Notes under the pieces: generated by a model
What the model saw: the letters and a program-made list of their open reading frames with translations, nothing else
Databases searched by the model: none
What the model was told of the DNA's origin: nothing
Assembly: GCA_026985785.1 (NCBI GenBank)
Contig: JALSPT010000163.1
Span: forward strand, 1 to 35,103
Source of the DNA: Anaerolineales bacterium
GTDB lineage: Bacteria; Chloroflexota; Anaerolineae; Anaerolineales; DRMV01
Reading direction: 5' to 3'
DNA length: 35,103 nucleotides
In this document: one piece after another, positions 1 to 35,103 of the stretch
Layout: each line of letters begins with the position of its first letter
Numbering within the stretch: position 1 is the first letter of the stretch
Translations under genes and position numbers: made by a program

Positions 1-127
1 TGGAAAGCACGAAGTCGATGATGCGGTACTTGCCCGCGAAGGGCACGGCGGGCTTGGTGCGTTTGGAGGTGAGGACGCTCAGGCGAGAGCCTTCCCCACC
101 GGCAAGGATGACGGCGCGGGTTTTCAT
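1..127 (-). CDS. glgC: glucose-1-phosphate adenylyltransferase, N-terminal fragment (gene continues left of the window)
   Basis: The reverse complement reads [42 protein letters not shown], the classic GlgC N-terminus. AGGAGG (135-140, minus strand) lies 7 nt upstream of the ATG ending at 127. glgA is nearby. Confidence 0.85.
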
Positions 128-145
128 AGGGGAACCTCCTGAAAT

Positions 146-174
146 TTGACACCGACAGAGTCTTCCTGTACAAT
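146..174 (+). promoter_or_regulatory. sigma70-type promoter, TTGACA-17 nt-TACAAT
   Basis: TTGACA at 146-151, an exact 17-nt spacer at 152-168, and TACAAT at 169-174. This matches the consensus at 11 of 12 positions in otherwise GC-rich DNA. Confidence 0.5.
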
Positions 175-180
175 TAAGAA

Positions 181-297
181 CACCGGGGACGAAATTCGGC
201 TTCATGCCGTGTGATTGGCCGGTCGCGGCCGGCGCAATCCTATATCCCCGGAGGCTTCATCTCCCTTCTAAGGCCGCCAGCGTGAGCGGCCTTTTTT
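181..297 (+). ncRNA. candidate small RNA of about 115 nt, unclassified
   Basis: Bounded by the promoter at 146-174 and the intrinsic terminator at 271-297. It has an internal GGCCG-GTCG-CGGCC hairpin at 217-230. No plus-strand ORF with an RBS is present. Its 3' end is antisense to the last codons of the DUF3800 gene. Confidence 0.35.
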
Positions 298-1090
298 GGT
301 TGTAGTACGCGCCATAGGGGGCATGACGGGTGTCGTCGACGTCGTGTATCAAGCGGAAAGCAGGCCATAAGTAGCGGAGATAGCGCGCTTCTTTTCGCTC
401 GTAAAAGCGTTGCAACGCCCACAAGAAGTAGTCTGCTGCCTGTAAGCCTCCTGATGCTTCCGGCCTGCCGACGATTACCTGAATGGCGGCGTGGCTTTGA
501 ATGCCCCAGCGCCGGAAAAAACGCTCTCGTGCCTGAGCGAGTGCCTCTTGCAACGCCGCTGTGCGATCCGAGCGTCCCCGCTGTGCAAAACAGATGGTGT
601 ATCTTTGCTCTTTGTGAAGGCGATCACGAAACAAGCGGCGCACGAGATGGTCGTAGAGTTCGTTGGGATGGTACCGATAATCGGGGTCATGAGCATTGCG
701 CTGGCGGACATAGGCTAACACACGATGCTTGTCTTTCACTACGGCAAAAAAGCGCAATCCCTCTGTGTGTTTTAGCAAAGCAAAGACTTCGCGCCGCACT
801 TCCGGCAGGTCGTCTTTGGCGTGAAAGGCTATCGCCGTTTTCCCCGCGGTGGGTTGCATGGAGGGCACGCCCTGAAAATACGGGTCGGCCAGGAGACGCA
901 GTCGTAGTGCTTCCATGCGTGCATGAAGTTTGGCAGGATTGGGAACGTCCAACAAGCCCAGGATGAAATAGCGGGAACAGCCCGGCGTTCCCACGCGCAC
1001 TTCACCGCGGCGGCCAAACAACACGCCGTCACCGGCTTCGTCCACGAAGTAATATCGCTGGGATGGGGACGGTGCGGGATTGCATGTCAT
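257..1090 (-). CDS. DUF3800 family protein
   Basis: 277-aa ORF with N-terminal YYFVDEAGD and C-terminal GLQAADYFLWAL, which match my recollection of the DUF3800 hallmark motifs. By spot count its GC is lower than that of the flanking glg genes. Confidence 0.65.
   Translation of the reverse strand: MTCNPAPSPSQRYYFVDEAGDGVLFGRRGEVRVGTPGCSRYFILGLLDVPNPAKLHARMEALRLRLLADPYFQGVPSMQPTAGKTAIAFHAKDDLPEVRREVFALLKHTEGLRFFAVVKDKHRVLAYVRQRNAHDPDYRYHPNELYDHLVRRLFRDRLHKEQRYTICFAQRGRSDRTAALQEALAQARERFFRRWGIQSHAAIQVIVGRPEASGGLQAADYFLWALQRFYERKEARYLRYLWPAFRLIHDVDDTRHAPYGAYYNQKRPLTLAALEGR
271..297 (+). terminator. rho-independent terminator (plus-strand polarity)
   Basis: Stem AGGCCGC (271-277) pairs with GCGGCCT (286-292) around an 8-nt loop and runs into a T6 tract at 292-297. 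On the minus strand no U-tract follows the hairpin. Confidence 0.6.
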
Positions 1091-1135
1091 GCGATTCCCT
1101 GCAGGGGAAGGGGTGGCGAGGGGGGGGAGGAAGAG

Positions 1136-1159
1136 GTTAGGGAGTTAGGGAGTTAGGCG
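1136..1159. repeat. 8-bp tandem repeat, GTTAGGGA x2 plus GTTAGGCG
   Basis: Read directly: gttaggga gttaggga gttaggcg. The glgA stop codon (tta at 1145-1147, minus strand) lies inside the repeat. Confidence 0.6.
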
Positions 1160-2581
1160 GCGGTAGAGGTCGGCGTAGGCGCGGGCGGGTTGCCGCCACG
1201 AGAAATCCTGCGCCATGCCGCGGCGTTGGAGGGCTTGCCAGCGGCGGCGGTTGGGAAACAGGGCCAACGCCCGACGGAGGGCAAAGGCTAAGGCTTTGGG
1301 GGTGGCTTCGGGGAAGAGTACGCCAGTGCTGTGGCGGGGGTGCAGGTCGAGGTCGCGCACGGTGTCGGCCAGGCCGCCGGTTTCCGTCGCCACGGGCACG
1401 CAGCCGTAGCGCATGGCGATCATCTGCGCCAGGCCGCACGGCTCGTAGCGGGAAGGCATCATGAGCACGTCGGCGCCGGCGTAGATGCGGCGGGCGAGGG
1501 CGTCGTCATAGCGCAGCACGGCGCGCACCCGGTCGGGGAAGTCGGCTTCCAGCCGCCGCAGGGCGTTTTCCAGATGCGGCTCGCCAGTGCCCAGGAGCAC
1601 CGCCTGCCAGGGGAAATCGGCCAGCAGGCGCAGCGCCTCGGCCACCACGTCCACGCCCTTTTGCTCGGTCAGGCGGCTGACCAGGCCGAGAAGGGGCAGC
1701 CGCTCCTCCGGCTGCGGCAGCCCGACCTGCTGCCGCAGGGCCGCCGCATTGCGTTCCCGCAGCGTGAGGGTCGTGGCCGTATAGCGCACATCCAGCGCGG
1801 GGTCGGTGGCCGGGTTCCACAGGTCGGTGTCCAGGCCGTTGAGGATGCCGTGCAGGCGTTCCCGACGGCGGCGGAGGAAGTCTTCCAGGCCGTGACCGAA
1901 TTCGGGCGTCAGGATTTCGCGGGCGTAGGTGGGGGAAACCGTGGTGATGGCGTCCGCCGCGGCCAGCCCCAGCGGCAGGGGCACGCTGCGCGCCCAGGTG
2001 GGAAGGCCGCTGGCCTCGTTGGCAGGCGGCAGGCCGAAGGCATCCAGCAACAAGGGGGAAGCCGGCCCCATGTAAGGCAGGTTGTGCACGGTGAGCACAC
2101 TGCGGGTGGGTGCAAAGAAAGCGCCCTCGCGGCGGTAGTGGCCGAGGGCGTGGACTGCCAGGGCGGTGTGCCAGTCGTGGGCATGGAGGATGTCGGGCGG
2201 CCAATCCAGGTAGCGGGTCAGCGCGAGGGCGGCCAGGGAGAAAAAGGCGTATTTGACGGCGTCGGCGTGGGGGTCGGTGCTGTACACGCCGTGGATGGCC
2301 GCCACCGGCGCGCCGCCGATGAAGTAAACCGGGAGGCCGCGATGGGTGGTGGCGTACACTTCGGCGGTGATGGGACCGTTGCGGTGGGCTACGGTGAAGG
2401 CGGCCAGCGGGCGCAGCCCCCAGCGGGCAGCATCTACCGTCAGATGTAACGGCAGCACCAGACGGATGTCGGCGTCGGGCAGGTTTTCTTTGAGCGCCCA
2501 CGGCAGCGCGCCCGCGACGTCGCCCAATCCCCCTACTTTGGCAAATGGTGTGGCTTCGGCAGCAAGAAAAAGGATGTTCAT
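1145..2581 (-). CDS. glgA: glycogen synthase (ADP-glucose type)
   Basis: 478 aa. The N-terminus is MNILFLAAEATPFAKVGGLGDV (the KVGGL motif), and the C-terminal part has GT1 motifs (SRYEPCGL, GGLADTV). Confidence 0.95.
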   Translation of the reverse strand: MNILFLAAEATPFAKVGGLGDVAGALPWALKENLPDADIRLVLPLHLTVDAARWGLRPLAAFTVAHRNGPITAEVYATTHRGLPVYFIGGAPVAAIHGVYSTDPHADAVKYAFFSLAALALTRYLDWPPDILHAHDWHTALAVHALGHYRREGAFFAPTRSVLTVHNLPYMGPASPLLLDAFGLPPANEASGLPTWARSVPLPLGLAAADAITTVSPTYAREILTPEFGHGLEDFLRRRRERLHGILNGLDTDLWNPATDPALDVRYTATTLTLRERNAAALRQQVGLPQPEERLPLLGLVSRLTEQKGVDVVAEALRLLADFPWQAVLLGTGEPHLENALRRLEADFPDRVRAVLRYDDALARRIYAGADVLMMPSRYEPCGLAQMIAMRYGCVPVATETGGLADTVRDLDLHPRHSTGVLFPEATPKALAFALRRALALFPNRRRWQALQRRGMAQDFSWRQPARAYADLYRRLTP

Positions 2582-2630
2582 GAGGGCCTCTGCGAGAATT
2601 ATAGCATGCTGCCAGCCGTGGCGTCTGCTG

Positions 2631-3527
2631 CTATTTCCCCAAAAACAGCCCTGCAGCCAGCAGAACCCCGAAAATCAACACCAACTGACCGGTTTGCGCC
2701 AGCGCGACGTTGAGCGCCCGCCCTTCGGCCTGCATCACGATGCGGCGCGTCCGCCAGGCCCACGGCAGCGAGAGCACCACGGCCAACGCCTGGGGTGGAA
2801 AGATGCCCATGCCCACCGCCGCGGCTACGATGAGATAGGCGCCCCAGATGCACAGGTCGTATTCCCGACGCGCCCCGTTCGCCCCCAGCAGCACGGCCAA
2901 GGTGCGTTTGCCCGCCTGTTGGTCGGTGGGGATGTCGCGCAGGTTGTTGACTACCAGAATGGCCACCGAGAGCAGCCCCAAGGGCACCGCCGTCCACCAT
3001 ACCGCCGGGGTGACCGTGCGCGCTTGCACGAAATAGGTGCCGCCGACCGCGGCCAAGCCAAAGTAGAGGAAGACGAACAAATCGCCCAGGCCATAGTAGC
3101 CGTAAGGCAGGGGGCCGCCGGTGTAGCCGATGGCCGCCAGGATGGCCGTCAGGCCGATGAGCGCCACCGGCCAGCCTGCCACGGCAATCAGATACACGCC
3201 CACGGCAGCCGCGAGACCAAAGGTGAGCCACATGCCACGCGTCACCTCGGCAGGCGAGAGCAATCCGGCCTGGGTGACGCGGGTGGGCCCCAGGCGCTCG
3301 CCGGTATCGGCGCCGCGGTGGAAATCGGCGACGTCGTTGGCCAAATTGGCGCCGATTTGCAGCAAGACGCCGCCTGCCAGGGCGGCCAGCGCCGGGCCCC
3401 AGCGGAAAACACCATCGTGGGCAGCCAGCCCCCATCCGGCCAGCACCGGCCCCACCGCGGCGGGCAGGGTCTTGGGGCGGATGGCCAGCAGCCAGATTTT
3501 CCAGCGGGGAAGAGAGGTCGTGGTCAT
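2631..3527 (-). CDS. menA: 1,4-dihydroxy-2-naphthoate polyprenyltransferase (UbiA family)
   Basis: 298 aa and polytopic. It has the UbiA motifs NDVADFHRGADT and NNLRDIPTDQQAGKRTLAV. It sits in the men operon with a 4-nt ATGA overlap with menE. Confidence 0.9.
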   Translation of the reverse strand: MTTTSLPRWKIWLLAIRPKTLPAAVGPVLAGWGLAAHDGVFRWGPALAALAGGVLLQIGANLANDVADFHRGADTGERLGPTRVTQAGLLSPAEVTRGMWLTFGLAAAVGVYLIAVAGWPVALIGLTAILAAIGYTGGPLPYGYYGLGDLFVFLYFGLAAVGGTYFVQARTVTPAVWWTAVPLGLLSVAILVVNNLRDIPTDQQAGKRTLAVLLGANGARREYDLCIWGAYLIVAAAVGMGIFPPQALAVVLSLPWAWRTRRIVMQAEGRALNVALAQTGQLVLIFGVLLAAGLFLGK

Positions 3528-5092
3528 TGGGCATCCTCCGAAGTTGTGGTCTCCGGCGTCGGCGGCGAGGTGAAAAGGGCGCGGACGCCAGGGCGGCGCA
3601 CCTTGCCGGAGGCGGTGCGGGGCAGGTCGGACACCAGACGCCAGCGGCGCGGCACTTTATACCCCGCCAGGTGCCGGCGGCAGTGGGCGGCCAGCGTTTC
3701 GGGGGTGACGTGGGCGCCGGGGCGCAACACCACGGCCGCGGCTACCCGCTGGCCCCATTCGGGGTCCTCGAGGCCCACCACGCAGGCTTCGGCCACGGCG
3801 GGATGCTCCCGCAGCACGGCCTCCACCTCGGCGGGATAAACGTTTTCGCCGCCGGTGACGATCAGATCACCGCGGCGGTTGACCACCCACAAGTCGCCTT
3901 CGGCATCCAGGTAGCCCAGATCGCCGGTGCGCAGCCAGCCATCCCGCAACGCGGCCTGGGTGGCCTGGGGATCGCCGTCGTAACCTGCGAACACGGTGGG
4001 ACCGCTGACCAGAATTTCGCCGATTTCCCTCGCGGGCAACGGGTTGCCGTGGGTGTCTGCAATGCGGATGCGGGTGGCGAAGAGAGGTTTGCCCACCGTG
4101 CCGGGCTTGCGGCGGACTTCTTCGGGGCGCGCCGTGGCGGTTTGGGAAGTGGATTCCGTGAGGCCGTAGGTGGTGGCGATGGGATAGCCGCGGGCGAGGG
4201 CGCGTTGCAGCAGTTCGGGCGCTGCCGCCGCGCCGCCGAGCAGCACCAGCCGTAAGGTCGGTGGCGAGGGAGCGGGCACGGCTTCCAGCAGGCGGTGCAG
4301 CATGGTGGGCACGAGGGAAACCAGGGTGACGCGCTGTTGGACGAGGGTTTCGTATAGCCGAGGAGGGTTGAAAGAGGCGTTGGCGTTTTCGGGGAGCACC
4401 ACCGCGGTGCCGTAGAGGGCGCTGCGCCAGACGATGCTGAGCCCGCCGACATGATAGAGCGGCAAGGTGAGCAGCCAGCGGTCCTCGGGCAGCACGCCCA
4501 GACGAAAGGCCGAGGCCACCGCGCTGTGGTAGAAGTTGGCGGCGGTGAGCACGGCGGCTTTGGGGCGCCCGGTGGTGCCGGAGGTGAAGAGAATGGCGAA
4601 TGGCGAATGGCGAGTGGCGAGGGGTGAGGGGCGAGTTGCGGGGTGCGAGGGGCGAGGGGCGAGTGGCGAGTGGCGAATGGCGAGGGGCGAGGGGCGGGGG
4701 GCTTCCGCAATTCCTAATTCTTCATTCGCTATTTCCATCACCCGCCGTTCGCCGGCGACTGCGCGAGCGCGCGCCGCGGTGCTGGGGGTGGCAAGCACAT
4801 GCGTAGCGCCGCTGCGGTTCAGTTGGTCGCGCATCTCGGCCGGGGCGAGGCGCAGGTTGAGGGGCACCAGCACGGCACCCAGGCGGGCCACGGCGTGGAT
4901 GGCCGCCACGGCCACCGGCTCCCTGGGGAGCAACGCGGCCACGCGGGCCTTCGGGGCGACGCCCTCTTGGGTCAGCACCGCCTCCAGGGCCGCGGCCCAG
5001 GCCGCGAGATCCCGGTACGTGAGGGTGTGGGGTCCCCAAATCAGGGCCGGGCGGTCGGGGGTGGCGAGGGCGCGAGGGGTGAGGAGGTCCAT
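3524..5092 (-). CDS. menE: o-succinylbenzoate-CoA ligase, carrying an in-frame insert of about 35 aa encoded by the heptamer repeat
   Basis: 522-aa adenylate-forming enzyme with LFTSGTTGRPK, TYGLTE, GDLGYLD and PRTASGKV. It lies between menB and menA. Confidence 0.85.
   Translation of the reverse strand: MDLLTPRALATPDRPALIWGPHTLTYRDLAAWAAALEAVLTQEGVAPKARVAALLPREPVAVAAIHAVARLGAVLVPLNLRLAPAEMRDQLNRSGATHVLATPSTAARARAVAGERRVMEIANEELGIAEAPRPSPLAIRHSPLAPRPSHPATRPSPLATRHSPFAILFTSGTTGRPKAAVLTAANFYHSAVASAFRLGVLPEDRWLLTLPLYHVGGLSIVWRSALYGTAVVLPENANASFNPPRLYETLVQQRVTLVSLVPTMLHRLLEAVPAPSPPTLRLVLLGGAAAAPELLQRALARGYPIATTYGLTESTSQTATARPEEVRRKPGTVGKPLFATRIRIADTHGNPLPAREIGEILVSGPTVFAGYDGDPQATQAALRDGWLRTGDLGYLDAEGDLWVVNRRGDLIVTGGENVYPAEVEAVLREHPAVAEACVVGLEDPEWGQRVAAAVVLRPGAHVTPETLAAHCRRHLAGYKVPRRWRLVSDLPRTASGKVRRPGVRALFTSPPTPETTTSEDAQ
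4591..4702. repeat. tandem heptanucleotide array, about 16 units of GARKGGC
   Basis: Read directly: gaatggc x3, gagtggc, gaggggt, gaggggc, gagttgc, ggggtgc, gaggggc x2, gagtggc x2, gaatggc, gaggggc x2, ggggggc. In menE it is translated with 21-nt (7-aa) periodicity: SPLAIRH SPLAPRP SHPATRP SPLATRH SPFAI. Confidence 0.9.
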
Positions 5093-5095
5093 AGG

Positions 5096-5118
5096 AGTTG
5101 CGAGGGGCGAGTGGCGAA

Positions 5119-5123
<5 letters not shown>
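5096..5123. repeat. second copy of the heptamer repeat (3-4 units)
   Basis: gagttgc gaggggc gagtggc gaattag. These units fill essentially the whole 26-nt menB-menE spacer (5093-5118). Confidence 0.7.
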
Positions 5124-5985
<862 letters not shown>

Positions 5986-6009
5986 GGGTTTTCCTCCGGT
6001 TGAGGGCGT

Positions 6010-7857
6010 TCACATCTCAGATGTCAGGGATTGCAGACGGCCAATCGCCTCGCGCCGGGCGGCTTCGTGGGCCTGGGCGTCGGTGGGGACCTCGATGAGA
6101 TGGGGAAATTCCTGTGCCAGAACGGCTTGCAGGGTGGGCGACAATGCTTGCGGCGCGACCCGCCGATAGCGCAGGCCGTACATCTCGGCGGCCGGGGCGA
6201 AGGTCAGACCATGGGGGGTGCGGAAAAGGGCCGTGTAAGGCGGTTCGTGCTGGGCGATGGGCAGCCGGGCGAAGATGCCGCCGCCGTCGTTGTTGAGCAC
6301 GACAATGTGGAAGTTTCGCAGGCCGAAGCGGGAGACCGCCAGCAAGCCGCCCAGGTCGTGGAGCAGGGAGAGGTCACCCAGCACAAGCACGGTGGGCCTG
6401 CTGCTGGCCGCGGCCACCCCGGCGGCCGTCGAGACCACGCCGTCAATGCCGCTCACGCCCCGGTTGGCGAAGACGCGCAGCGGTTTGGCCGTGGGCAAGG
6501 CGTATTCGTCCAGGTGGCGCACCGGCAGGCTGTTGCCCACGAAGAGGCGGGCCTCAGGCGGCAGGGCCTTCACCACGGCGGCCAGCAGCGGGCCTTCGGT
6601 GAGGGGCGCCTTGGCTAGCAGGCGGCGGGCACGCTGCTCGGCTTGGTGCCATGCGCCCAGCCATGCTTCGTTGGGGCGGGGGGGACGCCCTGCCAGGGCC
6701 TCCAAAAGGGCGCTCAGGGTGGCTTGCGGGTCGGCCACCAGCCAGTGGGTGAGGCGATAGCCGGGATCAGGCCAGGCGGGGAAAGGCGTGAGGACGACCA
6801 CCTCGGCGTTCGGCGGCAGCCGTTCCAGGTAGTCCAGCAGGGCGTTGCTGGTGGGCGGGGCGCCCAGGCGCAACACAAACCGCGGCGGGTCGGTAGCCGG
6901 CAGCCCGGCGGCGAGGAAGTGAGGGTAGGTGGCGAGGATCTCTCCCCACCCCCGCCCGCCTGCGGCGGGCACCCCCTCCCCTCCCTTATCAAGGGAGGGG
7001 AGGGGGTTGGAGGGAGGGGAGAGATCCACGAACCGCACGCCGGAGAGGGCATCGGCCAACAGGGGGTAGCCCGCGACGGCGGCCAGTTGGCCCAGCAAGG
7101 CGGCGGTTTCACCGTCGGGAGCGGCCTGAGGCCCGGCCACGATGAGCCCCCAACGGTAAGCACGGATTTTCCGCGCCAGGGCCTCTACCTCGGCGGCAGG
7201 CGGCACCCTGGGGGCCACGGTAAGGCGCGTGAGCGGGGCCCCGTCGTGGCGGCCCGAGGCGCCCAGCGGCGCGCGGGCGGCCAGGGCGGCCAGGTCCTGG
7301 GCGTCGTCGGGCTGGGGCTCCAGGGGCTTGCGGAAGGGGAAGTTGAGGTGTACCGGGCCGGGCTTGCCGTGCAGCCCCAGGGCCGCAGCCACAGCCCGAT
7401 CGGCTACGGCCCGCAGGTAACGCAGGGTGCGTGGGGCAGGGGCGTCTTCCGGCAAGGGCAGGTCCACAAACCAGCGTACCGCGCTGCCGTAGAGTTTCAC
7501 CTGGTCGGCGGTCTGGTTGGCACCGCTATCGCGCAGTTCGTGGGGGCGGTCAGCGGTGAGCAGCAACAGGGGCACGCCGGCGCGGTCGGCTTCCAATACG
7601 GCCGGGTGCAGGTTGGCTGTGGCTGTGCCCGAGGTGGTCAACACCGCCGCGGGGCGCCCGCTTTCCAGGGCCAGCCCCAGGGCGAAAAAGGCCGCGCTGC
7701 GCTCGTCCAGGTGCACATAGACAGGCAACCGCTCCTGGCGGCTGAAGGCCACGGCCAGGGGCGTGCTGCGCGAACCGGGGCAGAGCACCACGCCGCTCAG
7801 CGGCAGGCGGGTGAGTTCGTCAACGAACAGCGTGGCGAAAAGGGTGGCGGGGTTCAT
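6010..7857 (-). CDS. menD: SEPHCHC synthase (ThDP-dependent), carrying an in-frame 30-aa insert from a palindromic element
   Basis: 615 aa with N-terminal FVDELTRLPLSGVVLCPGSRSTPL and the ThDP motif GDLSLLHD...NNDGGGIF. It has a 4-nt overlap with menF. Confidence 0.9.
   Translation of the reverse strand: MNPATLFATLFVDELTRLPLSGVVLCPGSRSTPLAVAFSRQERLPVYVHLDERSAAFFALGLALESGRPAAVLTTSGTATANLHPAVLEADRAGVPLLLLTADRPHELRDSGANQTADQVKLYGSAVRWFVDLPLPEDAPAPRTLRYLRAVADRAVAAALGLHGKPGPVHLNFPFRKPLEPQPDDAQDLAALAARAPLGASGRHDGAPLTRLTVAPRVPPAAEVEALARKIRAYRWGLIVAGPQAAPDGETAALLGQLAAVAGYPLLADALSGVRFVDLSPPSNPLPSLDKGGEGVPAAGGRGWGEILATYPHFLAAGLPATDPPRFVLRLGAPPTSNALLDYLERLPPNAEVVVLTPFPAWPDPGYRLTHWLVADPQATLSALLEALAGRPPRPNEAWLGAWHQAEQRARRLLAKAPLTEGPLLAAVVKALPPEARLFVGNSLPVRHLDEYALPTAKPLRVFANRGVSGIDGVVSTAAGVAAASSRPTVLVLGDLSLLHDLGGLLAVSRFGLRNFHIVVLNNDGGGIFARLPIAQHEPPYTALFRTPHGLTFAPAAEMYGLRYRRVAPQALSPTLQAVLAQEFPHLIEVPTDAQAHEAARREAIGRLQSLTSEM
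6937..7026. mobile_element. 90-bp GATC-bounded palindromic element inserted in frame in menD
   Basis: GATCTCTCCCCACCCCC...GGGGAGAGATC termini, with two internal hairpins (GCCCGCC-TGC-GGCGGGC and CCCCTCCCCTCCCTT-atc-AAGGGAGGGGAGGGG). Its termini and central hairpin are shared with the cores of the elements at 14784-14983 and 17196-17396. Confidence 0.8.
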
Positions 7858-9098
7858 GCGGTGTGTTCCGGTGTCAGGTGCGGGGTTCCCGGTGCGAGGT
7901 GAGACGGCTGACGGCCCACCGTTAACCGTTCCGCCTCAGCCAGCGCTTCGCCCATGGTGGTCATCTTGAGTGCCGTTTCATCCCACTCGCGGGCAGGGTC
8001 GGAGCCGGCCACGATACCCGCCCCGGCGAAAACCACGGCCTGGTCGCCCAGCAACAGAGCCGACCGAATGGCTACAGCCAGTTCGCCGGTGCCATCCGGG
8101 AAAGCGATGCCCACGGGAGCGGCATACCAGCCGCGGGGGTGCGGTTCGTGGCGGGCGATGAAGCGCAGGGCAGCCTCGCGCGGCACGCCGCCCAGGGCCG
8201 GGGTGGGATGCAGCGCGGCGGCCACGTCCAGCAGGCCGACCGCGGGGCGCAATTCTCCCCAAATCGGTGTTTCCAGATGCTGCAATCCCGGCAGGCGGCG
8301 CAGCCGCGGCATGGCGGGGATTTCCAGGCGCTCGGCAAGCGGCGTCAGCGCCTCTCGGATGGCTTCGACCACCCAGGCGTGCTCCCGACGGTCTTTCTCG
8401 CTGTGCAGCAGGGCTTTGCCCAGAGCGGTGTCTTCCTCGGGCGAGCCGCCGCGCCGCGCCGTGCCTGCCAGCGCGGCAGTCTCCACCTGACCCGTCGGCG
8501 TCACTCGGGCCAGGCGCTCCGGCGTTGCGCCGACGAAGGCCACGCCGGGCTGCGGCTCGAACAGGAAACAAAATGCCGTCGGGTGGCGACGATGAAGCGC
8601 CTCCAGCACGGTAACGGGATCGAGCGGCGCCTCGAAGCGCAACACCTCGGCCCGCGCCAGCACCACTTTGTGGAACTCGCCTGCTGCGATGGCTGCCAGT
8701 GCCTGTGAGACGGTGTGCTCCCACTGGAGGCGAGAAGGGCTGGCGAGCAGGGGGGGGAGGGACGGTGTGCCCAAAAGGGTGACTGTTGGCAGAGATGGCA
8801 GTGGCAGCGCGAGCGGGCCGTGCACTTCCTCCGGCAGGGCGGCCAATGCTGCGGGGAAATTTTCCCACCAGGGGCGAGGGTGGTGGTCTTTGGCGGTAAA
8901 GCCAAATCCCACGAAGAATGGCCCGGCTGTGCCCTGCCGTGCGGCGAGGTCGCGGGCCGCCCAGCGGAGCCGTTGGAAGCGATCTTCTCCTTCGGCGACG
9001 GCAGCGGTTCGCAGCCCCAACCCCACCCAGGCCGTGCGCTCGCGCAGCCAGGCAAAACGCGGTCTGCCGTGGGCGCGGCGAAGCAGGTCAAAGGGCAT
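7854..9098 (-). CDS. menF: isochorismate synthase
   Basis: 414-aa chorismate-binding family protein (ATPERL, LHPTPALGG, GWYAAPVG, AGAGIVAGSDP). It is the first biosynthetic gene of the men operon. Confidence 0.85.
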   Translation of the reverse strand: MPFDLLRRAHGRPRFAWLRERTAWVGLGLRTAAVAEGEDRFQRLRWAARDLAARQGTAGPFFVGFGFTAKDHHPRPWWENFPAALAALPEEVHGPLALPLPSLPTVTLLGTPSLPPLLASPSRLQWEHTVSQALAAIAAGEFHKVVLARAEVLRFEAPLDPVTVLEALHRRHPTAFCFLFEPQPGVAFVGATPERLARVTPTGQVETAALAGTARRGGSPEEDTALGKALLHSEKDRREHAWVVEAIREALTPLAERLEIPAMPRLRRLPGLQHLETPIWGELRPAVGLLDVAAALHPTPALGGVPREAALRFIARHEPHPRGWYAAPVGIAFPDGTGELAVAIRSALLLGDQAVVFAGAGIVAGSDPAREWDETALKMTTMGEALAEAERLTVGRQPSHLAPGTPHLTPEHTA

Positions 9099-9702
9099 GG
9101 TCGCGGCCTCCTTCGGATGGCTCGTTCAGCCCGATGGAGCGCAGCAACACGGCCCGCAGGCCGGGCAGCAGGCGCTCCAGCGGCGGCTGGTCGGTGAGCA
9201 GCCAGCGGGCGACCAGTTCGTAAATGGCGCCCACCCAGGCGTAAGCGGTCACTTCGGTATCCATCGGCGGGATGTCGCCCTCCGTCACGGCCTGATCGAG
9301 GTAAGTGCGGATGAGGGCAGCGAAGCGGTCGTTGAGAGCCAGGCGCTGGTGCTCGAAGCGCTCGCCCAACCCCACCGCCTGGACGAGGAAAATCTTCGCC
9401 AGGGCGCGATACTCGGCAAAGGTATGCAGCCCGGCTTCCAACGCCGCGGTGACGCGCTGCACGCCGCCCTGCTCAGCCGCGATGGCCTGGGTGAGCCGCT
9501 CCTCCAGCAGCCCGGCGAAATGCTCGATGATGGCCAGGAAAAGCCGCTCCTTGCCGGGGAAGTGAAAGTACACGCCGCCTTTGGAGACCTGAGCCTCGGC
9601 GACGATGTCGTCCATGCGGGCATCGTGATAGCCTTTGCGGGCAAAAACGCGGATGGCCGCGTCAAGGATGCGTTGGCGGGTCGTAGCGGGAGAAACAGGC
9701 AT
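9088..9702 (-). CDS. TetR/AcrR family transcriptional regulator
   Basis: 204 aa with an N-terminal HTH, RILDAAIRVFARKGYHDARMDDIVAEAQVSKGGVYFHFPGKE. It overlaps the menF start by 11 nt. Confidence 0.9.
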   Translation of the reverse strand: MPVSPATTRQRILDAAIRVFARKGYHDARMDDIVAEAQVSKGGVYFHFPGKERLFLAIIEHFAGLLEERLTQAIAAEQGGVQRVTAALEAGLHTFAEYRALAKIFLVQAVGLGERFEHQRLALNDRFAALIRTYLDQAVTEGDIPPMDTEVTAYAWVGAIYELVARWLLTDQPPLERLLPGLRAVLLRSIGLNEPSEGGRDHAL

Positions 9703-9748
9703 GGTTTTACCTTAAGGGGTGGGGTAGGGCAGCCGAAGGGCTTTTTGT

Positions 9749-9764
9749 GACCGACTGGTCGGTC
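9749..9764. promoter_or_regulatory. candidate TetR operator, GACCGAC-TG-GTCGGTC
   Basis: Perfect 7-bp inverted arms, placed 3 nt downstream of the predicted -10 of the tetR-men promoter, which is the transcription start region. Confidence 0.4.
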
Positions 9765-9767
9765 GCG

Positions 9768-9776
9768 AGTATACCA
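9768..9776 (-). promoter_or_regulatory. extended -10 promoter (TGGTATACT) for tetR-men
   Basis: The minus strand reads TGG-TATACT. It lies 66 nt upstream of the tetR ATG. The -35 is poor. Confidence 0.45.
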
Positions 9777-9811
9777 CAACGTGTCCGGTTGCAGCCTTTT
9801 CCCCTGCGGTC

Positions 9812-9842
9812 TTGGTGTTTGTCCTCTTTTGGGTGATAAAAT
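9812..9842 (+). promoter_or_regulatory. candidate promoter, TTGGTG-19 nt-TAAAAT with TGn extension
   Basis: TTGGTG at 9812-9817 and TGATAAAAT at 9834-9842. It is divergent from the tetR promoter. Confidence 0.35.
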
Positions 9843-9953
9843 CGTGAATTGCGTAAAAATGCCCCTGGTGGTATGCTTATGGATGGGTAGCAGCCGGTTG
9901 CTGCTGTGCGTCGGAGGCCGAAATCCTTGAACGTGACTTTGGAGGCGACAAAG

Positions 9954-10670
9954 ATGACTGCCCGCATGAAACGCAAAGCCGGTGTGGCCCTTTTGGTGCT
10001 CAGCGTGGTGTTGAGCGTGGTGTTGGCCGGTATGATGGTGTGGGCCAATACCGAGGCGGTGTATTATGGTTTTCCCCACATGACCAACAACCATTTGACG
10101 GCTTTGCATTGCCCCCATTTCATGGTTTGGGACGAGGTTGCCACGGTCAGCGCCAAAATCAAAAACACCACCGATCACCCGGCAACGGTCGGCGTCAAGT
10201 CGTGGGTCAGCGTGCCGCTGGCGTGGGAATTGGAGACGACATACCACAAGTTGCAGCCGGGGGAGCGTTGGATTTGGGTCCGGCAAGTAGGCCCCGAAAA
10301 TCGCGAACTACGCCATTTTGTCTTTGTGAGCGTGTACGTCTTTGGTGGGTATCCCATGCCGGAGCGGCAGAGTATGTGCGGGATATATGTGCTGCCGCTG
10401 AAGGGTATGCGGGGCGAGGTGGTGATGTGGGTTGCCATCGTGCTGGTGCTGGCGTTGCTGGTGGGGGGACTGGCACTTTGGCGGCGTGGTGAGGGCGCGG
10501 CCCGCAGCGGGATCGTAGCCACTCGCATCATACATTTCTTTGCGGTGATGGTGCCGCTTACACTGGGTGTTGCTTTGTGGATGAACTGGACGTTGGGTGT
10601 GGTGGTGCTGGTGGTGGATGTGTTGATGGTAGTAATTGTCGGCTTGAGTTTTGTGATGCACATGGAATAG
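9954..10670 (+). CDS. hypothetical membrane protein (N-terminal anchor, soluble domain, C-terminal TM helices)
   Basis: I moved the ORF-track entry 9906-10670 to the ATG at 9954, which is preceded by GGAGG at 9941-9945. Hydrophobic segments include VALLVLSVVLSVVLAGMMVW and VVMWVAIVLVLALLVGGLALW. I recognised no family. Confidence 0.55.
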   Translation: MTARMKRKAGVALLVLSVVLSVVLAGMMVWANTEAVYYGFPHMTNNHLTALHCPHFMVWDEVATVSAKIKNTTDHPATVGVKSWVSVPLAWELETTYHKLQPGERWIWVRQVGPENRELRHFVFVSVYVFGGYPMPERQSMCGIYVLPLKGMRGEVVMWVAIVLVLALLVGGLALWRRGEGAARSGIVATRIIHFFAVMVPLTLGVALWMNWTLGVVVLVVDVLMVVIVGLSFVMHME

Positions 10671-10687
10671 GGCGGCAATGGAGGGGC

Positions 10688-11188
10688 TCACCGCTGCTCG
10701 TGAAGCAGGCTTTGCAAAAGTCGGATGACGTGGGTGTCGGTAGAGAATTTGAGGGGCGGCGGGGCGTGAAAAGGGAAAAAGCGCACTTCTACCAGGTCGC
10801 CGCCGGGCCGCAAGTCTCCCCCTGTGGCTTTACCACGATACCAGATGCCCACCGTGTGATGAGCAGGGTCGTGAAAGTTGGATTGCACCGCCAGCACCTC
10901 CGAGAGGGTGACCTGGAGGCCGGTTTCTTCGAGAAACTCTCGCCGGGCTGCTTCTTCGACGGTTTCGTCCCATTCCACGTGGCCGCAGGGGATACACCAT
11001 CCACCCTCGCGCCGTTGACCTAACAGAATGGTGCCGTTTTGAATCAGCGCCACCGCGACGCCGACGGTGGGGTTGCGGTAATGGATCCACCCGCAGCGCG
11101 GGCAACGCTTGCGCAGACGCTCGCCGTCGTGGAACGGCTGCAACGGTGCGCCACACAAAGGGCAATAGCGAAAATCGCCGGGCTTCAT
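10688..11188 (-). CDS. NUDIX hydrolase with an N-terminal zinc ribbon
   Basis: CPLCG...CPRCG is followed by the Nudix box GHVEWDETVEEAARREFLEETGL. Confidence 0.85.
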   Translation of the reverse strand: MKPGDFRYCPLCGAPLQPFHDGERLRKRCPRCGWIHYRNPTVGVAVALIQNGTILLGQRREGGWCIPCGHVEWDETVEEAARREFLEETGLQVTLSEVLAVQSNFHDPAHHTVGIWYRGKATGGDLRPGGDLVEVRFFPFHAPPPLKFSTDTHVIRLLQSLLHEQR

Positions 11189-11718
11189 CCCTGGCCGGAG
11201 AGCACGTCTTGCAGGTTGGGGGTATCGGGGTGCTCGCGTCGCTCGGCGCGCAGGCGGCGCGCTTCTTCCAGGCGCTGGCGCCGCAACTTGTGGATGCCGA
11301 AAACGAGCACGACCAGTAGCAGGCCCAGCACCACCAACTCGGCCATGAAAAGGGTAAAACGCGTTTCGTGTTGCTCGAGGAAACGGTTGCTTTCGGCGGT
11401 AATGATGATGATCCGCCGCACTACCGAGATCAATCCAACCACCAGGAACGGTTCGCTGAACATGCGCCGCTGGGTGAGGGAGATCTTGACCATTTGCAGG
11501 ATTTCACCCAGCATGGAGACGACCAATAACTGGTCGAGAATGCTCAAAGGGTCGAAAGCGGCGTGGGTTGGATGGAGCAGCCAGGGCGCGAAGTATTGCC
11601 ACCAAATTTGCACCAGAGCCCCCATGGCTGCCAGGAGAAGGGTAAACCCAATGCCAACATAGACGAGGGCCTCGGCGCGCGACCAGAGGCGAAGCATTTT
11701 TTGCATGGTGTTTTCCAT
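11185..11718 (-). CDS. small integral membrane protein, possibly PsiE-like
   Basis: 177 aa with four hydrophobic helices and a charged C-terminal tail. It has an ATGA overlap with the NUDIX gene. The family assignment is tentative. Confidence 0.5.
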   Translation of the reverse strand: MENTMQKMLRLWSRAEALVYVGIGFTLLLAAMGALVQIWWQYFAPWLLHPTHAAFDPLSILDQLLVVSMLGEILQMVKISLTQRRMFSEPFLVVGLISVVRRIIIITAESNRFLEQHETRFTLFMAELVVLGLLLVVLVFGIHKLRRQRLEEARRLRAERREHPDTPNLQDVLSGQG

Positions 11719-11721
11719 GGA

Positions 11722-12564
11722 TCACTCGGTCAAAATATGGATGCCCAGCGTTTTTGGGCCCAAGAGAACGGCGCTGACGGTGTTGATTTCGCTGACGTGA
11801 ACGGGGACGGCTATTTTGTCGGTCAGACGGGTGTGTAGATTGTAGGCGGCGCGGTGGAAATGGGTGGTGTGGTGGGTGATGCCGATGCGTTGGAGATTGG
11901 TGAATTCCAAAGTGAATTCTTCCATGATGTCCAGCACGTGGCGGGAGGAGCGGGCTTTTTGAAGAGGGACCAGACGACCGGTTTCCAGAACGAAGAAGGG
12001 GTACATTTCCAGCATTTCGCCGATGATGGCCTGCGCGGGTTCCAGGAAGCCACTGTGGTGAAGGTAGGTGAGGGAGCGGAGGCAGAAGGCGGCGTACAGG
12101 CGTTGTACCATCCCGCGGATGTGGCTGAGGATGGTGAAGATGTCGGCGTCTTGGGCAGCCAGGGCAGCGGCTTCCTGAACGAGCCACCCCAAACCGAGGT
12201 CCAACGTGTGGGTGTCGACGAGATAGACGGGACGATGCTTGCTGAGGGTGTTGACGGCTTCGGCGGCGCGTTGGAAGAGGTCGGTGAGGCTGCTGCCCAT
12301 TGGAAGGAAGAGCAGGCTATCGTACTTGTTCAACAAGGCTTTGATCTGACGGGCGATTTCGGTGGGGGAGGGGAGTTGCAGGCGAGGGGGGGGCTGATGG
12401 AGAAGGCTGGGAGGTAGGGCGGCGGTCAGACGGGCGCTGGGGGGAAGGTAGTGCTGCCCCTCCCACAGGATGGGAAGGGGCAGAATGTGTACCCGTTCGC
12501 TACCGGTAAAACGGGGCGTGAGGAAGTGCGCCGATGCGTCGGTGATGATGCCCACGCCGCGCAT
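11722..12564 (-). CDS. DegV family fatty-acid-binding protein (FakB-like)
   Basis: I trimmed the start to the ATG at 12564, 4 nt after the upstream stop. The N-terminus is GIITDASAHF. It is directly downstream of the DAK2/FakA gene, the conserved pairing. Confidence 0.7.
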   Translation of the reverse strand: MRGVGIITDASAHFLTPRFTGSERVHILPLPILWEGQHYLPPSARLTAALPPSLLHQPPPRLQLPSPTEIARQIKALLNKYDSLLFLPMGSSLTDLFQRAAEAVNTLSKHRPVYLVDTHTLDLGLGWLVQEAAALAAQDADIFTILSHIRGMVQRLYAAFCLRSLTYLHHSGFLEPAQAIIGEMLEMYPFFVLETGRLVPLQKARSSRHVLDIMEEFTLEFTNLQRIGITHHTTHFHRAAYNLHTRLTDKIAVPVHVSEINTVSAVLLGPKTLGIHILTE

Positions 12565-12568
12565 GGGT

Positions 12569-14251
12569 TTACTCCAGCGAGAGGATGAGGGGGTAGTGGG
12601 GCTGGCCACCAAACCACACCTCGATTTCCAGGTCGGGGTAGGTTTCGCGGATGACGTCGGCCAGGCGATGGGCTTCGCTCTTGGAGAGGCCGTCGCCGTA
12701 GAACATGGTGAGCAGTTCGCGGTTTTCGGCCTCGGCTTGCTTGAGTAGGCTGAGCACGGCTTCGTCGAGGCTGCTGGCGGCCAGCACCAGTTTGCCGTCC
12801 AGCAGGGCGATGTATTCCCCCTCGTTGACGGCCACGCCGTCGAGTTCTACCGTGCGGGTGGCGATGGTGATCTCGCCGCTGAGGACGTCTCGCATACTTT
12901 CTTGCATGGCCTCGGCCACGGCTTCCAGTTCGCCGTCTGGGTCGAAAGCCAACATGGCGCCCAAGCCTTGGGGCACGGTGCGGCTGGGGATGACCGCCAC
13001 TTGCTTGACCGTGACCTCTTTGGCCTGTTGAGCCGCCAGGATGACGTTCTTGTTGTTGGGCAAAATCACGATTTTGTCGGTCGGTAGGTTTTCGAAGGCG
13101 CGCAGGATATCCTGGGTGCTGGGGTTCATCGTCTGTCCGCCTTCGACGATGGCCGCCGCCCCCAGGCTGGCAAACACGCGGGCAATGCCCGGCCCCGGCG
13201 CTACCACCACCGCGGCGATCTGCCCCGGTTCGACATTGGCCAGTTCGTAGCGGGTGCCTTCTGGCCCTTCTTCCTGCGCTTCCATCTGGGCAATCAGGTT
13301 TTCGATTTGCACTCGTGTCACCGTGCCCAGGGACATTGCGTAGTCGATCGGCTTGTAGCGGTTTTCGGTGGGAACGTGAATGTGCAGGCGGTACATGCCG
13401 TCGCCTTCACCTACCTGGATGGAGGTGCCCATCGCTTCCAGCGTGTTGTAAAACTTGGGCAGGTCGAGGGGTTGGTGGGGGCGAAAATCCAATACGACTT
13501 CGTAGTCTTGCCCTGGCTCGACGGCTTCGTGGGCGTGTTCCAGATCCAAAGCGGCCAGCGGTTTGACGGTGGTGAGTGCCTGGTCCAGCGGCAGACCGTC
13601 GACGTGGCGCAACATGCCTTCCAGGATGAAGAAGAGCCCCTTGCCTCCCGAATCGACCACGCCGGCCTCTTTGAGCACGGGCAGCAGGTCGGGCGTGCGC
13701 TCCACCGAGGCGTCGGCGGCCAATACCACGGCCTCGAGCAAGGCGATCGGGTCGTCGCTTGTTTTCAGGGCTTCTTCGGCTGCGGCGGCGATGTCTTTGG
13801 CCACGGTGAGGATGGTGCCTTCTACCGGACGTACCACCCCTTTGTAGGCCGTGTCGCGCGCTGCTCGAAGCCCGGCAACCAGCACGTCCGCGGTCAGGAC
13901 GGCGTGGGGTTTCACCGCTTTGGCAAAGCCGCGCCAGAGTTGGGAGAGGATCACGCCGGAGTTGCCCCGCGCCCCCATCAGCGCACCGTGCGCCACGGCC
14001 TGGCTCATTTGGCCGAAGTGCTCTTCTGGGGAATGGGCAATCTCCTCCCAGGCGGCCTGCATGGTGAGGGTCATGTTGGTGCCGGTATCGCCATCGGGCA
14101 CGGGGAAGACGTTGAGGGCGTTGACGACCTCCTGGTTGGTGCGCAGCCAGGTTAGCGCGGCTTCGACCAGGCGTTTGAGCGCTTGGCCGTCGATGGGTTT
14201 GCGGCGGATGGCGCGGCGTCGGGTTTCGTTGGGGGTGATGGTCACGGCCAT
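12569..14251 (-). CDS. fakA: DAK2-domain protein (YloV/FakA, fatty acid kinase ATP-binding subunit)
   Basis: 560 aa with LNVFPVPDGDTGTNM and GARGNSGVILSQ (the DhaL/Dak2 motifs). It sits between asp23 and degV. Confidence 0.85.
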   Translation of the reverse strand: MAVTITPNETRRRAIRRKPIDGQALKRLVEAALTWLRTNQEVVNALNVFPVPDGDTGTNMTLTMQAAWEEIAHSPEEHFGQMSQAVAHGALMGARGNSGVILSQLWRGFAKAVKPHAVLTADVLVAGLRAARDTAYKGVVRPVEGTILTVAKDIAAAAEEALKTSDDPIALLEAVVLAADASVERTPDLLPVLKEAGVVDSGGKGLFFILEGMLRHVDGLPLDQALTTVKPLAALDLEHAHEAVEPGQDYEVVLDFRPHQPLDLPKFYNTLEAMGTSIQVGEGDGMYRLHIHVPTENRYKPIDYAMSLGTVTRVQIENLIAQMEAQEEGPEGTRYELANVEPGQIAAVVVAPGPGIARVFASLGAAAIVEGGQTMNPSTQDILRAFENLPTDKIVILPNNKNVILAAQQAKEVTVKQVAVIPSRTVPQGLGAMLAFDPDGELEAVAEAMQESMRDVLSGEITIATRTVELDGVAVNEGEYIALLDGKLVLAASSLDEAVLSLLKQAEAENRELLTMFYGDGLSKSEAHRLADVIRETYPDLEIEVWFGGQPHYPLILSLE

Positions 14252-14260
14252 GAAGGTCTC

Positions 14261-14671
14261 CTACTTTTTCGAGGTTTCTTTCTTGCTGCTTTTGGCTTTT
14301 TTCTGCTTGTCTTCTTTTTCGCCATTGCTCACCCGCAACCCGCGCACGTGGACGTTCACGGCTTTGACCGGCAGGCCGACGGTTTTTTCGACGTGATAGC
14401 GCACCAAGTTGGCAGCGCTGTTGGCTACCGCCGTGATGCGTGTGCCGTATTCCACGATGATGTAGAGGTCGATTTCGATGCCTTCGTCATCGTAGCGCAC
14501 GGCGATGCCCTCGGTAGGGTCTTTGGCCAGGGCGTGGGCAATGCCGCTAACCATGTTCTTGGGGGCCAGCCCCACCACGCCGTAGGATTTGAGGACGGCC
14601 TGGTGAGCGATGGCAGCAATCACTCGGGGGGAAATATGGATGGTACCTAAGGGCGTTTTGTCGTTGCTCAT
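14261..14671 (-). CDS. Asp23/Gls24 family stress protein (YloU-like)
   Basis: 136 aa with GTIHISPRVIAAIAHQAVLKSYGVVGL and VNVHVRGL, plus a Lys-rich tail. GAGG lies 8 nt upstream of the ATG. Confidence 0.9.
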   Translation of the reverse strand: MSNDKTPLGTIHISPRVIAAIAHQAVLKSYGVVGLAPKNMVSGIAHALAKDPTEGIAVRYDDEGIEIDLYIIVEYGTRITAVANSAANLVRYHVEKTVGLPVKAVNVHVRGLRVSNGEKEDKQKKAKSSKKETSKK

Positions 14672-14783
14672 GGGGAACCTCGCTGGGATGATTTCTCAGG
14701 AAGGGGAAAAGCAAGCGCGCTGGCTACAACGATGTAGTGCGTTAGAGGAGATTTTCGCCGTAAGGGCGCACATCAGTTTAACC

Positions 14784-14983
14784 GGGTGCACTCAAATGTT
14801 GTAGATAAGGCTATCGTATGGCTAGATCTCTCCCCACCCCCTGGCGGAGGCTGTCCTTCGTGAGGACAGCCTCCGCCTTCCCCCTCCCCTCCCTTCAGTA
14901 AGGGAGGGGAGGGGGAGGCCGCCGTAGGCGGCGGGGGAGGGGTGAGATCCTGAAAAGTGCTTCTACGACATTTGCTTGCACCC
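14784..14983. mobile_element. MITE-like element, copy A (200 bp)
   Basis: Imperfect terminal inverted repeats: GGGTGCACTCAAATGTTGTAGA at the left end, and the reverse complement of GGGTGCAAGCAAATGTCGTAGA at the right end. 9-bp direct repeats AGTTTAACC flank it at 14775-14783 and 14984-14992. It has a GATC-bounded palindromic core at 14825-14949. It is nearly identical to the reverse complement of 17196-17396. Confidence 0.85.
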
Positions 14984-14999
14984 AGTTTAACCCAAAATG

Positions 15000-15028
15000 T
15001 TGCTCGTGGACGCGGTTTGTGGTAAGAT
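15000..15028 (+). promoter_or_regulatory. candidate rpmB promoter, TTGCTC-17 nt-TAAGAT with TGn extension
   Basis: TTGCTC at 15000-15005 and TGGTAAGAT at 15020-15028. It lies 64 nt upstream of the rpmB ATG. Confidence 0.45.
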
Positions 15029-15091
15029 TGCCCGCGCCGTGCGAGGGACACGGTGTGTTGGCGCGTTATCCTGGCGAAAAGGATGGGTATC

Positions 15092-15274
15092 ATGGCGAAG
15101 TGTGAAATTTGTGGCAAAACGACAACCTTTGGGCGCAATCGCCCTTGGTCGAAGAAGTCCACGCCGCGTGCTTTTCGCCCCAATCTCCACAAGGTTACTG
15201 TGTGGGAAAACGGGCGCAAGGTGCGCAAGACCGTGTGCACACGCTGCCTGCGCACCATGGTCAAGACGAAGTAA
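15092..15274 (+). CDS. rpmB: 50S ribosomal protein L28
   Basis: MAKCEICGKTTTFGRNRPWSKKSTPRAFRPNLHKVTVWENGRKVRKTVCTRCLRTMVK. I trimmed the ORF-track entry 15053-15274 to the internal ATG. Confidence 0.95.
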   Translation: MAKCEICGKTTTFGRNRPWSKKSTPRAFRPNLHKVTVWENGRKVRKTVCTRCLRTMVKTK

Positions 15275-15300
15275 CCCGTTTCGACAGAAGACTGTCGGCG

Positions 15301-15327
15301 AAAACACGGCATGGCCGTGTTTTTTCG
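15301..15327. terminator. bidirectional intrinsic terminator between rpmB and rpe
   Basis: AAACACGGC-atg-GCCGTGTTT hairpin with T-runs on both strands. A second small hairpin, CGACAG-aaga-CTGTCG, lies just upstream. Confidence 0.6.
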
Positions 15328-15330
15328 CTT

Positions 15331-15996
<666 letters not shown>

Positions 15997-16003
15997 GGCG
16001 GGA

Positions 16004-16012
16004 ATTATAGCA
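16004..16012 (-). promoter_or_regulatory. extended -10 promoter (TGCTATAAT), 7 nt from the rpe ATG, suggesting a leaderless mRNA
   Basis: The minus strand reads TGC-TATAAT-tcccgcc-ATG. There is no SD sequence. Confidence 0.4.
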
Positions 16013-16023
16013 CGGAGAAAGGC

Positions 16024-16046
16024 AAAAAAAAACGCCCACGGGCGGG
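16024..16046 (-). terminator. candidate terminator after the kinase gene
   Basis: On the minus strand a short GC hairpin (CGCC-cgtg-GGCG) immediately after the TGA stop is followed by T9. The stem is weak. Confidence 0.4.
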
Positions 16047-17066
16047 TCAATGGTACAGGAGGTACACCCATGCCCATAAAGGCACCAGGCCGCCTACGGC
16101 TATCAGCGCGAGGAAAGCAAGCGCCACGGTCAGCCAGTCGAGGCCTTCCTCGTCTGTTGGGGAAGATGGTGGGGGGGAGATGGTGGGGATGGGTTGGGAG
16201 CGCTCTGGTGGTTTCGCTGGGCGAGGTTGTGAGGTATGGGAAGGTGCCGTGAGATGGAGCAACACACGTCCCAACTGGTCGGCAGTGCGGTAGCGGGCTG
16301 CCGGTTCTTTGGCGAGGGTTTTCAGAATGACCTTTTCCAGCGGCTCCGGTAGGTCGGGCGCGTAGGTGCTGGGTGGAATAGGTGGTGCTTCCCGATGCAT
16401 GCGGGCGAGTTCTTCCGGGTCGTCGGAGAGGAAGGGCAGATGGCGGGTCAGAAGTTCGTAGAGTATGACGCCCAGCGAGTAGACGTCCGAGGCAGGTATG
16501 GGAGGGCGTCCGGCGGCCTGTTCGGGGGAGAAGTATTGCGGTGAGCCCCATCTGGGATGTGAGGAGGTGTCTTCGTCGGTAGGCGCTGCAATTGCCCGTG
16601 CGATGCCGAAATCGGTTACTTTGAGATGCCCATCGGCGGTGACCAGCATGTTTTGTGGCTTGACGTCGCAGTGTACCAGGCCGAGGCGATGCACATAGCC
16701 TATGCCTGCGCATGCCTGGATCAGCAGGTGGATGGCTTCGTCGGGGGGGAGGGGGGCCTGGGCGTCGATGATCTGCCGTAAGGTTTGGCCAGGGACATAC
16801 TCCATTACGATGAAGAGACGTTCTTCGTCGTACCCAAAATCGTAAACCGTGACGATGTTTGGATGGTTGAAACGAGCAGCAAGGGTGGCTTCGTGTTGGA
16901 ACCGTTCGCGCAGAGGGGCGTCGCGAGCGTATTCTGGGCGGAGGATTTTGAGAGCCACCGCGCGGTGAAGTGCGGTGTCGTAGGCGTAATAGACGTATGC
17001 CATCCCCCCGCGCCCCAGCAGGCGTTGAAGTTCGTAGCGGTTGGCCAGCAGATGAGGAGTTGTCAT
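16047..17066 (-). CDS. Hanks-type Ser/Thr protein kinase with a C-terminal TM anchor
   Basis: From the ATG at 17066: YELQRLLGRGGMAYVY, VALK, HCDVKPQN, DFG and SPEQ, then a Pro-rich linker and LTVALAFLALIAVGGLVPLWAWVYLL. The longer ORF-track start at 17222 lies inside the MITE. Confidence 0.9.
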   Translation of the reverse strand: MTTPHLLANRYELQRLLGRGGMAYVYYAYDTALHRAVALKILRPEYARDAPLRERFQHEATLAARFNHPNIVTVYDFGYDEERLFIVMEYVPGQTLRQIIDAQAPLPPDEAIHLLIQACAGIGYVHRLGLVHCDVKPQNMLVTADGHLKVTDFGIARAIAAPTDEDTSSHPRWGSPQYFSPEQAAGRPPIPASDVYSLGVILYELLTRHLPFLSDDPEELARMHREAPPIPPSTYAPDLPEPLEKVILKTLAKEPAARYRTADQLGRVLLHLTAPSHTSQPRPAKPPERSQPIPTISPPPSSPTDEEGLDWLTVALAFLALIAVGGLVPLWAWVYLLYH

Positions 17067-17097
17067 GGCGTGACCTGGACAGTCAAAGTGCGTAGGA

Positions 17098-17106
17098 ATT
17101 GTACCA
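17098..17106 (-). promoter_or_regulatory. candidate extended -10 promoter (TGGTACAAT) for the kinase gene
   Basis: The minus strand reads TGG-TACAAT, 31 nt upstream of the ATG at 17066. Confidence 0.3.
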
Positions 17107-17195
17107 GAGGGCAAGAGATGGTGGTGGGCGCTCAGAAAGGTGCCACGGGGGCGTTTCACGGTGTTGAGAGAGACGCGCTGCAGACCCAGTTTGCC

Positions 17196-17396
17196 GGGTG
17201 CAAGCAAATGTCGTAGAAGCACTTTTCAGGATCTCACTCCTCCCCCGCCGCCTACGGCGGCCTCCCCCTCCCCTCCCTTCAGCAAGGGAGGGGAGGGGGG
17301 AAGGCGGAGGCTGTCCTCACGAAGGACAGCCTCCGCCAGGGGGTGGGGAGAGATCTGGCCATACGATAGCCTTATCTACAACATTTGAGTGCACCC
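17196..17396. mobile_element. MITE-like element, copy B (201 bp), inverted relative to copy A
   Basis: The terminal inverted repeats match copy A. 9-bp direct repeats CAGTTTGCC flank it at 17187-17195 and 17397-17405. The core holds three hairpins (CCGCCGCC-TAC-GGCGGCC-like, CCCCTCCCCTCCCTT..AAGGGAGGGGAGGGG, and GGAGGCTGTCCT..AGGACAGCCTCC). Confidence 0.85.
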
Positions 17397-17412
17397 CAGT
17401 TTGCCCTCGCGT

Positions 17413-17441
17413 TTGACGCTATAGGTGAGTACAAGTATAAT
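17413..17441 (+). promoter_or_regulatory. sigma70-type promoter, TTGACG-17 nt-TATAAT
   Basis: TTGACG at 17413-17418, a 17-nt spacer, and TATAAT at 17436-17441. It lies 60 nt upstream of the DUF4388 gene ATG. GGGAG is the RBS. Confidence 0.55.
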
Positions 17442-17501
17442 TCTTTTGCGTTTTGACAGGGCGCGACGTTTCAGCATCATCATTATCCACAGGGAGCCGC
17501 C

Positions 17502-18326
17502 ATGGCGCTCAAAGGGAATTTGCGTGATTTCTCGATCACGCAGTTGCTTAACCTCATCAACTTGGCCCGAAAGACGGGGGTGTTGCATATTCGGGGACCC
17601 GAATCGGAGGCCAATATCTACTTCAGAGAGGGCAAACTGGCGTATGCTGGCTTGAGCCACCAGCCCAATGATTTGGCCTCGGTGTTGTATCGGGAAAAGA
17701 AACTAACGGCAGGGCAATACAAGGCGATTAAGGCAAAAAGCGGCCATATTTCTGACAAAGCGTTGGGGCTATTGTTGGTCAATGCGGGATATCTCTCGCA
17801 AGAGGATATTTTGCGTAGTTTGCAAGCGGCATACGTTGAGGTGGTGCGCCGTTTGTTCGCGTGGGCGGAGGGCCTTTTTCGTTTTGATGCGCAAGCACCC
17901 CCGCCGGCGGATCGCATCCTCGTACGTGTGAATTTGGAGAACCTCATTATTGAGGGTGCGCGCCAGCTGCGAGAGTGGGAACAACTCCAAAAGGAGATTC
18001 CCAATCTGGATATGGCGCTGAAATTCACTGACCGCCCCGGAGCAAACCTGCGTAGCCTCAATTTGAGCGTGGAAGAATGGCGGGTGGTGTCTTACATCCA
18101 TCCTAAGAATACGATCCGGCAGATTGCCCGGGCGACCAAGATGAATGACTTGGAGATCCGGCGGATTGTGTACGGGTTGCTTCAGGCTGGCCTGGTGGAA
18201 CTGGTGAGGCCGGCGCAAAAAGAGATGGCACCACCCAAGCCCATCCGTACTGCACTGGAAGGCAAGTCTAAAGACGAGCAACGCTCGCTGGTCAATCGTT
18301 TGATTTCCCGCATTCGGGGTCTCTAA
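17502..18326 (+). CDS. DUF4388 (PATAN-like) domain protein with a C-terminal winged-helix-like segment
   Basis: The N-terminus GNLRDFSITQLLNLINLARKTGVLHIRG...IYFREGKLAYA is the DUF4388 signature. The middle has LGLLLVNAGYLSQEDIL. The C-terminus has EEWRVVSYIHPKNTIRQIARATKMNDLEIRRIVYGLLQAGLVELV, which looks like an HTH. Confidence 0.8.
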   Translation: MALKGNLRDFSITQLLNLINLARKTGVLHIRGPESEANIYFREGKLAYAGLSHQPNDLASVLYREKKLTAGQYKAIKAKSGHISDKALGLLLVNAGYLSQEDILRSLQAAYVEVVRRLFAWAEGLFRFDAQAPPPADRILVRVNLENLIIEGARQLREWEQLQKEIPNLDMALKFTDRPGANLRSLNLSVEEWRVVSYIHPKNTIRQIARATKMNDLEIRRIVYGLLQAGLVELVRPAQKEMAPPKPIRTALEGKSKDEQRSLVNRLISRIRGL

Positions 18327-18361
18327 CTCCCTGTTTTATATCTTGACCGAGGAATTATGCC

Positions 18362-18901
18362 ATGCAGACAGTAAAAATTGTGGTCACGGGCCCCTTTAGC
18401 GCTGGCAAAACGGCTTTTATCCAGACTGTCAGCGAGATCGACGTCGTCTCCACGGAGCGCAAGATCAGTAGTGAGGCGGAAAAGATCAAAGACACCACGA
18501 CTGTAGCGATGGACTTTGGCCGCATCACGGTAGATGATGATCTTGTGCTTTACCTCTTCGGCACGCCGGGGCAGAGGCGCTTTGATTTTATGTGGGAAAT
18601 TCTTTCAGAGGGTATGCTGGGCTTTATCGTGTTGGTAGATAGCACGCGCCCCGAAACCTTCCGTGAAGCACGCAGTATTTTGGAAACCTTCCGCGCTTAT
18701 GCCCCAACGCCCTACGTTGTGGCTGCTAACAAGCAAGATCTGGAAGATGCCTGGGAGTTGGAAGACATGCGGATTGCTTTGCGGCTCGATCCGCAAGTAA
18801 AACTGGTGCCGTGCGTGGCAACGGACAAAGAGTCGGTGAAGAAGGTTTTGTTGGAGTTGTTGTTGAGTATTATGGAAGAGATCGAAGGTGGCGCTTCGTA
18901 A
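18362..18901 (+). CDS. small Ras-like GTPase of the MglA/CvnD (ATP/GTP-binding protein) type
   Basis: P-loop GPFSAGKT, G3 LFGTPGQ and G4 NKQD. It is 179 aa. Confidence 0.85.
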   Translation: MQTVKIVVTGPFSAGKTAFIQTVSEIDVVSTERKISSEAEKIKDTTTVAMDFGRITVDDDLVLYLFGTPGQRRFDFMWEILSEGMLGFIVLVDSTRPETFREARSILETFRAYAPTPYVVAANKQDLEDAWELEDMRIALRLDPQVKLVPCVATDKESVKKVLLELLLSIMEEIEGGAS

Positions 18902-18955
18902 CGTTGACAAACGCAAGCACGCCTTCATAAGGAACCAGATACGTGGGGCAAGAGG

Positions 18956-18985
18956 GGGCGAGGTGGAAAAGCCTCGCCCTGTTTT
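18956..18985 (+). terminator. rho-independent terminator after the GTPase gene
   Basis: GGGCGAGG-tggaaaag-CCTCGCCC followed by TGTTTT. Confidence 0.6.
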
Positions 18986-19074
18986 CATCGGCTGGCAGGC
19001 GGTGCTCCCGAGGGTTGACCTGCGGGTGGGGGCGCTGGCCGAGAGGAAGATTGTGAAAACTGTGTGAGGCGTTT

Positions 19075-19902
19075 GTGTCATCAATTACTACGGATCAAGG
19101 CGTTGTTCATTACGAAGTGTTTGGCCGCGGCCAACCGGTGATTTTGCTGCACGGTTGGTTGGGCTCGTGGGGGGTGTGGCAGGAGACGATGGCCTACCTG
19201 GGGCAATATTATCGCGCCTATGCCCTGGATTTTTGGGGGTTTGGAGAGTCGGGTAAGAAGCGCGAGTCCTACGATGTTGCCGATTTTGTCAGCCTGGTTG
19301 ACCAGTTCATGGAACAATTGGGTATTGCTCAAGCGCCTTTGGTCGGCCATAGTATGGGCGGAACGGTGGCGTTGAGCGTGGCCATTCAATATCCCCATCG
19401 GGTGACCCGTGTCACGGTGATTGGGTCGCCAATTGACGGCAATTCCCTGGCTTTGGCACTCAAGTTGGCCGGTTATCGCCCGATTGCTTTCCTGGTGTAC
19501 CGTTTCATGCCTTTGCTTCAACTGGGTATTCGGTTGAGCTCACCGTTTGTGACCAAGGACCCCCGCTGGCCGGAAATGATGGATCGCGACCTTTCTCAGA
19601 CCACGCTGGAATCCTTCCTTCATAGCATTGCCTCTTTGCGCCGCACGAATTTACGCCCCTCTTTGCGCCAAATCCGCCAGCCCGTCCTCGGAATGTATGG
19701 CGATAAAGACGTGATCGTTAGCCCACGCCAGTGGATACCGCTTAAGCAGGGCGTGCCCCATGCTCAGATCGTGCGCTTTCGTGAGGCTGGGCATTTTATC
19801 ATGCTCGATCAGCCTCAGGCCTTTATGCATACCCTGCACGCTTTCCTGGATGGCCGTCCTGTAGTGAAAGATCACGGTGCTGAGGGCACAAGGCGAGTAT
19901 AA
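19075..19902 (+). CDS. alpha/beta hydrolase (intact Ser-Asp-His triad)
   Basis: GTG start with GAGG 5 nt upstream. It has HGWLGSWGVW, the nucleophile elbow GHSMGG, GDKD and GHF. Confidence 0.85.
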   Translation: MSSITTDQGVVHYEVFGRGQPVILLHGWLGSWGVWQETMAYLGQYYRAYALDFWGFGESGKKRESYDVADFVSLVDQFMEQLGIAQAPLVGHSMGGTVALSVAIQYPHRVTRVTVIGSPIDGNSLALALKLAGYRPIAFLVYRFMPLLQLGIRLSSPFVTKDPRWPEMMDRDLSQTTLESFLHSIASLRRTNLRPSLRQIRQPVLGMYGDKDVIVSPRQWIPLKQGVPHAQIVRFREAGHFIMLDQPQAFMHTLHAFLDGRPVVKDHGAEGTRRV

Positions 19903-20438
19903 TGGCGGTGGCGCCCAAGATGGTAGGCACAGAGGCCGTGCAAACAGCCTGGCAGGCCGCAATAGAGGAGATTCTGGGGCCGGAGCAAGACGTTTTGGGT
20001 GAGCGTTTGCCTTCCTGGCAAGGGGCTGTCGCGGCGCTGTGCGGTTACTATGGCGAGCGTGCGGGAAAAGGGCTAAGCGTGCGGATAGGGCGTGCTTTTG
20101 CGCGGCGCCTGGTTCCCCTGTTCGCGGAACAGGCGGGCTTTCAAAGCGCGGCATTCCGTTTTTTGCCCTGGCCGCGGAAGGTGGTGCGCGGCCTGGAACG
20201 GTTGGGAGCGTTCGCCCGCCAGTGGTTTGTTGTACCCGTTACGGTGGATGTGCAGGAAACAGAAATCGTGTGGCGTTTCGCCGCATGCCCCTTTGGGGCG
20301 ACGTGGGCGGGCAGTTGCGCGCTTTGGCAGGGTTTCTTGCAGGAAATACTCTACTGGCTTAGCGGCGGTCGTTGGTTTGCCGTGCACCTGGATGGTAAGA
20401 AGCCTCTTTTACGGGTGCCCCGGCGTCCGTTGCATTGA
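19902..20438 (+). CDS. hypothetical protein, possibly with a V4R-like small-molecule-binding domain
   Basis: 178 aa. Its ATG overlaps the upstream TAA (TAATG), and the next gene starts directly after its stop. The C-terminal FAACPFGATWAGSCALWQGFLQEILYWLSGG resembles the Cys-containing V4R pattern, but this is a weak call. Confidence 0.5.
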   Translation: MAVAPKMVGTEAVQTAWQAAIEEILGPEQDVLGERLPSWQGAVAALCGYYGERAGKGLSVRIGRAFARRLVPLFAEQAGFQSAAFRFLPWPRKVVRGLERLGAFARQWFVVPVTVDVQETEIVWRFAACPFGATWAGSCALWQGFLQEILYWLSGGRWFAVHLDGKKPLLRVPRRPLH

Positions 20439-21731
20439 GTGCTCGCGATGCTTAAAATCATTCTCCACGACGACCGGCATATTGCCCCCTTCAACGAGCC
20501 TGCGCGTGACTTGCGGATCCAGAACAAGCCGCTCTGGCTGGCGCAGCGTGACGTGCTGACGCCGTACGTCGACCGGGAAATCGAAATCCGCGCTGGTCAG
20601 CAACTGCCACCTATTCGGGAAGAGGTCATTGCTTATCGGGACAACCTCTTCTTCGACGAATTCTATTTGCGCGCTTTTCTGGAGGAAGCCCGCCGCCGCA
20701 ATAAACCGGTGCGCGCGGCTTTTTCTGCCAACGACCCGGCCTTTCGGGAGCACGCTCTCCCGCTTTCCATCTCCTATACGCCGCAGGGCGATATTTACCT
20801 TGCCGACCTCTGGTATTACCCCCACGGCACGGTGACGGATGAGGAGCCGGAACCTCTGGTGATCGATTTGCTGGCGCGTGAGATTGGCTACTATCACGTG
20901 CCCACTTATATGGCCACCGAACAGGGCGATCTGGTCTTTCAGGTGCCTTTGCGGGCCTTGATTGCCATCGATAGTTGGGTACACATTTTCATCGCCGATG
21001 TGGTGTTTGGCGTGTTTGCCCGCGGGGCGCGCTTCGAAGAGCGCCTCAACCGCGACCCCCTTTTCAAACTCAAAATCCTGGCCACGGCCATGTACGAAGG
21101 CAAACAGGTGCTTTCTTCTTCCCCGCTGGTGCAAGTAGGGCGCAATGTGGTGATCGACCCCACGGCGGTCATTCACGGCCCGACCATCATCGGCGACAAC
21201 GTCACCATCGGCGCCGGGGCGGTGATCGACAATTGCGTCATTGGTGATAACGTGAATGTCTCTCAAGGCTGCCAGTTGCTGCTTTCGGTGGTGGGGGATG
21301 GCGCTTTCTTGCCTTTCCGGGCGGCGCTCTTTATGACCACTTTCATGGACAACAGCATGGTAGCCCAAAACGCTTGCTTGCAGATGTGTGTGGTGGGGCG
21401 CAATACGTTCATTGGCGCGGGCACCACGTTTACCGATTTCAACTTGATTTCGGCGCCTATCAAAGCGCGCGATGGGCATGGCGTGTTGCGGGATTCCAAT
21501 CGCCCGGTGCTGGGCGGCTGTGTGGGGCACAATTGCCGTTTAGGCTCTGGATTGGTGATCTATCCTGCCCGGATGATTGAGTCCGACGTGGTTTTGGCGG
21601 CAACGCCGGAGCGCCGTGTGATTATGAAAGACGTCTCGTACGAAGAAAGCGACCACCACCATCTGCGAGGAGGCCATCGTCACCCGCGCCTCTATCCCCG
21701 CCCGGGTGAAACATCCTCTCAAAGTTGGTAG
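20439..21731 (+). CDS. left-handed beta-helix (hexapeptide repeat) protein, GlmU-like putative nucleotidyl/acyl transferase
   Basis: Hexapeptide run VVIDPTAVIHGPTIIGDNVTIGAGAVIDNCVIGDNVNVSQG. The N-terminal KIILHDDRHIAPFNEPARDLRI resembles the alternative GlmU-like family. The start is either GTG at 20439 or ATG at 20448. Confidence 0.7.
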   Translation: MLAMLKIILHDDRHIAPFNEPARDLRIQNKPLWLAQRDVLTPYVDREIEIRAGQQLPPIREEVIAYRDNLFFDEFYLRAFLEEARRRNKPVRAAFSANDPAFREHALPLSISYTPQGDIYLADLWYYPHGTVTDEEPEPLVIDLLAREIGYYHVPTYMATEQGDLVFQVPLRALIAIDSWVHIFIADVVFGVFARGARFEERLNRDPLFKLKILATAMYEGKQVLSSSPLVQVGRNVVIDPTAVIHGPTIIGDNVTIGAGAVIDNCVIGDNVNVSQGCQLLLSVVGDGAFLPFRAALFMTTFMDNSMVAQNACLQMCVVGRNTFIGAGTTFTDFNLISAPIKARDGHGVLRDSNRPVLGGCVGHNCRLGSGLVIYPARMIESDVVLAATPERRVIMKDVSYEESDHHHLRGGHRHPRLYPRPGETSSQSW

Positions 21732-22836
21732 TGCCGTGGATACTTTCGCTTTCATCATTCACCCCATCGACCCCAAGCGAGACGTGAGCCGCAAGTTCCC
21801 TCTTTTGGGGCGCATTTTGACCGAGCGGCAGATTGACTTCTTTTCCACCTTTTTCCCTCCCGTGTATATCTCGGAGATTACCGGCATCACTTCGGAGGCC
21901 ACGGGCAAAGAGATCAAGGGATGGTTCGTTGCCTGCCCTTACACGCCCCGCCGGATGTTGGAACTGCCCGAAAGGGTGGTGTATCGCAAGATCATCCAGA
22001 CCGGTCGGCTGGCCGAGCGGCTGGGCGCTAAAATTTTAGGATTGGGCGCGTTTACTTCGGTAATTGGTGATGGCGGCCTGACCATCGCTCGGGCGTTGGA
22101 TGTGCCGGTCACCACGGGCGACGCTTACACCGTTGCCATCGCAGTGGAAGCCGTTTGGGAGGCCGCTCGCCTGATGGAGATCGACCCGTCCAATGCCGTG
22201 GCTGCCGTGGTTGGGGCCACAGGTGCGATCGGGCGAGTGGCTGCAACGCTCCTTGCACGGCGCGCAGGTGAGGTATACTTAATTGGGCGCCGCAGCGAGG
22301 CGCTGGAGGCCGTGCGGGAGCGTATTGCTGCCGACGGTGGACGGGCTGACCTTAAAATCAGTACCGAGATGAGTGACCTACGCAAGGCACAGTTGATCTT
22401 GACGGTAACCAGCGCGCTGGATGCCGTCGTAGAGCCTGAGCATCTCCAGCCCGGTAGTGTGGTCTGTGATGTGGCTCGCCCGCGAGATGTGTCGGCGCAG
22501 GTGGCAGCGGCGCGGCAGGACGTGCTCGTCATCGATGGCGGTATGGTGCAGGTGCCGGGGCCGGTGAATTTCCATTTCGACTTTGGTTTCCCTCCAGGAA
22601 AGGCCTATGCCTGCATGGCCGAAACGATGGCGCTGGCTTTGGAGGGACGCTTTGAAGATTACACGGTTGGCAAAGAAATTTCCCTCGCGCGGGTAGAGGA
22701 GATCGCCCGCATTGCCGGTAAGCATGGCTTTCGCTTGAGTGGTTTCCGCTCGTTTGAAAAAGCGGTAACCCCCGAACACATTGCTCGTGTACGTGCCCTG
22801 GCCAGGAAGCGGCGGGCGCAGCGGGCAGGGAGGTAG
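21706..22836 (+). CDS. acyl-ACP reductase (Aar)-like NAD(P)-dependent oxidoreductase
   Basis: Colinear with cyanobacterial Aar as I recall it: FAFIIHPID, LGLGAFTSVIGDGG, TTGDAYT, VVGATGAIG, and the catalytic-Cys context YACMAETM (Cys codon at 22612-22614). An alternative GTG start lies at 21736. Confidence 0.75.
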   Translation: MKHPLKVGSAVDTFAFIIHPIDPKRDVSRKFPLLGRILTERQIDFFSTFFPPVYISEITGITSEATGKEIKGWFVACPYTPRRMLELPERVVYRKIIQTGRLAERLGAKILGLGAFTSVIGDGGLTIARALDVPVTTGDAYTVAIAVEAVWEAARLMEIDPSNAVAAVVGATGAIGRVAATLLARRAGEVYLIGRRSEALEAVRERIAADGGRADLKISTEMSDLRKAQLILTVTSALDAVVEPEHLQPGSVVCDVARPRDVSAQVAAARQDVLVIDGGMVQVPGPVNFHFDFGFPPGKAYACMAETMALALEGRFEDYTVGKEISLARVEEIARIAGKHGFRLSGFRSFEKAVTPEHIARVRALARKRRAQRAGR

Positions 22837-22839
22837 ATT

Positions 22840-23733
22840 ATGGGCAAGGCTCGCATCTTGGTCGTGGAAGACGATCTGGACATCGCCAATATGTTACAGA
22901 TCTATTTTTCCAGTCAGGGGTACGATGTGGAAATTGCCCCTCGCGGTTACGACGCGTTGGAAAAAACCCGTCACAGTATGCCCCACCTCATTGTGCTGGA
23001 CATCATGCTCCCTGACATCGATGGGTATGAAGTCTGCCGCCGTTTGCGCACCAGCACCCGCACCAGCCACATCCCTGTGATCTTCCTGACGCAGAAAGAC
23101 GAGCGCAGTGACCGCCTGCAGGGGTTGGAATTAGGCGCGGATGATTACATCACCAAGCCGTTCGATATCGAAGAATTGCGGTTGCGGGTGCAAAATGCCA
23201 TTCGGCGGGCGGAGCGTGAGAGCCTGACCGACCCCCGCTCCGGCCTGCCGGCGGGGCGGCTGATCGAGGAGCAACTGCGGCGCATCATACGCACCGACGG
23301 CTGGGCGTTGATGGATATTCGCATCAACCATTACGATGCCTTTCGGGAAGTGTATGGCTTTGTGGCCGCCAACGATGTATTGCGTTTTACCGCCATGTTG
23401 CTCAATGAAGTGGTGGACGAATTGGGCGGGGCCGAGGATTTCATCGGCCATCCGGGAGACGAGAACTTTGTCGTCATTACCACCGAGGAGGCTGCAGCGC
23501 CTATTCGCGCCCGCCTCAAAGAGCGGTTTGCCGAAGAGGTCAAGAGCCACTACAACTTCATCGACCGCGAGCAAGGTTACATTACAGTAGAGGAACAAGG
23601 CAAACAACGGCGGGTGCCTTTGATGACGCTTTCCATCGGCATTGTATCGCCTTCGCAATATCAGTTCGCGGATATTCGCGAGATCACCGAACTGGCAGCG
23701 GAAGCGCGGCGTAAAGATCTGCCGGCTGCTTGA
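22840..23733 (+). CDS. response regulator, REC plus a degenerate GGDEF domain
   Basis: REC motifs VVEDD, VLDIMLPDIDG and ITKPF. The output domain has the GGDEF layout (TDPRSGLPAGR...DIRINHYDAFREVYGF...), but GDENF replaces GGDEF and there is no RxxD I-site. Confidence 0.85.
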   Translation: MGKARILVVEDDLDIANMLQIYFSSQGYDVEIAPRGYDALEKTRHSMPHLIVLDIMLPDIDGYEVCRRLRTSTRTSHIPVIFLTQKDERSDRLQGLELGADDYITKPFDIEELRLRVQNAIRRAERESLTDPRSGLPAGRLIEEQLRRIIRTDGWALMDIRINHYDAFREVYGFVAANDVLRFTAMLLNEVVDELGGAEDFIGHPGDENFVVITTEEAAAPIRARLKERFAEEVKSHYNFIDREQGYITVEEQGKQRRVPLMTLSIGIVSPSQYQFADIREITELAAEARRKDLPAA

Positions 23734-26700
23734 GCACCCTCGCGAGGTCACGAGAGCCCATGCTGGGAACCGAAGTCGTTGCAGTAGGGATTGTGTTGGC
23801 GGTCGTTGGGGCCGGTTTTCTGTTGATGGCCCGAACGCTGGCCGCGCTTGCCAGCATGGGAGGTGGAAAAGAAGCCGCCCTTGCCTTGCCAGCCCAGCCG
23901 CTGCAGGCGCCGGAAGAGGAAAGCGCGGGGGTCATCGTTGTGGCTTCGGGCGGCAGGGTAGTGTACCTCAACCGTGTGGTACGGGAGTGGCTCGATTTGC
24001 TCCCGGAGGATCGGCCTTCTTTGGAGTTCCTGCTACACCGTGTACGCCCCGACGACGAGTTCATGCGATTGTGCAGCCAGCCGGGGGAAGCGCGTCTCAA
24101 TTTGGCCGCCCGGGCGCTGGAAGCCCTCTCGTATGCTGTGCCTTACAAGGGGGAATTGGCAATGGCGATTGTATTGCGCCCGTTGTCTGTGAGCGCCACA
24201 GGGGAGGAAGGGGGGGGCAATTCCCCCGTCGCCGAGATGGTGCGCCGTTTCGTGGTGTTGGGGCAGAAAATTGCCACCCATTTGGATTTCGAAGAAGCCC
24301 TGTTGGCCGTGGCAGAGATGCTGGCGGAGATTTTGCCTTTTGATGTCATGGAAATCACCCTCTGGGACAAGCGCCACGAGCGTCTGGTGCCGTATCGCTA
24401 CGCGATAGAAGAGGGAAAAGTGCTGCGTCATCCGGCGACAGAACGCTATGCTCCCGAAGAGAGTCTGAGTGGTTATGTATTGCGGCAACGGCAACCAGTT
24501 TTGGTTGCGGATTTGGATCATGAAGCGCCGGTGACCGCTGCTATCAATCGCCGCCGCTACCCCATTCGCGCTTACCTGGGCGTCCCGTTGGTGGTAAACG
24601 AAAAGCCCATTGGCACATTGGAAATCGCTTCTTTTACCCCGGGGGCTTATACCGTTGCGGACCAGAACTTCTTTGCTTTGGCGGCAGTCGATATCGCCGT
24701 GGCGGTATATAACGCTCGCCGTTTCAGCGAGACCTCTCGGCAATTGCAGGAACTGCGCAACCTGGCAGAGATGGCGCGGGCAGTGGGAGGCGTCAAAGAG
24801 GCGCGTCAACTTGTGGCGCATATTATGCGCAATATCAGCGCTTTGCTCTCGGCCCAGGTTATGGGATTTCTTTTCTACGACGAAGTACACCATGTGTTGC
24901 AGGCGCAGTGGCCTTTCAAGGGGCTGCCTGAGGGCTTTGTAGAGGCTTATCGAACCCGCATACCGTCGGGAGGGCGCGCGGAGGCTTTGTTGTTGCAGGG
25001 TGAGCCGTTGGTAACGGATGATGCGGTCACCGATGAGCGGTGGCAGGTTTTGGGGCTGGCCGAACTGAGCAAAGTAGCGGGTATTCACCACAGTGTGTTG
25101 TACCCTCTCAACACGGGTCAGCGTTCGTTGGGTTTTCTGCAGGTCGCCAACAAACCGGAAGATGCACCTTTCGATACGGATGACCTGGAAGTGTTGCGTT
25201 TGATTGTGGGGCAGGTGGTGCCCTTGTTGGAAAACGCGGTTTTGTTCGAAGAGGCCCGGCAGCGCGCCCAGCGCGCTGAGGCGCTGCGGCGCATTGCCAG
25301 CCTGGCGGCCTCTGAGGCTACCTTGGAGGAACTGTTCAAGTTCTCGCTGGTGGAGATGGCGCGTTTGGTGGGCGCCCGCTATGGGGCGGTACTGCTGTGG
25401 GAAGAAGAAGGTCTTGTGCCTCATGAGACTTCGGTGTATGGTCTTTCACCGGAGCAGGCGCGCGCCGTTGGTGTCATCCGTGCCGACGCTCCCGATTTCC
25501 TCCTTACCGTCAGCCGCACAGGGCGGCCTTTCTTAAGCCGAGATGTGCAGAATGACCGCCGTGTGGCACGAGCCTACCGTCCGATTTTGAAGACTTTACC
25601 TGATGTGCGGGCGGCGCTGGTTGTGCCCATGCAGGCGCATGGTGAAAAGGTGGGGGAAATTTTGTTGGGGAGCGACCGCCCGGGACAGTTTGACCGGAGC
25701 GACTTGCAATTGATAGCGGCAGCCGCGGCGCAGCTGGCAGTAGGGGTCGAGCGGCAGCGGTTGTTGGCGCAGAGCGACGAAACGTTGCGCTCGCAAGTGC
25801 GGGAGTTGAGCACCCTGACCCGCCTCAGTCGCGAACTGGCCGCTGTGTCTTCCCTTGAAGAACTGCTGCGCTACGCTCATCGCCAGGTTGTCGAGCTCAC
25901 CGCTGCTGACTGTGGGCATACGCTGGTGCTGGAGGCAAGCGAGGAGGGAAAATGGCACGTGTTGCACCAGGCGGGTGGCCCCTGCAGAGCACGCTTGCAT
26001 CCGTTGGATGAGCACGCCCTTGCGCAGGGTGTGCCTGTGGACGTGAGCGATTACCGTACCTCTTCGTACACGGCGCCCCACGAAGGTGTGCGTTCGTCAT
26101 TGGTGTTGCCCTTGTTGTACCAAAACGAAATAGTGGGCGTGTTGCACTTGCATGCCCACCAGCCCAATCATTTCGATTACACCCGCCGCCGCTTTGCGCA
26201 CATGTTGGCGCAACACATCGCGGTAGCCATTGGCCACGCCCGCGAAATGCGACGCCTTTTTGACCACAATAGGGCGTTGCAGCACAAAGCGCGAGGCCTG
26301 CAGCGCTTACAGGATTTTTTGCAAACCCTACACCCCCTGGCCGAAGAAGATGAGATTTTTGAACGCTTTGTGGCCCTGATAAGCGATACGGCGGGTTTTG
26401 ATGCGGTGCTTTTGGCGCGCTACGATGTGGCCAGCGGCAGGTTGAACCCTGTCGCTGTGAGGGGGTTCACCGAAGTCGCTCCGCTGCCATGGGATGCATT
26501 GAACCTTTTGCTGGAAGACCGCTTTGGGCAGGGAGAGGTGTATTTCATCCCGGCAGAAGAACGGCCACCGCTACCGGCGAACTTGCATTTACCTGCGGCG
26601 AACACCAGTTTGCCTGCGGATGTTGACGAAACGACCTGGCGCCCCGAAGACCTTTTGCTGGTGGCATTGCGCATGCCTGAGGGGGAGTTGCTGGGTGTAG

Positions 26701-29700
26701 TGTATCTGGATGCGCCGCGGGAGGGACGCCGCCCCGACGAGGCGACGTTGGAGGTGTTGCGTTTGCTGGGCGCAGAAGGCGCCTGGCTGTTGGAAGTGCG
26801 CCATTTGTTGGAAGGATGGGGGGCAGAACGGCGCTACTTGGAAGATCGTGTCCGCGAGGCTGAAGAGGTCACCCGTCAGGTTCAGCGTGACTTGCCGCGC
26901 TGGCTGCGCAAGGACCTGCAACAGGCCATTGACCGCTACACGTTGGCGCAGCGGGCGGAGCGTTTGCGGGTGAGCCTGGAGGTGACCACGGTGCTCAATC
27001 GCCAGCCCAGCCGTAGCGGAGTGCTCAATGCGTTGGGTAGGCAACTTGTAGAGCGGTTGGGCTTCAATTACGTGCTCATCGCTGAACCAACGCCTTTCCG
27101 GGGCGATGGTGAAGAGGGTGGTGTGCGGCTGTTTCGTGTGTTTGGGGAATTGCCACCCGGTTCCCGCTTGGATATGTTGCTGGGGCAACGTAATCCTTTG
27201 ACCGAGGTGTTGCGAGAGGGGAAAGTGCTCATTGTGCCTGATATCGGTCGCGACCGCTCATGGGAACGCTCTCCCCTCCTCCAACGGCTGCAAGCCCAAA
27301 GTTTTGTGGCGTTCCCCATCGTCGTTGAGCAACAGGGTGAAGGGGGGCGCCCGCGAGGCGCGGTGCACCATCTGGTGTTGGCCACTTCCAGCGCCCCAAT
27401 GGCTTCCTCCTCCCATGCAGATGCCCTGGTCTTCGAACTGCTTGGGCGGCAGGTGGGCATTGTTTTGCAAAACCTGGAATTGCTGGCGAATACCTCTCGC
27501 CGCCTACGGGTAGCCGATTTATTGCTTTCGTTCAGCAGCCAGTTGGGCGTGTTGGATCCCGGAAGAATTCTCAATACTCTGCTGGAGAGCGCCTTGGGCG
27601 TGCTGCAGCAACACGCCCATGCCGGCTTTGTGGCTTTGTGGGACCCTGAGCAGGAGATGCTCCGTTTGCAGGCCGCGGGGGGCTATGCTGCGCCGGATGA
27701 AATGTTGAAAGTGGCGCTCTCTGCCGATAGTTTGCCCGCCCGGGTGATGTTCGAAGGGCAACCGCGCCGCATTGGCGAACTGGACTTTGCCGCGGCTTAT
27801 CCCCTGGATGCCGAAGGTCTGCTTGCTTATCAGAAGGCTACGGCAGAGCGCATTCCTGTTTCCACCATGATCGTGCCCTTGGGCAGTGGCAAACAAGCGT
27901 TGGGAGTGGTGGTGTTGGACAATTTCAACACCACGGCTGCTTTTACGCGCGAAGACCAGGATTTGATCGTTTCGCTGGCTCGACAAACAGCCCTGAGCCT
28001 GGAAAACGCCCGCCTTTTGCAGACGGCTGAGCGCCGAGCCGCGCAACTCCATGCCCTGGCGGCTGCATCGGCGGATATCGTTGCGCGTAGCCTTTCCCTG
28101 GAAGAAATCGAGTCGTCTCTGCTGGAGCAACTGGCGCAGGTGTTGCCTTACGATGGGGGCACGTTGTGGCTGCGCGAAGGTAAAAACTTGCGAGTGCGCG
28201 ACGCTCGCGGATTTCCCAATGCCGATGAACTGGTAGGCATTACCATCGCGATCGAGGATAGCCGTTTGTTCCAGGATATGTTGGCTGCCCGCCGGGCTTT
28301 GGTCGTTCACGATACCCATGCCGATAACCGGTTCCCTTCGCCGGAGGTGGTGCCCAATCGCTCCTGGCTTGGGGTACCGCTGCGTTTCAAGGACGAAGTG
28401 TTGGGCGTGATTGCGCTGGAAAAGAAAGAGCCGCACTTCTTCACGCGCGATTGGGTGGAAACGGCAGAAACGTTTGCCAGCCAGGCAGCGGCGGCCTTGG
28501 CCAATGCCCGTCTGTACGAAGAAAGCCTGCATCGTTCGGAAGAACTCGACCGGCGCAGTCGGCGGTTGGCTTTGGTTTACGAGGTGACAGCCGAACTTTC
28601 GTCCTCGCTTGACCCTCACTACATCGCTACTTATACTGCCCGGCGGCTGCACGAGGCGTTGGGAGCCGTGCCGGTCTCGCTGGTTTTGTGGCAAGAAGAG
28701 CAGCCCATCCTGGTGGCAGAAGCGCCGTCTGTATCGGAGACGGGGGGACTGCCGCGTGTTCTGCCTGCAGCGCCCTTGTTTGCCCATTTGAAGGAAACGC
28801 TGGGCATCTTTCGCACGGAGGACTATGCCGAAGAGCCGTTGATGGCGCCTTTGCTCGATTTCCTGGCCGCGCGGGAGGGGCATGAGGTGGTGGCCGTGCC
28901 CTTGACGGCGGGCGAAACTTTCTTTGGCGTGGTGTTTCTCCATGTGCCTGCAGGGCGCGATGTGGGTAGTGAGGAGATCGACCTGGCTCAAACGGTAGCA
29001 AAGCAGGCGGCGGTAGCGTTACAAAATGCCCATTTGTATGAAACCACGCGCCGTTTCAGCGAAGAACTGGAAGCGCGGGTCAATGCTCGAACCCGGGAAT
29101 TGCAGCGGGAGCATCATCGTGCTCAAACGCTGTTGCGCATTATGGGCGAACTTTCTGCCAGCCTGGATCTCGACCAGGTGCTCAACCGCACGCTTGACCT
29201 GCTCAACGAGGCTCTCAGCGCCGAGCAGAGCAGTATCTTGCTGGCGCGCTCCGGTGAAAGCACGCTGTTTTTCCGGGCAGGCCGGGGCTATACCGAGCAG
29301 CCGCCGGTGGGAGGACGCCCCACCGATATTTCGGCCAAAGATTCGCTGGCAGGCTGGGTCATCCAGAACAATCAGCCGGTTTTGATCGCCGATCTGAGGC
29401 AGGATCCCCGCTGGAGCGAAAAGCCGCACGGTTTACCCACGGCGCACCGTAGCGTGCTCGGCGTGCCGTTGGTGGTGGCGCAGGAAACGTTAGGCGCTTT
29501 GTTGCTCTTTCACCCGGAGCCTCATCATTTTACGGACTATCACCTTGACCTCGCCGAGGCGACGGCCAAGCAGGTGGCGGTCGCCATCAACAACGCCGAA
29601 CTCTTCCGCCTGATTCGGGAGCAGGCGGAGCGGTTGGGTAAATTGCTCCGCCAGCAGGAAGTCGAGGCCAGCCGGGCACGAGCGATCCTCGATGCTATTG

Positions 29701-30773
29701 CCGACGGCGTGTTGGTGACCGACGCCAAGGGCAAGATCACGCTGTTCAACCCTTCGGCAGAGCGTTTGCTGGGCTTGTCTGCCGATCAGGTGGTCGGCCA
29801 GCCTTTGGAGCACTTTGTGGGCTTTTTCGGCTCGGCGGGTCGGCAATGGATGGAAACCATCCACACCTGGTCGGAGGAGGTGGAGGCCGAAGGGAACGAG
29901 CCGACGACGTATGCCGAACAACTGGAATTGGATGATGGGCGGGTCGTGTCGGTACACCTGGCGCCGGTGTTCTTCCGCCGCGAGTTTCTGGGGACGGTTT
30001 CAGTTTTTCGGGATATTACGCACCAGATTGAGGTTGACCGGTTGAAATCCGAATTCGTGGCCACCGTATCCCATGAGTTGCGGACGCCGATGACGGCCAT
30101 CAAAGGCTATGTGGATATCCTCTTGATGGGCGCGGCTGGGCCTCTCACCGACCAACAGCGCCGGTTTTTGAAGACCGTGCAGAGCAACACCGAGCGCCTC
30201 AATTTGCTGGTGGGTGACTTGTTGGATATCTCCCGCATCGAGGCCGGGCGTATCGCGCTTGTGATGGAGGCGCTGAACCTGAAAGAATTGCTCGAGGACG
30301 TGGTGAACGAGCAACGCCGTTTGGCCGAGGAAGCCGGGCGGGAGATCGTGGTGGAGGTGGCCGTGCCTGAGGATCTGCCGTTGGTGCGCGGCGACCATGA
30401 GCGGGTACGCCAAATTGTGGAGAATCTGATCGAGAACGCCTATCGTTACACGCCCGACGGGGGGCGGGTGCGTGTGACAGCGATGACAAAGGATGGTGAA
30501 GTGCAGGTTGATGTGTCCGATACCGGGATCGGCATTTCCCCCGAGGAGCAGCAACGGGTGTTCGAGCGGTTTTATCGGGGTGAAAATCCCCTCGTGATGG
30601 CTTCGGCAGGCACCGGTTTGGGGTTGGCGATTGTCAAAACGCTGGTCGAGATGCACGGTGGGCGCATCTGGGTCGAAAGCAGCGGCGTGCCGGGCGAAGG
30701 GAGCACGTTCTCCTTCACGCTGCCGGTCTATACCGAGGAAGACGAGCAACATTCAGCAGCAGGAGAGGCTTGA
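23730..30773 (+). CDS. giant sensor histidine kinase: TM, PAS-like, about ten GAF modules, PAS, HisKA, HATPase_c
   Basis: 2347 aa. The GAF C-terminal helix motif recurs ten times (for example AVALQNAHLYET, AAALANARLYEE, ALSLENARLLQT). The H-box is SHELRTPMTAIKGY (His codon at 30072-30074). The N and G boxes are ENLIENAYRYTP, DTGIGI and GTGLGLAIV. The start is TTG at 23730 or ATG at 23760. Confidence 0.9.
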   Translation: MSTLARSREPMLGTEVVAVGIVLAVVGAGFLLMARTLAALASMGGGKEAALALPAQPLQAPEEESAGVIVVASGGRVVYLNRVVREWLDLLPEDRPSLEFLLHRVRPDDEFMRLCSQPGEARLNLAARALEALSYAVPYKGELAMAIVLRPLSVSATGEEGGGNSPVAEMVRRFVVLGQKIATHLDFEEALLAVAEMLAEILPFDVMEITLWDKRHERLVPYRYAIEEGKVLRHPATERYAPEESLSGYVLRQRQPVLVADLDHEAPVTAAINRRRYPIRAYLGVPLVVNEKPIGTLEIASFTPGAYTVADQNFFALAAVDIAVAVYNARRFSETSRQLQELRNLAEMARAVGGVKEARQLVAHIMRNISALLSAQVMGFLFYDEVHHVLQAQWPFKGLPEGFVEAYRTRIPSGGRAEALLLQGEPLVTDDAVTDERWQVLGLAELSKVAGIHHSVLYPLNTGQRSLGFLQVANKPEDAPFDTDDLEVLRLIVGQVVPLLENAVLFEEARQRAQRAEALRRIASLAASEATLEELFKFSLVEMARLVGARYGAVLLWEEEGLVPHETSVYGLSPEQARAVGVIRADAPDFLLTVSRTGRPFLSRDVQNDRRVARAYRPILKTLPDVRAALVVPMQAHGEKVGEILLGSDRPGQFDRSDLQLIAAAAAQLAVGVERQRLLAQSDETLRSQVRELSTLTRLSRELAAVSSLEELLRYAHRQVVELTAADCGHTLVLEASEEGKWHVLHQAGGPCRARLHPLDEHALAQGVPVDVSDYRTSSYTAPHEGVRSSLVLPLLYQNEIVGVLHLHAHQPNHFDYTRRRFAHMLAQHIAVAIGHAREMRRLFDHNRALQHKARGLQRLQDFLQTLHPLAEEDEIFERFVALISDTAGFDAVLLARYDVASGRLNPVAVRGFTEVAPLPWDALNLLLEDRFGQGEVYFIPAEERPPLPANLHLPAANTSLPADVDETTWRPEDLLLVALRMPEGELLGVVYLDAPREGRRPDEATLEVLRLLGAEGAWLLEVRHLLEGWGAERRYLEDRVREAEEVTRQVQRDLPRWLRKDLQQAIDRYTLAQRAERLRVSLEVTTVLNRQPSRSGVLNALGRQLVERLGFNYVLIAEPTPFRGDGEEGGVRLFRVFGELPPGSRLDMLLGQRNPLTEVLREGKVLIVPDIGRDRSWERSPLLQRLQAQSFVAFPIVVEQQGEGGRPRGAVHHLVLATSSAPMASSSHADALVFELLGRQVGIVLQNLELLANTSRRLRVADLLLSFSSQLGVLDPGRILNTLLESALGVLQQHAHAGFVALWDPEQEMLRLQAAGGYAAPDEMLKVALSADSLPARVMFEGQPRRIGELDFAAAYPLDAEGLLAYQKATAERIPVSTMIVPLGSGKQALGVVVLDNFNTTAAFTREDQDLIVSLARQTALSLENARLLQTAERRAAQLHALAAASADIVARSLSLEEIESSLLEQLAQVLPYDGGTLWLREGKNLRVRDARGFPNADELVGITIAIEDSRLFQDMLAARRALVVHDTHADNRFPSPEVVPNRSWLGVPLRFKDEVLGVIALEKKEPHFFTRDWVETAETFASQAAAALANARLYEESLHRSEELDRRSRRLALVYEVTAELSSSLDPHYIATYTARRLHEALGAVPVSLVLWQEEQPILVAEAPSVSETGGLPRVLPAAPLFAHLKETLGIFRTEDYAEEPLMAPLLDFLAAREGHEVVAVPLTAGETFFGVVFLHVPAGRDVGSEEIDLAQTVAKQAAVALQNAHLYETTRRFSEELEARVNARTRELQREHHRAQTLLRIMGELSASLDLDQVLNRTLDLLNEALSAEQSSILLARSGESTLFFRAGRGYTEQPPVGGRPTDISAKDSLAGWVIQNNQPVLIADLRQDPRWSEKPHGLPTAHRSVLGVPLVVAQETLGALLLFHPEPHHFTDYHLDLAEATAKQVAVAINNAELFRLIREQAERLGKLLRQQEVEASRARAILDAIADGVLVTDAKGKITLFNPSAERLLGLSADQVVGQPLEHFVGFFGSAGRQWMETIHTWSEEVEAEGNEPTTYAEQLELDDGRVVSVHLAPVFFRREFLGTVSVFRDITHQIEVDRLKSEFVATVSHELRTPMTAIKGYVDILLMGAAGPLTDQQRRFLKTVQSNTERLNLLVGDLLDISRIEAGRIALVMEALNLKELLEDVVNEQRRLAEEAGREIVVEVAVPEDLPLVRGDHERVRQIVENLIENAYRYTPDGGRVRVTAMTKDGEVQVDVSDTGIGISPEEQQRVFERFYRGENPLVMASAGTGLGLAIVKTLVEMHGGRIWVESSGVPGEGSTFSFTLPVYTEEDEQHSAAGEA

Positions 30774-30774
30774 G

Positions 30775-31149
30775 ATGGCGAAGATTGTGATTGCGGAAGA
30801 TGAACCCGATATTCGTGATTTGATCACTTTTACCCTTCAGTTTGCAGGCCACGAGGTCATCCCCACGGCCAACGGTGCCGAAGCGGTGGAGGCCGTGCGT
30901 CGCGAGATGCCGGATATCGTGTTGATGGATGTGCGGATGCCTCGTTTGACCGGTTACGAGGCCTGCCGTCAGATCAAGGCCGATGAGGCAACCAAAAACA
31001 TCCCGGTCGTTTTCCTCTCGGCCAAAGGACAGGAAACGGAAGTGAAAGAGGGCTTGGAGGCCGGAGCTATCGATTACATCCTCAAGCCTTTTGCCCCCGA
31101 CCAGTTGACGGCCCGGGTGGCCGAGATCTTGGCGCAGACCAGACGGTAG
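30775..31149 (+). CDS. single-domain CheY-like response regulator
   Basis: ATG 1 nt after the kinase stop, with AGGAGAGG upstream. It has AEDEPD, VLMDVRMP and ILKPF. Confidence 0.9.
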   Translation: MAKIVIAEDEPDIRDLITFTLQFAGHEVIPTANGAEAVEAVRREMPDIVLMDVRMPRLTGYEACRQIKADEATKNIPVVFLSAKGQETEVKEGLEAGAIDYILKPFAPDQLTARVAEILAQTRR

Positions 31150-31197
31150 CATGAAAAAAGCGGCGCTGCTCACCGCGGCGCGGGCGAGGACAACCCG

Positions 31198-31986
31198 ATG
31201 AGTGCCATTATTATTCGTGACCATATTGTGCATTATGAAGTGCTGGGGCGTGGTCGCCCGGTGCTTTTCCTGCACGGTTGGGTGGGGTCGTGGCGCTATT
31301 GGGTGCCCGCCATGCAAAGCGCTTCGCAGCGTTATCGCGCCTATGCTTTGGATTTGTGGGGGTTTGGTGATAGCGATAAGCACCCTGACAACTACTCGTT
31401 GGAGGCCCAGGTTCACCTTTTGGCGGCGTTTTTGGAAGAAATGGGGATCGGCAAGGTCGCCATTGTGGGGCATGGCTTGGGGGCGGTGGTGGCGCTCTTG
31501 TTCAGCCTGCAATACCCACTGGTGGTCGACCGGCTGGCGGCGGTGGCGATGCCCAGCACGGTGGACGCCATTCACCCTCGCTTGAGTACCGACTCGCCGG
31601 AGAAACTGGCTGCCTGGCTGTTGACGCCGACCCTTTCGACCGAAACAGCCCGTAAGGAAGCCCCCAAGACCGATCCGCAGGCGATTACCATCTCTCTGCG
31701 CGAGTTGCGGGGGATGAATTTGCTCGCTGAGGTGGTCAAGATGGAAGCCCCCTGTTTGCTCATCCACGGACAGAACGACCCCTTGATCCACTTACCCACT
31801 GAAGCCACCCTGGCGCGCTTGCCCGACAACATGCACCAAATCATTTTCGAAGGCTCCGGCCATTTTCCCATGCTGGATGAGCCCAGCAAGTTCAATCGCT
31901 TGATCTACGATTTCCTGTTACTCGATTCGGGGGAGAGCCCCAAAGTGCTCCAGTTGAAGGAAGAATGGAAACGGCGCGTGCGCTGA
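31198..31986 (+). CDS. alpha/beta-hydrolase-fold protein lacking the nucleophile serine (paralog of 19075-19902)
   Basis: The first 100 residues align without gaps to the other hydrolase (HYEVLGRGRPVLFLHGWVGSW). At residues 91-96 GHGLGA replaces GHSMGG. The Asp (GQND) and His (GHF) positions are kept. Confidence 0.8.
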   Translation: MSAIIIRDHIVHYEVLGRGRPVLFLHGWVGSWRYWVPAMQSASQRYRAYALDLWGFGDSDKHPDNYSLEAQVHLLAAFLEEMGIGKVAIVGHGLGAVVALLFSLQYPLVVDRLAAVAMPSTVDAIHPRLSTDSPEKLAAWLLTPTLSTETARKEAPKTDPQAITISLRELRGMNLLAEVVKMEAPCLLIHGQNDPLIHLPTEATLARLPDNMHQIIFEGSGHFPMLDEPSKFNRLIYDFLLLDSGESPKVLQLKEEWKRRVR

Positions 31987-32927
31987 AGCGAAACCGATCC
32001 CCCCTACGGCGGAGGCGCATTTTCCTTTGGGGGTTCCTGCCGTTGGTGGGGATGTTGCTTTTCGGGGGTTGTGCTTCCCCGCTTGCACCGGCGTTGCCGC
32101 CCACGCCCACGCCGTGGGTACCGCCGACAGTGGCGTGGACGCCTACACCTGCTCCCACCGCGCTTCCCTCCCCTACGGCGACGCCCTCGCCCACGGCCAC
32201 GCCCACCCCTTTGGCCTGCTGGCAGCGGGGGGGGCGGCTGGTCTTCCATCGGTTAACCTCTCGCTACCTTGCTTACGCTATGCCGGTGGTGGTGTACCTG
32301 CCGCCGTGTTACGACCAGCAACCTGAGCGCCGTTACCCGGTGTTGTACCTGATTCACGGGCAGAACTTCGACGAGCGCCAGTGGGTGCGGTTGGGGGCTA
32401 CGGCGGTCGCCGATCGCCTGGCTGCTTCGGGGGCGGCACCGCCGTTCGTGATCGTGATGCCCGGCGAGCGCACGTGGGAGCAACCCGCCGAGACGGGATG
32501 GGATGAGGCGTTTCTGCAAGTGCTGATGCCGTGGGTAGAAGCGACGTTTCGGGTGCGCAACGAGCGTCGTTACCGAGCGATCGGTGGGCTCTCGCGCGGG
32601 GCGTCCTGGGCAATTCATTTAGGGCTTTCGCACTGGCAGTTGTTCGGCAGCGTGGGAGGGCACAGCCCGCCGGTGTTTTGGGAGGACGTTCCCCACATTC
32701 GCCGCTGGTTGGCGGCGATTCCCGCGGGGCAGTGGCCGCGTATTTATTTGGATATCGGCGATGCCGATCAGCAGCAGATTTTGGCGTCGGCGCGCTGGTT
32801 CGAGGGGGTGCTCACCGCGGGAGCGTATCCGCATGAATGGCATTTCAACGTCGGACGCCACGATGAGGATTACTGGCGCGCCCATGTCGAGGAGTACATC
32901 CGTTGGTACGCTGCGGGGTGGAAATAG
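31965..32927 (+). CDS. putative esterase-family lipoprotein with a Pro/Thr-rich linker
   Basis: Signal peptide with lipobox LLFGGC, and a PTPTPWVPP...TPSPTATPTP linker. It has VLYLIHGQN and GGLSRGA (GxSxG). Confidence 0.7.
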   Translation: METARALKRNRSPLRRRRIFLWGFLPLVGMLLFGGCASPLAPALPPTPTPWVPPTVAWTPTPAPTALPSPTATPSPTATPTPLACWQRGGRLVFHRLTSRYLAYAMPVVVYLPPCYDQQPERRYPVLYLIHGQNFDERQWVRLGATAVADRLAASGAAPPFVIVMPGERTWEQPAETGWDEAFLQVLMPWVEATFRVRNERRYRAIGGLSRGASWAIHLGLSHWQLFGSVGGHSPPVFWEDVPHIRRWLAAIPAGQWPRIYLDIGDADQQQILASARWFEGVLTAGAYPHEWHFNVGRHDEDYWRAHVEEYIRWYAAGWK

Positions 32928-32965
32928 GGGCGATGGGGGCAGCGAGCGGCTGGTTTTAGATCTGC

Positions 32966-34096
32966 TCAAAAGACGTGCACCGCCGAGGCTTTGAAACCGG
33001 CGGTCACCGGGTCACTGGGGCGTAAGGCAAGGGTCTCCAGGGCGGGGGCGGTAATGGCCGCGACCAGGGGCAGCGGTTTTTCGCCGGAGCGTGGCACCTC
33101 CACGGTGACATATACCAACGCCCCGCGCGGTTCGATGGCCGTCACTCGCCCCTGAAACACATTCCGCAAACTGCTTTCCTGGGGATGGCGGCTGAGCACG
33201 ATGTCTTCCGGGCGCACGGCGAGGTGCACTTTACCCTTTGCGTGACCCGCCGCGATGATCGTCAGCCCGCCGACAGCCAGGCGGGTGATGCCTTTCCCGG
33301 CGGGGCTGGCCTGGGCGGCAAACAGGTTGCGTACCCCGACGAATTCGGCGACGAACGGCGTGGCCGGACGGCGGAAGATTGCTTCCGGCGTGCCCACTTG
33401 CTCGATGCGTCCGGCGTGCACTACGGCGATGCGGTCGGCCAGGGCGACGGCTTCTTCGAAATCGTGGGTGACGTGCAACACGGTGGTGCTCAAGGCGCGG
33501 TGGATGCGCCGCAGTTCTCCCCGCAGGGCTTCGCGGCGCTGGGGGTCGAGGGCGCTGAGCGGCTCGTCCAGCAGCAACACCCGTGGCTGCACCACCAGCG
33601 CCCGCGCCAAGGCCACCCGCTGGCGCTCGCCGCCGCTGAGATGGCGCGGATGGCGGTCGGCCAAATGACCAATGTGCAGCAGGTCGAGGGCATCGGTTAC
33701 GGCCTGGGCACGCGCCAGGCGGCGCAAGCGGCGCCTGGCCAGCCAGGGCAGCGCCCGCTCCCAGGCCGTGGCCTGCCGCAGCGCAAGCCCAAAAGCGACG
33801 TTCTCGGCCACCGTGCGGTGGGGGAAAAGGACGTAATCCTGGTACACGAAGCCGATGCCGCGCTGCTCAGGAGGGCGCGCGGTGATGTCCTCCCCATCCA
33901 GCCACAGCCTGCCGCCCTCGGGGCGGTGCAGGCCGGCGATGGTTTCCAGCAGCACGGTTTTGCCTGCCCCGGTGGGGCCCAGCAAGACGAAATATTGGCC
34001 GTCTTCGACCTCCAGGCTGAGGTCGGCCACCTGAAACGCCCCCAGCCGCAGGCGCAGGTGTTCGATGCGGAGATGGCCGCCTTCAGGCTTCTGCAT
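32966..34096 (-). CDS. ABC transporter ATP-binding protein with a C-terminal TOBE-like domain (ModC/WtpC-like)
   Basis: Walker A GPTGAGKT, signature LSGGERQRVALARAL and Walker B LLLDEP, followed by a C-terminal beta-rich extension. Confidence 0.85.
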   Translation of the reverse strand: MQKPEGGHLRIEHLRLRLGAFQVADLSLEVEDGQYFVLLGPTGAGKTVLLETIAGLHRPEGGRLWLDGEDITARPPEQRGIGFVYQDYVLFPHRTVAENVAFGLALRQATAWERALPWLARRRLRRLARAQAVTDALDLLHIGHLADRHPRHLSGGERQRVALARALVVQPRVLLLDEPLSALDPQRREALRGELRRIHRALSTTVLHVTHDFEEAVALADRIAVVHAGRIEQVGTPEAIFRRPATPFVAEFVGVRNLFAAQASPAGKGITRLAVGGLTIIAAGHAKGKVHLAVRPEDIVLSRHPQESSLRNVFQGRVTAIEPRGALVYVTVEVPRSGEKPLPLVAAITAPALETLALRPSDPVTAGFKASAVHVF

Positions 34097-34865
34097 CGCG
34101 CCCCACCCAGCGAAGGAAGAGAAACACCAGCAGCGAAATCAGGATGACCAGCGTGGCTACCGGTCGGGCGTAATCCAACCCATAGGATTCGAAACGCTCG
34201 AAGATCAGCACCGGCGCGACCATCGGGTGATAGGCCAGGATGACCACCGCGCCGAATTCGCTCAGGCCGCGCGCCCACATCATGATGACGCCCGAGAGGA
34301 TGCTGCGCCAGGCCAGGGGAAAGGTGACCTGCCAAAAGGCCTGCCAGGGCGAAGCGCCGAGGGTGCGGGCGACGTGCTCCAGGCGGGGATCCACGCTGCG
34401 GAAGCCGTCACGGGCGGCGTTGACCAGGAACGACAACCCCACGAACAACATCGCGATCACGATGCCCGGCGTGGCCGAAACGAAACGGATGCCGAGAGCG
34501 GCAAAGGCTTTGCCCACCGCCGCCTGGCGGCCAAAAACCATCAGCAAGGCAATACCGGCTGCCGAGTGGGGCACCACGACGGGGATGTCCACGATGGCTT
34601 CGACCAGCGCCTTGCCGGGGAAGGCGGCTCGCGCCAGCAGGTAGGCCAGCGGCACGCCGAGTACCAGCGCCAGCAAAGTGGCTGCCGCCGAAGCGCCAAA
34701 GGTCAGGCCGATGGCATGGGCTACTTCTGGCTCTCCCAGCGTGTGCCACAGCGCCGCTGGCGTCACAGCCGTAATCGTACGCAGCAGCGGCCAGGCCACG
34801 AACCAAATCAACACCGCGCCCAGCAGGGCAAAAGGGAGAAAAAGGCGATTGCGCATCATGCTCAT
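34083..34865 (-). CDS. ABC transporter permease (ModB/WtpB-like molybdate/tungstate family)
   Basis: 260 aa and polytopic, with an EAA-like loop ARTLGASPWQAFWQVTFPL, plus PHSAAGIALL and ILAYHPMVAPVLIFERFESYGL. It overlaps the ATPase gene by 14 nt. Confidence 0.8.
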   Translation of the reverse strand: MSMMRNRLFLPFALLGAVLIWFVAWPLLRTITAVTPAALWHTLGEPEVAHAIGLTFGASAAATLLALVLGVPLAYLLARAAFPGKALVEAIVDIPVVVPHSAAGIALLMVFGRQAAVGKAFAALGIRFVSATPGIVIAMLFVGLSFLVNAARDGFRSVDPRLEHVARTLGASPWQAFWQVTFPLAWRSILSGVIMMWARGLSEFGAVVILAYHPMVAPVLIFERFESYGLDYARPVATLVILISLLVFLFLRWVGRDAEA

Positions 34866-34984
34866 GAGCCTATCTTTTCGGGACGTAAGTAGCCTTGGGA
34901 AACAGCACCGTCGTACTGCCCTTTGCCCGCTGTTTCTCTAAAAGGGATGTCATGGAAGGGTTTTTCTGGGGAGAAAACGCCCAT
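34862..34984 (-). CDS. possible 40-aa ORF coupled to the permease gene
   Basis: MGVFSPEKPFHDIPFRETAGKGQYDGAVSQGYLRPEKIGS. Its ATG overlaps the upstream TAA (TAATG) and its TGA overlaps the permease ATG (ATGA). I recognised no family and see no clear RBS. Confidence 0.2.
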   Translation of the reverse strand: MGVFSPEKPFHDIPFRETAGKGQYDGAVSQGYLRPEKIGS

Positions 34985-35103
34985 TACCTCCCCTGCTTTG
35001 CCTCGGCTTGCACTTCTTCCCACAGACTTTCGAATTTCGATCGGGTTGCTGTTCCCAAGGCGGCGTCAAACTCCTCCAGCCATTGCCGAATGTCTTCGGC
35101 ATC
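34984..35103 (-). CDS. C-terminal fragment of an unknown ORF (continues right of the window)
   Basis: An open frame to the window edge reads DAEDIRQWLEEFDAALGTATRSKFESLWEEVQAEAKQGR-stop. It is helical and charged, with no family recognised. Confidence 0.3.
   Translation of the reverse strand, partial: DAEDIRQWLEEFDAALGTATRSKFESLWEEVQAEAKQGR

Follow-up and report, generated by a model that had tools for sequence, protein, structure and literature searches.

As described by Mazel et al. in 1990, the cyanobacterial STRR units reportedly read CCCCAGT, TTGGTCA and CAACAGT, and the Rickettsia palindromic elements (RPE) of Ogata et al. (2000) are said to lie in frame in conserved proteins. RPE are discrete consensus elements of 100–150 bp and are not built from tandem 7-nt units. 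Among the long simple-sequence repeats of many bacterial genomes, those with a heptanucleotide unit are the most numerous; inverted pairs of them have been described, as have a few translated arrays (the TAACTGA repeats of Beggiatoaceae are translated as LSVISYQ), and published surveys stress their depletion in coding regions (PMC4692102, PMC4679880). A proven in-frame phase-variation tract is the heptanucleotide VNTR (AAGACTC)n of neuO in E. coli K1: its 3–53 perfect units lie at the 5' end of a surface-modification gene that is accessory and phage-borne, and it is out of frame in 65.6% of genomes; NeuO activity is stated there to increase with repeat number (PMC13001214).

The locus analysed here lies in a Chloroflexota contig, of which the whole stretch of 35,103 nucleotides is called the window; its features are collected in the table. 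The first-pass annotation had recorded about 16 tandem GARKGGC units inside menE, and direct reading together with TRF (period 7, 14.7 copies, 85% matches, zero indels) confirmed them: the plus strand holds exactly 16 heptamers head-to-tail, 112 bases in total, which read from 4591 as GAATGGC (3×), GAGTGGC, GAGGGGT, GAGGGGC, GAGTTGC and GGGGTGC (units 1–8), and up to 4702 as GAGGGGC (2×), GAGTGGC (2×), GAATGGC, GAGGGGC (2×) and GGGGGGC (units 9–16), with no more than three identical units in succession. The two-unit pattern GARKGGCGARKGGC (≤1 mismatch) was matched 15 times in the window, always within the array or the menB–menE spacer; 0.53 matches were expected from shuffled sequence, and 15 were reached in 0 of 100 shuffles. 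Defined by 7-nt units head-to-tail, at least three copies and an excess over chance, the array is a heptanucleotide simple-sequence repeat.

Features of the menE region in the window
Feature	Position	Strand	Remarks
menA-like UbiA prenyltransferase gene	2631..3527	−	downstream neighbour; start overlaps menE stop
menE, o-succinylbenzoate-CoA ligase homolog, 522 aa	3524..5092	−	frame intact across array
LFTSGTTGRPK codons, P-loop adenylation motif of ANL enzymes	4558..4590	−	array directly adjoining
Right arm, 16 heptamers	4591..4702	−	coding strand GCMMYTC, plus strand GARKGGC; residues ~129–166, PRPSPLAIRHSPLAPRPSHPATRPSPLATRHSPFAI
Left arm, 4–5 reverse-complement-type units	4703..4736	−	just upstream of right arm on coding strand
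Mini-array, same unit variants as in-gene array	5095..5122	−	fills 26-nt spacer from menB stop to menE ATG
menB, ECH_1 family	5119..5985	−	upstream operon neighbour of menE
menD, TPP enzyme	6010..7857	−	in the menF-menD-menB-menE-menA row

The assignment of the host gene to menE stood. Its product matched B. subtilis MenE (5buq) with E=2.7e-95 and carried both PF00501 and PF13193, the best structural match of its AlphaFold model was B. subtilis MenE 5x8f (TM 0.83), and the gene stands in the row TetR-menF-menD-menB-menE-menA, in which all menaquinone genes are on the minus strand and encode a chorismate-binding (MenF-like) protein, a TPP enzyme (MenD-like), an ECH (MenB-like) and, after menE, the UbiA prenyltransferase; the gene order of the menaquinone row was identical in L125. 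Heptamers of this family are free of stop codons in every phase of both strands, and the array is therefore simply translated. All three phases are used, and the product is a Pro/Ser/Ala/Arg-rich peptide with a 7-residue period (…EAPRP, SPLAIRH, SPLAPRP, SHPATRP, SPLATRH, SPFAI, then LFTSGTTGRPK), as the earlier translation had it. The same annotation had placed the end of the array two codons before LFTSGTTGRPK; the last unit, GCCATTC when read along the coding strand, in fact supplies the Ala and Ile codons of the AILFTSG strand and reaches the first base of its Leu codon. In the AlphaFold model, residues 129–163 had a pLDDT of ~30 and were devoid of secondary structure, while the flanks scored above 89 and the rest of the fold was modelled with confidence; the insert is thus predicted to loop out as a disordered surface segment of an otherwise normal MenE fold.

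Taken together, the locus is probably a heptanucleotide simple-sequence-repeat element that is tolerated in a permissive MenE loop and whose frame is kept by purifying selection. On the coding strand the left arm reads GGAAATA, GCGAATG, AAGAATT, AGGAATT and GCGGAA (peptide EIANEELGIAE), and in the window the two arms form a degenerate inverted pair of one unit family. The 112-bp array would represent the right arm, expanded and enriched in GC, of an old element with two arms (GARKKGC family and its complement GCMMYTC) that lies in frame within the loop preceding the P-loop strand of MenE; its length may change by unequal recombination or slipped-strand mispairing, in steps of 7 nt (and of 21 to 30 nt), and selection would purge frameshifting variants, since menaquinone synthesis depends on menE. 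The element itself would have no required role in the enzyme and may represent repeat DNA that persists where harm is small. The inverted left arm and the clade-wide presence of the element had both gone unnoticed in the first pass.

A left arm and a right arm stood together at the identical menE site in every close ortholog (64–82% identity), with differing lengths and unit variants; the 14 ortholog loci comprised 12 distinct alleles, all two-armed and all ending in SP(L/F)A(I/L)LFTSG. Longer left arms, which pair with the right arm, occurred in orthologs. The insert was absent from sister clades and from B. subtilis MenE, and the scored stretch measured 37–40 residues in array-less orthologs versus 68 in the window MenE (~30 shorter), so that the insert is specific to a lineage. 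A similar insert occurred in a Caldilineaceae-type MenE clade and is possibly of independent origin, as judged by peptide periodicity only. Against mere tolerance, the persistence at one site across such divergent orthologs could mean that the element is useful, and the Caldilineaceae-type occurrence, if indeed independent, points the same way. The periodic Pro-rich loop might then be an adaptive linker that serves partner binding, localisation or a length-tuned activity, the last as is reported for the NeuO repeat domain (PMC13001214). Retention of the insert at one site throughout the clade agrees with such a role, but its peptide is not conserved (the units become AHGTSHI or SQILNHK in P0010 and P0017), anywhere from 46 to 79 residues separate the conserved anchors, disorder is predicted for the loop, and sister clades and B. 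subtilis do without it; an adaptive linker is accordingly held to be unlikely.

Unit number did vary among close strains. Between strains of >90% identity the repeat differed by 21, 24 or 30 nt, always multiples of 3: exactly three units were gained from P0133 to P0132 and 24 nt from P0002 to P0123, and 30 nt were lost in P0134. The 33 distinct close MenE sequences sampled from the protein database were full length throughout (0/33 cut short); frameshifted alleles would be under-sampled in such a database, yet their C-terminal ORFs of ~360 aa should rank among the top matches. Members of the P0002 cluster with 49 aa were considered as frameshift fragments and proved unrelated on inspection. 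One menE allele recurred near-identically (0–1 substitutions) in four assemblies, its protein being present on at least 24 contigs, and in a metagenome scan with MenE for strain variants, L135 was the only close relative returned and the window's allele appeared in no variant form.

These data bear on the proposal of the first-pass annotation that the array is a potential contingency locus, in which slippage by one or two units would knock out menE. On this reading menE would be switched off and on again, and menaquinone synthesis would be phase-variable in the manner of neuO. The likeness is real: both are heptanucleotide arrays in coding sequence whose three reading phases yield a 7-aa repeat, with a full-length protein only when the unit number is divisible by 3; 7 is not a multiple of 3, close strains differ in unit number, and neuO is proof that a heptanucleotide tract in frame can work as a switch (PMC13001214). 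The menE tract, however, is imperfect, with the 85% matches and short identical runs given above, and is situated mid-gene (codons 129–166 of 522, not the 5' end) in a core biosynthetic gene inside an operon. It was in frame in 33/33 close sequences (0/33 out of frame) versus 34% for neuO (PMC13001214), every strain indel was a multiple of 3, and one allele was shared with 0–1 substitutions between assemblies. None of the marks of a neuO-type locus (a long identical tract, common OFF alleles, a 5' or promoter position in an accessory or surface gene) was found at this locus or among the 33 protein-database sequences; the proposal is unsupported, and a contingency locus is considered very unlikely.

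An assembly or sequencing artefact of the metagenome contig was also weighed. Short reads can mis-assemble tandem repeats, but a typical read pair exceeds the 112 nt of imperfect units, the reading frame is unbroken, and arrays from separate samples were near-identical (0–1 substitutions across menE). An artefact is unlikely, to the point of being scarcely credible, because the same architecture was seen in at least 12 orthologs assembled independently.

The paired arms and the G-rich plus strand could alternatively form a functional nucleic-acid structure, either a two-arm hairpin (in mRNA or ssDNA) or a template-strand G-quadruplex, that tunes transcription, mRNA stability or ribosome speed ahead of the P-loop codons. 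Hairpin z-scores were between −1.4 and −9.5 in 8/10 ortholog loci tested and ≤ −2.5 in six of the ten (significant hairpins, z −2.5 to −9.5); at L124 the value was +1.15. The window element, folded as RNA and as DNA against shuffles, showed no excess stability (z +0.07, +0.96 and +0.5), and a functional hairpin in the window's own genome was set aside, its element folding no better than shuffles. Co-variation between the arms was sought in a cross-lineage matrix of duplex energies, which had no favoured, lineage-specific diagonal and was dominated by length and GC content; an Rfam search matched no family, and promoter and terminator scans gave nothing relevant. G-rich heptamer repeats of Xanthomonas and Nostoc adopt G-quadruplexes in vitro (PMC4692102), and four G4 runs were present on the plus strand at 4621–4652 when a loop of 8 nt was permitted, but no canonical G-quadruplex (at least four G3+ tracts, loops of 1–7 nt) occurred in the array, which also falls outside the G4-forming heptamers of Rehm et al. 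2015. The structure has decayed in some lineages while the gene persisted and is therefore not essential. A regulatory structure at this site is regarded as improbable, and the tolerated repeat element stays the preferred reading.

Recurrence of the unit upstream of menE had also been noted before, with the suggestion of a dispersed family, and this was borne out by the mini-array. Its coding strand reads TTCGCCA, CTCGCCC, CTCGCAA and CTCCT; three clean units (5095–5115) are followed by a degenerate fourth (5116–5122) that contains the menB stop codon, 80% of its 7-mers are shared with the in-gene array, and no Shine-Dalgarno sequence was visible in the menB–menE spacer. The window thus holds two arrays in its 35 kb. 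Heptamer arrays were found in the menB–menE spacer and in other spacers at nearly all ortholog loci of the related genomes, and the earlier comparison with cyanobacterial STRR (alike in period, different in sequence) is apt: the STRR unit sequences were not matched, the units here being GAATGGC, GAGTGGC and GAGGGGC. More generally, the likeness to the bacterial heptanucleotide repeats (STRR, GGGNATC of Xanthomonas/Nostoc, TAACTGA of Beggiatoaceae) lies in tandem 7-nt units, in inverted pairs, in the translation of a few arrays, and in 7-nt steps between close strains. The known repeats occupy many loci per genome, mostly spacers near start or stop codons; the arrays seen here are the two in the window and the further ones in spacers of ortholog loci. 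The menE array differs from them in its unit (GARKKGC versus CCCCAGT, GGGAATC and TAACTGA), in being long, placed in the middle of the gene for a conserved core enzyme and inherited clade-wide at one site, and in its host, which the source names of homologs place in Chloroflexota; a literature search found no paper tying heptamer repeats to Chloroflexota.

With RPE and other small in-frame palindromic elements or MITEs, the menE element shares palindromic DNA that is in frame and translated, an undisturbed fold and inheritance by relatives. Inverted repeats able to form hairpins were seen in orthologs (z down to −9.5) and are degenerate in the window (z ~0). It differs from them in having arms of variable unit number and sequence with no conserved consensus or ends, and the array appears to have grown by slippage, not transposition. 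Across the 12 alleles no shared ends, target duplications, terminal inverted repeats or full-length consensus were seen.

If a tolerated repeat element is the correct reading, non-triplet simple-sequence repeats would not always be barred from core genes, and a stop-free unit family could long inhabit an essential enzyme beside its catalytic P-loop with its frame policed by selection alone. Such arrays would lengthen proteins, add "low-complexity" inserts to alignments and models and yield spurious small ORFs, and they could be fast strain markers for uncultured Chloroflexota. A new mechanism would be involved only if the arrays were actively generated or regulated menaquinone synthesis.

On this last point, lineage-specific unit variants in the window and in L172 are common to the spacer array and the array inside menE, which hints at an active homogenising process beyond what slippage alone explains. 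A search for the repeat peptide in 5.8 billion proteins returned only domain-less ORFs of 56–99 aa and omitted the window's MenE itself, and therefore gives no basis for counting in-gene arrays. In other phyla the unit family of the menE array was found in frame in IleRS-type, NRPS, GH127, YfhO-like and Cas6-like genes. A speculative and unlikely extension would be that an active, lineage-specific process, operating in Chloroflexota and in several further phyla, generates or homogenises stop-free heptamer arrays, often as inverted pairs, and repeatedly seeds them in pre-start spacers as well as in permissive core-enzyme loops (MenE, MenD, IleRS-type, NRPS); the MenE site before the P-loop would be a recurrent target, struck separately in two clades or more, and the variants shared in the window and L172 would then be what the process left behind. 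As a separate observation, an in-frame nested palindrome was also present in menD, at 6933–7030.

Sixteen contiguous heptamers were read directly on the + strand of the window, which bears out the first-pass count of about 16 units in menE, and TRF returned a period of 7 with 14.7 copies, 85% matches and zero indels. The two-unit pattern GARKGGCGARKGGC (at most 1 mismatch) was matched 15 times in 35 kb, 13 times in this array and twice just 5' of menE, with 0.53 matches expected from shuffles and 15 attained in 0 of 100 shuffles. The gene identity also held: the protein carries PF00501 and PF13193, its best solved relative is B. subtilis MenE (5buq, E=2.7e-95), and the minus-strand gene row (TetR, chorismate-binding enzyme, TPP enzyme, ECH-family enzyme, menE, UbiA prenyltransferase) is a menF-menD-menB-menE-menA operon. 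Clusters of MenE homologs bore the source names of Anaerolineae or Chloroflexota MAGs. On the coding strand the units read GCMMYTC and are translated as ...MEIANEELGIAEAPRP SPLAIRH SPLAPRP SHPATRP SPLATRH SPFAI LFTSGTTGRPK, the 7-residue periodic insert predicted earlier. The array had been placed two codons ahead of LFTSGTTGRPK; instead it adjoins the conserved strand directly, because the final unit GCCATTC supplies the Ala and Ile codons and the first Leu base. Reverse-complement-type units lie directly upstream, so the locus combines two heptamer arrays in inverted orientation, the left arm being short and the right arm long.

Positions of repeat features and associated genes (in the window unless an ortholog locus, L, is named)
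Feature	Position	Strand	Remarks
menE ORF	3524..5092	minus	522 aa, contains array
Right arm	4591-4702	+	16 heptamers
Left arm	4736-4703	minus (coding)	GGAAATA GCGAATG AAGAATT AGGAATT GCGGAA
menB-menE spacer array	5093-5118	minus	26 nt, TTCGCCA CTCGCCC CTCGCAA CTCCT, then ATG
GARKGGCGARKGGC matches outside menE	5095-5115		2 matches
menD	6010-7857	minus	contains in-frame nested palindrome, 6933-7030
menD inner inverted repeat	6971-7007	minus	perfect 17 nt, ACCCCCTCCCCTCCCTT gat AAGGGAGGGGAGGGGGT
menD outer inverted repeat	6933-6951 / 7012-7030	minus	19 nt, 89%, encloses inner repeat
3' end of glycogen-synthase-like gene	1136-1157		GTTAGGGA x2.8
Multi-GAF histidine kinase	23730-30773		2347 aa, within lower-GC 22 kb
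L123, menB-menE spacer	9922-10000		filled by 8-nt CCCTAAC(C/T)T-type units
L125 (P0009 lineage), last menE codons, stop codon, spacer to next gene	11479-11528		CCTGACA x7

For comparison, DNA of 14 ortholog loci (12 distinct alleles, 64-82% protein identity) was parsed in heptamer register between the conserved anchors ATH(V/L)LAT and LFTSGTTG. The identical two-arm plan was found in all 14, with left arms of GAATTGC/GAATGAG/GAATTAG-type units (IANEELG, ANEELRV and similar), right arms of GCAATTC/GCCATTC/GCAACTC/GCCCCTC-type units (SPFAIRN, SQFAIPN, SPLATRH and similar) and a terminal SP(L/F)A(I/L)LFTSG. At the same site L171 carries GCACATS units (AHGTSHI) and L172 carries GCAAATC/CTAAATC units (SQILNHK). 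The anchors lie 46-79 residues apart in the window's clade; array-less sister groups, which end TPFGILFTSG, lack about 30 of these residues, and the site spans 62 residues in window MenE vs 39 in the solved B. subtilis chain, so the insert is lineage-specific, the point that the first-pass annotation had proposed to check by aligning orthologs. The insert's final period coincides in part with the native (S/T)PF(A/G)I strand. Caldilineaceae-type MenE proteins (P0038, P0046, P0055, P0072, P0097 and relatives; 50-55% identity) have palindromic periodic peptides at this pre-P-loop site, e.g. GDWGLGTGDWGWAT ... SPEHPVTLSPCHLVTLSSPQSII, seen at protein level; they include ...HPVTLSP... and GDWGLGT..., the latter an exact translation of (GGGGACT)3, and the 8-aa period of their right arm suggests that it may derive from octamer units. 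In an NJ tree, array-less lineages separate this clade from that of the window. The MenE homolog P0062 (591 aa) has a second 7-aa periodic insert, QPSAVSRQRPAVGGQRSAVGG, ahead of TGDLGY, and an NRPS (L052:3-3767) has the heptamer-array peptide EGRGAKGEGRRAKG just ahead of TGDLARW; this second ANL-enzyme loop likewise hosts translated heptamer arrays.

An AlphaFold2 model of window MenE (27-sequence alignment) reached a mean pLDDT of 82 and a pTM of 0.78, and its top structural matches were B. subtilis MenE chains (5x8f, target-normalised TM 0.83). Residues 129-163 had a pLDDT of about 30 and lacked secondary structure, between confident strands at 117-120 and 166-170, the latter leading into the P-loop. 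The first-pass annotation had suggested a structure prediction to see whether the insert loops out; on this model the repeat would be a floppy loop, the rest of the MenE fold being normal. That the loop serves as an adaptive linker is considered improbable.

Among MenE clusters at 90% identity, all internal length differences fell in the repeat, the only others being an N-terminal start shifted by 2 residues (P0127) and C-terminal tails that are not alike (P0132). From P0133 to P0132 the DNA gained exactly 3 units (ACTCGCA ACTCCTA ACTCGCA; +7 residues), from P0002 to P0123 the right arm gained 24 nt, and P0134 lacked one 30-nt left-arm super-unit; all changes between close strains were multiples of 3 nt. 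The P0009 protein was found on at least 24 contigs, and its menE DNA differed across four assemblies by 0-1 substitutions, the sole difference lying within the repeat; an artefact is regarded as very improbable indeed. Unit number does differ between close strains, which agrees with that part of the first-pass annotation. All 33 distinct close sequences (20 cluster representatives and 13 members) were full length, at 493-529 aa, and no C-terminal fragment of about 360 aa, as from a frameshifted menE, was present among the top protein matches, where its score would have listed it. In the proven switch neuO, an accessory gene, the 5' end holds a perfect (AAGACTC)n tract with 3-53 units; of 64 complete genomes, 65.6% carry it out of frame, and neighbouring unit numbers coexist within one culture (PMC13001214). 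In the menE tract no more than three successive units are identical; it lies mid-gene (codons 129-166) in a core pathway gene and was in frame in every sequence seen. Since the menE tract is unlike that of neuO on every point, phase variation was rated unlikely, somewhat more so than the adaptive linker.

The best-supported account, held as probable, is a heptanucleotide element in a permissive loop. The element would have entered, or arisen at, the MenE loop in an ancestor of the clade; its units contain no stop codon in any phase of either strand, which would be why it is translated, and it would grow and shrink by slippage and unequal exchange while selection on menE preserves the frame. 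In the window lineage the right arm would have lengthened and shifted towards GC-rich units, which agrees with the GC content of 70% in this part of the contig. A functional nucleic-acid structure, rated as doubtful as the adaptive linker, was assessed by folding z-scores against dinucleotide shuffles at 10 ortholog loci. Eight folded better than shuffles, six of them clearly. The z-scores were -9.5 in L134, -5.8 in L133, -5.6 in L132, -4.6 in L129, -4.0 in L002, -2.8 in L001, -2.5 in L125 and -1.4 in both L123 and L131; L124 (+1.15) and the window element (+0.07 as RNA, +0.96 as DNA, +0.5 by script) folded no better; the window's right arm, grown to 16 GC-rich units, mismatches its short AT-richer left arm. 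The diagonal was not favoured in a left-arm by right-arm duplex-energy matrix across lineages, and compensatory evolution of the arms is therefore not claimed. The peptide from the separate menD palindrome is VDLSPPSNPLPSLDKGGEGVPAAGGRGWGEIL; a palindromic peptide resembling it occupies the corresponding site of the MenD ortholog in L125.

Recurrence of the unit just 5' of menE, as a dispersed family, was confirmed: 80% of the spacer 7-mers are also present in the menE array, and short-unit arrays, with unit sequences varying by lineage, fill the menB-menE spacer in nearly all ortholog loci covering it. The spacers of the window and of L001, L129, L131, L132, L171 and L172 consist almost wholly of such repeats, as inverted pairs in L129 and L132, and no Shine-Dalgarno sequence is visible in any of them before the menE start. 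In L172, spacer and in-gene arrays have lineage-specific units in common (sharing 0.67 vs at most 0.2 with other lineages); such sharing was absent in L131, L123, L129 and L171. Heptamer arrays also occur in other spacers of L123, L125, L131 and L132, and arrays of other short periods in spacers of the window and L123. When one genome per species was scanned for four GARKKGC units, at least 120 stretches were obtained, the matches listed coming from Chloroflexota, Planctomycetota, Bacteroidota, Cyanobacteria, Gammaproteobacteria and others. Among 127 arrays in the loci listed, 12 had an inverted partner within 200 nt and 38 lay within an open frame extending 60 codons or more to either side, a figure that in GC-rich DNA is an upper bound. 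In-gene arrays were found in an NRPS (just after the AMP-binding core), a class I tRNA-synthetase gene (inside the anticodon-binding domain match), a GH127 gene, a YfhO-like membrane protein (left arm RMANGEWRG, right arm AIRHSPFAI) and a Cas6-like protein. A repeat-peptide search returned only domain-less "hypothetical proteins" of 56-99 aa (P0137-P0168; Vibrio, Photobacterium, Chloroflexota, Phycisphaerae and others), most likely spurious ORFs across intergenic heptamer arrays.

In many bacterial genomes, heptanucleotides are reported to be the commonest class of long simple-sequence repeat and to be underrepresented in coding regions. The G-rich GGGNATC repeats found in Xanthomonas and Nostoc are located chiefly between ORFs that share an orientation, in some cases as inverted pairs, and are able to adopt G4 structures (PMC4692102). 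Most TAACTGA repeats in Beggiatoaceae and cyanobacteria immediately precede start codons without Shine-Dalgarno sequences, an arrangement resembling the menB-menE spacer; strains differ in these repeats by steps of 7 nt, and translation, giving LSVISYQ, is occasional (PMC4679880). The separate ingredients, namely heptamer SSRs, in-frame heptanucleotide tracts and palindromic repeat DNA read in frame, are already known; in the literature searched, no heptamer repeats linked with Chloroflexota were found, and two features are undescribed: a two-armed heptamer array shared by a whole clade and lying mid-gene in a core enzyme beside the P-loop, and evidence for GARKKGC-family translation in unrelated core genes of several phyla. 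Composition steps sharply between window positions 1-9000 and 10000-32000: GC is mostly about 0.70 in the men operon region (2-9 kb; first kb 0.58, two bins 0.65-0.66) and about 0.53-0.63, mostly 0.56-0.61, over the next 22 kb, possibly through horizontal origin or a chimeric contig.

Follow-up and report, generated by a model that had tools for sequence, protein, structure and literature searches.

The menD gene (SEPHCHC synthase, 615 aa) occupies positions 6010..7857, on the minus strand, of the window, the 35,103-nucleotide stretch of DNA from an Anaerolineales bacterium that was analysed here. The gene is intact: PDB MenD sequences match it down to E = 7e-96, every invariant column of a 26-sequence MenD alignment is retained, and by Foldseek its AF2 model resembles a known MenD structure. 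The PDB alignments are interrupted exactly at a 90 bp segment (6937..7026, with no strand of its own); the reading frame is unbroken and is homologous to MenD on either side of it. A first-pass annotation had described this segment as an in-frame palindrome with inverted termini and two internal hairpins, and the minus-strand ORF translation and the predicted fold bear out that description. The segment has the layout GATCTCTCCCCACCCCC-GCCCGCCTGCGGCGGGC-A-CCCCCTCCCCTCCCTT-ATC-AAGGGAGGGGAGGGGG-TTGGAGGGAGGGGAGAGATC, is exactly 90 bp long with GATC at both bounds, and is read in frame as MenD residues 278–307, DLSPPSNPLPSLDKGGEGVPAAGGRGWGEI. The predicted junction peptides include FVDLSPPSNPLPSLDK and GGEGVPAAGGR.

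The left terminal inverted repeat (GATCTCTCCCCACCCCC; 6937..6953, plus strand) matches 14825–14841 and, on the minus strand, 17339–17355 at 17/17 positions and is conserved across 22 aligned copies; the right one (7008..7026, minus strand, reverse complement GATCTCTCCCCTCCCTCCA) has 2 mismatches against it over 17 nt. Between them lie two strandless hairpins. The side hairpin (GCCCGCC-TGC-GGCGGGC; 6954..6970) is variable, other copies having different, equally self-complementary GC hairpins at the equivalent position, and the central hairpin (CCCCCTCCCCTCCCTT-ATC-AAGGGAGGGGAGGGGG; 6972..7006) is invariant, all 16/16 stem pairs being unchanged in 9/9 aligned short copies. A single strand of the element is predicted to fold into a terminal stem and two internal hairpins at −46.4 kcal/mol, as against a mean of −21.6 for shuffled versions (z = −9.2; 0/200 shuffles fold as well), and the element matches the family profile at E = 1e-18 (nhmmer). 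Within the window the 17-nt terminus (≤3 mismatches) occurs six times, always as the paired ends of three elements (chance expectation 0.19), and the central hairpin recurs with a 4-nt loop at 14881–14914 and 17265–17298 (expected 0), the menD copy having the same stems and a loop of 3 nt. The element is about 80% G+C and made of C and G tracts, and since it is almost purely such tracts most frames are open, five of the six in the menD copy being free of stops.

The AF2 model of the insert-bearing MenD (pLDDT 85 overall, pTM 0.88) aligns with MenD 2x7j at a Foldseek TM of 0.82–0.87; pLDDT falls below 50 at residues 283–285 and 287–303, all of them coil. The insert is thereby predicted to add a disordered, Pro/Gly-rich loop of 30 residues to the middle domain, the rest of the protein being confidently modelled and its fold preserved; the first-pass annotation had likewise expected a surface loop. 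Such a position would be compatible with the host fold, a feature also of the Rickettsia palindromic elements (RPEs).

Two further copies of the core are intergenic. One, of 125 bp with three internal hairpins (14825..14949, plus strand), is recognized from its sequence, the 22-copy alignment and a profile match; the other (126 bp; 17230..17355, minus strand), which also matches the profile, aligns with the first in inverted orientation at 95% identity. The sharing of terminus and central hairpin with the menD segment had been noticed at first pass and stands, except that the second core ends at 17355, not 17354; the supposed intergenic elements do exist, as cores embedded in larger elements of 200 and 201 bp. 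The first core is carried by a 200 bp MITE (14784..14983, plus strand) with outer inverted repeats GGGTGCACTCAAATGTTGTAGA / TCTACGACATTTGCTTGCACCC, found as the repeat pair I1/I2, and direct reading reveals a 9 bp target duplication, AGTTTAACC, at 14775–14783 and 14984–14992. The second is carried by a 201 bp copy of the same MITE (17196..17396, minus strand; 96.5% identical by direct reading and as a repeat pair), likewise read as flanked by a 9 bp target duplication, CAGTTTGCC, at 17187–17195 and 17397–17405. The longer core copies reside inside two unrelated MITEs with 8–9 bp target duplications, the second carrier being the JALUXH 'GGTGATTACCCA' element, which resembles the 200 bp window element in this classical MITE behaviour; the termini of both carriers are unrelated to the core. 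Synteny of the window with its relatives stops near 9.7 kb, so no orthologous empty sites are available for the two intergenic copies.

Exact-pattern scans covered 185,579 reference genomes and the JGI metagenomes. The hairpin pattern was found at 19 loci in the reference genomes, all in five Anaerolineales/Chloroflexota assemblies, and the terminus-pair pattern at 8 metagenome loci; in both scans the family was confined to a few assemblies of this group, the carriers being JALUXH01, JALVVL01, JALUDX01, CAYSXA01 and JAADCW01 together with the window's own bin. All family sequences derive from metagenome assemblies. The further copies foreseen at first pass lie both between genes and in frame within unrelated genes, and all share the inverted termini GATCTCTCCCCACCCCC / GGGGGAGGGGTGAGATC and the invariant central hairpin, the 22-copy alignment showing a conserved frame with variable arms. 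The termini are 17-nt C-tract/G-tract inverted repeats that begin GATCTC, with GATC as their outermost letters (terminus pattern GATCTC[TA]CCCC[AT]CCCCC), and their C-rich character is common to the subfamilies; the central hairpin measures 16–17 bp. Each unit has one or two side hairpins, which vary freely in sequence and are always perfect hairpins; because they always self-pair, a single strand would form a three-way junction, which is also the predicted consensus fold. Units range from 88 to 165 bp, naked copies from 88 to 95 bp, and many are intragenic. Rfam and tRNA scans gave no match, and nor did a 60-aa concatenation of two common translations used as a protein query, with which only three candidates shared words. 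HMMER, run in full against 1.84 billion representatives, gave a single match, P0121, which was rejected as spurious because the protein is made of unrelated 'NPLPSVDAG' repeats.

Four further housekeeping genes contain naked copies in frame, the hosts being confirmed by Pfam: a UvrD-like helicase (L013; peptide DLSPPPSPLPSLGKGGEGEPSGARRGWGEI), Maf (L017; about 26 aa gained relative to PDB 1ex2), an SHMT–GcvT fusion (L018) and UvrA (L021, with three copies, and L034). Counting menD, five unrelated protein-coding genes hold an in-frame insertion and none has been destroyed by it. Measured from terminus to terminus as defined here, three of the six intragenic copies come to 89 or 95 bp, and frame maintenance there needs adjustments. 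The UvrA insertion is conserved between two genomes, and in L021 a cassette consisting of core, DUF559 (Vsr-like nuclease) and core (L021 positions 7186–7754) stands in frame within UvrA. The closest Maf homologue (97% identical) also bears the element, the next being ≤75% identical.

We hypothesize, with considerable confidence, that the 90 bp menD segment belongs, as a young copy, to a translated palindromic family that is selfish and non-autonomous, resembles the RPEs and, within the reach of the scans, is limited to a few Anaerolineales/Chloroflexota lineages. Our working model is that an enzyme encoded elsewhere would spread copies in trans, the short naked ones (88–95 bp) inserting without visible target duplication, and that a copy landing in a gene would persist only if it changed the length by a net multiple of three, brought no stop into the host frame and occupied a permissive surface loop. 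Such a copy would be transcribed and translated with its host as a Pro/Gly-rich disordered loop (30 residues in MenD) and would afterwards decay neutrally, while the core would also travel inside the two unrelated, target-duplicating MITEs (8–9 bp duplications) and so reach the two intergenic positions in the window.

The MenD orthologues bear directly on this model. The segment is absent from 21 of the 25 aligned, including all distant ones, none of which has a homologous 30-aa segment, and also from the solved MenD structures examined. The clean 30-residue gap predicted by the first-pass annotation was not seen: empty orthologues retain a loop of 7–9 residues at the site, so the net gain is about 22–23 residues. 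The nearest relatives, P0002, P0003 and P0005, carry inserts in the same loop, which their DNA shows to be other copies of the superfamily (of a different subfamily, in opposite orientation, or decayed) and not a native segment. The L005 insert aligns with the window element only in opposite orientation (score 55 versus 21) and is placed in the sister clade, adjoining the empty P0006 and P0004; the L002 insert is nearer to that of L007, which is intact and sits elsewhere in MenD (score 48), than to that of the window (score 20). The z-scores for folding (window −9.2, L007 −8.6, L013 −6.7, L017 −5.8, L002 −2.0, L003 −0.35, L005 −0.17) form an age series from intact to decayed. The same MenD loop would thus seem to have been struck independently at least twice, and probably three times, and a like pattern of repeated occupation is seen across relatives in the loop of Maf.

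A different reading of these loops is that each was occupied once, copies from elsewhere in the genome later overwriting what was left of it by gene conversion, for which the C-tract/G-tract termini that they have in common would serve, with a change of subfamily or orientation and no new insertion into coding DNA. The presence in four related MenD lineages of DNA derived from the element, at one and the same codon position, the matching pattern in Maf, the C-rich termini common to the subfamilies and the disappearance of the native 7–9-residue loop from the window MenD, as if replaced, would all fit. We nevertheless think it unlikely, since the loops of two members of the clade, P0004 and P0006, are short and clean and would require precise losses, L007 has its intact copy at another MenD site, and the copies in four other genes demand de novo entry into coding DNA in any case.

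Repeated insertion of a non-autonomous element remains our preferred account, and it supposes a mobilizing partner. In 246 kb of distinct DNA we found no autonomous partner and no insertion sequence that shares the termini and might be the parent; the termini occur there solely in closely spaced pairs with a core between them. A RAYT gene was not seen in the DNA examined. No direct repeats flank the naked cores in the flanks examined, and a search of Maf homologues yielded no near-identical empty site, so that transposition is something we infer. GATC was thought unlikely to be a duplicated target, because the net insertion would then be 86 bp and out of frame; in the window it is neither rare nor enriched (112 observed, 120 expected). 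One could suppose instead that the naked core is a hairpin-guided element with its own duplication-free insertion chemistry, homing to loop-coding DNA or replacing remnants, and that the core–DUF559–core cassette in UvrA is its autonomous or founding form. If so, it would be a nuclease-driven palindromic mobile element colonizing genes in frame, a proposition we regard as quite improbable; a literature link between DUF559 and mobility was sought and none was found.

The element might also be domesticated, its hairpin (as DNA or mRNA) or its Pro/Gly-rich peptide being under selection; it could serve the men operon transcript as a site of pausing or processing, bind a protein or act as a flexible linker. 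The central hairpin is indeed invariant in all copies, the pairing of the side arms is kept despite sequence change, and the UvrA insertion has been conserved in two genomes; recent amplification, however, equally predicts uniform copies. That same-site copies in relatives have decayed until they fold like background (z = −0.2 to −2.0), that most orthologues manage without the insert, that it is disordered by prediction and that no Rfam family matches it make such a role very improbable. Readings of the segment as an intrinsic terminator, an intein or an intron were rejected, there being neither a U-tract nor a splicing domain, and the constraint on the frame being respected. An assembly artefact that spliced a repeat into menD, or a native Pro/Gly linker resembling the repeats by composition, might be suspected of a low-complexity segment in a metagenome contig but is scarcely credible and largely refuted by the continuous frame with MenD homology on both sides, by matches of 17/17 nt at the terminus and 33 nt in the hairpin (chance 0.19 and 0) and by in-frame copies of the same kind in independent assemblies and other genes.

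Selfish palindromes that are translated have mostly been regarded as a curiosity of Rickettsia, the AT-rich group from which the RPEs come, and the same behaviour would now extend to free-living, high-GC Chloroflexota. The natural experiment is a cleaner one here, with MenD and Maf loops colonized, it seems, repeatedly, by different subfamilies, in both orientations and in states from intact to fully decayed; it may offer a direct view of repeat insertion creating, and then eroding, disordered loops in essential enzymes, and it points to putative sites in MenD, Maf, UvrA and UvrD-like proteins where insertion is tolerated. Two cautions follow for Anaerolineae metagenomes: Pro/Gly-rich 'linkers' and length variation in their proteins can originate from repeats, and assemblies can be broken by them. 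The question of mobilization is framed by the inverted termini, the missing target duplication, the hypervariable self-pairing arms and the hitch-hiking in other MITEs.

The first-pass annotation knew of no such behaviour in genomes of this kind, and our literature search likewise found no description of these repeats in Chloroflexota (Chloroflexi) or Anaerolineae. Among known systems, REP/BIME elements, which are mobilized by RAYTs (IS200/IS605-like Y1 transposases), share GC-rich hairpins, the absence of target duplication and mosaic combinations of hairpin modules with the menD family (PMC3733652), but REPs, which are linked to RAYTs, are 20–40 bp long, have a GTAG or CGTC head and are extragenic (PMC3733652), and neither this length, this head nor a purely extragenic position applies here. 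The SMRs of Haloquadratum walsbyi are alike in being about 110 bp long with prominent inverted terminal repeats and no target duplication, and in having termini unrelated to any transposon, a target preference and an unknown mechanism of mobilization; they are archaeal and unrelated in sequence, and translation inside genes is not described there (PMC3119063). Like the intragenic bacterial MITEs (ERIC, Correia, Coxiella QMITE1 and the Anabaena MITEs; Delihas 2007/2008; PMC10969869, PMC2229807, PMC5896051), the menD family has terminal inverted repeats, a length below about 500 bp, no transposase gene and multiple copies, and such MITEs occasionally fuse in frame with host ORFs (PMC10969869, PMC2229807, PMC5896051). 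It differs from them in that target-site duplications accompany only the carrier elements and not the naked cores; in the 246 kb no insertion sequence with the core termini emerged as a parent.

The RPEs (RPE-1 to RPE-10; Ogata et al. 2000 and 2002, summarized in PMC10969869) were the precedent put forward at first pass. The behaviour matches: RPEs too occur between genes and in frame in unrelated housekeeping genes, lack a transposase of their own and are translated with the host at fold-tolerant sites (PMC10969869); the menD insert would likewise be translated, and the protein model puts it at such a site. The precedent is broader than was then assumed, since in-frame fusions of MITEs are described in a 2024 review as 'not unusual', RPEs being the extreme case (PMC10969869), so that in-frame survival of small palindromic or MITE-type repeats is wider than Rickettsia. 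Both are families of small palindromic repeats (about 100–150 bp) with many copies. Rickettsia, the RPE host, is AT-rich and obligately intracellular, whereas all carriers here are Anaerolineales/Chloroflexota assemblies, the host being free-living and the element about 80% G+C, and a relation in sequence is implausible from composition. The menD family is further set apart by its modular three-way junction with hypervariable side hairpins, by its second life as cargo of two target-duplicating MITEs, and by what appear to be repeated strikes on the same loop.

The element within menD in the window (6937–7026; exactly 90 bp, read directly) begins with a 17-nt left terminus, GATCTCTCCCCACCCCC, and ends with an inverted right terminus, ...GGAGGGAGGGGAGAGATC; between them lie a side hairpin with a 7-bp GC stem (GCCCGCC-TGC-GGCGGGC) and a central hairpin with a 16-bp stem (CCCCCTCCCCTCCCTT-ATC-AAGGGAGGGGAGGGGG). 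Folded as a single strand it gives a terminal stem and two internal hairpins at -46.4 kcal/mol, against a mean of -21.6 kcal/mol for shuffled sequences (z = -9.2), and the palindromic architecture with inverted termini described in the first-pass annotation is thus borne out. The window has six occurrences of the 17-nt terminus versus 0.19 expected, each of them the end of one of three elements, and the central hairpin recurs at 14881–14914 and 17265–17298, so both features are, as claimed, common to the menD copy and the two intergenic elements. Five of the six frames of the menD copy are stop-free, which explains how such copies can persist inside genes.

The element belongs to a family with conserved termini and hairpins and lineage-specific copies. 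A scan for the exact central-hairpin pattern in one genome per species (185,579 species) gave 19 loci, all in five Anaerolineales/Chloroflexota metagenome-assembled genomes (14 from JALUXH01). A terminus-pair scan of JGI metagenomes gave eight. Seven fall on contigs already in the first set; in the last, L034, the 200-bp window element is present, which marks it as coming from a close relative of the window organism. These scans supplied the further coding and intergenic copies that had been anticipated. In an alignment of 22 distinct copies the left terminus GATCTCTCCCCACCCCC, an invariant central hairpin and the right terminus GGGGGAGGGGTGAGATC form a fixed frame, and one or two side hairpins lie between these parts, total length being 88–165 bp. 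RNAalifold predicts a three-way junction for nine short copies, with 16/16 central pairs unchanged. Each side arm is a perfect hairpin, and their sequences are wholly unlike one another (GCCCGCC/GGCGGGC, GTCGCC/GGCGAC, GTCCGGC/GCCGGAC, GCCGCGGCC/GGCCGCGGC, GCTCGCCGC/GCGGCGAGC and a 16-bp GGCGGAGGCTGTCCTT arm). A profile HMM from the aligned copies also picks up weaker relatives, including a sister subfamily whose termini are CTCACCC(C/T)ACCCCC...GGTGAG and whose central hairpin is CCCCCCTTCCCTCTCCC.

Short naked copies (cores outside any larger carrier) survive in frame in several genes, host identity being Pfam-confirmed on both sides of the insert; including MenD, there are five unrelated housekeeping hosts. 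A 90-bp core in a UvrD-like helicase (L013) encodes DLSPPPSPLPSLGKGGEGEPSGARRGWGEI, almost identical to the MenD peptide, and an 89-bp core lies in Maf (L017), which exceeds PDB 1ex2 by ~26 residues exactly at the insert. A 95-bp core (L018) lies between the two domains of an SHMT–GcvT fusion; here positions 1–2664 are one long ORF with an SHMT and a GcvT (aminomethyltransferase) domain, the core occupying the linker just before GcvT. In UvrA (L021 7039–7754) the in-frame insertion of ~190 aa comprises three cores and a DUF559 domain (Vsr-like PD-(D/E)XK nuclease; Pfam E = 2e-25) that two cores directly flank, and this arrangement is kept at the same UvrA position in L034 (12868–13434) with 80% amino-acid identity.

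One MenD loop has been hit independently more than once, and the copies decay with age. The insert is missing from 21 of 25 aligned MenD orthologues; inserts of other lengths occupy the window's codon position in P0002, P0003 and P0005, and in P0011 an insert lies elsewhere in the protein. The insert of L005 (encoding P0005) matches the window element in opposite orientation only (score 55 versus 21); L005 falls in a sister clade, beside the empty P0006 and P0004 in a neighbour-joining tree, and has that clade's gene neighbourhood, unlike the window's. The insert of L002 (encoding P0003) is of the sister subfamily, scoring 48 against the insert of L007 (encoding P0011), which comes from a different genome and a different position in MenD, and 20 against the window insert. 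That of P0011 (L007 10660–10750), ~70 residues upstream of the window's site and between the first and middle MenD domains, is an intact sister-subfamily element. Fold z-scores range from intact (window -9.2, L007 -8.6, L013 -6.7, L017 -5.8) to background (L002 -2.0, L003 -0.35, L005 -0.17), as insertion followed by neutral decay predicts. Orientation, subfamily, tree and z-scores argue that one MenD loop was hit independently no fewer than two times, probably three, and that the window copy is young. Inserts of differing length at one codon position might also be read as an old resident copy replaced by gene conversion, which, set beside the empty relatives of L005, we consider improbable; we favour independent insertion. 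Empty orthologues have 7–9 residues at the site and the window has one residue plus the element, so the net gain is ~22–23 residues and part of the native loop was lost; of the clean 30-aa gap expected in orthologues, the absence of the insert stood but the length did not. P0052 has an insert, PLSPRERAEGEGG, in the MenD C-terminal domain and P0007–P0010 have Ser/Ala/Pro-rich inserts at other loops; MenD seems to offer several permissive sites. The Maf loop of L017 shares the pattern of repeated occupation, the element being present also in homologues 97% and 70% identical, with other inserts in some further relatives and an empty loop in others. Maf loop inserts in other Anaerolineae (relatives of L017 6331–7128; e.g. 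THVLSGGRSAATPKVEG..., LRLRSLRSLRSGRS...) look derived from different repeats.

The menD copy lies in a 615-aa ORF (6010–7857, minus strand) and reads without a stop as DLSPPSNPLPSLDKGGEGVPAAGGRGWGEI, residues 278–307, in line with the unbroken frame described in the first-pass annotation. The ORF aligns to solved MenD structures with E-values as low as 7e-96 and in a 26-sequence alignment retains all invariant columns, including the ThDP motif. An AlphaFold2 model from that alignment (mean pLDDT 85, pTM 0.88) reaches TM 0.82–0.87 when superposed on MenD 2x7j of B. subtilis; residues 283–285 and 287–303 are coil with pLDDT <50, and alignments to PDB MenD chains are interrupted exactly at the insert (query 276–319 versus chain residues 283–304). 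The model thus points to a disordered excursion from a middle-domain loop that would leave the catalytic domains unaffected, in keeping with the surface loop expected. Alongside this low-pLDDT coil, domestication of the element for a structural or regulatory role seems very unlikely, and an artefact or native linker, given a terminus that recurs at the ends of three elements, is scarcely credible. In relatives a small '23S rRNA intervening sequence protein' gene (PF05635) lies between menD and menB (L001/L002 11991–12317); the window is without it. A menE-like ORF (3524–5092, minus strand) contains a tandem array of ~15 GGCGAGK heptanucleotides (4594–4702), translated in frame as ...PRPSPLAIRHSPLAPRPSHPATRPSPLATRHSP...; the MenE orthologue of L003 is ~17 residues shorter there, and units resembling the heptamer reappear immediately upstream of where menE starts (5072–5117). 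With this array, the operon that holds the menD copy has two kinds of coding insert derived from repeats.

The core also hitch-hikes inside two classical MITEs, its longer copies being intergenic and within two unrelated carriers. The window carrier, a 200-bp element with 22-nt outer inverted repeats GGGTGCACTCAAATGTTGTAGA, occurs at 14784–14983 and 17196–17396 with directly read 9-bp target duplications (AGTTTAACC and CAGTTTGCC, respectively). These copies are mutually inverted and bracket a 2.2-kb segment with ribulose-phosphate 3-epimerase-like and Ser/Thr kinase-like ORFs. A third copy, in L034 from 2592, has the left flank GGTAAACT, which is AGTTTACC on the opposite strand and hints at AGTTTRMC as preferred target. 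The JALUXH01 carrier is bounded by outer repeats (C)YGGTGATTACCCA, includes an arm ACCCTTCTTCCGAGTTTTGGGTAATCACC, has the core always at the same internal position and shows 8–9-bp target duplications (e.g. GCGAATGTA, AGAAAGCAC, TAGGTACTC), with at least ten copies in the DNA examined (L008, L011, L014, L016, L019, L022, L024, L025, L026). Over the whole window CTAG (2 sites against 120 expected) and AGCT (5 against 120) are nearly absent, which may reflect restriction avoidance; GATC (112) is at expectation.

We hypothesize that the core is mobilized in trans, that selection would purge genic insertions, sparing frame-preserving, stop-free ones in tolerant loops, and that surviving genic copies would then be translated. 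None of the intragenic copies shifts the host frame, which argues for translation and not removal from RNA. No flanking direct repeat was seen around naked cores in the inspected flanks, and core termini formed only close pairs, bounding no gene-sized segment, in 246 kb of distinct DNA. A single-strand (HUH/Y1-type) mechanism, or an unknown one, would fit a core that is rich in hairpins and shows no target duplication; this is speculation, since no candidate gene was seen.

In-frame MITE–ORF fusions have been called 'not unusual', with Rickettsia palindromic elements (RPEs) as the extreme case (2024 review, PMC10969869); our literature searches found no report of such elements in Chloroflexi or Anaerolineae. 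The core is not a REP/BIME. Of the descriptive MITE features it lacks two, a target duplication and a known parent insertion sequence, and in this it recalls the Haloquadratum 'short mobile repeats' (PMC3119063). Hypervariable self-pairing arms, carriage in unrelated MITEs and recurrent colonization of the same loops are the features worth pursuing. The menD finding is real, and its initial interpretation as RPE-like is supported: the core works like RPEs and, judged by host and composition, stands outside their family.

Follow-up and report, generated by a model that had tools for sequence, protein, structure and literature searches.

What is encoded by a tightly packed run of same-strand genes in which enzyme-like proteins are interleaved with signalling proteins? 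The question arises from a 35,103-nucleotide stretch of Anaerolineales bacterium DNA, hereafter the window, for which the original prediction proposed a nine-gene operon (g1 to g9) with no internal terminator. The nine open reading frames do lie where they had been placed, all on the plus strand, as do all features described below. With longest-ORF starts, the junctions from g1 to g9 are also as predicted: a 1-nt TAATG overlap, 0 nt, a 26-nt overlap, 3 nt, a 4-nt overlap, 1 nt, 48 nt and a 22-nt overlap. Three of these lengths change with ortholog-based starts. Because ortholog alignments begin downstream of the longest-ORF starts (residue 4 of g3, residues 7 to 11 of g4 and residues 9 to 11 of g6), ATG 20448, GTG 21736 and ATG 23760 are the likelier start codons of g3, g4 and g6, giving junctions of +9, +4 and +26 nt before these genes. 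Every junction within g1 to g9 still measures at most 48 nt, and the tight packing is therefore real. The 16-codon mini-ORF said to bridge g7 and g8 exists (31151 to 31201), without conservation in relatives, where the spacer is 1 to 47 nt long and unrelated in sequence. A terminator scan returned 29 terminator-like matches against 22.3 ± 4.8 expected and, in agreement with the prediction, none that is convincing inside g1 to g9; the top candidate of the region sits within the ORF of the kinase, g6.

Genomic neighborhood analysis shifts the boundaries of this unit. The sample comprised 80 Anaerolineae genome loci anchored on g3, plus diverged metagenome loci; the 80 best loci all belong to a single family-level clade. 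Across them the neighbors recur in the same order and on the same strand: u1, u2 and g1 in 75 loci each, g5 in 73, g6 in 71, g7 in at least 63 and g8 in at least 60, the last two counts being lower bounds set by the flank length compared. Neither flank of the block is conserved in the 80 loci, none of which contains the window genes 5' of u1. The conserved block spans positions 17502 to 31986 and encodes, in order, u1 (PATAN/DUF4388), u2 (GTPase), g1 (hydrolase), g2 (V4R), g3, g4, g5, g6, g7 (CheY) and g8. It opens two genes earlier than the proposed operon (17502 to 18326 and 18362 to 18901) and closes one gene sooner, so that u1 and u2 belong to it and g9 does not. Non-syntenic orthologs had been named in advance as evidence against a new functional unit; the orthologs are syntenic across the 80 loci, and the unit stands as a conserved neighborhood, not a chance run of genes, albeit within other limits. 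Direct verification upheld the predicted domains of the hydrolase, the left-handed beta-helix (LbH) protein, the Aar/PigE-N-like protein, the REC+GGDEF protein, the GAF kinase, the CheY, the second hydrolase and the esterase. The original prediction did not recognize the combination as a described system, and the literature searched yielded no description of it; the cluster is a new arrangement of already known signalling parts. Anti-phage defence models (PADLOC) gave only generic receiver-domain matches to PD-T4-6 (∼1e-6).

Diverged loci, in which g3 is 47 to 51% identical, keep pieces of the gene order: u1-u2-g1-g3-g4 in L100, g3-g4-g5-GAF kinase in L099, V4R-g3-g5 in L101 and V4R-g3-g5-x-GAF kinase in L106. 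Thermanaerothrix loci retain only u1-u2-g1-(g2)-g3, and g3 homologs sharing no more than 39% identity occupy unrelated contexts. The deepest-conserved core consists of the V4R protein, g3, the REC protein with a degenerate GGDEF domain and the GAF kinase. The sole gene kept in every partial version is g3, the hub common to both halves of the cluster. In the closest relatives, identity reaches 85 to 93% for g3, 87 to 94% for g5 and 88 to 93% for u2, against 52 to 67% for the kinase and 38 to 51% for g2. Inheritance of the cluster is vertical; it is confined to Chloroflexota, and Anaerolineaceae conserve it best.

Transcription signals are consistent with a unit that begins at u1. The region's closest match to a sigma-70-like promoter (17413 to 17441; TTGACG-17-TATAAT, 11/12 consensus) lies 60 nt 5' of u1 and is the probable start of the transcription unit. 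In the 173-nt spacer between u2 and g1, a GC-rich hairpin followed by a T-run (18955 to 18990; 10 pairs, 7 GC) resembles a terminator or attenuator, so the unit may be transcribed as two parts in this window. This hairpin is lineage-specific, with similar ones only in L002, L003, L005, L006 and L007, and the spacer is no longer than 55 nt in 70 of 75 loci. One could argue from it that no single function exists and that u1-u2, g1-g4, g5-g8 and g9 are independent units, adjacent by inheritance in one family. The restriction of the best loci to one clade fits this, as does the separation of the halves in Thermanaerothrix, L099, L101 and the Anaerolinea thermolimosa list (PMC8756737). We nevertheless find it very unlikely: both flanks have been reshuffled around an intact block, the g3-g5-kinase order persists at 47 to 51% identity (MreB of the lineage is 71 to 75% identical to that of named Chloroflexota), and the gaps between genes leave no room for separate promoters.

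The first gene of the block, u1 (17502 to 18326), encodes a PATAN/DUF4388 (PatA_N) protein (Pfam DUF4388, 2.3e-29) with a weakly winged-helix-like C-terminus (Pfam MarR_2, 0.0035). Its neighbor u2 (18362 to 18901) encodes an MglA-family small GTPase of 179 residues (Pfam ATP_bind_1, 6e-21; Ras, 1e-10), 80 to 93% identical in 75/80 loci. The defining motifs of the MglA family are all present and highly conserved in orthologs: the P-loop (GPFSAGKT), the G3 motif with Thr replacing Asp (TxxGQ; TPGQ in u2) and NKxD (NKQD). Over its full length u2 matches PDB 3t12 (E 2e-7), the MglA structures ranging from 2e-7 to 1e-6. No MglB/Roadblock partner (Robl_LC7) was matched among the window ORFs scanned, and a Roadblock gene occurs near a cluster only at the diverged locus L106, adjoining a non-orthologous GTPase. 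The window contains no pilus or gliding genes. PATAN genes occasionally adjoin MglA group 1/5 genes (PMC4316618), and PATAN regulators of Synechocystis are reported to bind the type IV pilus motor (bioRxiv 10.1101/2021.06.11.447907).

Three genes encode the two-component proteins. The response regulator g5 (22840 to 23733), 59 to 94% identical in 73/80 loci, combines an intact REC domain (Pfam, 8e-30) with a degenerate GGDEF domain (2e-7) whose Pfam match covers only positions 3 to 112 of 161. The diguanylate cyclase motif GG[DE]EF is missing from the window copy (PGDEN) and from orthologs (mostly GGDNF, also GGADF or GGSDF), and the upstream sequence GGAEDFIGH contains no RxxD I-site; g5 is therefore not expected to synthesize c-di-GMP or to bind it at an I-site. 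The histidine kinase g6 (23760 to 30773; ∼2340 residues) carries a transmembrane helix (residues 14 to 36), nine clear GAF domains (185 to 1953), a PAS domain, HisKA (SHELRTP, 1e-21) and HATPase_c (1e-30). It is 33 to 67% identical in 71/80 loci, and its orthologs in L099 and L106 reach 2988 to 3011 residues. The CheY-like single-domain receiver g7 (30775 to 31149; Pfam REC, 8e-30) has conserved Asp and Lys. The signature residues of a two-component system are in place, namely the H-box and HATPase_c of g6 and the DD, D, T and K of both receivers, conserved in 64 to 71 orthologs.

Of all cluster members, the protein encoded by g2 (19902 to 20438) evolves fastest; it is probably a degenerate V4R-domain protein. 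The window copy has no Pfam match, and none to V4R (PF02830) even at E 10; the V4R-like assignment is supported by its positional orthologs, of which 18/26 match Pfam V4R (best E 2e-12) and 11 match MetOD1. Genes 5' of g3 in L101 and L106 match the g2-ortholog HMM at E 1e-54 to 1e-55. Against the PDB, the g2 profile retrieves solely the V4R proteins MopR, PoxR and MJ1460, weakly (E 1.3 to 2.1). Missing from the window copy is the terminal ExxC...C, and with it the Cys metal ligands; the whole gene is missing from about 9 of the 80 loci.

Structurally, g3 (20448 to 21731; Hexapep, 1e-15) joins a nucleotidyltransferase-like N-terminal domain to a left-handed beta-helix. Its AlphaFold2 model (pLDDT 92.9) has the two-domain fold, and Foldseek matches it to ST0452 (E 3e-14), GMPPA/B (5e-11), GlmU (1e-9) and also eIF2B, with TM scores of 0.57 to 0.64. 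The Gly-rich GxGxR NTP loop is deleted family-wide: the profile alignment gaps two residues in AagSGER, and the family consensus has no Gly at the NTP-loop positions. H308 of ST0452, the catalytic His of the acetyltransferase site, has no counterpart in g3: it forms an insertion relative to the family profile and falls opposite Gln307/Asn308. Both losses come from a profile alignment and a structure prediction, and g3 may yet have enzymatic activity. Were it a GlmU/ST0452-type sugar-1-phosphate nucleotidyl- or acetyl-transferase, with g1 as deacylase and the kinase and receivers as mere regulators, the cluster would be a two-component-controlled operon for envelope or exopolysaccharide modification. 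The complete ST0452/GMPPB/GlmU fold (profile match E 1e-16), the GlmU-related database annotation of the family and the GT2/LPG-synthase gene beside distant homologs speak for this. Such a role is quite unlikely, however, given the deleted loop and unaligned general base, a conserved block devoid of glycosyltransferase, flippase or polymerase genes, and a constraint on g3 (70 to 93% identity across genera) exceeding that on other cluster members.

The optional member g4 (21736 to 22836) is an Aar/PigE-N-like acyl-thioester reductase (PigE model, 2e-63; TIGR04058, 4e-31) that scores far below the equivalog cutoffs (108.5 versus 449.7 bits for TIGR04058 and 215 versus 850 bits for PigE). It matches PDB 4ppm (4e-36) and Aar 6jzq (4e-26), its catalytic Cys aligns with that of Aar (ACMAET versus ACFAEAM) and the GxxGxxG motif is kept; the enzyme is probably active. 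It is found in 36/80 loci and absent from 44/80, many of the latter with a g3-g5 gap of 20 to 200 nt. Its presence in the diverged loci L099 and L100 makes it an old member. No aldehyde-deformylating oxygenase (ADO) or aminotransferase partner is encoded in the block.

Three further proteins are hydrolase-like. The alpha/beta hydrolase g1 (19075 to 19902; Pfam Abhydrolase_1, 1e-33) has an intact Ser-Asp-His triad (GHSMGG), its Ser invariant in 76 sequences and its Asp and His each kept in 75/76. The last gene of the block, g8 (31198 to 31986; Abhydrolase_1, 1e-24), shares 31 to 33% identity with g1 and had been called a dead hydrolase. This is borne out, Gly replacing the nucleophile (GH-G-LGA) in 37/37 orthologs with Asp (37/37) and His (36/37) retained. 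The secreted esterase thought to close the operon, g9 (31965 to 32927; PF00756, Pfam Esterase, 7e-26; motif GLSRG), is predicted to be a lipoprotein or a secreted enzyme, its sequence suggesting a signal peptide and a lipobox-like LLFGGC. Only the closest relatives (L081, L082, L084 and L085) have it next to g8, and homologs at ∼50% identity lie away from the cluster, making g9 a lineage-specific appendix.

These proteins bear on the original proposal, offered as an example, that a lipid-derived signal is produced, sensed and turned over by the cluster. Here g4 would make a fatty aldehyde by reducing an acyl-thioester, g3 would transfer acyl groups, g1 and g9 would hydrolyze esters, and the V4R and GAF domains would bind the product, which the kinase would report. 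The intact Cys and GxxGxxG of g4, its age, the intact triad of g1 and the binding of phenols, palmitate and similar hydrophobic ligands by V4R/TRAPPC3-fold proteins (PMC10933270) all agree with it. As a pathway, however, the small-molecule module is not supported: g4 is optional, g2 is degenerate in the window and at times lost, g3 lacks the NTP loop and the ST0452 His counterpart, g8 lacks the nucleophile, g9 is linked only locally, and the block encodes neither an acyl carrier nor a ligase nor an enzyme that would consume the aldehyde. We therefore consider a lipid signal unlikely.

We favor, with modest confidence, a reading in which a two-component phosphorelay is linked to a small-GTPase switch and accompanied by enzyme-fold proteins that look partly like pseudoenzymes. 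Catalytic motifs are retained in the kinase, in the GTPase, in g1 and in both receivers; gene adjacency is the sole basis for the phosphotransfer partners and for every protein-protein link proposed here. The membrane-anchored, cytoplasmic multi-GAF kinase g6 would integrate several intracellular ligands and phosphorylate the adaptor g5 and the receiver g7. Since neither g5 nor g7 has a DNA-binding output, the signal would be relayed through protein-protein contacts, its likeliest recipients being the highly constrained g3 and its V4R partner g2. In Anaerolineaceae it would also reach the PATAN protein u1 and the MglA-like switch u2. The active g1 and nucleophile-less g8 may form a ligand-processing/ligand-binding pair, with g4 and g9 as lineage-specific accessories. 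By analogy with PATAN and MglA, our guess at the output is cell polarity, motility on surfaces or the behavior of filaments. A bolder version, which we regard as a long shot, makes g3 a pseudoenzyme of the eIF2B-gamma/epsilon/GMPPA type that, with the V4R protein, forms a GEF/GAP-like platform replacing MglB and switched by the relay from kinase to g5. In this version the V4R fold is ancestral to the TRAPP subunit Bet3/TRAPPC3, and the platform would be a bacterial counterpart, built of the same folds, of eukaryotic multi-subunit GTPase regulators.

Filamentous and abundant in digesters, sediments and wastewater, the Anaerolineae are bacteria for which, to our knowledge, almost no genetics exists. 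An order of ∼10 genes kept across genera between reshuffled flanks makes it likely that the cluster encodes a central behavior of these organisms. A single operon unites a phosphorelay with a Ras-like GTPase switch and with proteins of enzyme fold that have lost catalytic signatures; the joining of these three signalling logics provides testable candidates for small-GTPase regulation in bacteria without an adjacent MglB. Constraint is strongest on g3, g5 and u2, whose sizes suit in vitro work.

Comparison with known systems places the cluster near several of them. With the MglA/MglB polarity switch of Myxococcus and Thermus, u2 shares the TPGQ Thr, the P-loop, NKxD and full-length alignment, though the resemblance to MglA structures is weak (E 2e-7), and the block pairs a PATAN gene with the GTPase, as in MglA groups 1 and 5. 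Unlike that switch, it has no MglB/Roadblock GAP, and the 10-gene operon around u2 also encodes a giant kinase, g3 and a pair of alpha/beta-hydrolase-fold proteins. The actinobacterial conservon (CvnA-D) and mycobacterial Mfp operon are likewise conserved operons in which a histidine kinase is encoded together with an MglA-family GTPase and a protein containing a helix-turn-helix-like region. Of the four conservon genes, however, only the kinase and GTPase classes are represented, Roadblock (CvnB) and DUF742 (CvnC) being absent; the kinase here is a multi-GAF HisKA protein with cognate receivers, and there are additional enzyme-fold members. Like PleD and PopA, g5 is a receiver with a GGDEF-fold domain, its signature degenerate as in PopA, but it has a single REC, a GGDNF/PGDEN motif and no RxxD I-site. 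Small alpha/beta-hydrolase-fold proteins in a signalling operon may be compared with RsbQ-RsbP of Bacillus and KAI2/D14 of plants; in those known receptors the nucleophilic Ser is intact, where g8 invariably carries Gly. With cyanobacterial Aar and the PigE N-domain, g4 aligns end to end, catalytic Cys included, and lies closer to PigE (2e-63); it differs as an optional member without an ADO or aminotransferase partner. Finally, g3 shares its two-domain fold with ST0452, GlmU, GMPPA/GMPPB and eIF2B gamma/epsilon. It departs from these proteins in sequence (12 to 14% identity, Gly-rich loop deleted), in a long helical linker predicted by the model (residues 177 to 217) and in its genomic partners, which are signalling proteins. 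GMPPA and eIF2B gamma/epsilon have lost their catalytic signatures, and g3 resembles them in this respect.

The cluster is best read as a two-component and small-GTPase signalling operon, and the findings favor a conserved signalling unit over a biosynthetic pathway. Between a divergent Ser/Thr kinase gene and a convergent ABC ATPase gene, eleven plus-strand genes follow in succession at 17502-32927 of the window. The series opens with a PATAN/DUF4388 protein (u1, 17502-18326, 2e-29) and a 179-aa small GTPase (u2, 18362-18901; ATP_bind_1 6e-21, Ras 1e-10), followed by an alpha/beta hydrolase (g1, 19075-19902; Abhydrolase_1 1e-33), a protein with no Pfam match (g2, 19902-20438) and a protein with a hexapeptide/LbH match in its C-terminal half and none over its first 220 aa (g3, 20439/20448-21731). 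The next gene, g4 (21706/21736-22836), matches the PigE N-domain (2e-63) and the acyl-ACP reductase TIGR04058 (4e-31), both scoring far below cutoff. Three signalling proteins come next: g5 (22840-23733) combines a receiver domain (REC, 8e-30) with a partial GGDEF domain (2e-7), g6 (23730/23760-30773) is a giant kinase with nine GAF stretches, PAS, HisKA and HATPase_c, and g7 (30775-31149) is a CheY-like receiver. A second alpha/beta hydrolase (g8, 31198-31986) and g9 (31965-32927), an esterase of family PF00756 that has a signal peptide and lipobox-like LLFGGC, complete the series.

A scan with g3 as query, one genome per species, returned 522 relatives, and the best 80 of these 522 loci were used for synteny, with presence defined as same order and strand around g3. 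All 80 belong to Anaerolineae (g3 identity 70-93%) and include Levilinea, Bellilinea, Ornatilinea, Longilinea, Leptolinea, Thermanaerothrix and Anaerolinea along with many MAGs. The PATAN gene, the GTPase gene and g1 are each in place in 75/80 loci, g5 in 73/80 and g6 in 71/80, while the counts for g7 (63/80) and g8 (60/80) are limited by the 10-kb flank. That these genes travel together, as the original prediction implied, is thus borne out for g1 and g5-g8 in 60-75 of the 80 loci. Two members are variable: g2 was recovered by tblastn in 42/80 loci, with an ORF of at least 110 aa occupying the g1-g3 gap in 64/80 and about nine loci too tight to hold it, and g4 is found in 36/80, the g3-g5 distance in the others often being 20-200 nt. 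The esterase g9, proposed as the closing gene of the operon, is in place in 0/80 loci. In a metagenome scan, only the closest relatives (66-81% identity) had it behind g8, and its homologs at ∼50% identity stand in other gene contexts; synteny rules it out as a member. In other genera, g8 is followed by unrelated genes (thiamin pyrophosphokinase with a binding protein, DHFR, signal peptidase II), and none of the 80 loci has a homolog of the window's upstream genes in the 7 kb 5' of its PATAN gene. Because neither g9, the downstream genes nor the upstream genes are conserved alongside, the conserved block runs from u1 to g8 (17502-31986), replacing the predicted nine-gene boundaries of 19075-32927 with a unit that takes in u1 and u2 and leaves out g9.

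The junctions originally listed for the nine genes are reproduced when each ORF begins at its first possible start codon. Ortholog alignments start at g3 residue 4, g4 residues 7-11 and g6 residues 9-11, which makes ATG 20448, GTG 21736 and ATG 23760, respectively, the likelier starts and changes three junctions from 0, -26 and -4 to +9, +4 and +26 nt. The tight packing survives this revision, with all gaps at most 48 nt. The mini-ORF described between g7 and g8 does exist (31151-31201) but is absent from relatives, where the 1-47 nt between g7 and g8 are unrelated in sequence, and it is taken as a chance occurrence.

A terminator scan gave 29 sites against 22.3 ± 4.8 expected by chance, with no convincing site inside the nine-gene range, in agreement with the claimed absence of an internal terminator. 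The single strong hairpin with a T-run (18955-18980) lies 5' of g1. The u2-g1 spacer measures at most 55 nt in 70/75 loci and reaches 113-173 nt, with a GC-rich hairpin and then Ts within, only in the window and its nearest relatives; this hairpin is best read as a lineage-specific terminator or attenuator-like element inside an ancestrally contiguous operon. The best promoter-like site by sequence match (17413-17441, 11/12 matches) is located 5' of the PATAN gene. Rfam searches, run over the full window and at higher sensitivity over 17200-19150, found no riboswitch or known RNA, only generic miRNA-model hairpin matches. The divergent spacer between the Ser/Thr kinase and PATAN genes also contains two adjoining near-perfect hairpins (17262-17337), the first with a CT-rich stem of 17 bp (CCTCCCCCTCCCCTCCCTT/AAGGGAGGGGAGGGGGG) and the second with a stem of 16 bp (GGCGGAGGCTGTCCTC/GAGGACAGCCTCCGCC); the pair folds at -56 kcal/mol (z = -3.6) and matches only generic miRNA hairpin models in Rfam.

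The kinase g6 carries one N-terminal TM helix (aa 14-36) and nine clear GAF domains (aa 185-1953), then PAS, HisKA (SHELRTP) and HATPase domains. It would most plausibly phosphorylate g5 and g7, neither of which has a DNA-binding output. The g5 receiver is intact, its GGDEF signature reads PGDEN in the window and GGDNF/GGADF/GGSDF in orthologs, and g5 contains no RxxD site; judged by these motifs, g5 should neither make c-di-GMP nor bind it at an I-site. The GTPase retains GPFSAGKT, TPGQ and NKQD, the Thr of its G3 motif being an MglA hallmark, and shows a full-length, weak match to MglA structures. In the closest relatives, g3 (85-93% identity), g5 (87-94%) and u2 (88-93%) are the most constrained proteins, the kinase (52-67%) and g2 (38-51%) being less so. 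These three form the likely interaction core, and g3 joins the two halves of the cluster.

Structurally, g3 is predicted to combine a nucleotidyltransferase domain with an LbH domain. A Pfam search of the N-domain alone gave no match, and a first AF2 run on an alignment of 23 close orthologs reached a pLDDT of 55 with weak fold matches only. The final alignment of 44 sequences, including relatives at 22-50% identity, yielded a model with pLDDT 92.9 whose best structural match is ST0452 (E 3e-14, TM 0.57-0.64), with GMPPA/GMPPB, VTC1, GlmU and eIF2B subunits also matched. In the profile alignment with ST0452 (E 1e-16), the Gly-rich loop AAGSGER stands opposite a shortened, glycine-free stretch, and His308 of ST0452, which we take to be a catalytic residue, has no counterpart in the g3 family profile. 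These losses suggest that g3 may either be a pseudoenzyme or catalyse an altered chemistry. Many database entries label family members 'multidrug transporter', a name that looks like a propagated mis-annotation, since the protein shows no features of a transporter.

The two hydrolase-fold proteins share 31-33% identity. The g1 triad is conserved (Ser in 76/76, Asp in 75/76 and His in 75/76 sequences), whereas g8 has Gly at the nucleophile position in 37/37 orthologs while keeping Asp and His. As predicted, this paralog is catalytically dead, and it is a non-hydrolase that is old and has been maintained. The description of g2 as V4R-like holds for the family, with 18/26 positional orthologs matching V4R (best 2e-12) and 11/26 matching MetOD1, but not for the window copy, which has lost the terminal ExxC...C ligands and matches no model, even in a Pfam search of g2 alone. 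The sole PDB matches of the ortholog profile are the V4R structures MopR, PoxR and MJ1460, at non-significant E values, and a PDB sequence search with u1 and g2 gave nothing usable. V4R has a fold related to that of TRAPPC3, a TRAPP subunit, and its ligands are small hydrophobic molecules (PMC10933270). The g4 protein aligns end to end with PigE (4ppm, 4e-36) and Aar (6jzq, 4e-26), the Cys of its ACMAET motif falling opposite that of ACFAEAM in Aar, and is probably an active thioester reductase. The original prediction of a unit for production, sensing and turnover of a lipid-derived signal is possible for clades carrying g4; it cannot be what the cluster does at its core, since the cluster can do without g4, g9 and sometimes g2.

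The conserved signalling unit can be followed in pieces beyond the 80 loci. Searching 1.84 billion cluster representatives with g3 brought up 986 relatives, some of them full-length at identities as low as ∼25%. Around representatives at 47-51% identity, parts of the cluster are kept: PATAN-GTPase-hydrolase-g3-g4 (L100), g3-g4-REC/GGDEF-GAF kinase (L099, kinase of 2988 aa), V4R-g3-REC/GGDEF (L101) and V4R-g3-REC/GGDEF-unknown-GAF kinase (L106-L108, kinase of 3011 aa). In both L101 and L106, the V4R gene is a clear g2 ortholog (ortholog HMM, E 1e-54 to 1e-55). The MreB beside L106 shares no more than 71-75% identity with named Chloroflexota proteins, so this lineage is not close to the Anaerolineaceae set, and its MreB neighbor places it no finer than Chloroflexota. 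No support was found for the unannotated L106 proteins (297, 315 and 425 aa) being hidden homologs of PATAN or hydrolase proteins. At 39% identity or below, g3 relatives neighbor cupin/squalene-cyclase-like, radical-SAM or glycosyltransferase genes, and Thermanaerothrix loci hold the first half only, u1-u2-g1-(g2)-g3. Comparison of full, partial and half clusters leaves g3 as the sole gene common to every version and V4R-g3-REC/degenerate GGDEF-GAF kinase as the oldest core.

Several loci show further peculiarities. Beside the diverged L106-L108 cluster, a second small-GTPase module adjoins mreB (1217-6340, minus strand), consisting of a Ras/Arf-like GTPase not orthologous to u2, two unannotated proteins (315 and 425 aa), a Roadblock/LC7 protein and a V4R protein of 506 aa. 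In Leptolinea sp. UBA5203 (L076, 11337-13428) the giant kinase is missing, and the receiver with degenerate GGDEF, CheY and nucleophile-less hydrolase are directly consecutive. Levilinea saccharolytica KIBI-1 carries the whole cluster twice on one contig (L011 and L012; NZ_LGCM01000042.1, ∼42.4-79.3 kb) as an inverted repeat, its arms identical over at least 17 kb and its spacer ∼2.3 kb long; the copies have the same sequence except for a 1667-3994 stretch, and the doubling is either a true duplication or an assembly artefact.

Elsewhere in the window, composition steps strongly from ∼65-71% G+C (1-9000) to 53-61% in the signalling cluster and its near neighbors (10000-32000), returning to 65-69% at 32-34 kb. 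A minus-strand menaquinone-type operon (within 3524-9702) encodes MenE-like AMP-ligase (3524-5092), MenB-like enoyl-CoA hydratase (5119-5985), MenD-like TPP enzyme (6010-7857) and isochorismate synthase-like protein (7854-9098), with no MenH-type hydrolase in the operon; a TetR regulator gene is located at 9088-9702 and a glycogen synthase gene at 1145-2581. A minus-strand fatty-acid kinase set comprises DegV (11722-12612) and FakA-like (12569-14251) genes with an Asp23-family gene (14261-14671), beside NUDIX hydrolase (10688-11188) and PsiE-like (11185-11718) genes. The ribulose-phosphate 3-epimerase ORF (15331-16713, minus strand; Pfam match aa 244-440) has an Arg/Pro-rich N-terminal extension of 240 aa, which is probably no real fusion but an ORF called too long in G+C-rich DNA.

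In phyla that have been little studied, conserved clusters without a known function are common; the present one shows good conservation and lends itself to testing. No support was found for a defence role, PADLOC having matched no defence system. The view that the combination is not a described system stands: the literature searched holds no description of the whole cluster, the hub g3 or the invariant nucleophile-less hydrolase. Its trace there is the first half only, in a neighbor table of Anaerolinea thermolimosa listing DUF4388, GTPase, MhpC-like hydrolase and 'glmU' beside nirS (PMC8756737). The component families are all known, as is the PATAN-GTPase pairing: an earlier study already noted PATAN and MglA genes in association (PMC4316618), and in one cyanobacterium PATAN regulators bind the pilus motor (bioRxiv 10.1101/2021.06.11.447907). 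Nothing in the window links the cluster to pili or gliding; as a gene pair, the PATAN protein and MglA-like GTPase resemble polarity and motility switches.

Follow-up and report, generated by a model that had tools for sequence, protein, structure and literature searches.

The 35,103-nucleotide contig JALSPT010000163.1 of an Anaerolineales bacterium, analysed in full and called here the window, encodes a protein resembling cyanobacterial acyl-ACP reductase (Aar), which raises the question of what such an enzyme makes and for what. The original prediction described it as an Aar without its partner, aldehyde-deformylating oxygenase (ADO), within a self-contained four-gene pathway yielding a fatty aldehyde, a fatty alcohol or an acylated product. 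Our analysis leans, a little beyond even chances, towards an accessory thioester reductase that is not an Aar orthologue and would make an aldehyde, so that an acyl-derived molecule could modulate a signalling module of Anaerolineae. The features concerned are the following.

17413-17441, plus strand: promoter-like site TTGACG-17-TATAAT upstream of the operon (consensus scan, 11/12 matches; a pattern match only)
17502-18326, plus strand: PATAN (PatA_N/DUF4388) domain protein, first operon gene (PF14332, 2.3e-29)
18362-18901, plus strand: MglA/CvnD-like small Ras-superfamily GTPase (matches ATP_bind_1, Ras, Arf and TIGR00231)
18955-18980, plus strand: terminator-like hairpin in the GTPase-hydrolase gap (10-bp stem with 7 GC pairs, then a T-run)
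19075-19902, plus strand: alpha/beta hydrolase 1, triad intact (Abhydrolase_1, 1.2e-33)
19902-20438, plus strand: small protein of 178 aa with a candidate V4R/H-NOX/Bet3 fold (predicted model, Foldseek)
20439-21731, plus strand: 430-aa protein with an N-terminal domain of about 225 aa, fold uncertain, then a left-handed beta-helix (LbH; Hexapep, LbH_EIF2B, GMPPB_C, Hexapep_GlmU, LbH_GLGC)
21736-22836, plus strand: predicted Aar/PigE-N-like NAD(P)H-dependent acyl-thioester reductase (ORF opens at 21706; profile and structure-library matches)
22840-23733, plus strand: response regulator with a weak and apparently degenerate GGDEF domain (Response_reg 7.9e-30, GGDEF 2.4e-07)
23730-30773, plus strand: 2347-aa sensor histidine kinase with at least 9 GAF domains, PAS, HisKA and HATPase (Pfam)
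30775-31149, plus strand: single-domain response regulator, position conserved (Response_reg 3e-30)
31198-31986, plus strand: alpha/beta hydrolase 2, a pseudo-hydrolase and paralogue of hydrolase 1 (Abhydrolase_1, 1.3e-24)

The reductase ORF (21706-22836) encodes 376 aa, and a GTG at 21736, 4 nt past the LbH stop, is the probable start, giving a length of 366 aa that agrees with the database entry and the orthologues. S. elongatus Aar (6jzq, residues 11-335) aligned with the ORF from end to end (E 4e-26), placing YACMAETM over FACFAEAM, which upholds the colinearity originally proposed. The strongest structure match was the N-terminal reductase domain of PigE (4ppm, full length, E 4e-36). PigE/TamH-type reductase-aminotransferases are also the best-scoring characterised relatives by profile: NF053554 covered ORF residues 14-371 on model positions 2-362 with 215 bits, below its whole-protein threshold of 850 bits, and they share the CMAET motif (identity 33% to PigE-N and 30% to Aar). 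Unlike them, the reductase is stand-alone, its chain ending at 366 or 376 aa; profile scans found no Aminotran_3 domain in it or its neighbours, and neither a class-III aminotransferase nor a pigment cluster adjoins it. HemA, which acts with GSAM, is a distant relative of the same mechanistic class (Cys-acyl intermediate, NADPH hydride, aldehyde hand-off; PMC8341465), but TIGR01035 gave 31.3 bits over residues 139-269, far below its cut-off of 209.55, and there is no sign of a tRNA substrate or of a haem context. By sequence, the predicted enzyme is a member of the Aar/PigE-N thioester-reductase superfamily and is neither an Aar orthologue nor a true shikimate dehydrogenase.

The reductase block sits centrally within a 12-gene order conserved across class Anaerolineae, which includes, in order, PATAN, MglA-like GTPase, hydrolase, V4R-like, LbH and Aar-like genes, the response regulator with degenerate GGDEF, the multi-GAF kinase, the second response regulator and the pseudo-hydrolase. 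The order extends across 80 loci from Anaerolineales, Thermoflexales, Ardenticatenales, Caldilineales and Aggregatilineales, and is identical in loci L001, L002 and L086. All four ORFs of 19075-22836 are on the plus strand where they had been predicted, and are tightly packed, with a 1-nt overlap between the hydrolase and V4R-like genes, the LbH gene abutting the latter, and gaps of 0-4 nt within the block. At its upstream edge, the GTPase-hydrolase gap measures 173 nt in the window versus only 19 nt in L001. The GTPase is the most conserved product of the operon (median identity 82%); its motifs GxxxxGKT, GTPGQ and NKQD are invariant and it qualifies under TIGR00231. The PATAN gene keeps its position at 73 of 82 related loci. 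The kinase shows 33% identity to its L001 orthologue, and the GGDEF motif of the first regulator, read by eye from the translation, is PGDEN.

An MglA-family GTPase encoded with a histidine kinase recalls the CvnA-D conservons and MglA/MglB modules, and MglA genes of groups 1 and 5 are known to have PATAN neighbours (PMC4316618). Unlike those systems, the operon contains no DUF742 gene and no Roadblock/MglB gene, the PATAN protein occupying the adjacent position beside the GTPase, and it has two hydrolases, an LbH protein and optional V4R and reductase genes. Judged by its predicted products, this is a GTPase/two-component signalling operon across class Anaerolineae. The self-contained pathway was thus not borne out, since the four-gene block sits inside this operon, always between the GTPase and the two-component genes. 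Operon membership alone is no proof of a signalling role, and the reductase gene could be merely co-regulated.

About 45 loci have a full-length reductase gene and 19-22 have none, the gap between the LbH and response regulator genes there being only 34-376 nt; about one third of the species, with otherwise intact operons, lack it at the operon, and deletion remnants were found in L026 and L032. Fitch parsimony on a neighbor-joining tree without support values placed 'present' at the root, with at least 14 changes, read as losses. The identities of the LbH and reductase proteins to those of the window covary (r = 0.82), indicating vertical inheritance. The median identity of the reductase is 66%, near the LbH value, which points to strong constraint where the gene is retained. 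On this reconstruction, the gene is ancestral yet dispensable at the operon.

The best placed of the alternatives, although unlikely, is that 19075-22836 forms a four-gene cassette in which an acyl-ACP-dependent LbH acyltransferase, the hydrolase and the V4R-like protein act with the reductase to give a fatty aldehyde, alcohol or acylated product. Apart from the translational packing and the lipid contexts of some reductase relatives, it draws on hydrolase 1, whose triad Ser93 (GHSMGG), Asp212 and His240 is invariant in 71 sequences, as had been predicted, and which is related in the PDB to generic esterases, epoxide hydrolases, MCP hydrolases and BioH. Its paralogue, hydrolase 2, has no nucleophile serine in the window; of 36 sequences, 27 have Gly there, 7 have Ala and 2 have Ser, and Asp194 and His222 are retained. 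The cassette also draws on the small protein, since the V4R/Bet3 fold binds hydrophobic ligands and the mammalian Bet3 cavity carries palmitate (PMC10933270). A Pfam scan gave no match for the window protein and weak V4R matches for its orthologues, and its model (pLDDT 82.7) matched H-NOX, TRAPPC3/Bet3 and MopR-V4R structures in Foldseek at TM 0.5-0.56 (best E 8e-4). This candidate fold, and the location of the gene ahead of those for a kinase and a GGDEF-like regulator, resemble the H-NOX/V4R ligand sensors encoded near kinases and cyclases; the differences are the lack of a Pfam-level V4R match and the conservation of only two cysteines, C129 and C139. The protein is fast-evolving, with only 9 sequence homologues found and 33% identity to that of L001, and by eye shows no haem-binding Y-x-S-x-R motif. 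The fold matches agree with the V4R-like assignment made originally, but the Cys motif of this fold is a structural Zn site and not a catalytic one (PMC10933270).

Gene content argues against the cassette. Both the V4R and the Aar-like gene were scored at 71 loci. The V4R gene is missing at 24 of them, and all four combinations occur (29 with both, 16 with the Aar-like gene only, 13 with the V4R gene only and 6 with neither). Whether the reductase gene is present does not depend on the V4R gene; furthermore, hydrolase and LbH genes persist at loci without the reductase. The proposed coupling is therefore loose. The LbH protein, whose fold was originally noted as one used by acyl-ACP-dependent acyltransferases such as LpxA/LpxD and by GlmU, was not recognised as such an acyltransferase: all NCBIfam scores were far below cut-off, with 23.4 bits for LpxA (cut-off 226) and 35.2 bits for LpxD (cut-off 207). 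Its sub-family Pfam matches, themselves below cut-off, are to nucleotidyltransferase-LbH proteins (eIF2B, GMPPB, GlgC and GlmU), and hhalign aligned only residues 258-311 of E. coli GlmU with residues 223-276 (model columns 221-274), the start of the LbH being colinear with that of GlmU. The N-terminal domain has no sequence match and, by eye, no glycine-rich (GxGTR) loop; the model is poor (pLDDT 56.6), with weak nucleotidyltransferase matches in Foldseek. This is weak evidence that the protein may be nearer the GlmU/GMPPB/eIF2B type than LpxA/LpxD, and dependence on acyl-ACP is therefore not indicated.

Ranking next, and likewise improbable, is a housekeeping lipid enzyme, providing for example the aldehyde or alcohol of an ether or neutral lipid and merely co-transcribed with signalling genes. 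A relative with 45% identity does lie among genes for patatins, SCP2, Fe-ADH and a DAGAT-like acyltransferase (L088), and many lineages do without the gene; however, in five orders it still lies between the LbH and response regulator genes, at 46-90% identity, it is accompanied by no alcohol dehydrogenase, acyltransferase or ether-lipid gene, and sister architectures are fused to signalling domains (GAF, or PilZ plus SRPBCC). Other relatives adjoin an ACP and a FabA-like dehydratase (L083) or an Aminotran_3 and an SRPBCC protein (L090), or are fused to Aminotran_3, AMP-binding or PP-binding domains, and PigE-N reduces a thioester to an aldehyde (PMC8341465). These neighbours and fusions support, at the family level, the thioester-to-aldehyde chemistry of the favoured reading. 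Bulk lipid or hydrocarbon production appears less likely than a role in the signalling module.

The conserved residues are consistent with such chemistry. The catalytic Cys (C303 of the 376-aa ORF, C293 from the probable start) is invariant in 119 orthologues, in keeping with the context originally noted, as is the NAD(P)H loop GATGxIG (GATGAIG in the window protein); the features required of Aar, Cys294 and the NADPH loop 162-GATGDIG-168, are thus both represented. The 2'-phosphate pocket that gives Aar its NADPH specificity consists of R189, R193 and R314 (PMC7089970). Two of these three are kept, as R185 and K313, and the equivalent of R193 is Ala; the cofactor is probably NADPH. If the reaction follows that of Aar, Cys293 would take over the acyl group of acyl-ACP or acyl-CoA, NADPH would supply a hydride and the aldehyde would be released. 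The operon contains no ACP, aldehyde-consuming enzyme or obvious aldehyde receptor by gene content. Most likely, the accessory reductase would produce or clear a small acyl-derived molecule that modulates a module whose core comprises the PATAN protein, MglA-like GTPase, active hydrolase, LbH protein, GGDEF-like regulator, multi-GAF kinase, single-domain regulator and pseudo-hydrolase.

Less likely still is a variant in which the substrate is a thioester that is protein-bound or otherwise non-canonical, for example the acyl-Cys of an operon partner, or in which the protein does not catalyse but serves the kinase as an NAD(P)H/redox sensor. The signalling context, the existence of Aar-GAF fusions and the palmitate held by Bet3 would suit it, but the invariant nucleophile and the three-domain colinearity with catalytic homologues favour ordinary catalysis, the V4R partner is often absent, and the GTPase has no terminal Cys in the window translation.

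A true Aar orthologue serving an alkane pathway, with the ado gene elsewhere in the genome, is very hard to credit. The likeness to Aar (TIGR04058; 6JZQ) comprises three-domain colinearity, the nucleophile Cys in (F/Y)AC(F/M)AE, the GATGxIG loop and the basic R189/R314 equivalents. However, TIGR04058 gave 108.5 bits (E 4.1e-31), well under its curated whole-protein equivalog cut-off of 449.7, and identity is as low as noted above. Among the residues by which Aar docks ADO, R79 and K80 are retained but R73 and R118 are Pro and Leu; Y247, important for substrate binding, is Arg, and the acyl-tunnel residues differ. Pfam scans of all large ORFs in the window found no ADO, as originally stated, and tblastn with the validated S. 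elongatus ADO against the window and 90 related loci (1.49 Mb) gave a best E of 0.54, no ado gene adjoining the orthologous clusters. The score, the replaced docking residues and the absence of ADO from these loci disfavour this candidate. In the phylogeny, the kind of check originally suggested, Aar occupies a separate long branch (neighbor-joining tree without support values), and the reductase belongs to a very large non-cyanobacterial radiation (about 3,400 clusters at 50% identity). Absence of ADO is therefore normal there, and the description as an Aar lacking its partner does not hold for a radiation never partnered by ADO. Since the superfamily, catalytic Cys and NAD(P)H site are kept and no cluster has ado, the likely product is an aldehyde and not an alkane; that part of the original prediction stands. 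As an optional and often lost passenger in a signalling operon, the reductase is therefore unlikely to belong to a hydrocarbon pathway.

A dehydrogenase acting on shikimate/quinate or amino acids, the annotation given in public records, is equally hard to credit: the Pfam Shikimate_DH match (6e-08) is limited to the Rossmann domain (residues 162-270), the match of aroE (TIGR00507) is likewise confined to the Rossmann region and scores 21 bits where the cut-off is 200 and Aar reaches 108, and it is PigE-N and Aar that match over the full length. Database names of homologues include 'shikimate dehydrogenase' and 'predicted amino acid dehydrogenase', and some JGI records, in line with an Aar identity, use 'fatty aldehyde-generating acyl-ACP reductase'.

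The ORF 21706-22836, which the original prediction read as colinear with the cyanobacterial acyl-ACP reductase (Aar), aligns over its whole length with Aar of S. elongatus (6jzq, residues 11-335; E 4e-26), and its motif YACMAETM lies over FACFAEAM of that enzyme; the colinearity and the catalytic Cys context were thus both borne out. NCBIfam analysis gave 215 bits with the PigE model NF053554 (positions 2-362) and 108.5 bits with the Aar family model TIGR04058, but only 21 bits with aroE and 31 bits with hemA. The Pfam Shikimate_DH match is confined to the Rossmann domain, which together with the aroE score argues against a grouping with shikimate/quinate dehydrogenases. Since the database entry of the identical sequence and all orthologues have 360-368 amino acid residues, and a GTG at 21736 follows the stop of the preceding gene at 21731, the gene probably starts at 21736.

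Active site residues were compared in an alignment of the protein with 119 orthologues, Aar and PigE, with residue roles taken from PMC7089970. The nucleophile Cys (C293, or C303 when numbered as in the original prediction) and the GATGxIG loop are invariant in the 119 orthologues. In Aar, the basic residues R189, R193 and R314 hold the NADPH 2'-phosphate (PMC7089970); two of the three are retained in the window reductase (R189 as R185, and R314 as K313), while R193 is replaced by Ala. The residues R73 and R118, by which Aar docks its partner, the aldehyde-deformylating oxygenase (ADO), are Pro and Leu, and Y247 is Arg. Sequence identity is 30% with Aar and 33% with the N-terminal thioester-reductase domain of PigE (4ppm), for which reduction of a thioester to the aldehyde has been demonstrated, by a Cys mechanism common to Aar and GluTR (PMC8341465). 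At the sequence level, the protein has the features required for Cys-mediated, NAD(P)H-dependent thioester reduction, and it is not an orthologue of Aar.

A word-index search with the reductase found 7,402 homologues at E <= 1e-10. The best 120, each with 73-92% identity, all belong to MAGs of Anaerolineae or Chloroflexota, and their recorded names vary between shikimate dehydrogenase, predicted amino acid dehydrogenase and fatty aldehyde-generating acyl-ACP reductase. Many of the non-cyanobacterial homologues are mislabelled as shikimate dehydrogenase in public records, and their correction is worthwhile. Among 50%-identity representatives, an exhaustive search counted 3,430 clusters at E <= 1e-3, of which 946 reached E <= 1e-30, and the best 150 representatives are all nearer to the window reductase than Aar or Serratia PigE. 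In a crude neighbor-joining tree rooted on Aar, the window clade stands apart from the long-branched Aar and from PigE. The reductase is an enzyme of known type that belongs to a new clade.

Domain architecture was surveyed in the 53 representatives whose N-terminal extension exceeds 100 residues. The commonest fusion partner, found in 32 of them (P0266, P0273, P0298 and 29 more), is an unknown domain of ~300 aa without Pfam match. A SRPBCC lipid-binding domain is present in 11, one of them also with PilZ. One similarity cluster contains eight representatives, and the five scanned with Pfam all show a class-III aminotransferase, two of them with AMP-binding as well and one of these two with PP-binding. 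Another unidentified extension is common to two representatives, and one representative, listed separately, carries a C-terminal GAF domain. The ~300-aa domain of the ~700-aa relatives was considered as a Rosetta-stone link to the operon and rejected, because hhalign found no similarity to any operon protein (probabilities <=0.5%). Among individual loci, the Aar-GAF fusion of L083 is preceded by an ACP and a FabA-like dehydratase; the relative in L088, itself one of those with the ~300-aa domain, neighbours patatins, SCP2, Fe-ADH, an epimerase and a DAGAT-like acyltransferase; and the relative in L090 neighbours an aminotransferase and a SRPBCC protein. These contexts are consistent with thioester-to-aldehyde chemistry and hand-off to a partner; the contigs of P0250, P0253, P0255 and P0294 are too short for their gene context to be informative.

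The lack of an ado gene was also borne out. Pfam scans of all sizeable ORFs of the window found no Ald_deCOase domain, and tblastn with the S. elongatus ADO sequence, validated against PDB (4quw_A, 507 bits, full length), gave a best E of only 0.54 across the window and 90 fetched related loci (1.49 Mb), so no adjacent ado is seen in the orthologous clusters either. An Aar-like enzyme without ADO is an ordinary trait, common to thousands of non-cyanobacterial homologues.

The more useful result is the context of the gene. The region 19075-22836 consists of four closely packed ORFs on the + strand, which are the centre of a longer unit of 10 genes:

17502-18326, +, gene 1, PATAN/DUF4388 protein
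18362-18901, +, gene 2, MglA/CvnD-like small GTPase
19075-19902, +, gene 3, alpha/beta hydrolase (hydrolase 1)
19902-20438, +, gene 4, V4R-like protein of 178 aa, 1-nt overlap with hydrolase 1
20439-21731, +, gene 5, hexapeptide-repeat left-handed beta-helix (LbH) protein of 430 aa
21706-22836, +, gene 6, Aar-like ORF (probable start 21736)
22840-23733, +, gene 7, response regulator with a weak GGDEF domain
23730-30773, +, gene 8, kinase of 2347 aa with at least nine GAF domains, plus PAS, HisKA and HATPase
30775-31149, +, gene 9, single-domain response regulator
31198-31986, +, gene 10, alpha/beta hydrolase (hydrolase 2)

The gene order is identical in two Anaerolineales MAGs (L001 and L002) and also in L086, whose reductase is only 46% identical. 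When one genome per GTDB species was scanned with the LbH alignment, the relatives numbered at least 260, and the best 80 loci, from Anaerolineales, Thermoflexales, Ardenticatenales, Caldilineales and Aggregatilineales, were analyzed by tblastn with every window protein. The operon core is conserved in these 80 loci, with median identities to the window of 82% for the GTPase, 72% for the GGDEF-type regulator, 68% for LbH, 66% for the reductase, 65% for hydrolase 1, 64% for the single-domain regulator, 60% for PATAN, 48% for hydrolase 2 and about 27% for V4R. PATAN proteins are occasional neighbours of MglA genes of groups 1 and 5 (PMC4316618). Literature searches found no paper on this operon, PADLOC assigned no defence system and Rfam found no RNA families in the window. 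The GTPase has no terminal Cys, and the idea that it is lipidated was rejected for this reason. The uncharacterised 10-protein operon, conserved throughout the class Anaerolineae, unites a MglA-like GTPase and PATAN with a giant multi-GAF kinase, active and inactive alpha/beta hydrolases and LbH, and it also carries optional ligand-handling genes.

The reductase is one of the optional genes. Combining two scoring passes, about 45 loci carry it at full length and it is missing in 19-22, where the interval between LbH and the regulator is only 34-376 nt. Internally deleted remnants are found in L026 (11511-11950; residues 39-146 and 308-353) and L032 (11282-11671; residues 1-60 and 318-357), and in L015 (11278-12364), a long-read MAG, the gene is apparently frameshifted, possibly by sequencing error. 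Because Fitch parsimony on a neighbor-joining tree of LbH (75 taxa) reconstructs the root as present with at least 14 changes, and the identities to the window of reductase and LbH covary (r = 0.82), the reductase gene is ancestral, vertically inherited, constrained where retained and repeatedly lost. The V4R gene can likewise be missing, independently of the reductase: both genes occur in 29 loci, the reductase alone in 16, V4R alone in 13 and neither in six. This natural presence and absence of the reductase is a ready-made comparative experiment.

For the LbH protein, whose fold the original prediction noted in acyl-ACP-dependent acyltransferases such as LpxA/LpxD and in GlmU, acyl-ACP dependence is not indicated: all NCBIfam matches, LpxA and LpxD included, are far below cut-off, and Pfam reports Hexapep and the LbH sub-families of eIF2B-epsilon, GMPPB, GlmU and GlgC. 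According to hhalign, the helix begins at the same position as in GlmU; since the full alignment with E. coli GlmU covered the first LbH turns only, a nucleotidyltransferase N-domain is not demonstrable by sequence, and the N-terminal profile against PDB gave chance-level matches (cyanide dihydratase, transketolase). The AlphaFold model is poor (pLDDT 56.6), so its weak Foldseek matches to nucleotidyltransferases are only suggestive. Read by eye, the start of the protein looks like a nucleotidyltransferase motif that has lost the glycine-rich loop, which may serve as a lead.

The V4R-like protein has only nine detectable homologues and no PDB match by sequence search. Its fair model (pLDDT 82.7) matches H-NOX, TRAPPC3/Bet3 and the MopR V4R domain with TM 0.5-0.56. 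Proteins of this fold have a hydrophobic-ligand cavity and a structural Zn site formed by Cys (PMC10933270); C129 and C139 are the only invariant Cys in the V4R-like protein. Compared with their L001 orthologues, this protein and the multi-GAF kinase each show only about 33% identity, against 52-82% for the other operon proteins; they may be a co-evolving sensor pair, or each may track a different ligand.

Hydrolase 1 is intact as predicted, with Ser93, Asp212 and His240 retained in 71/71 sequences. Its paralogue, hydrolase 2, shows Gly (27/36), Ala (7/36) or Ser (2/36) at the nucleophile position, for which reason it is probably mostly a pseudo-enzyme, or a receptor-type hydrolase; in the window, the nucleophile site reads GHGLG, and Asp and His are retained. 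PDB searches with both hydrolases found generic relatives only, and pointed neither to a signalling hydrolase nor to any other specific family. The regulator 22840-23733 has a weak GGDEF domain (31 bits) in which, by eye, PGDEN replaces the GGDEF signature, which makes diguanylate cyclase activity improbable.

The sequence data place the reductase in a conserved signalling operon whose members have often lost this gene. Its substrate is presumably acyl-ACP or acyl-CoA and its product an aldehyde, and we infer that the reaction modulates the signalling module, either through this aldehyde or by removing the substrate, instead of supplying bulk lipid synthesis. The original prediction saw in the four genes a pathway to an acyl product; its observations of the ORFs, the Aar colinearity and the missing ado stand, and its interpretation is supported in part. 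The pathway is possible, but the independent losses of V4R and reductase, two of the four members, weaken the case for it, as does the kind of protein that LbH is. As an extension of the signalling role, the operon could be a self-contained "make-and-sense" circuit. Reductase, hydrolase 1 and LbH would turn an acyl thioester into a fatty-aldehyde-type ligand; the V4R/H-NOX-fold protein would carry it, or the GAF array or pseudo-hydrolase bind it; and the ligand would then determine the states of three components, namely the kinase, the degenerate GGDEF regulator and the MglA-like GTPase, the last of which would organise polarity or motility of filamentous Anaerolineae. Lineages that have lost the reductase would respond to the same signal supplied exogenously. 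That all these steps hold jointly is improbable. If the enzymes make or process a signal, the operon would represent a new wiring of small-molecule metabolism into a bacterial Ras-like GTPase switch.

Several further features were observed in the window. The 173-nt gap between the GTPase and hydrolase 1 genes (18902-19074) contains a strong terminator-like hairpin (18955-18980), which may act as an attenuator dividing the operon into two units in this organism; the L001 junction is only 19 nt. A DegV-family and FakA-like pair (fatty acid kinase; 11722-14251), lipid-related, lies on the opposite strand 5 kb upstream, a position beside the operon that is not kept in other loci. The region 1145-9702 has a GC content of ~70%, against 56-61% for the operon, and encodes a glycogen synthase, an ORF without assignment, menaquinone-type genes (AMP-binding ligase, enoyl-CoA hydratase/naphthoate-synthase-like, TPP enzyme and isochorismate synthase) and then a TetR regulator. 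Finally, two inverted copies of a ~200-nt element (14784-14983 and 17196-17396; 89-95% identical), the only two in the window and each with an internal C-rich/G-rich palindrome, flank a block of L28, ribulose-phosphate epimerase and Ser-Thr kinase genes and end just upstream of the promoter-like site of the operon.
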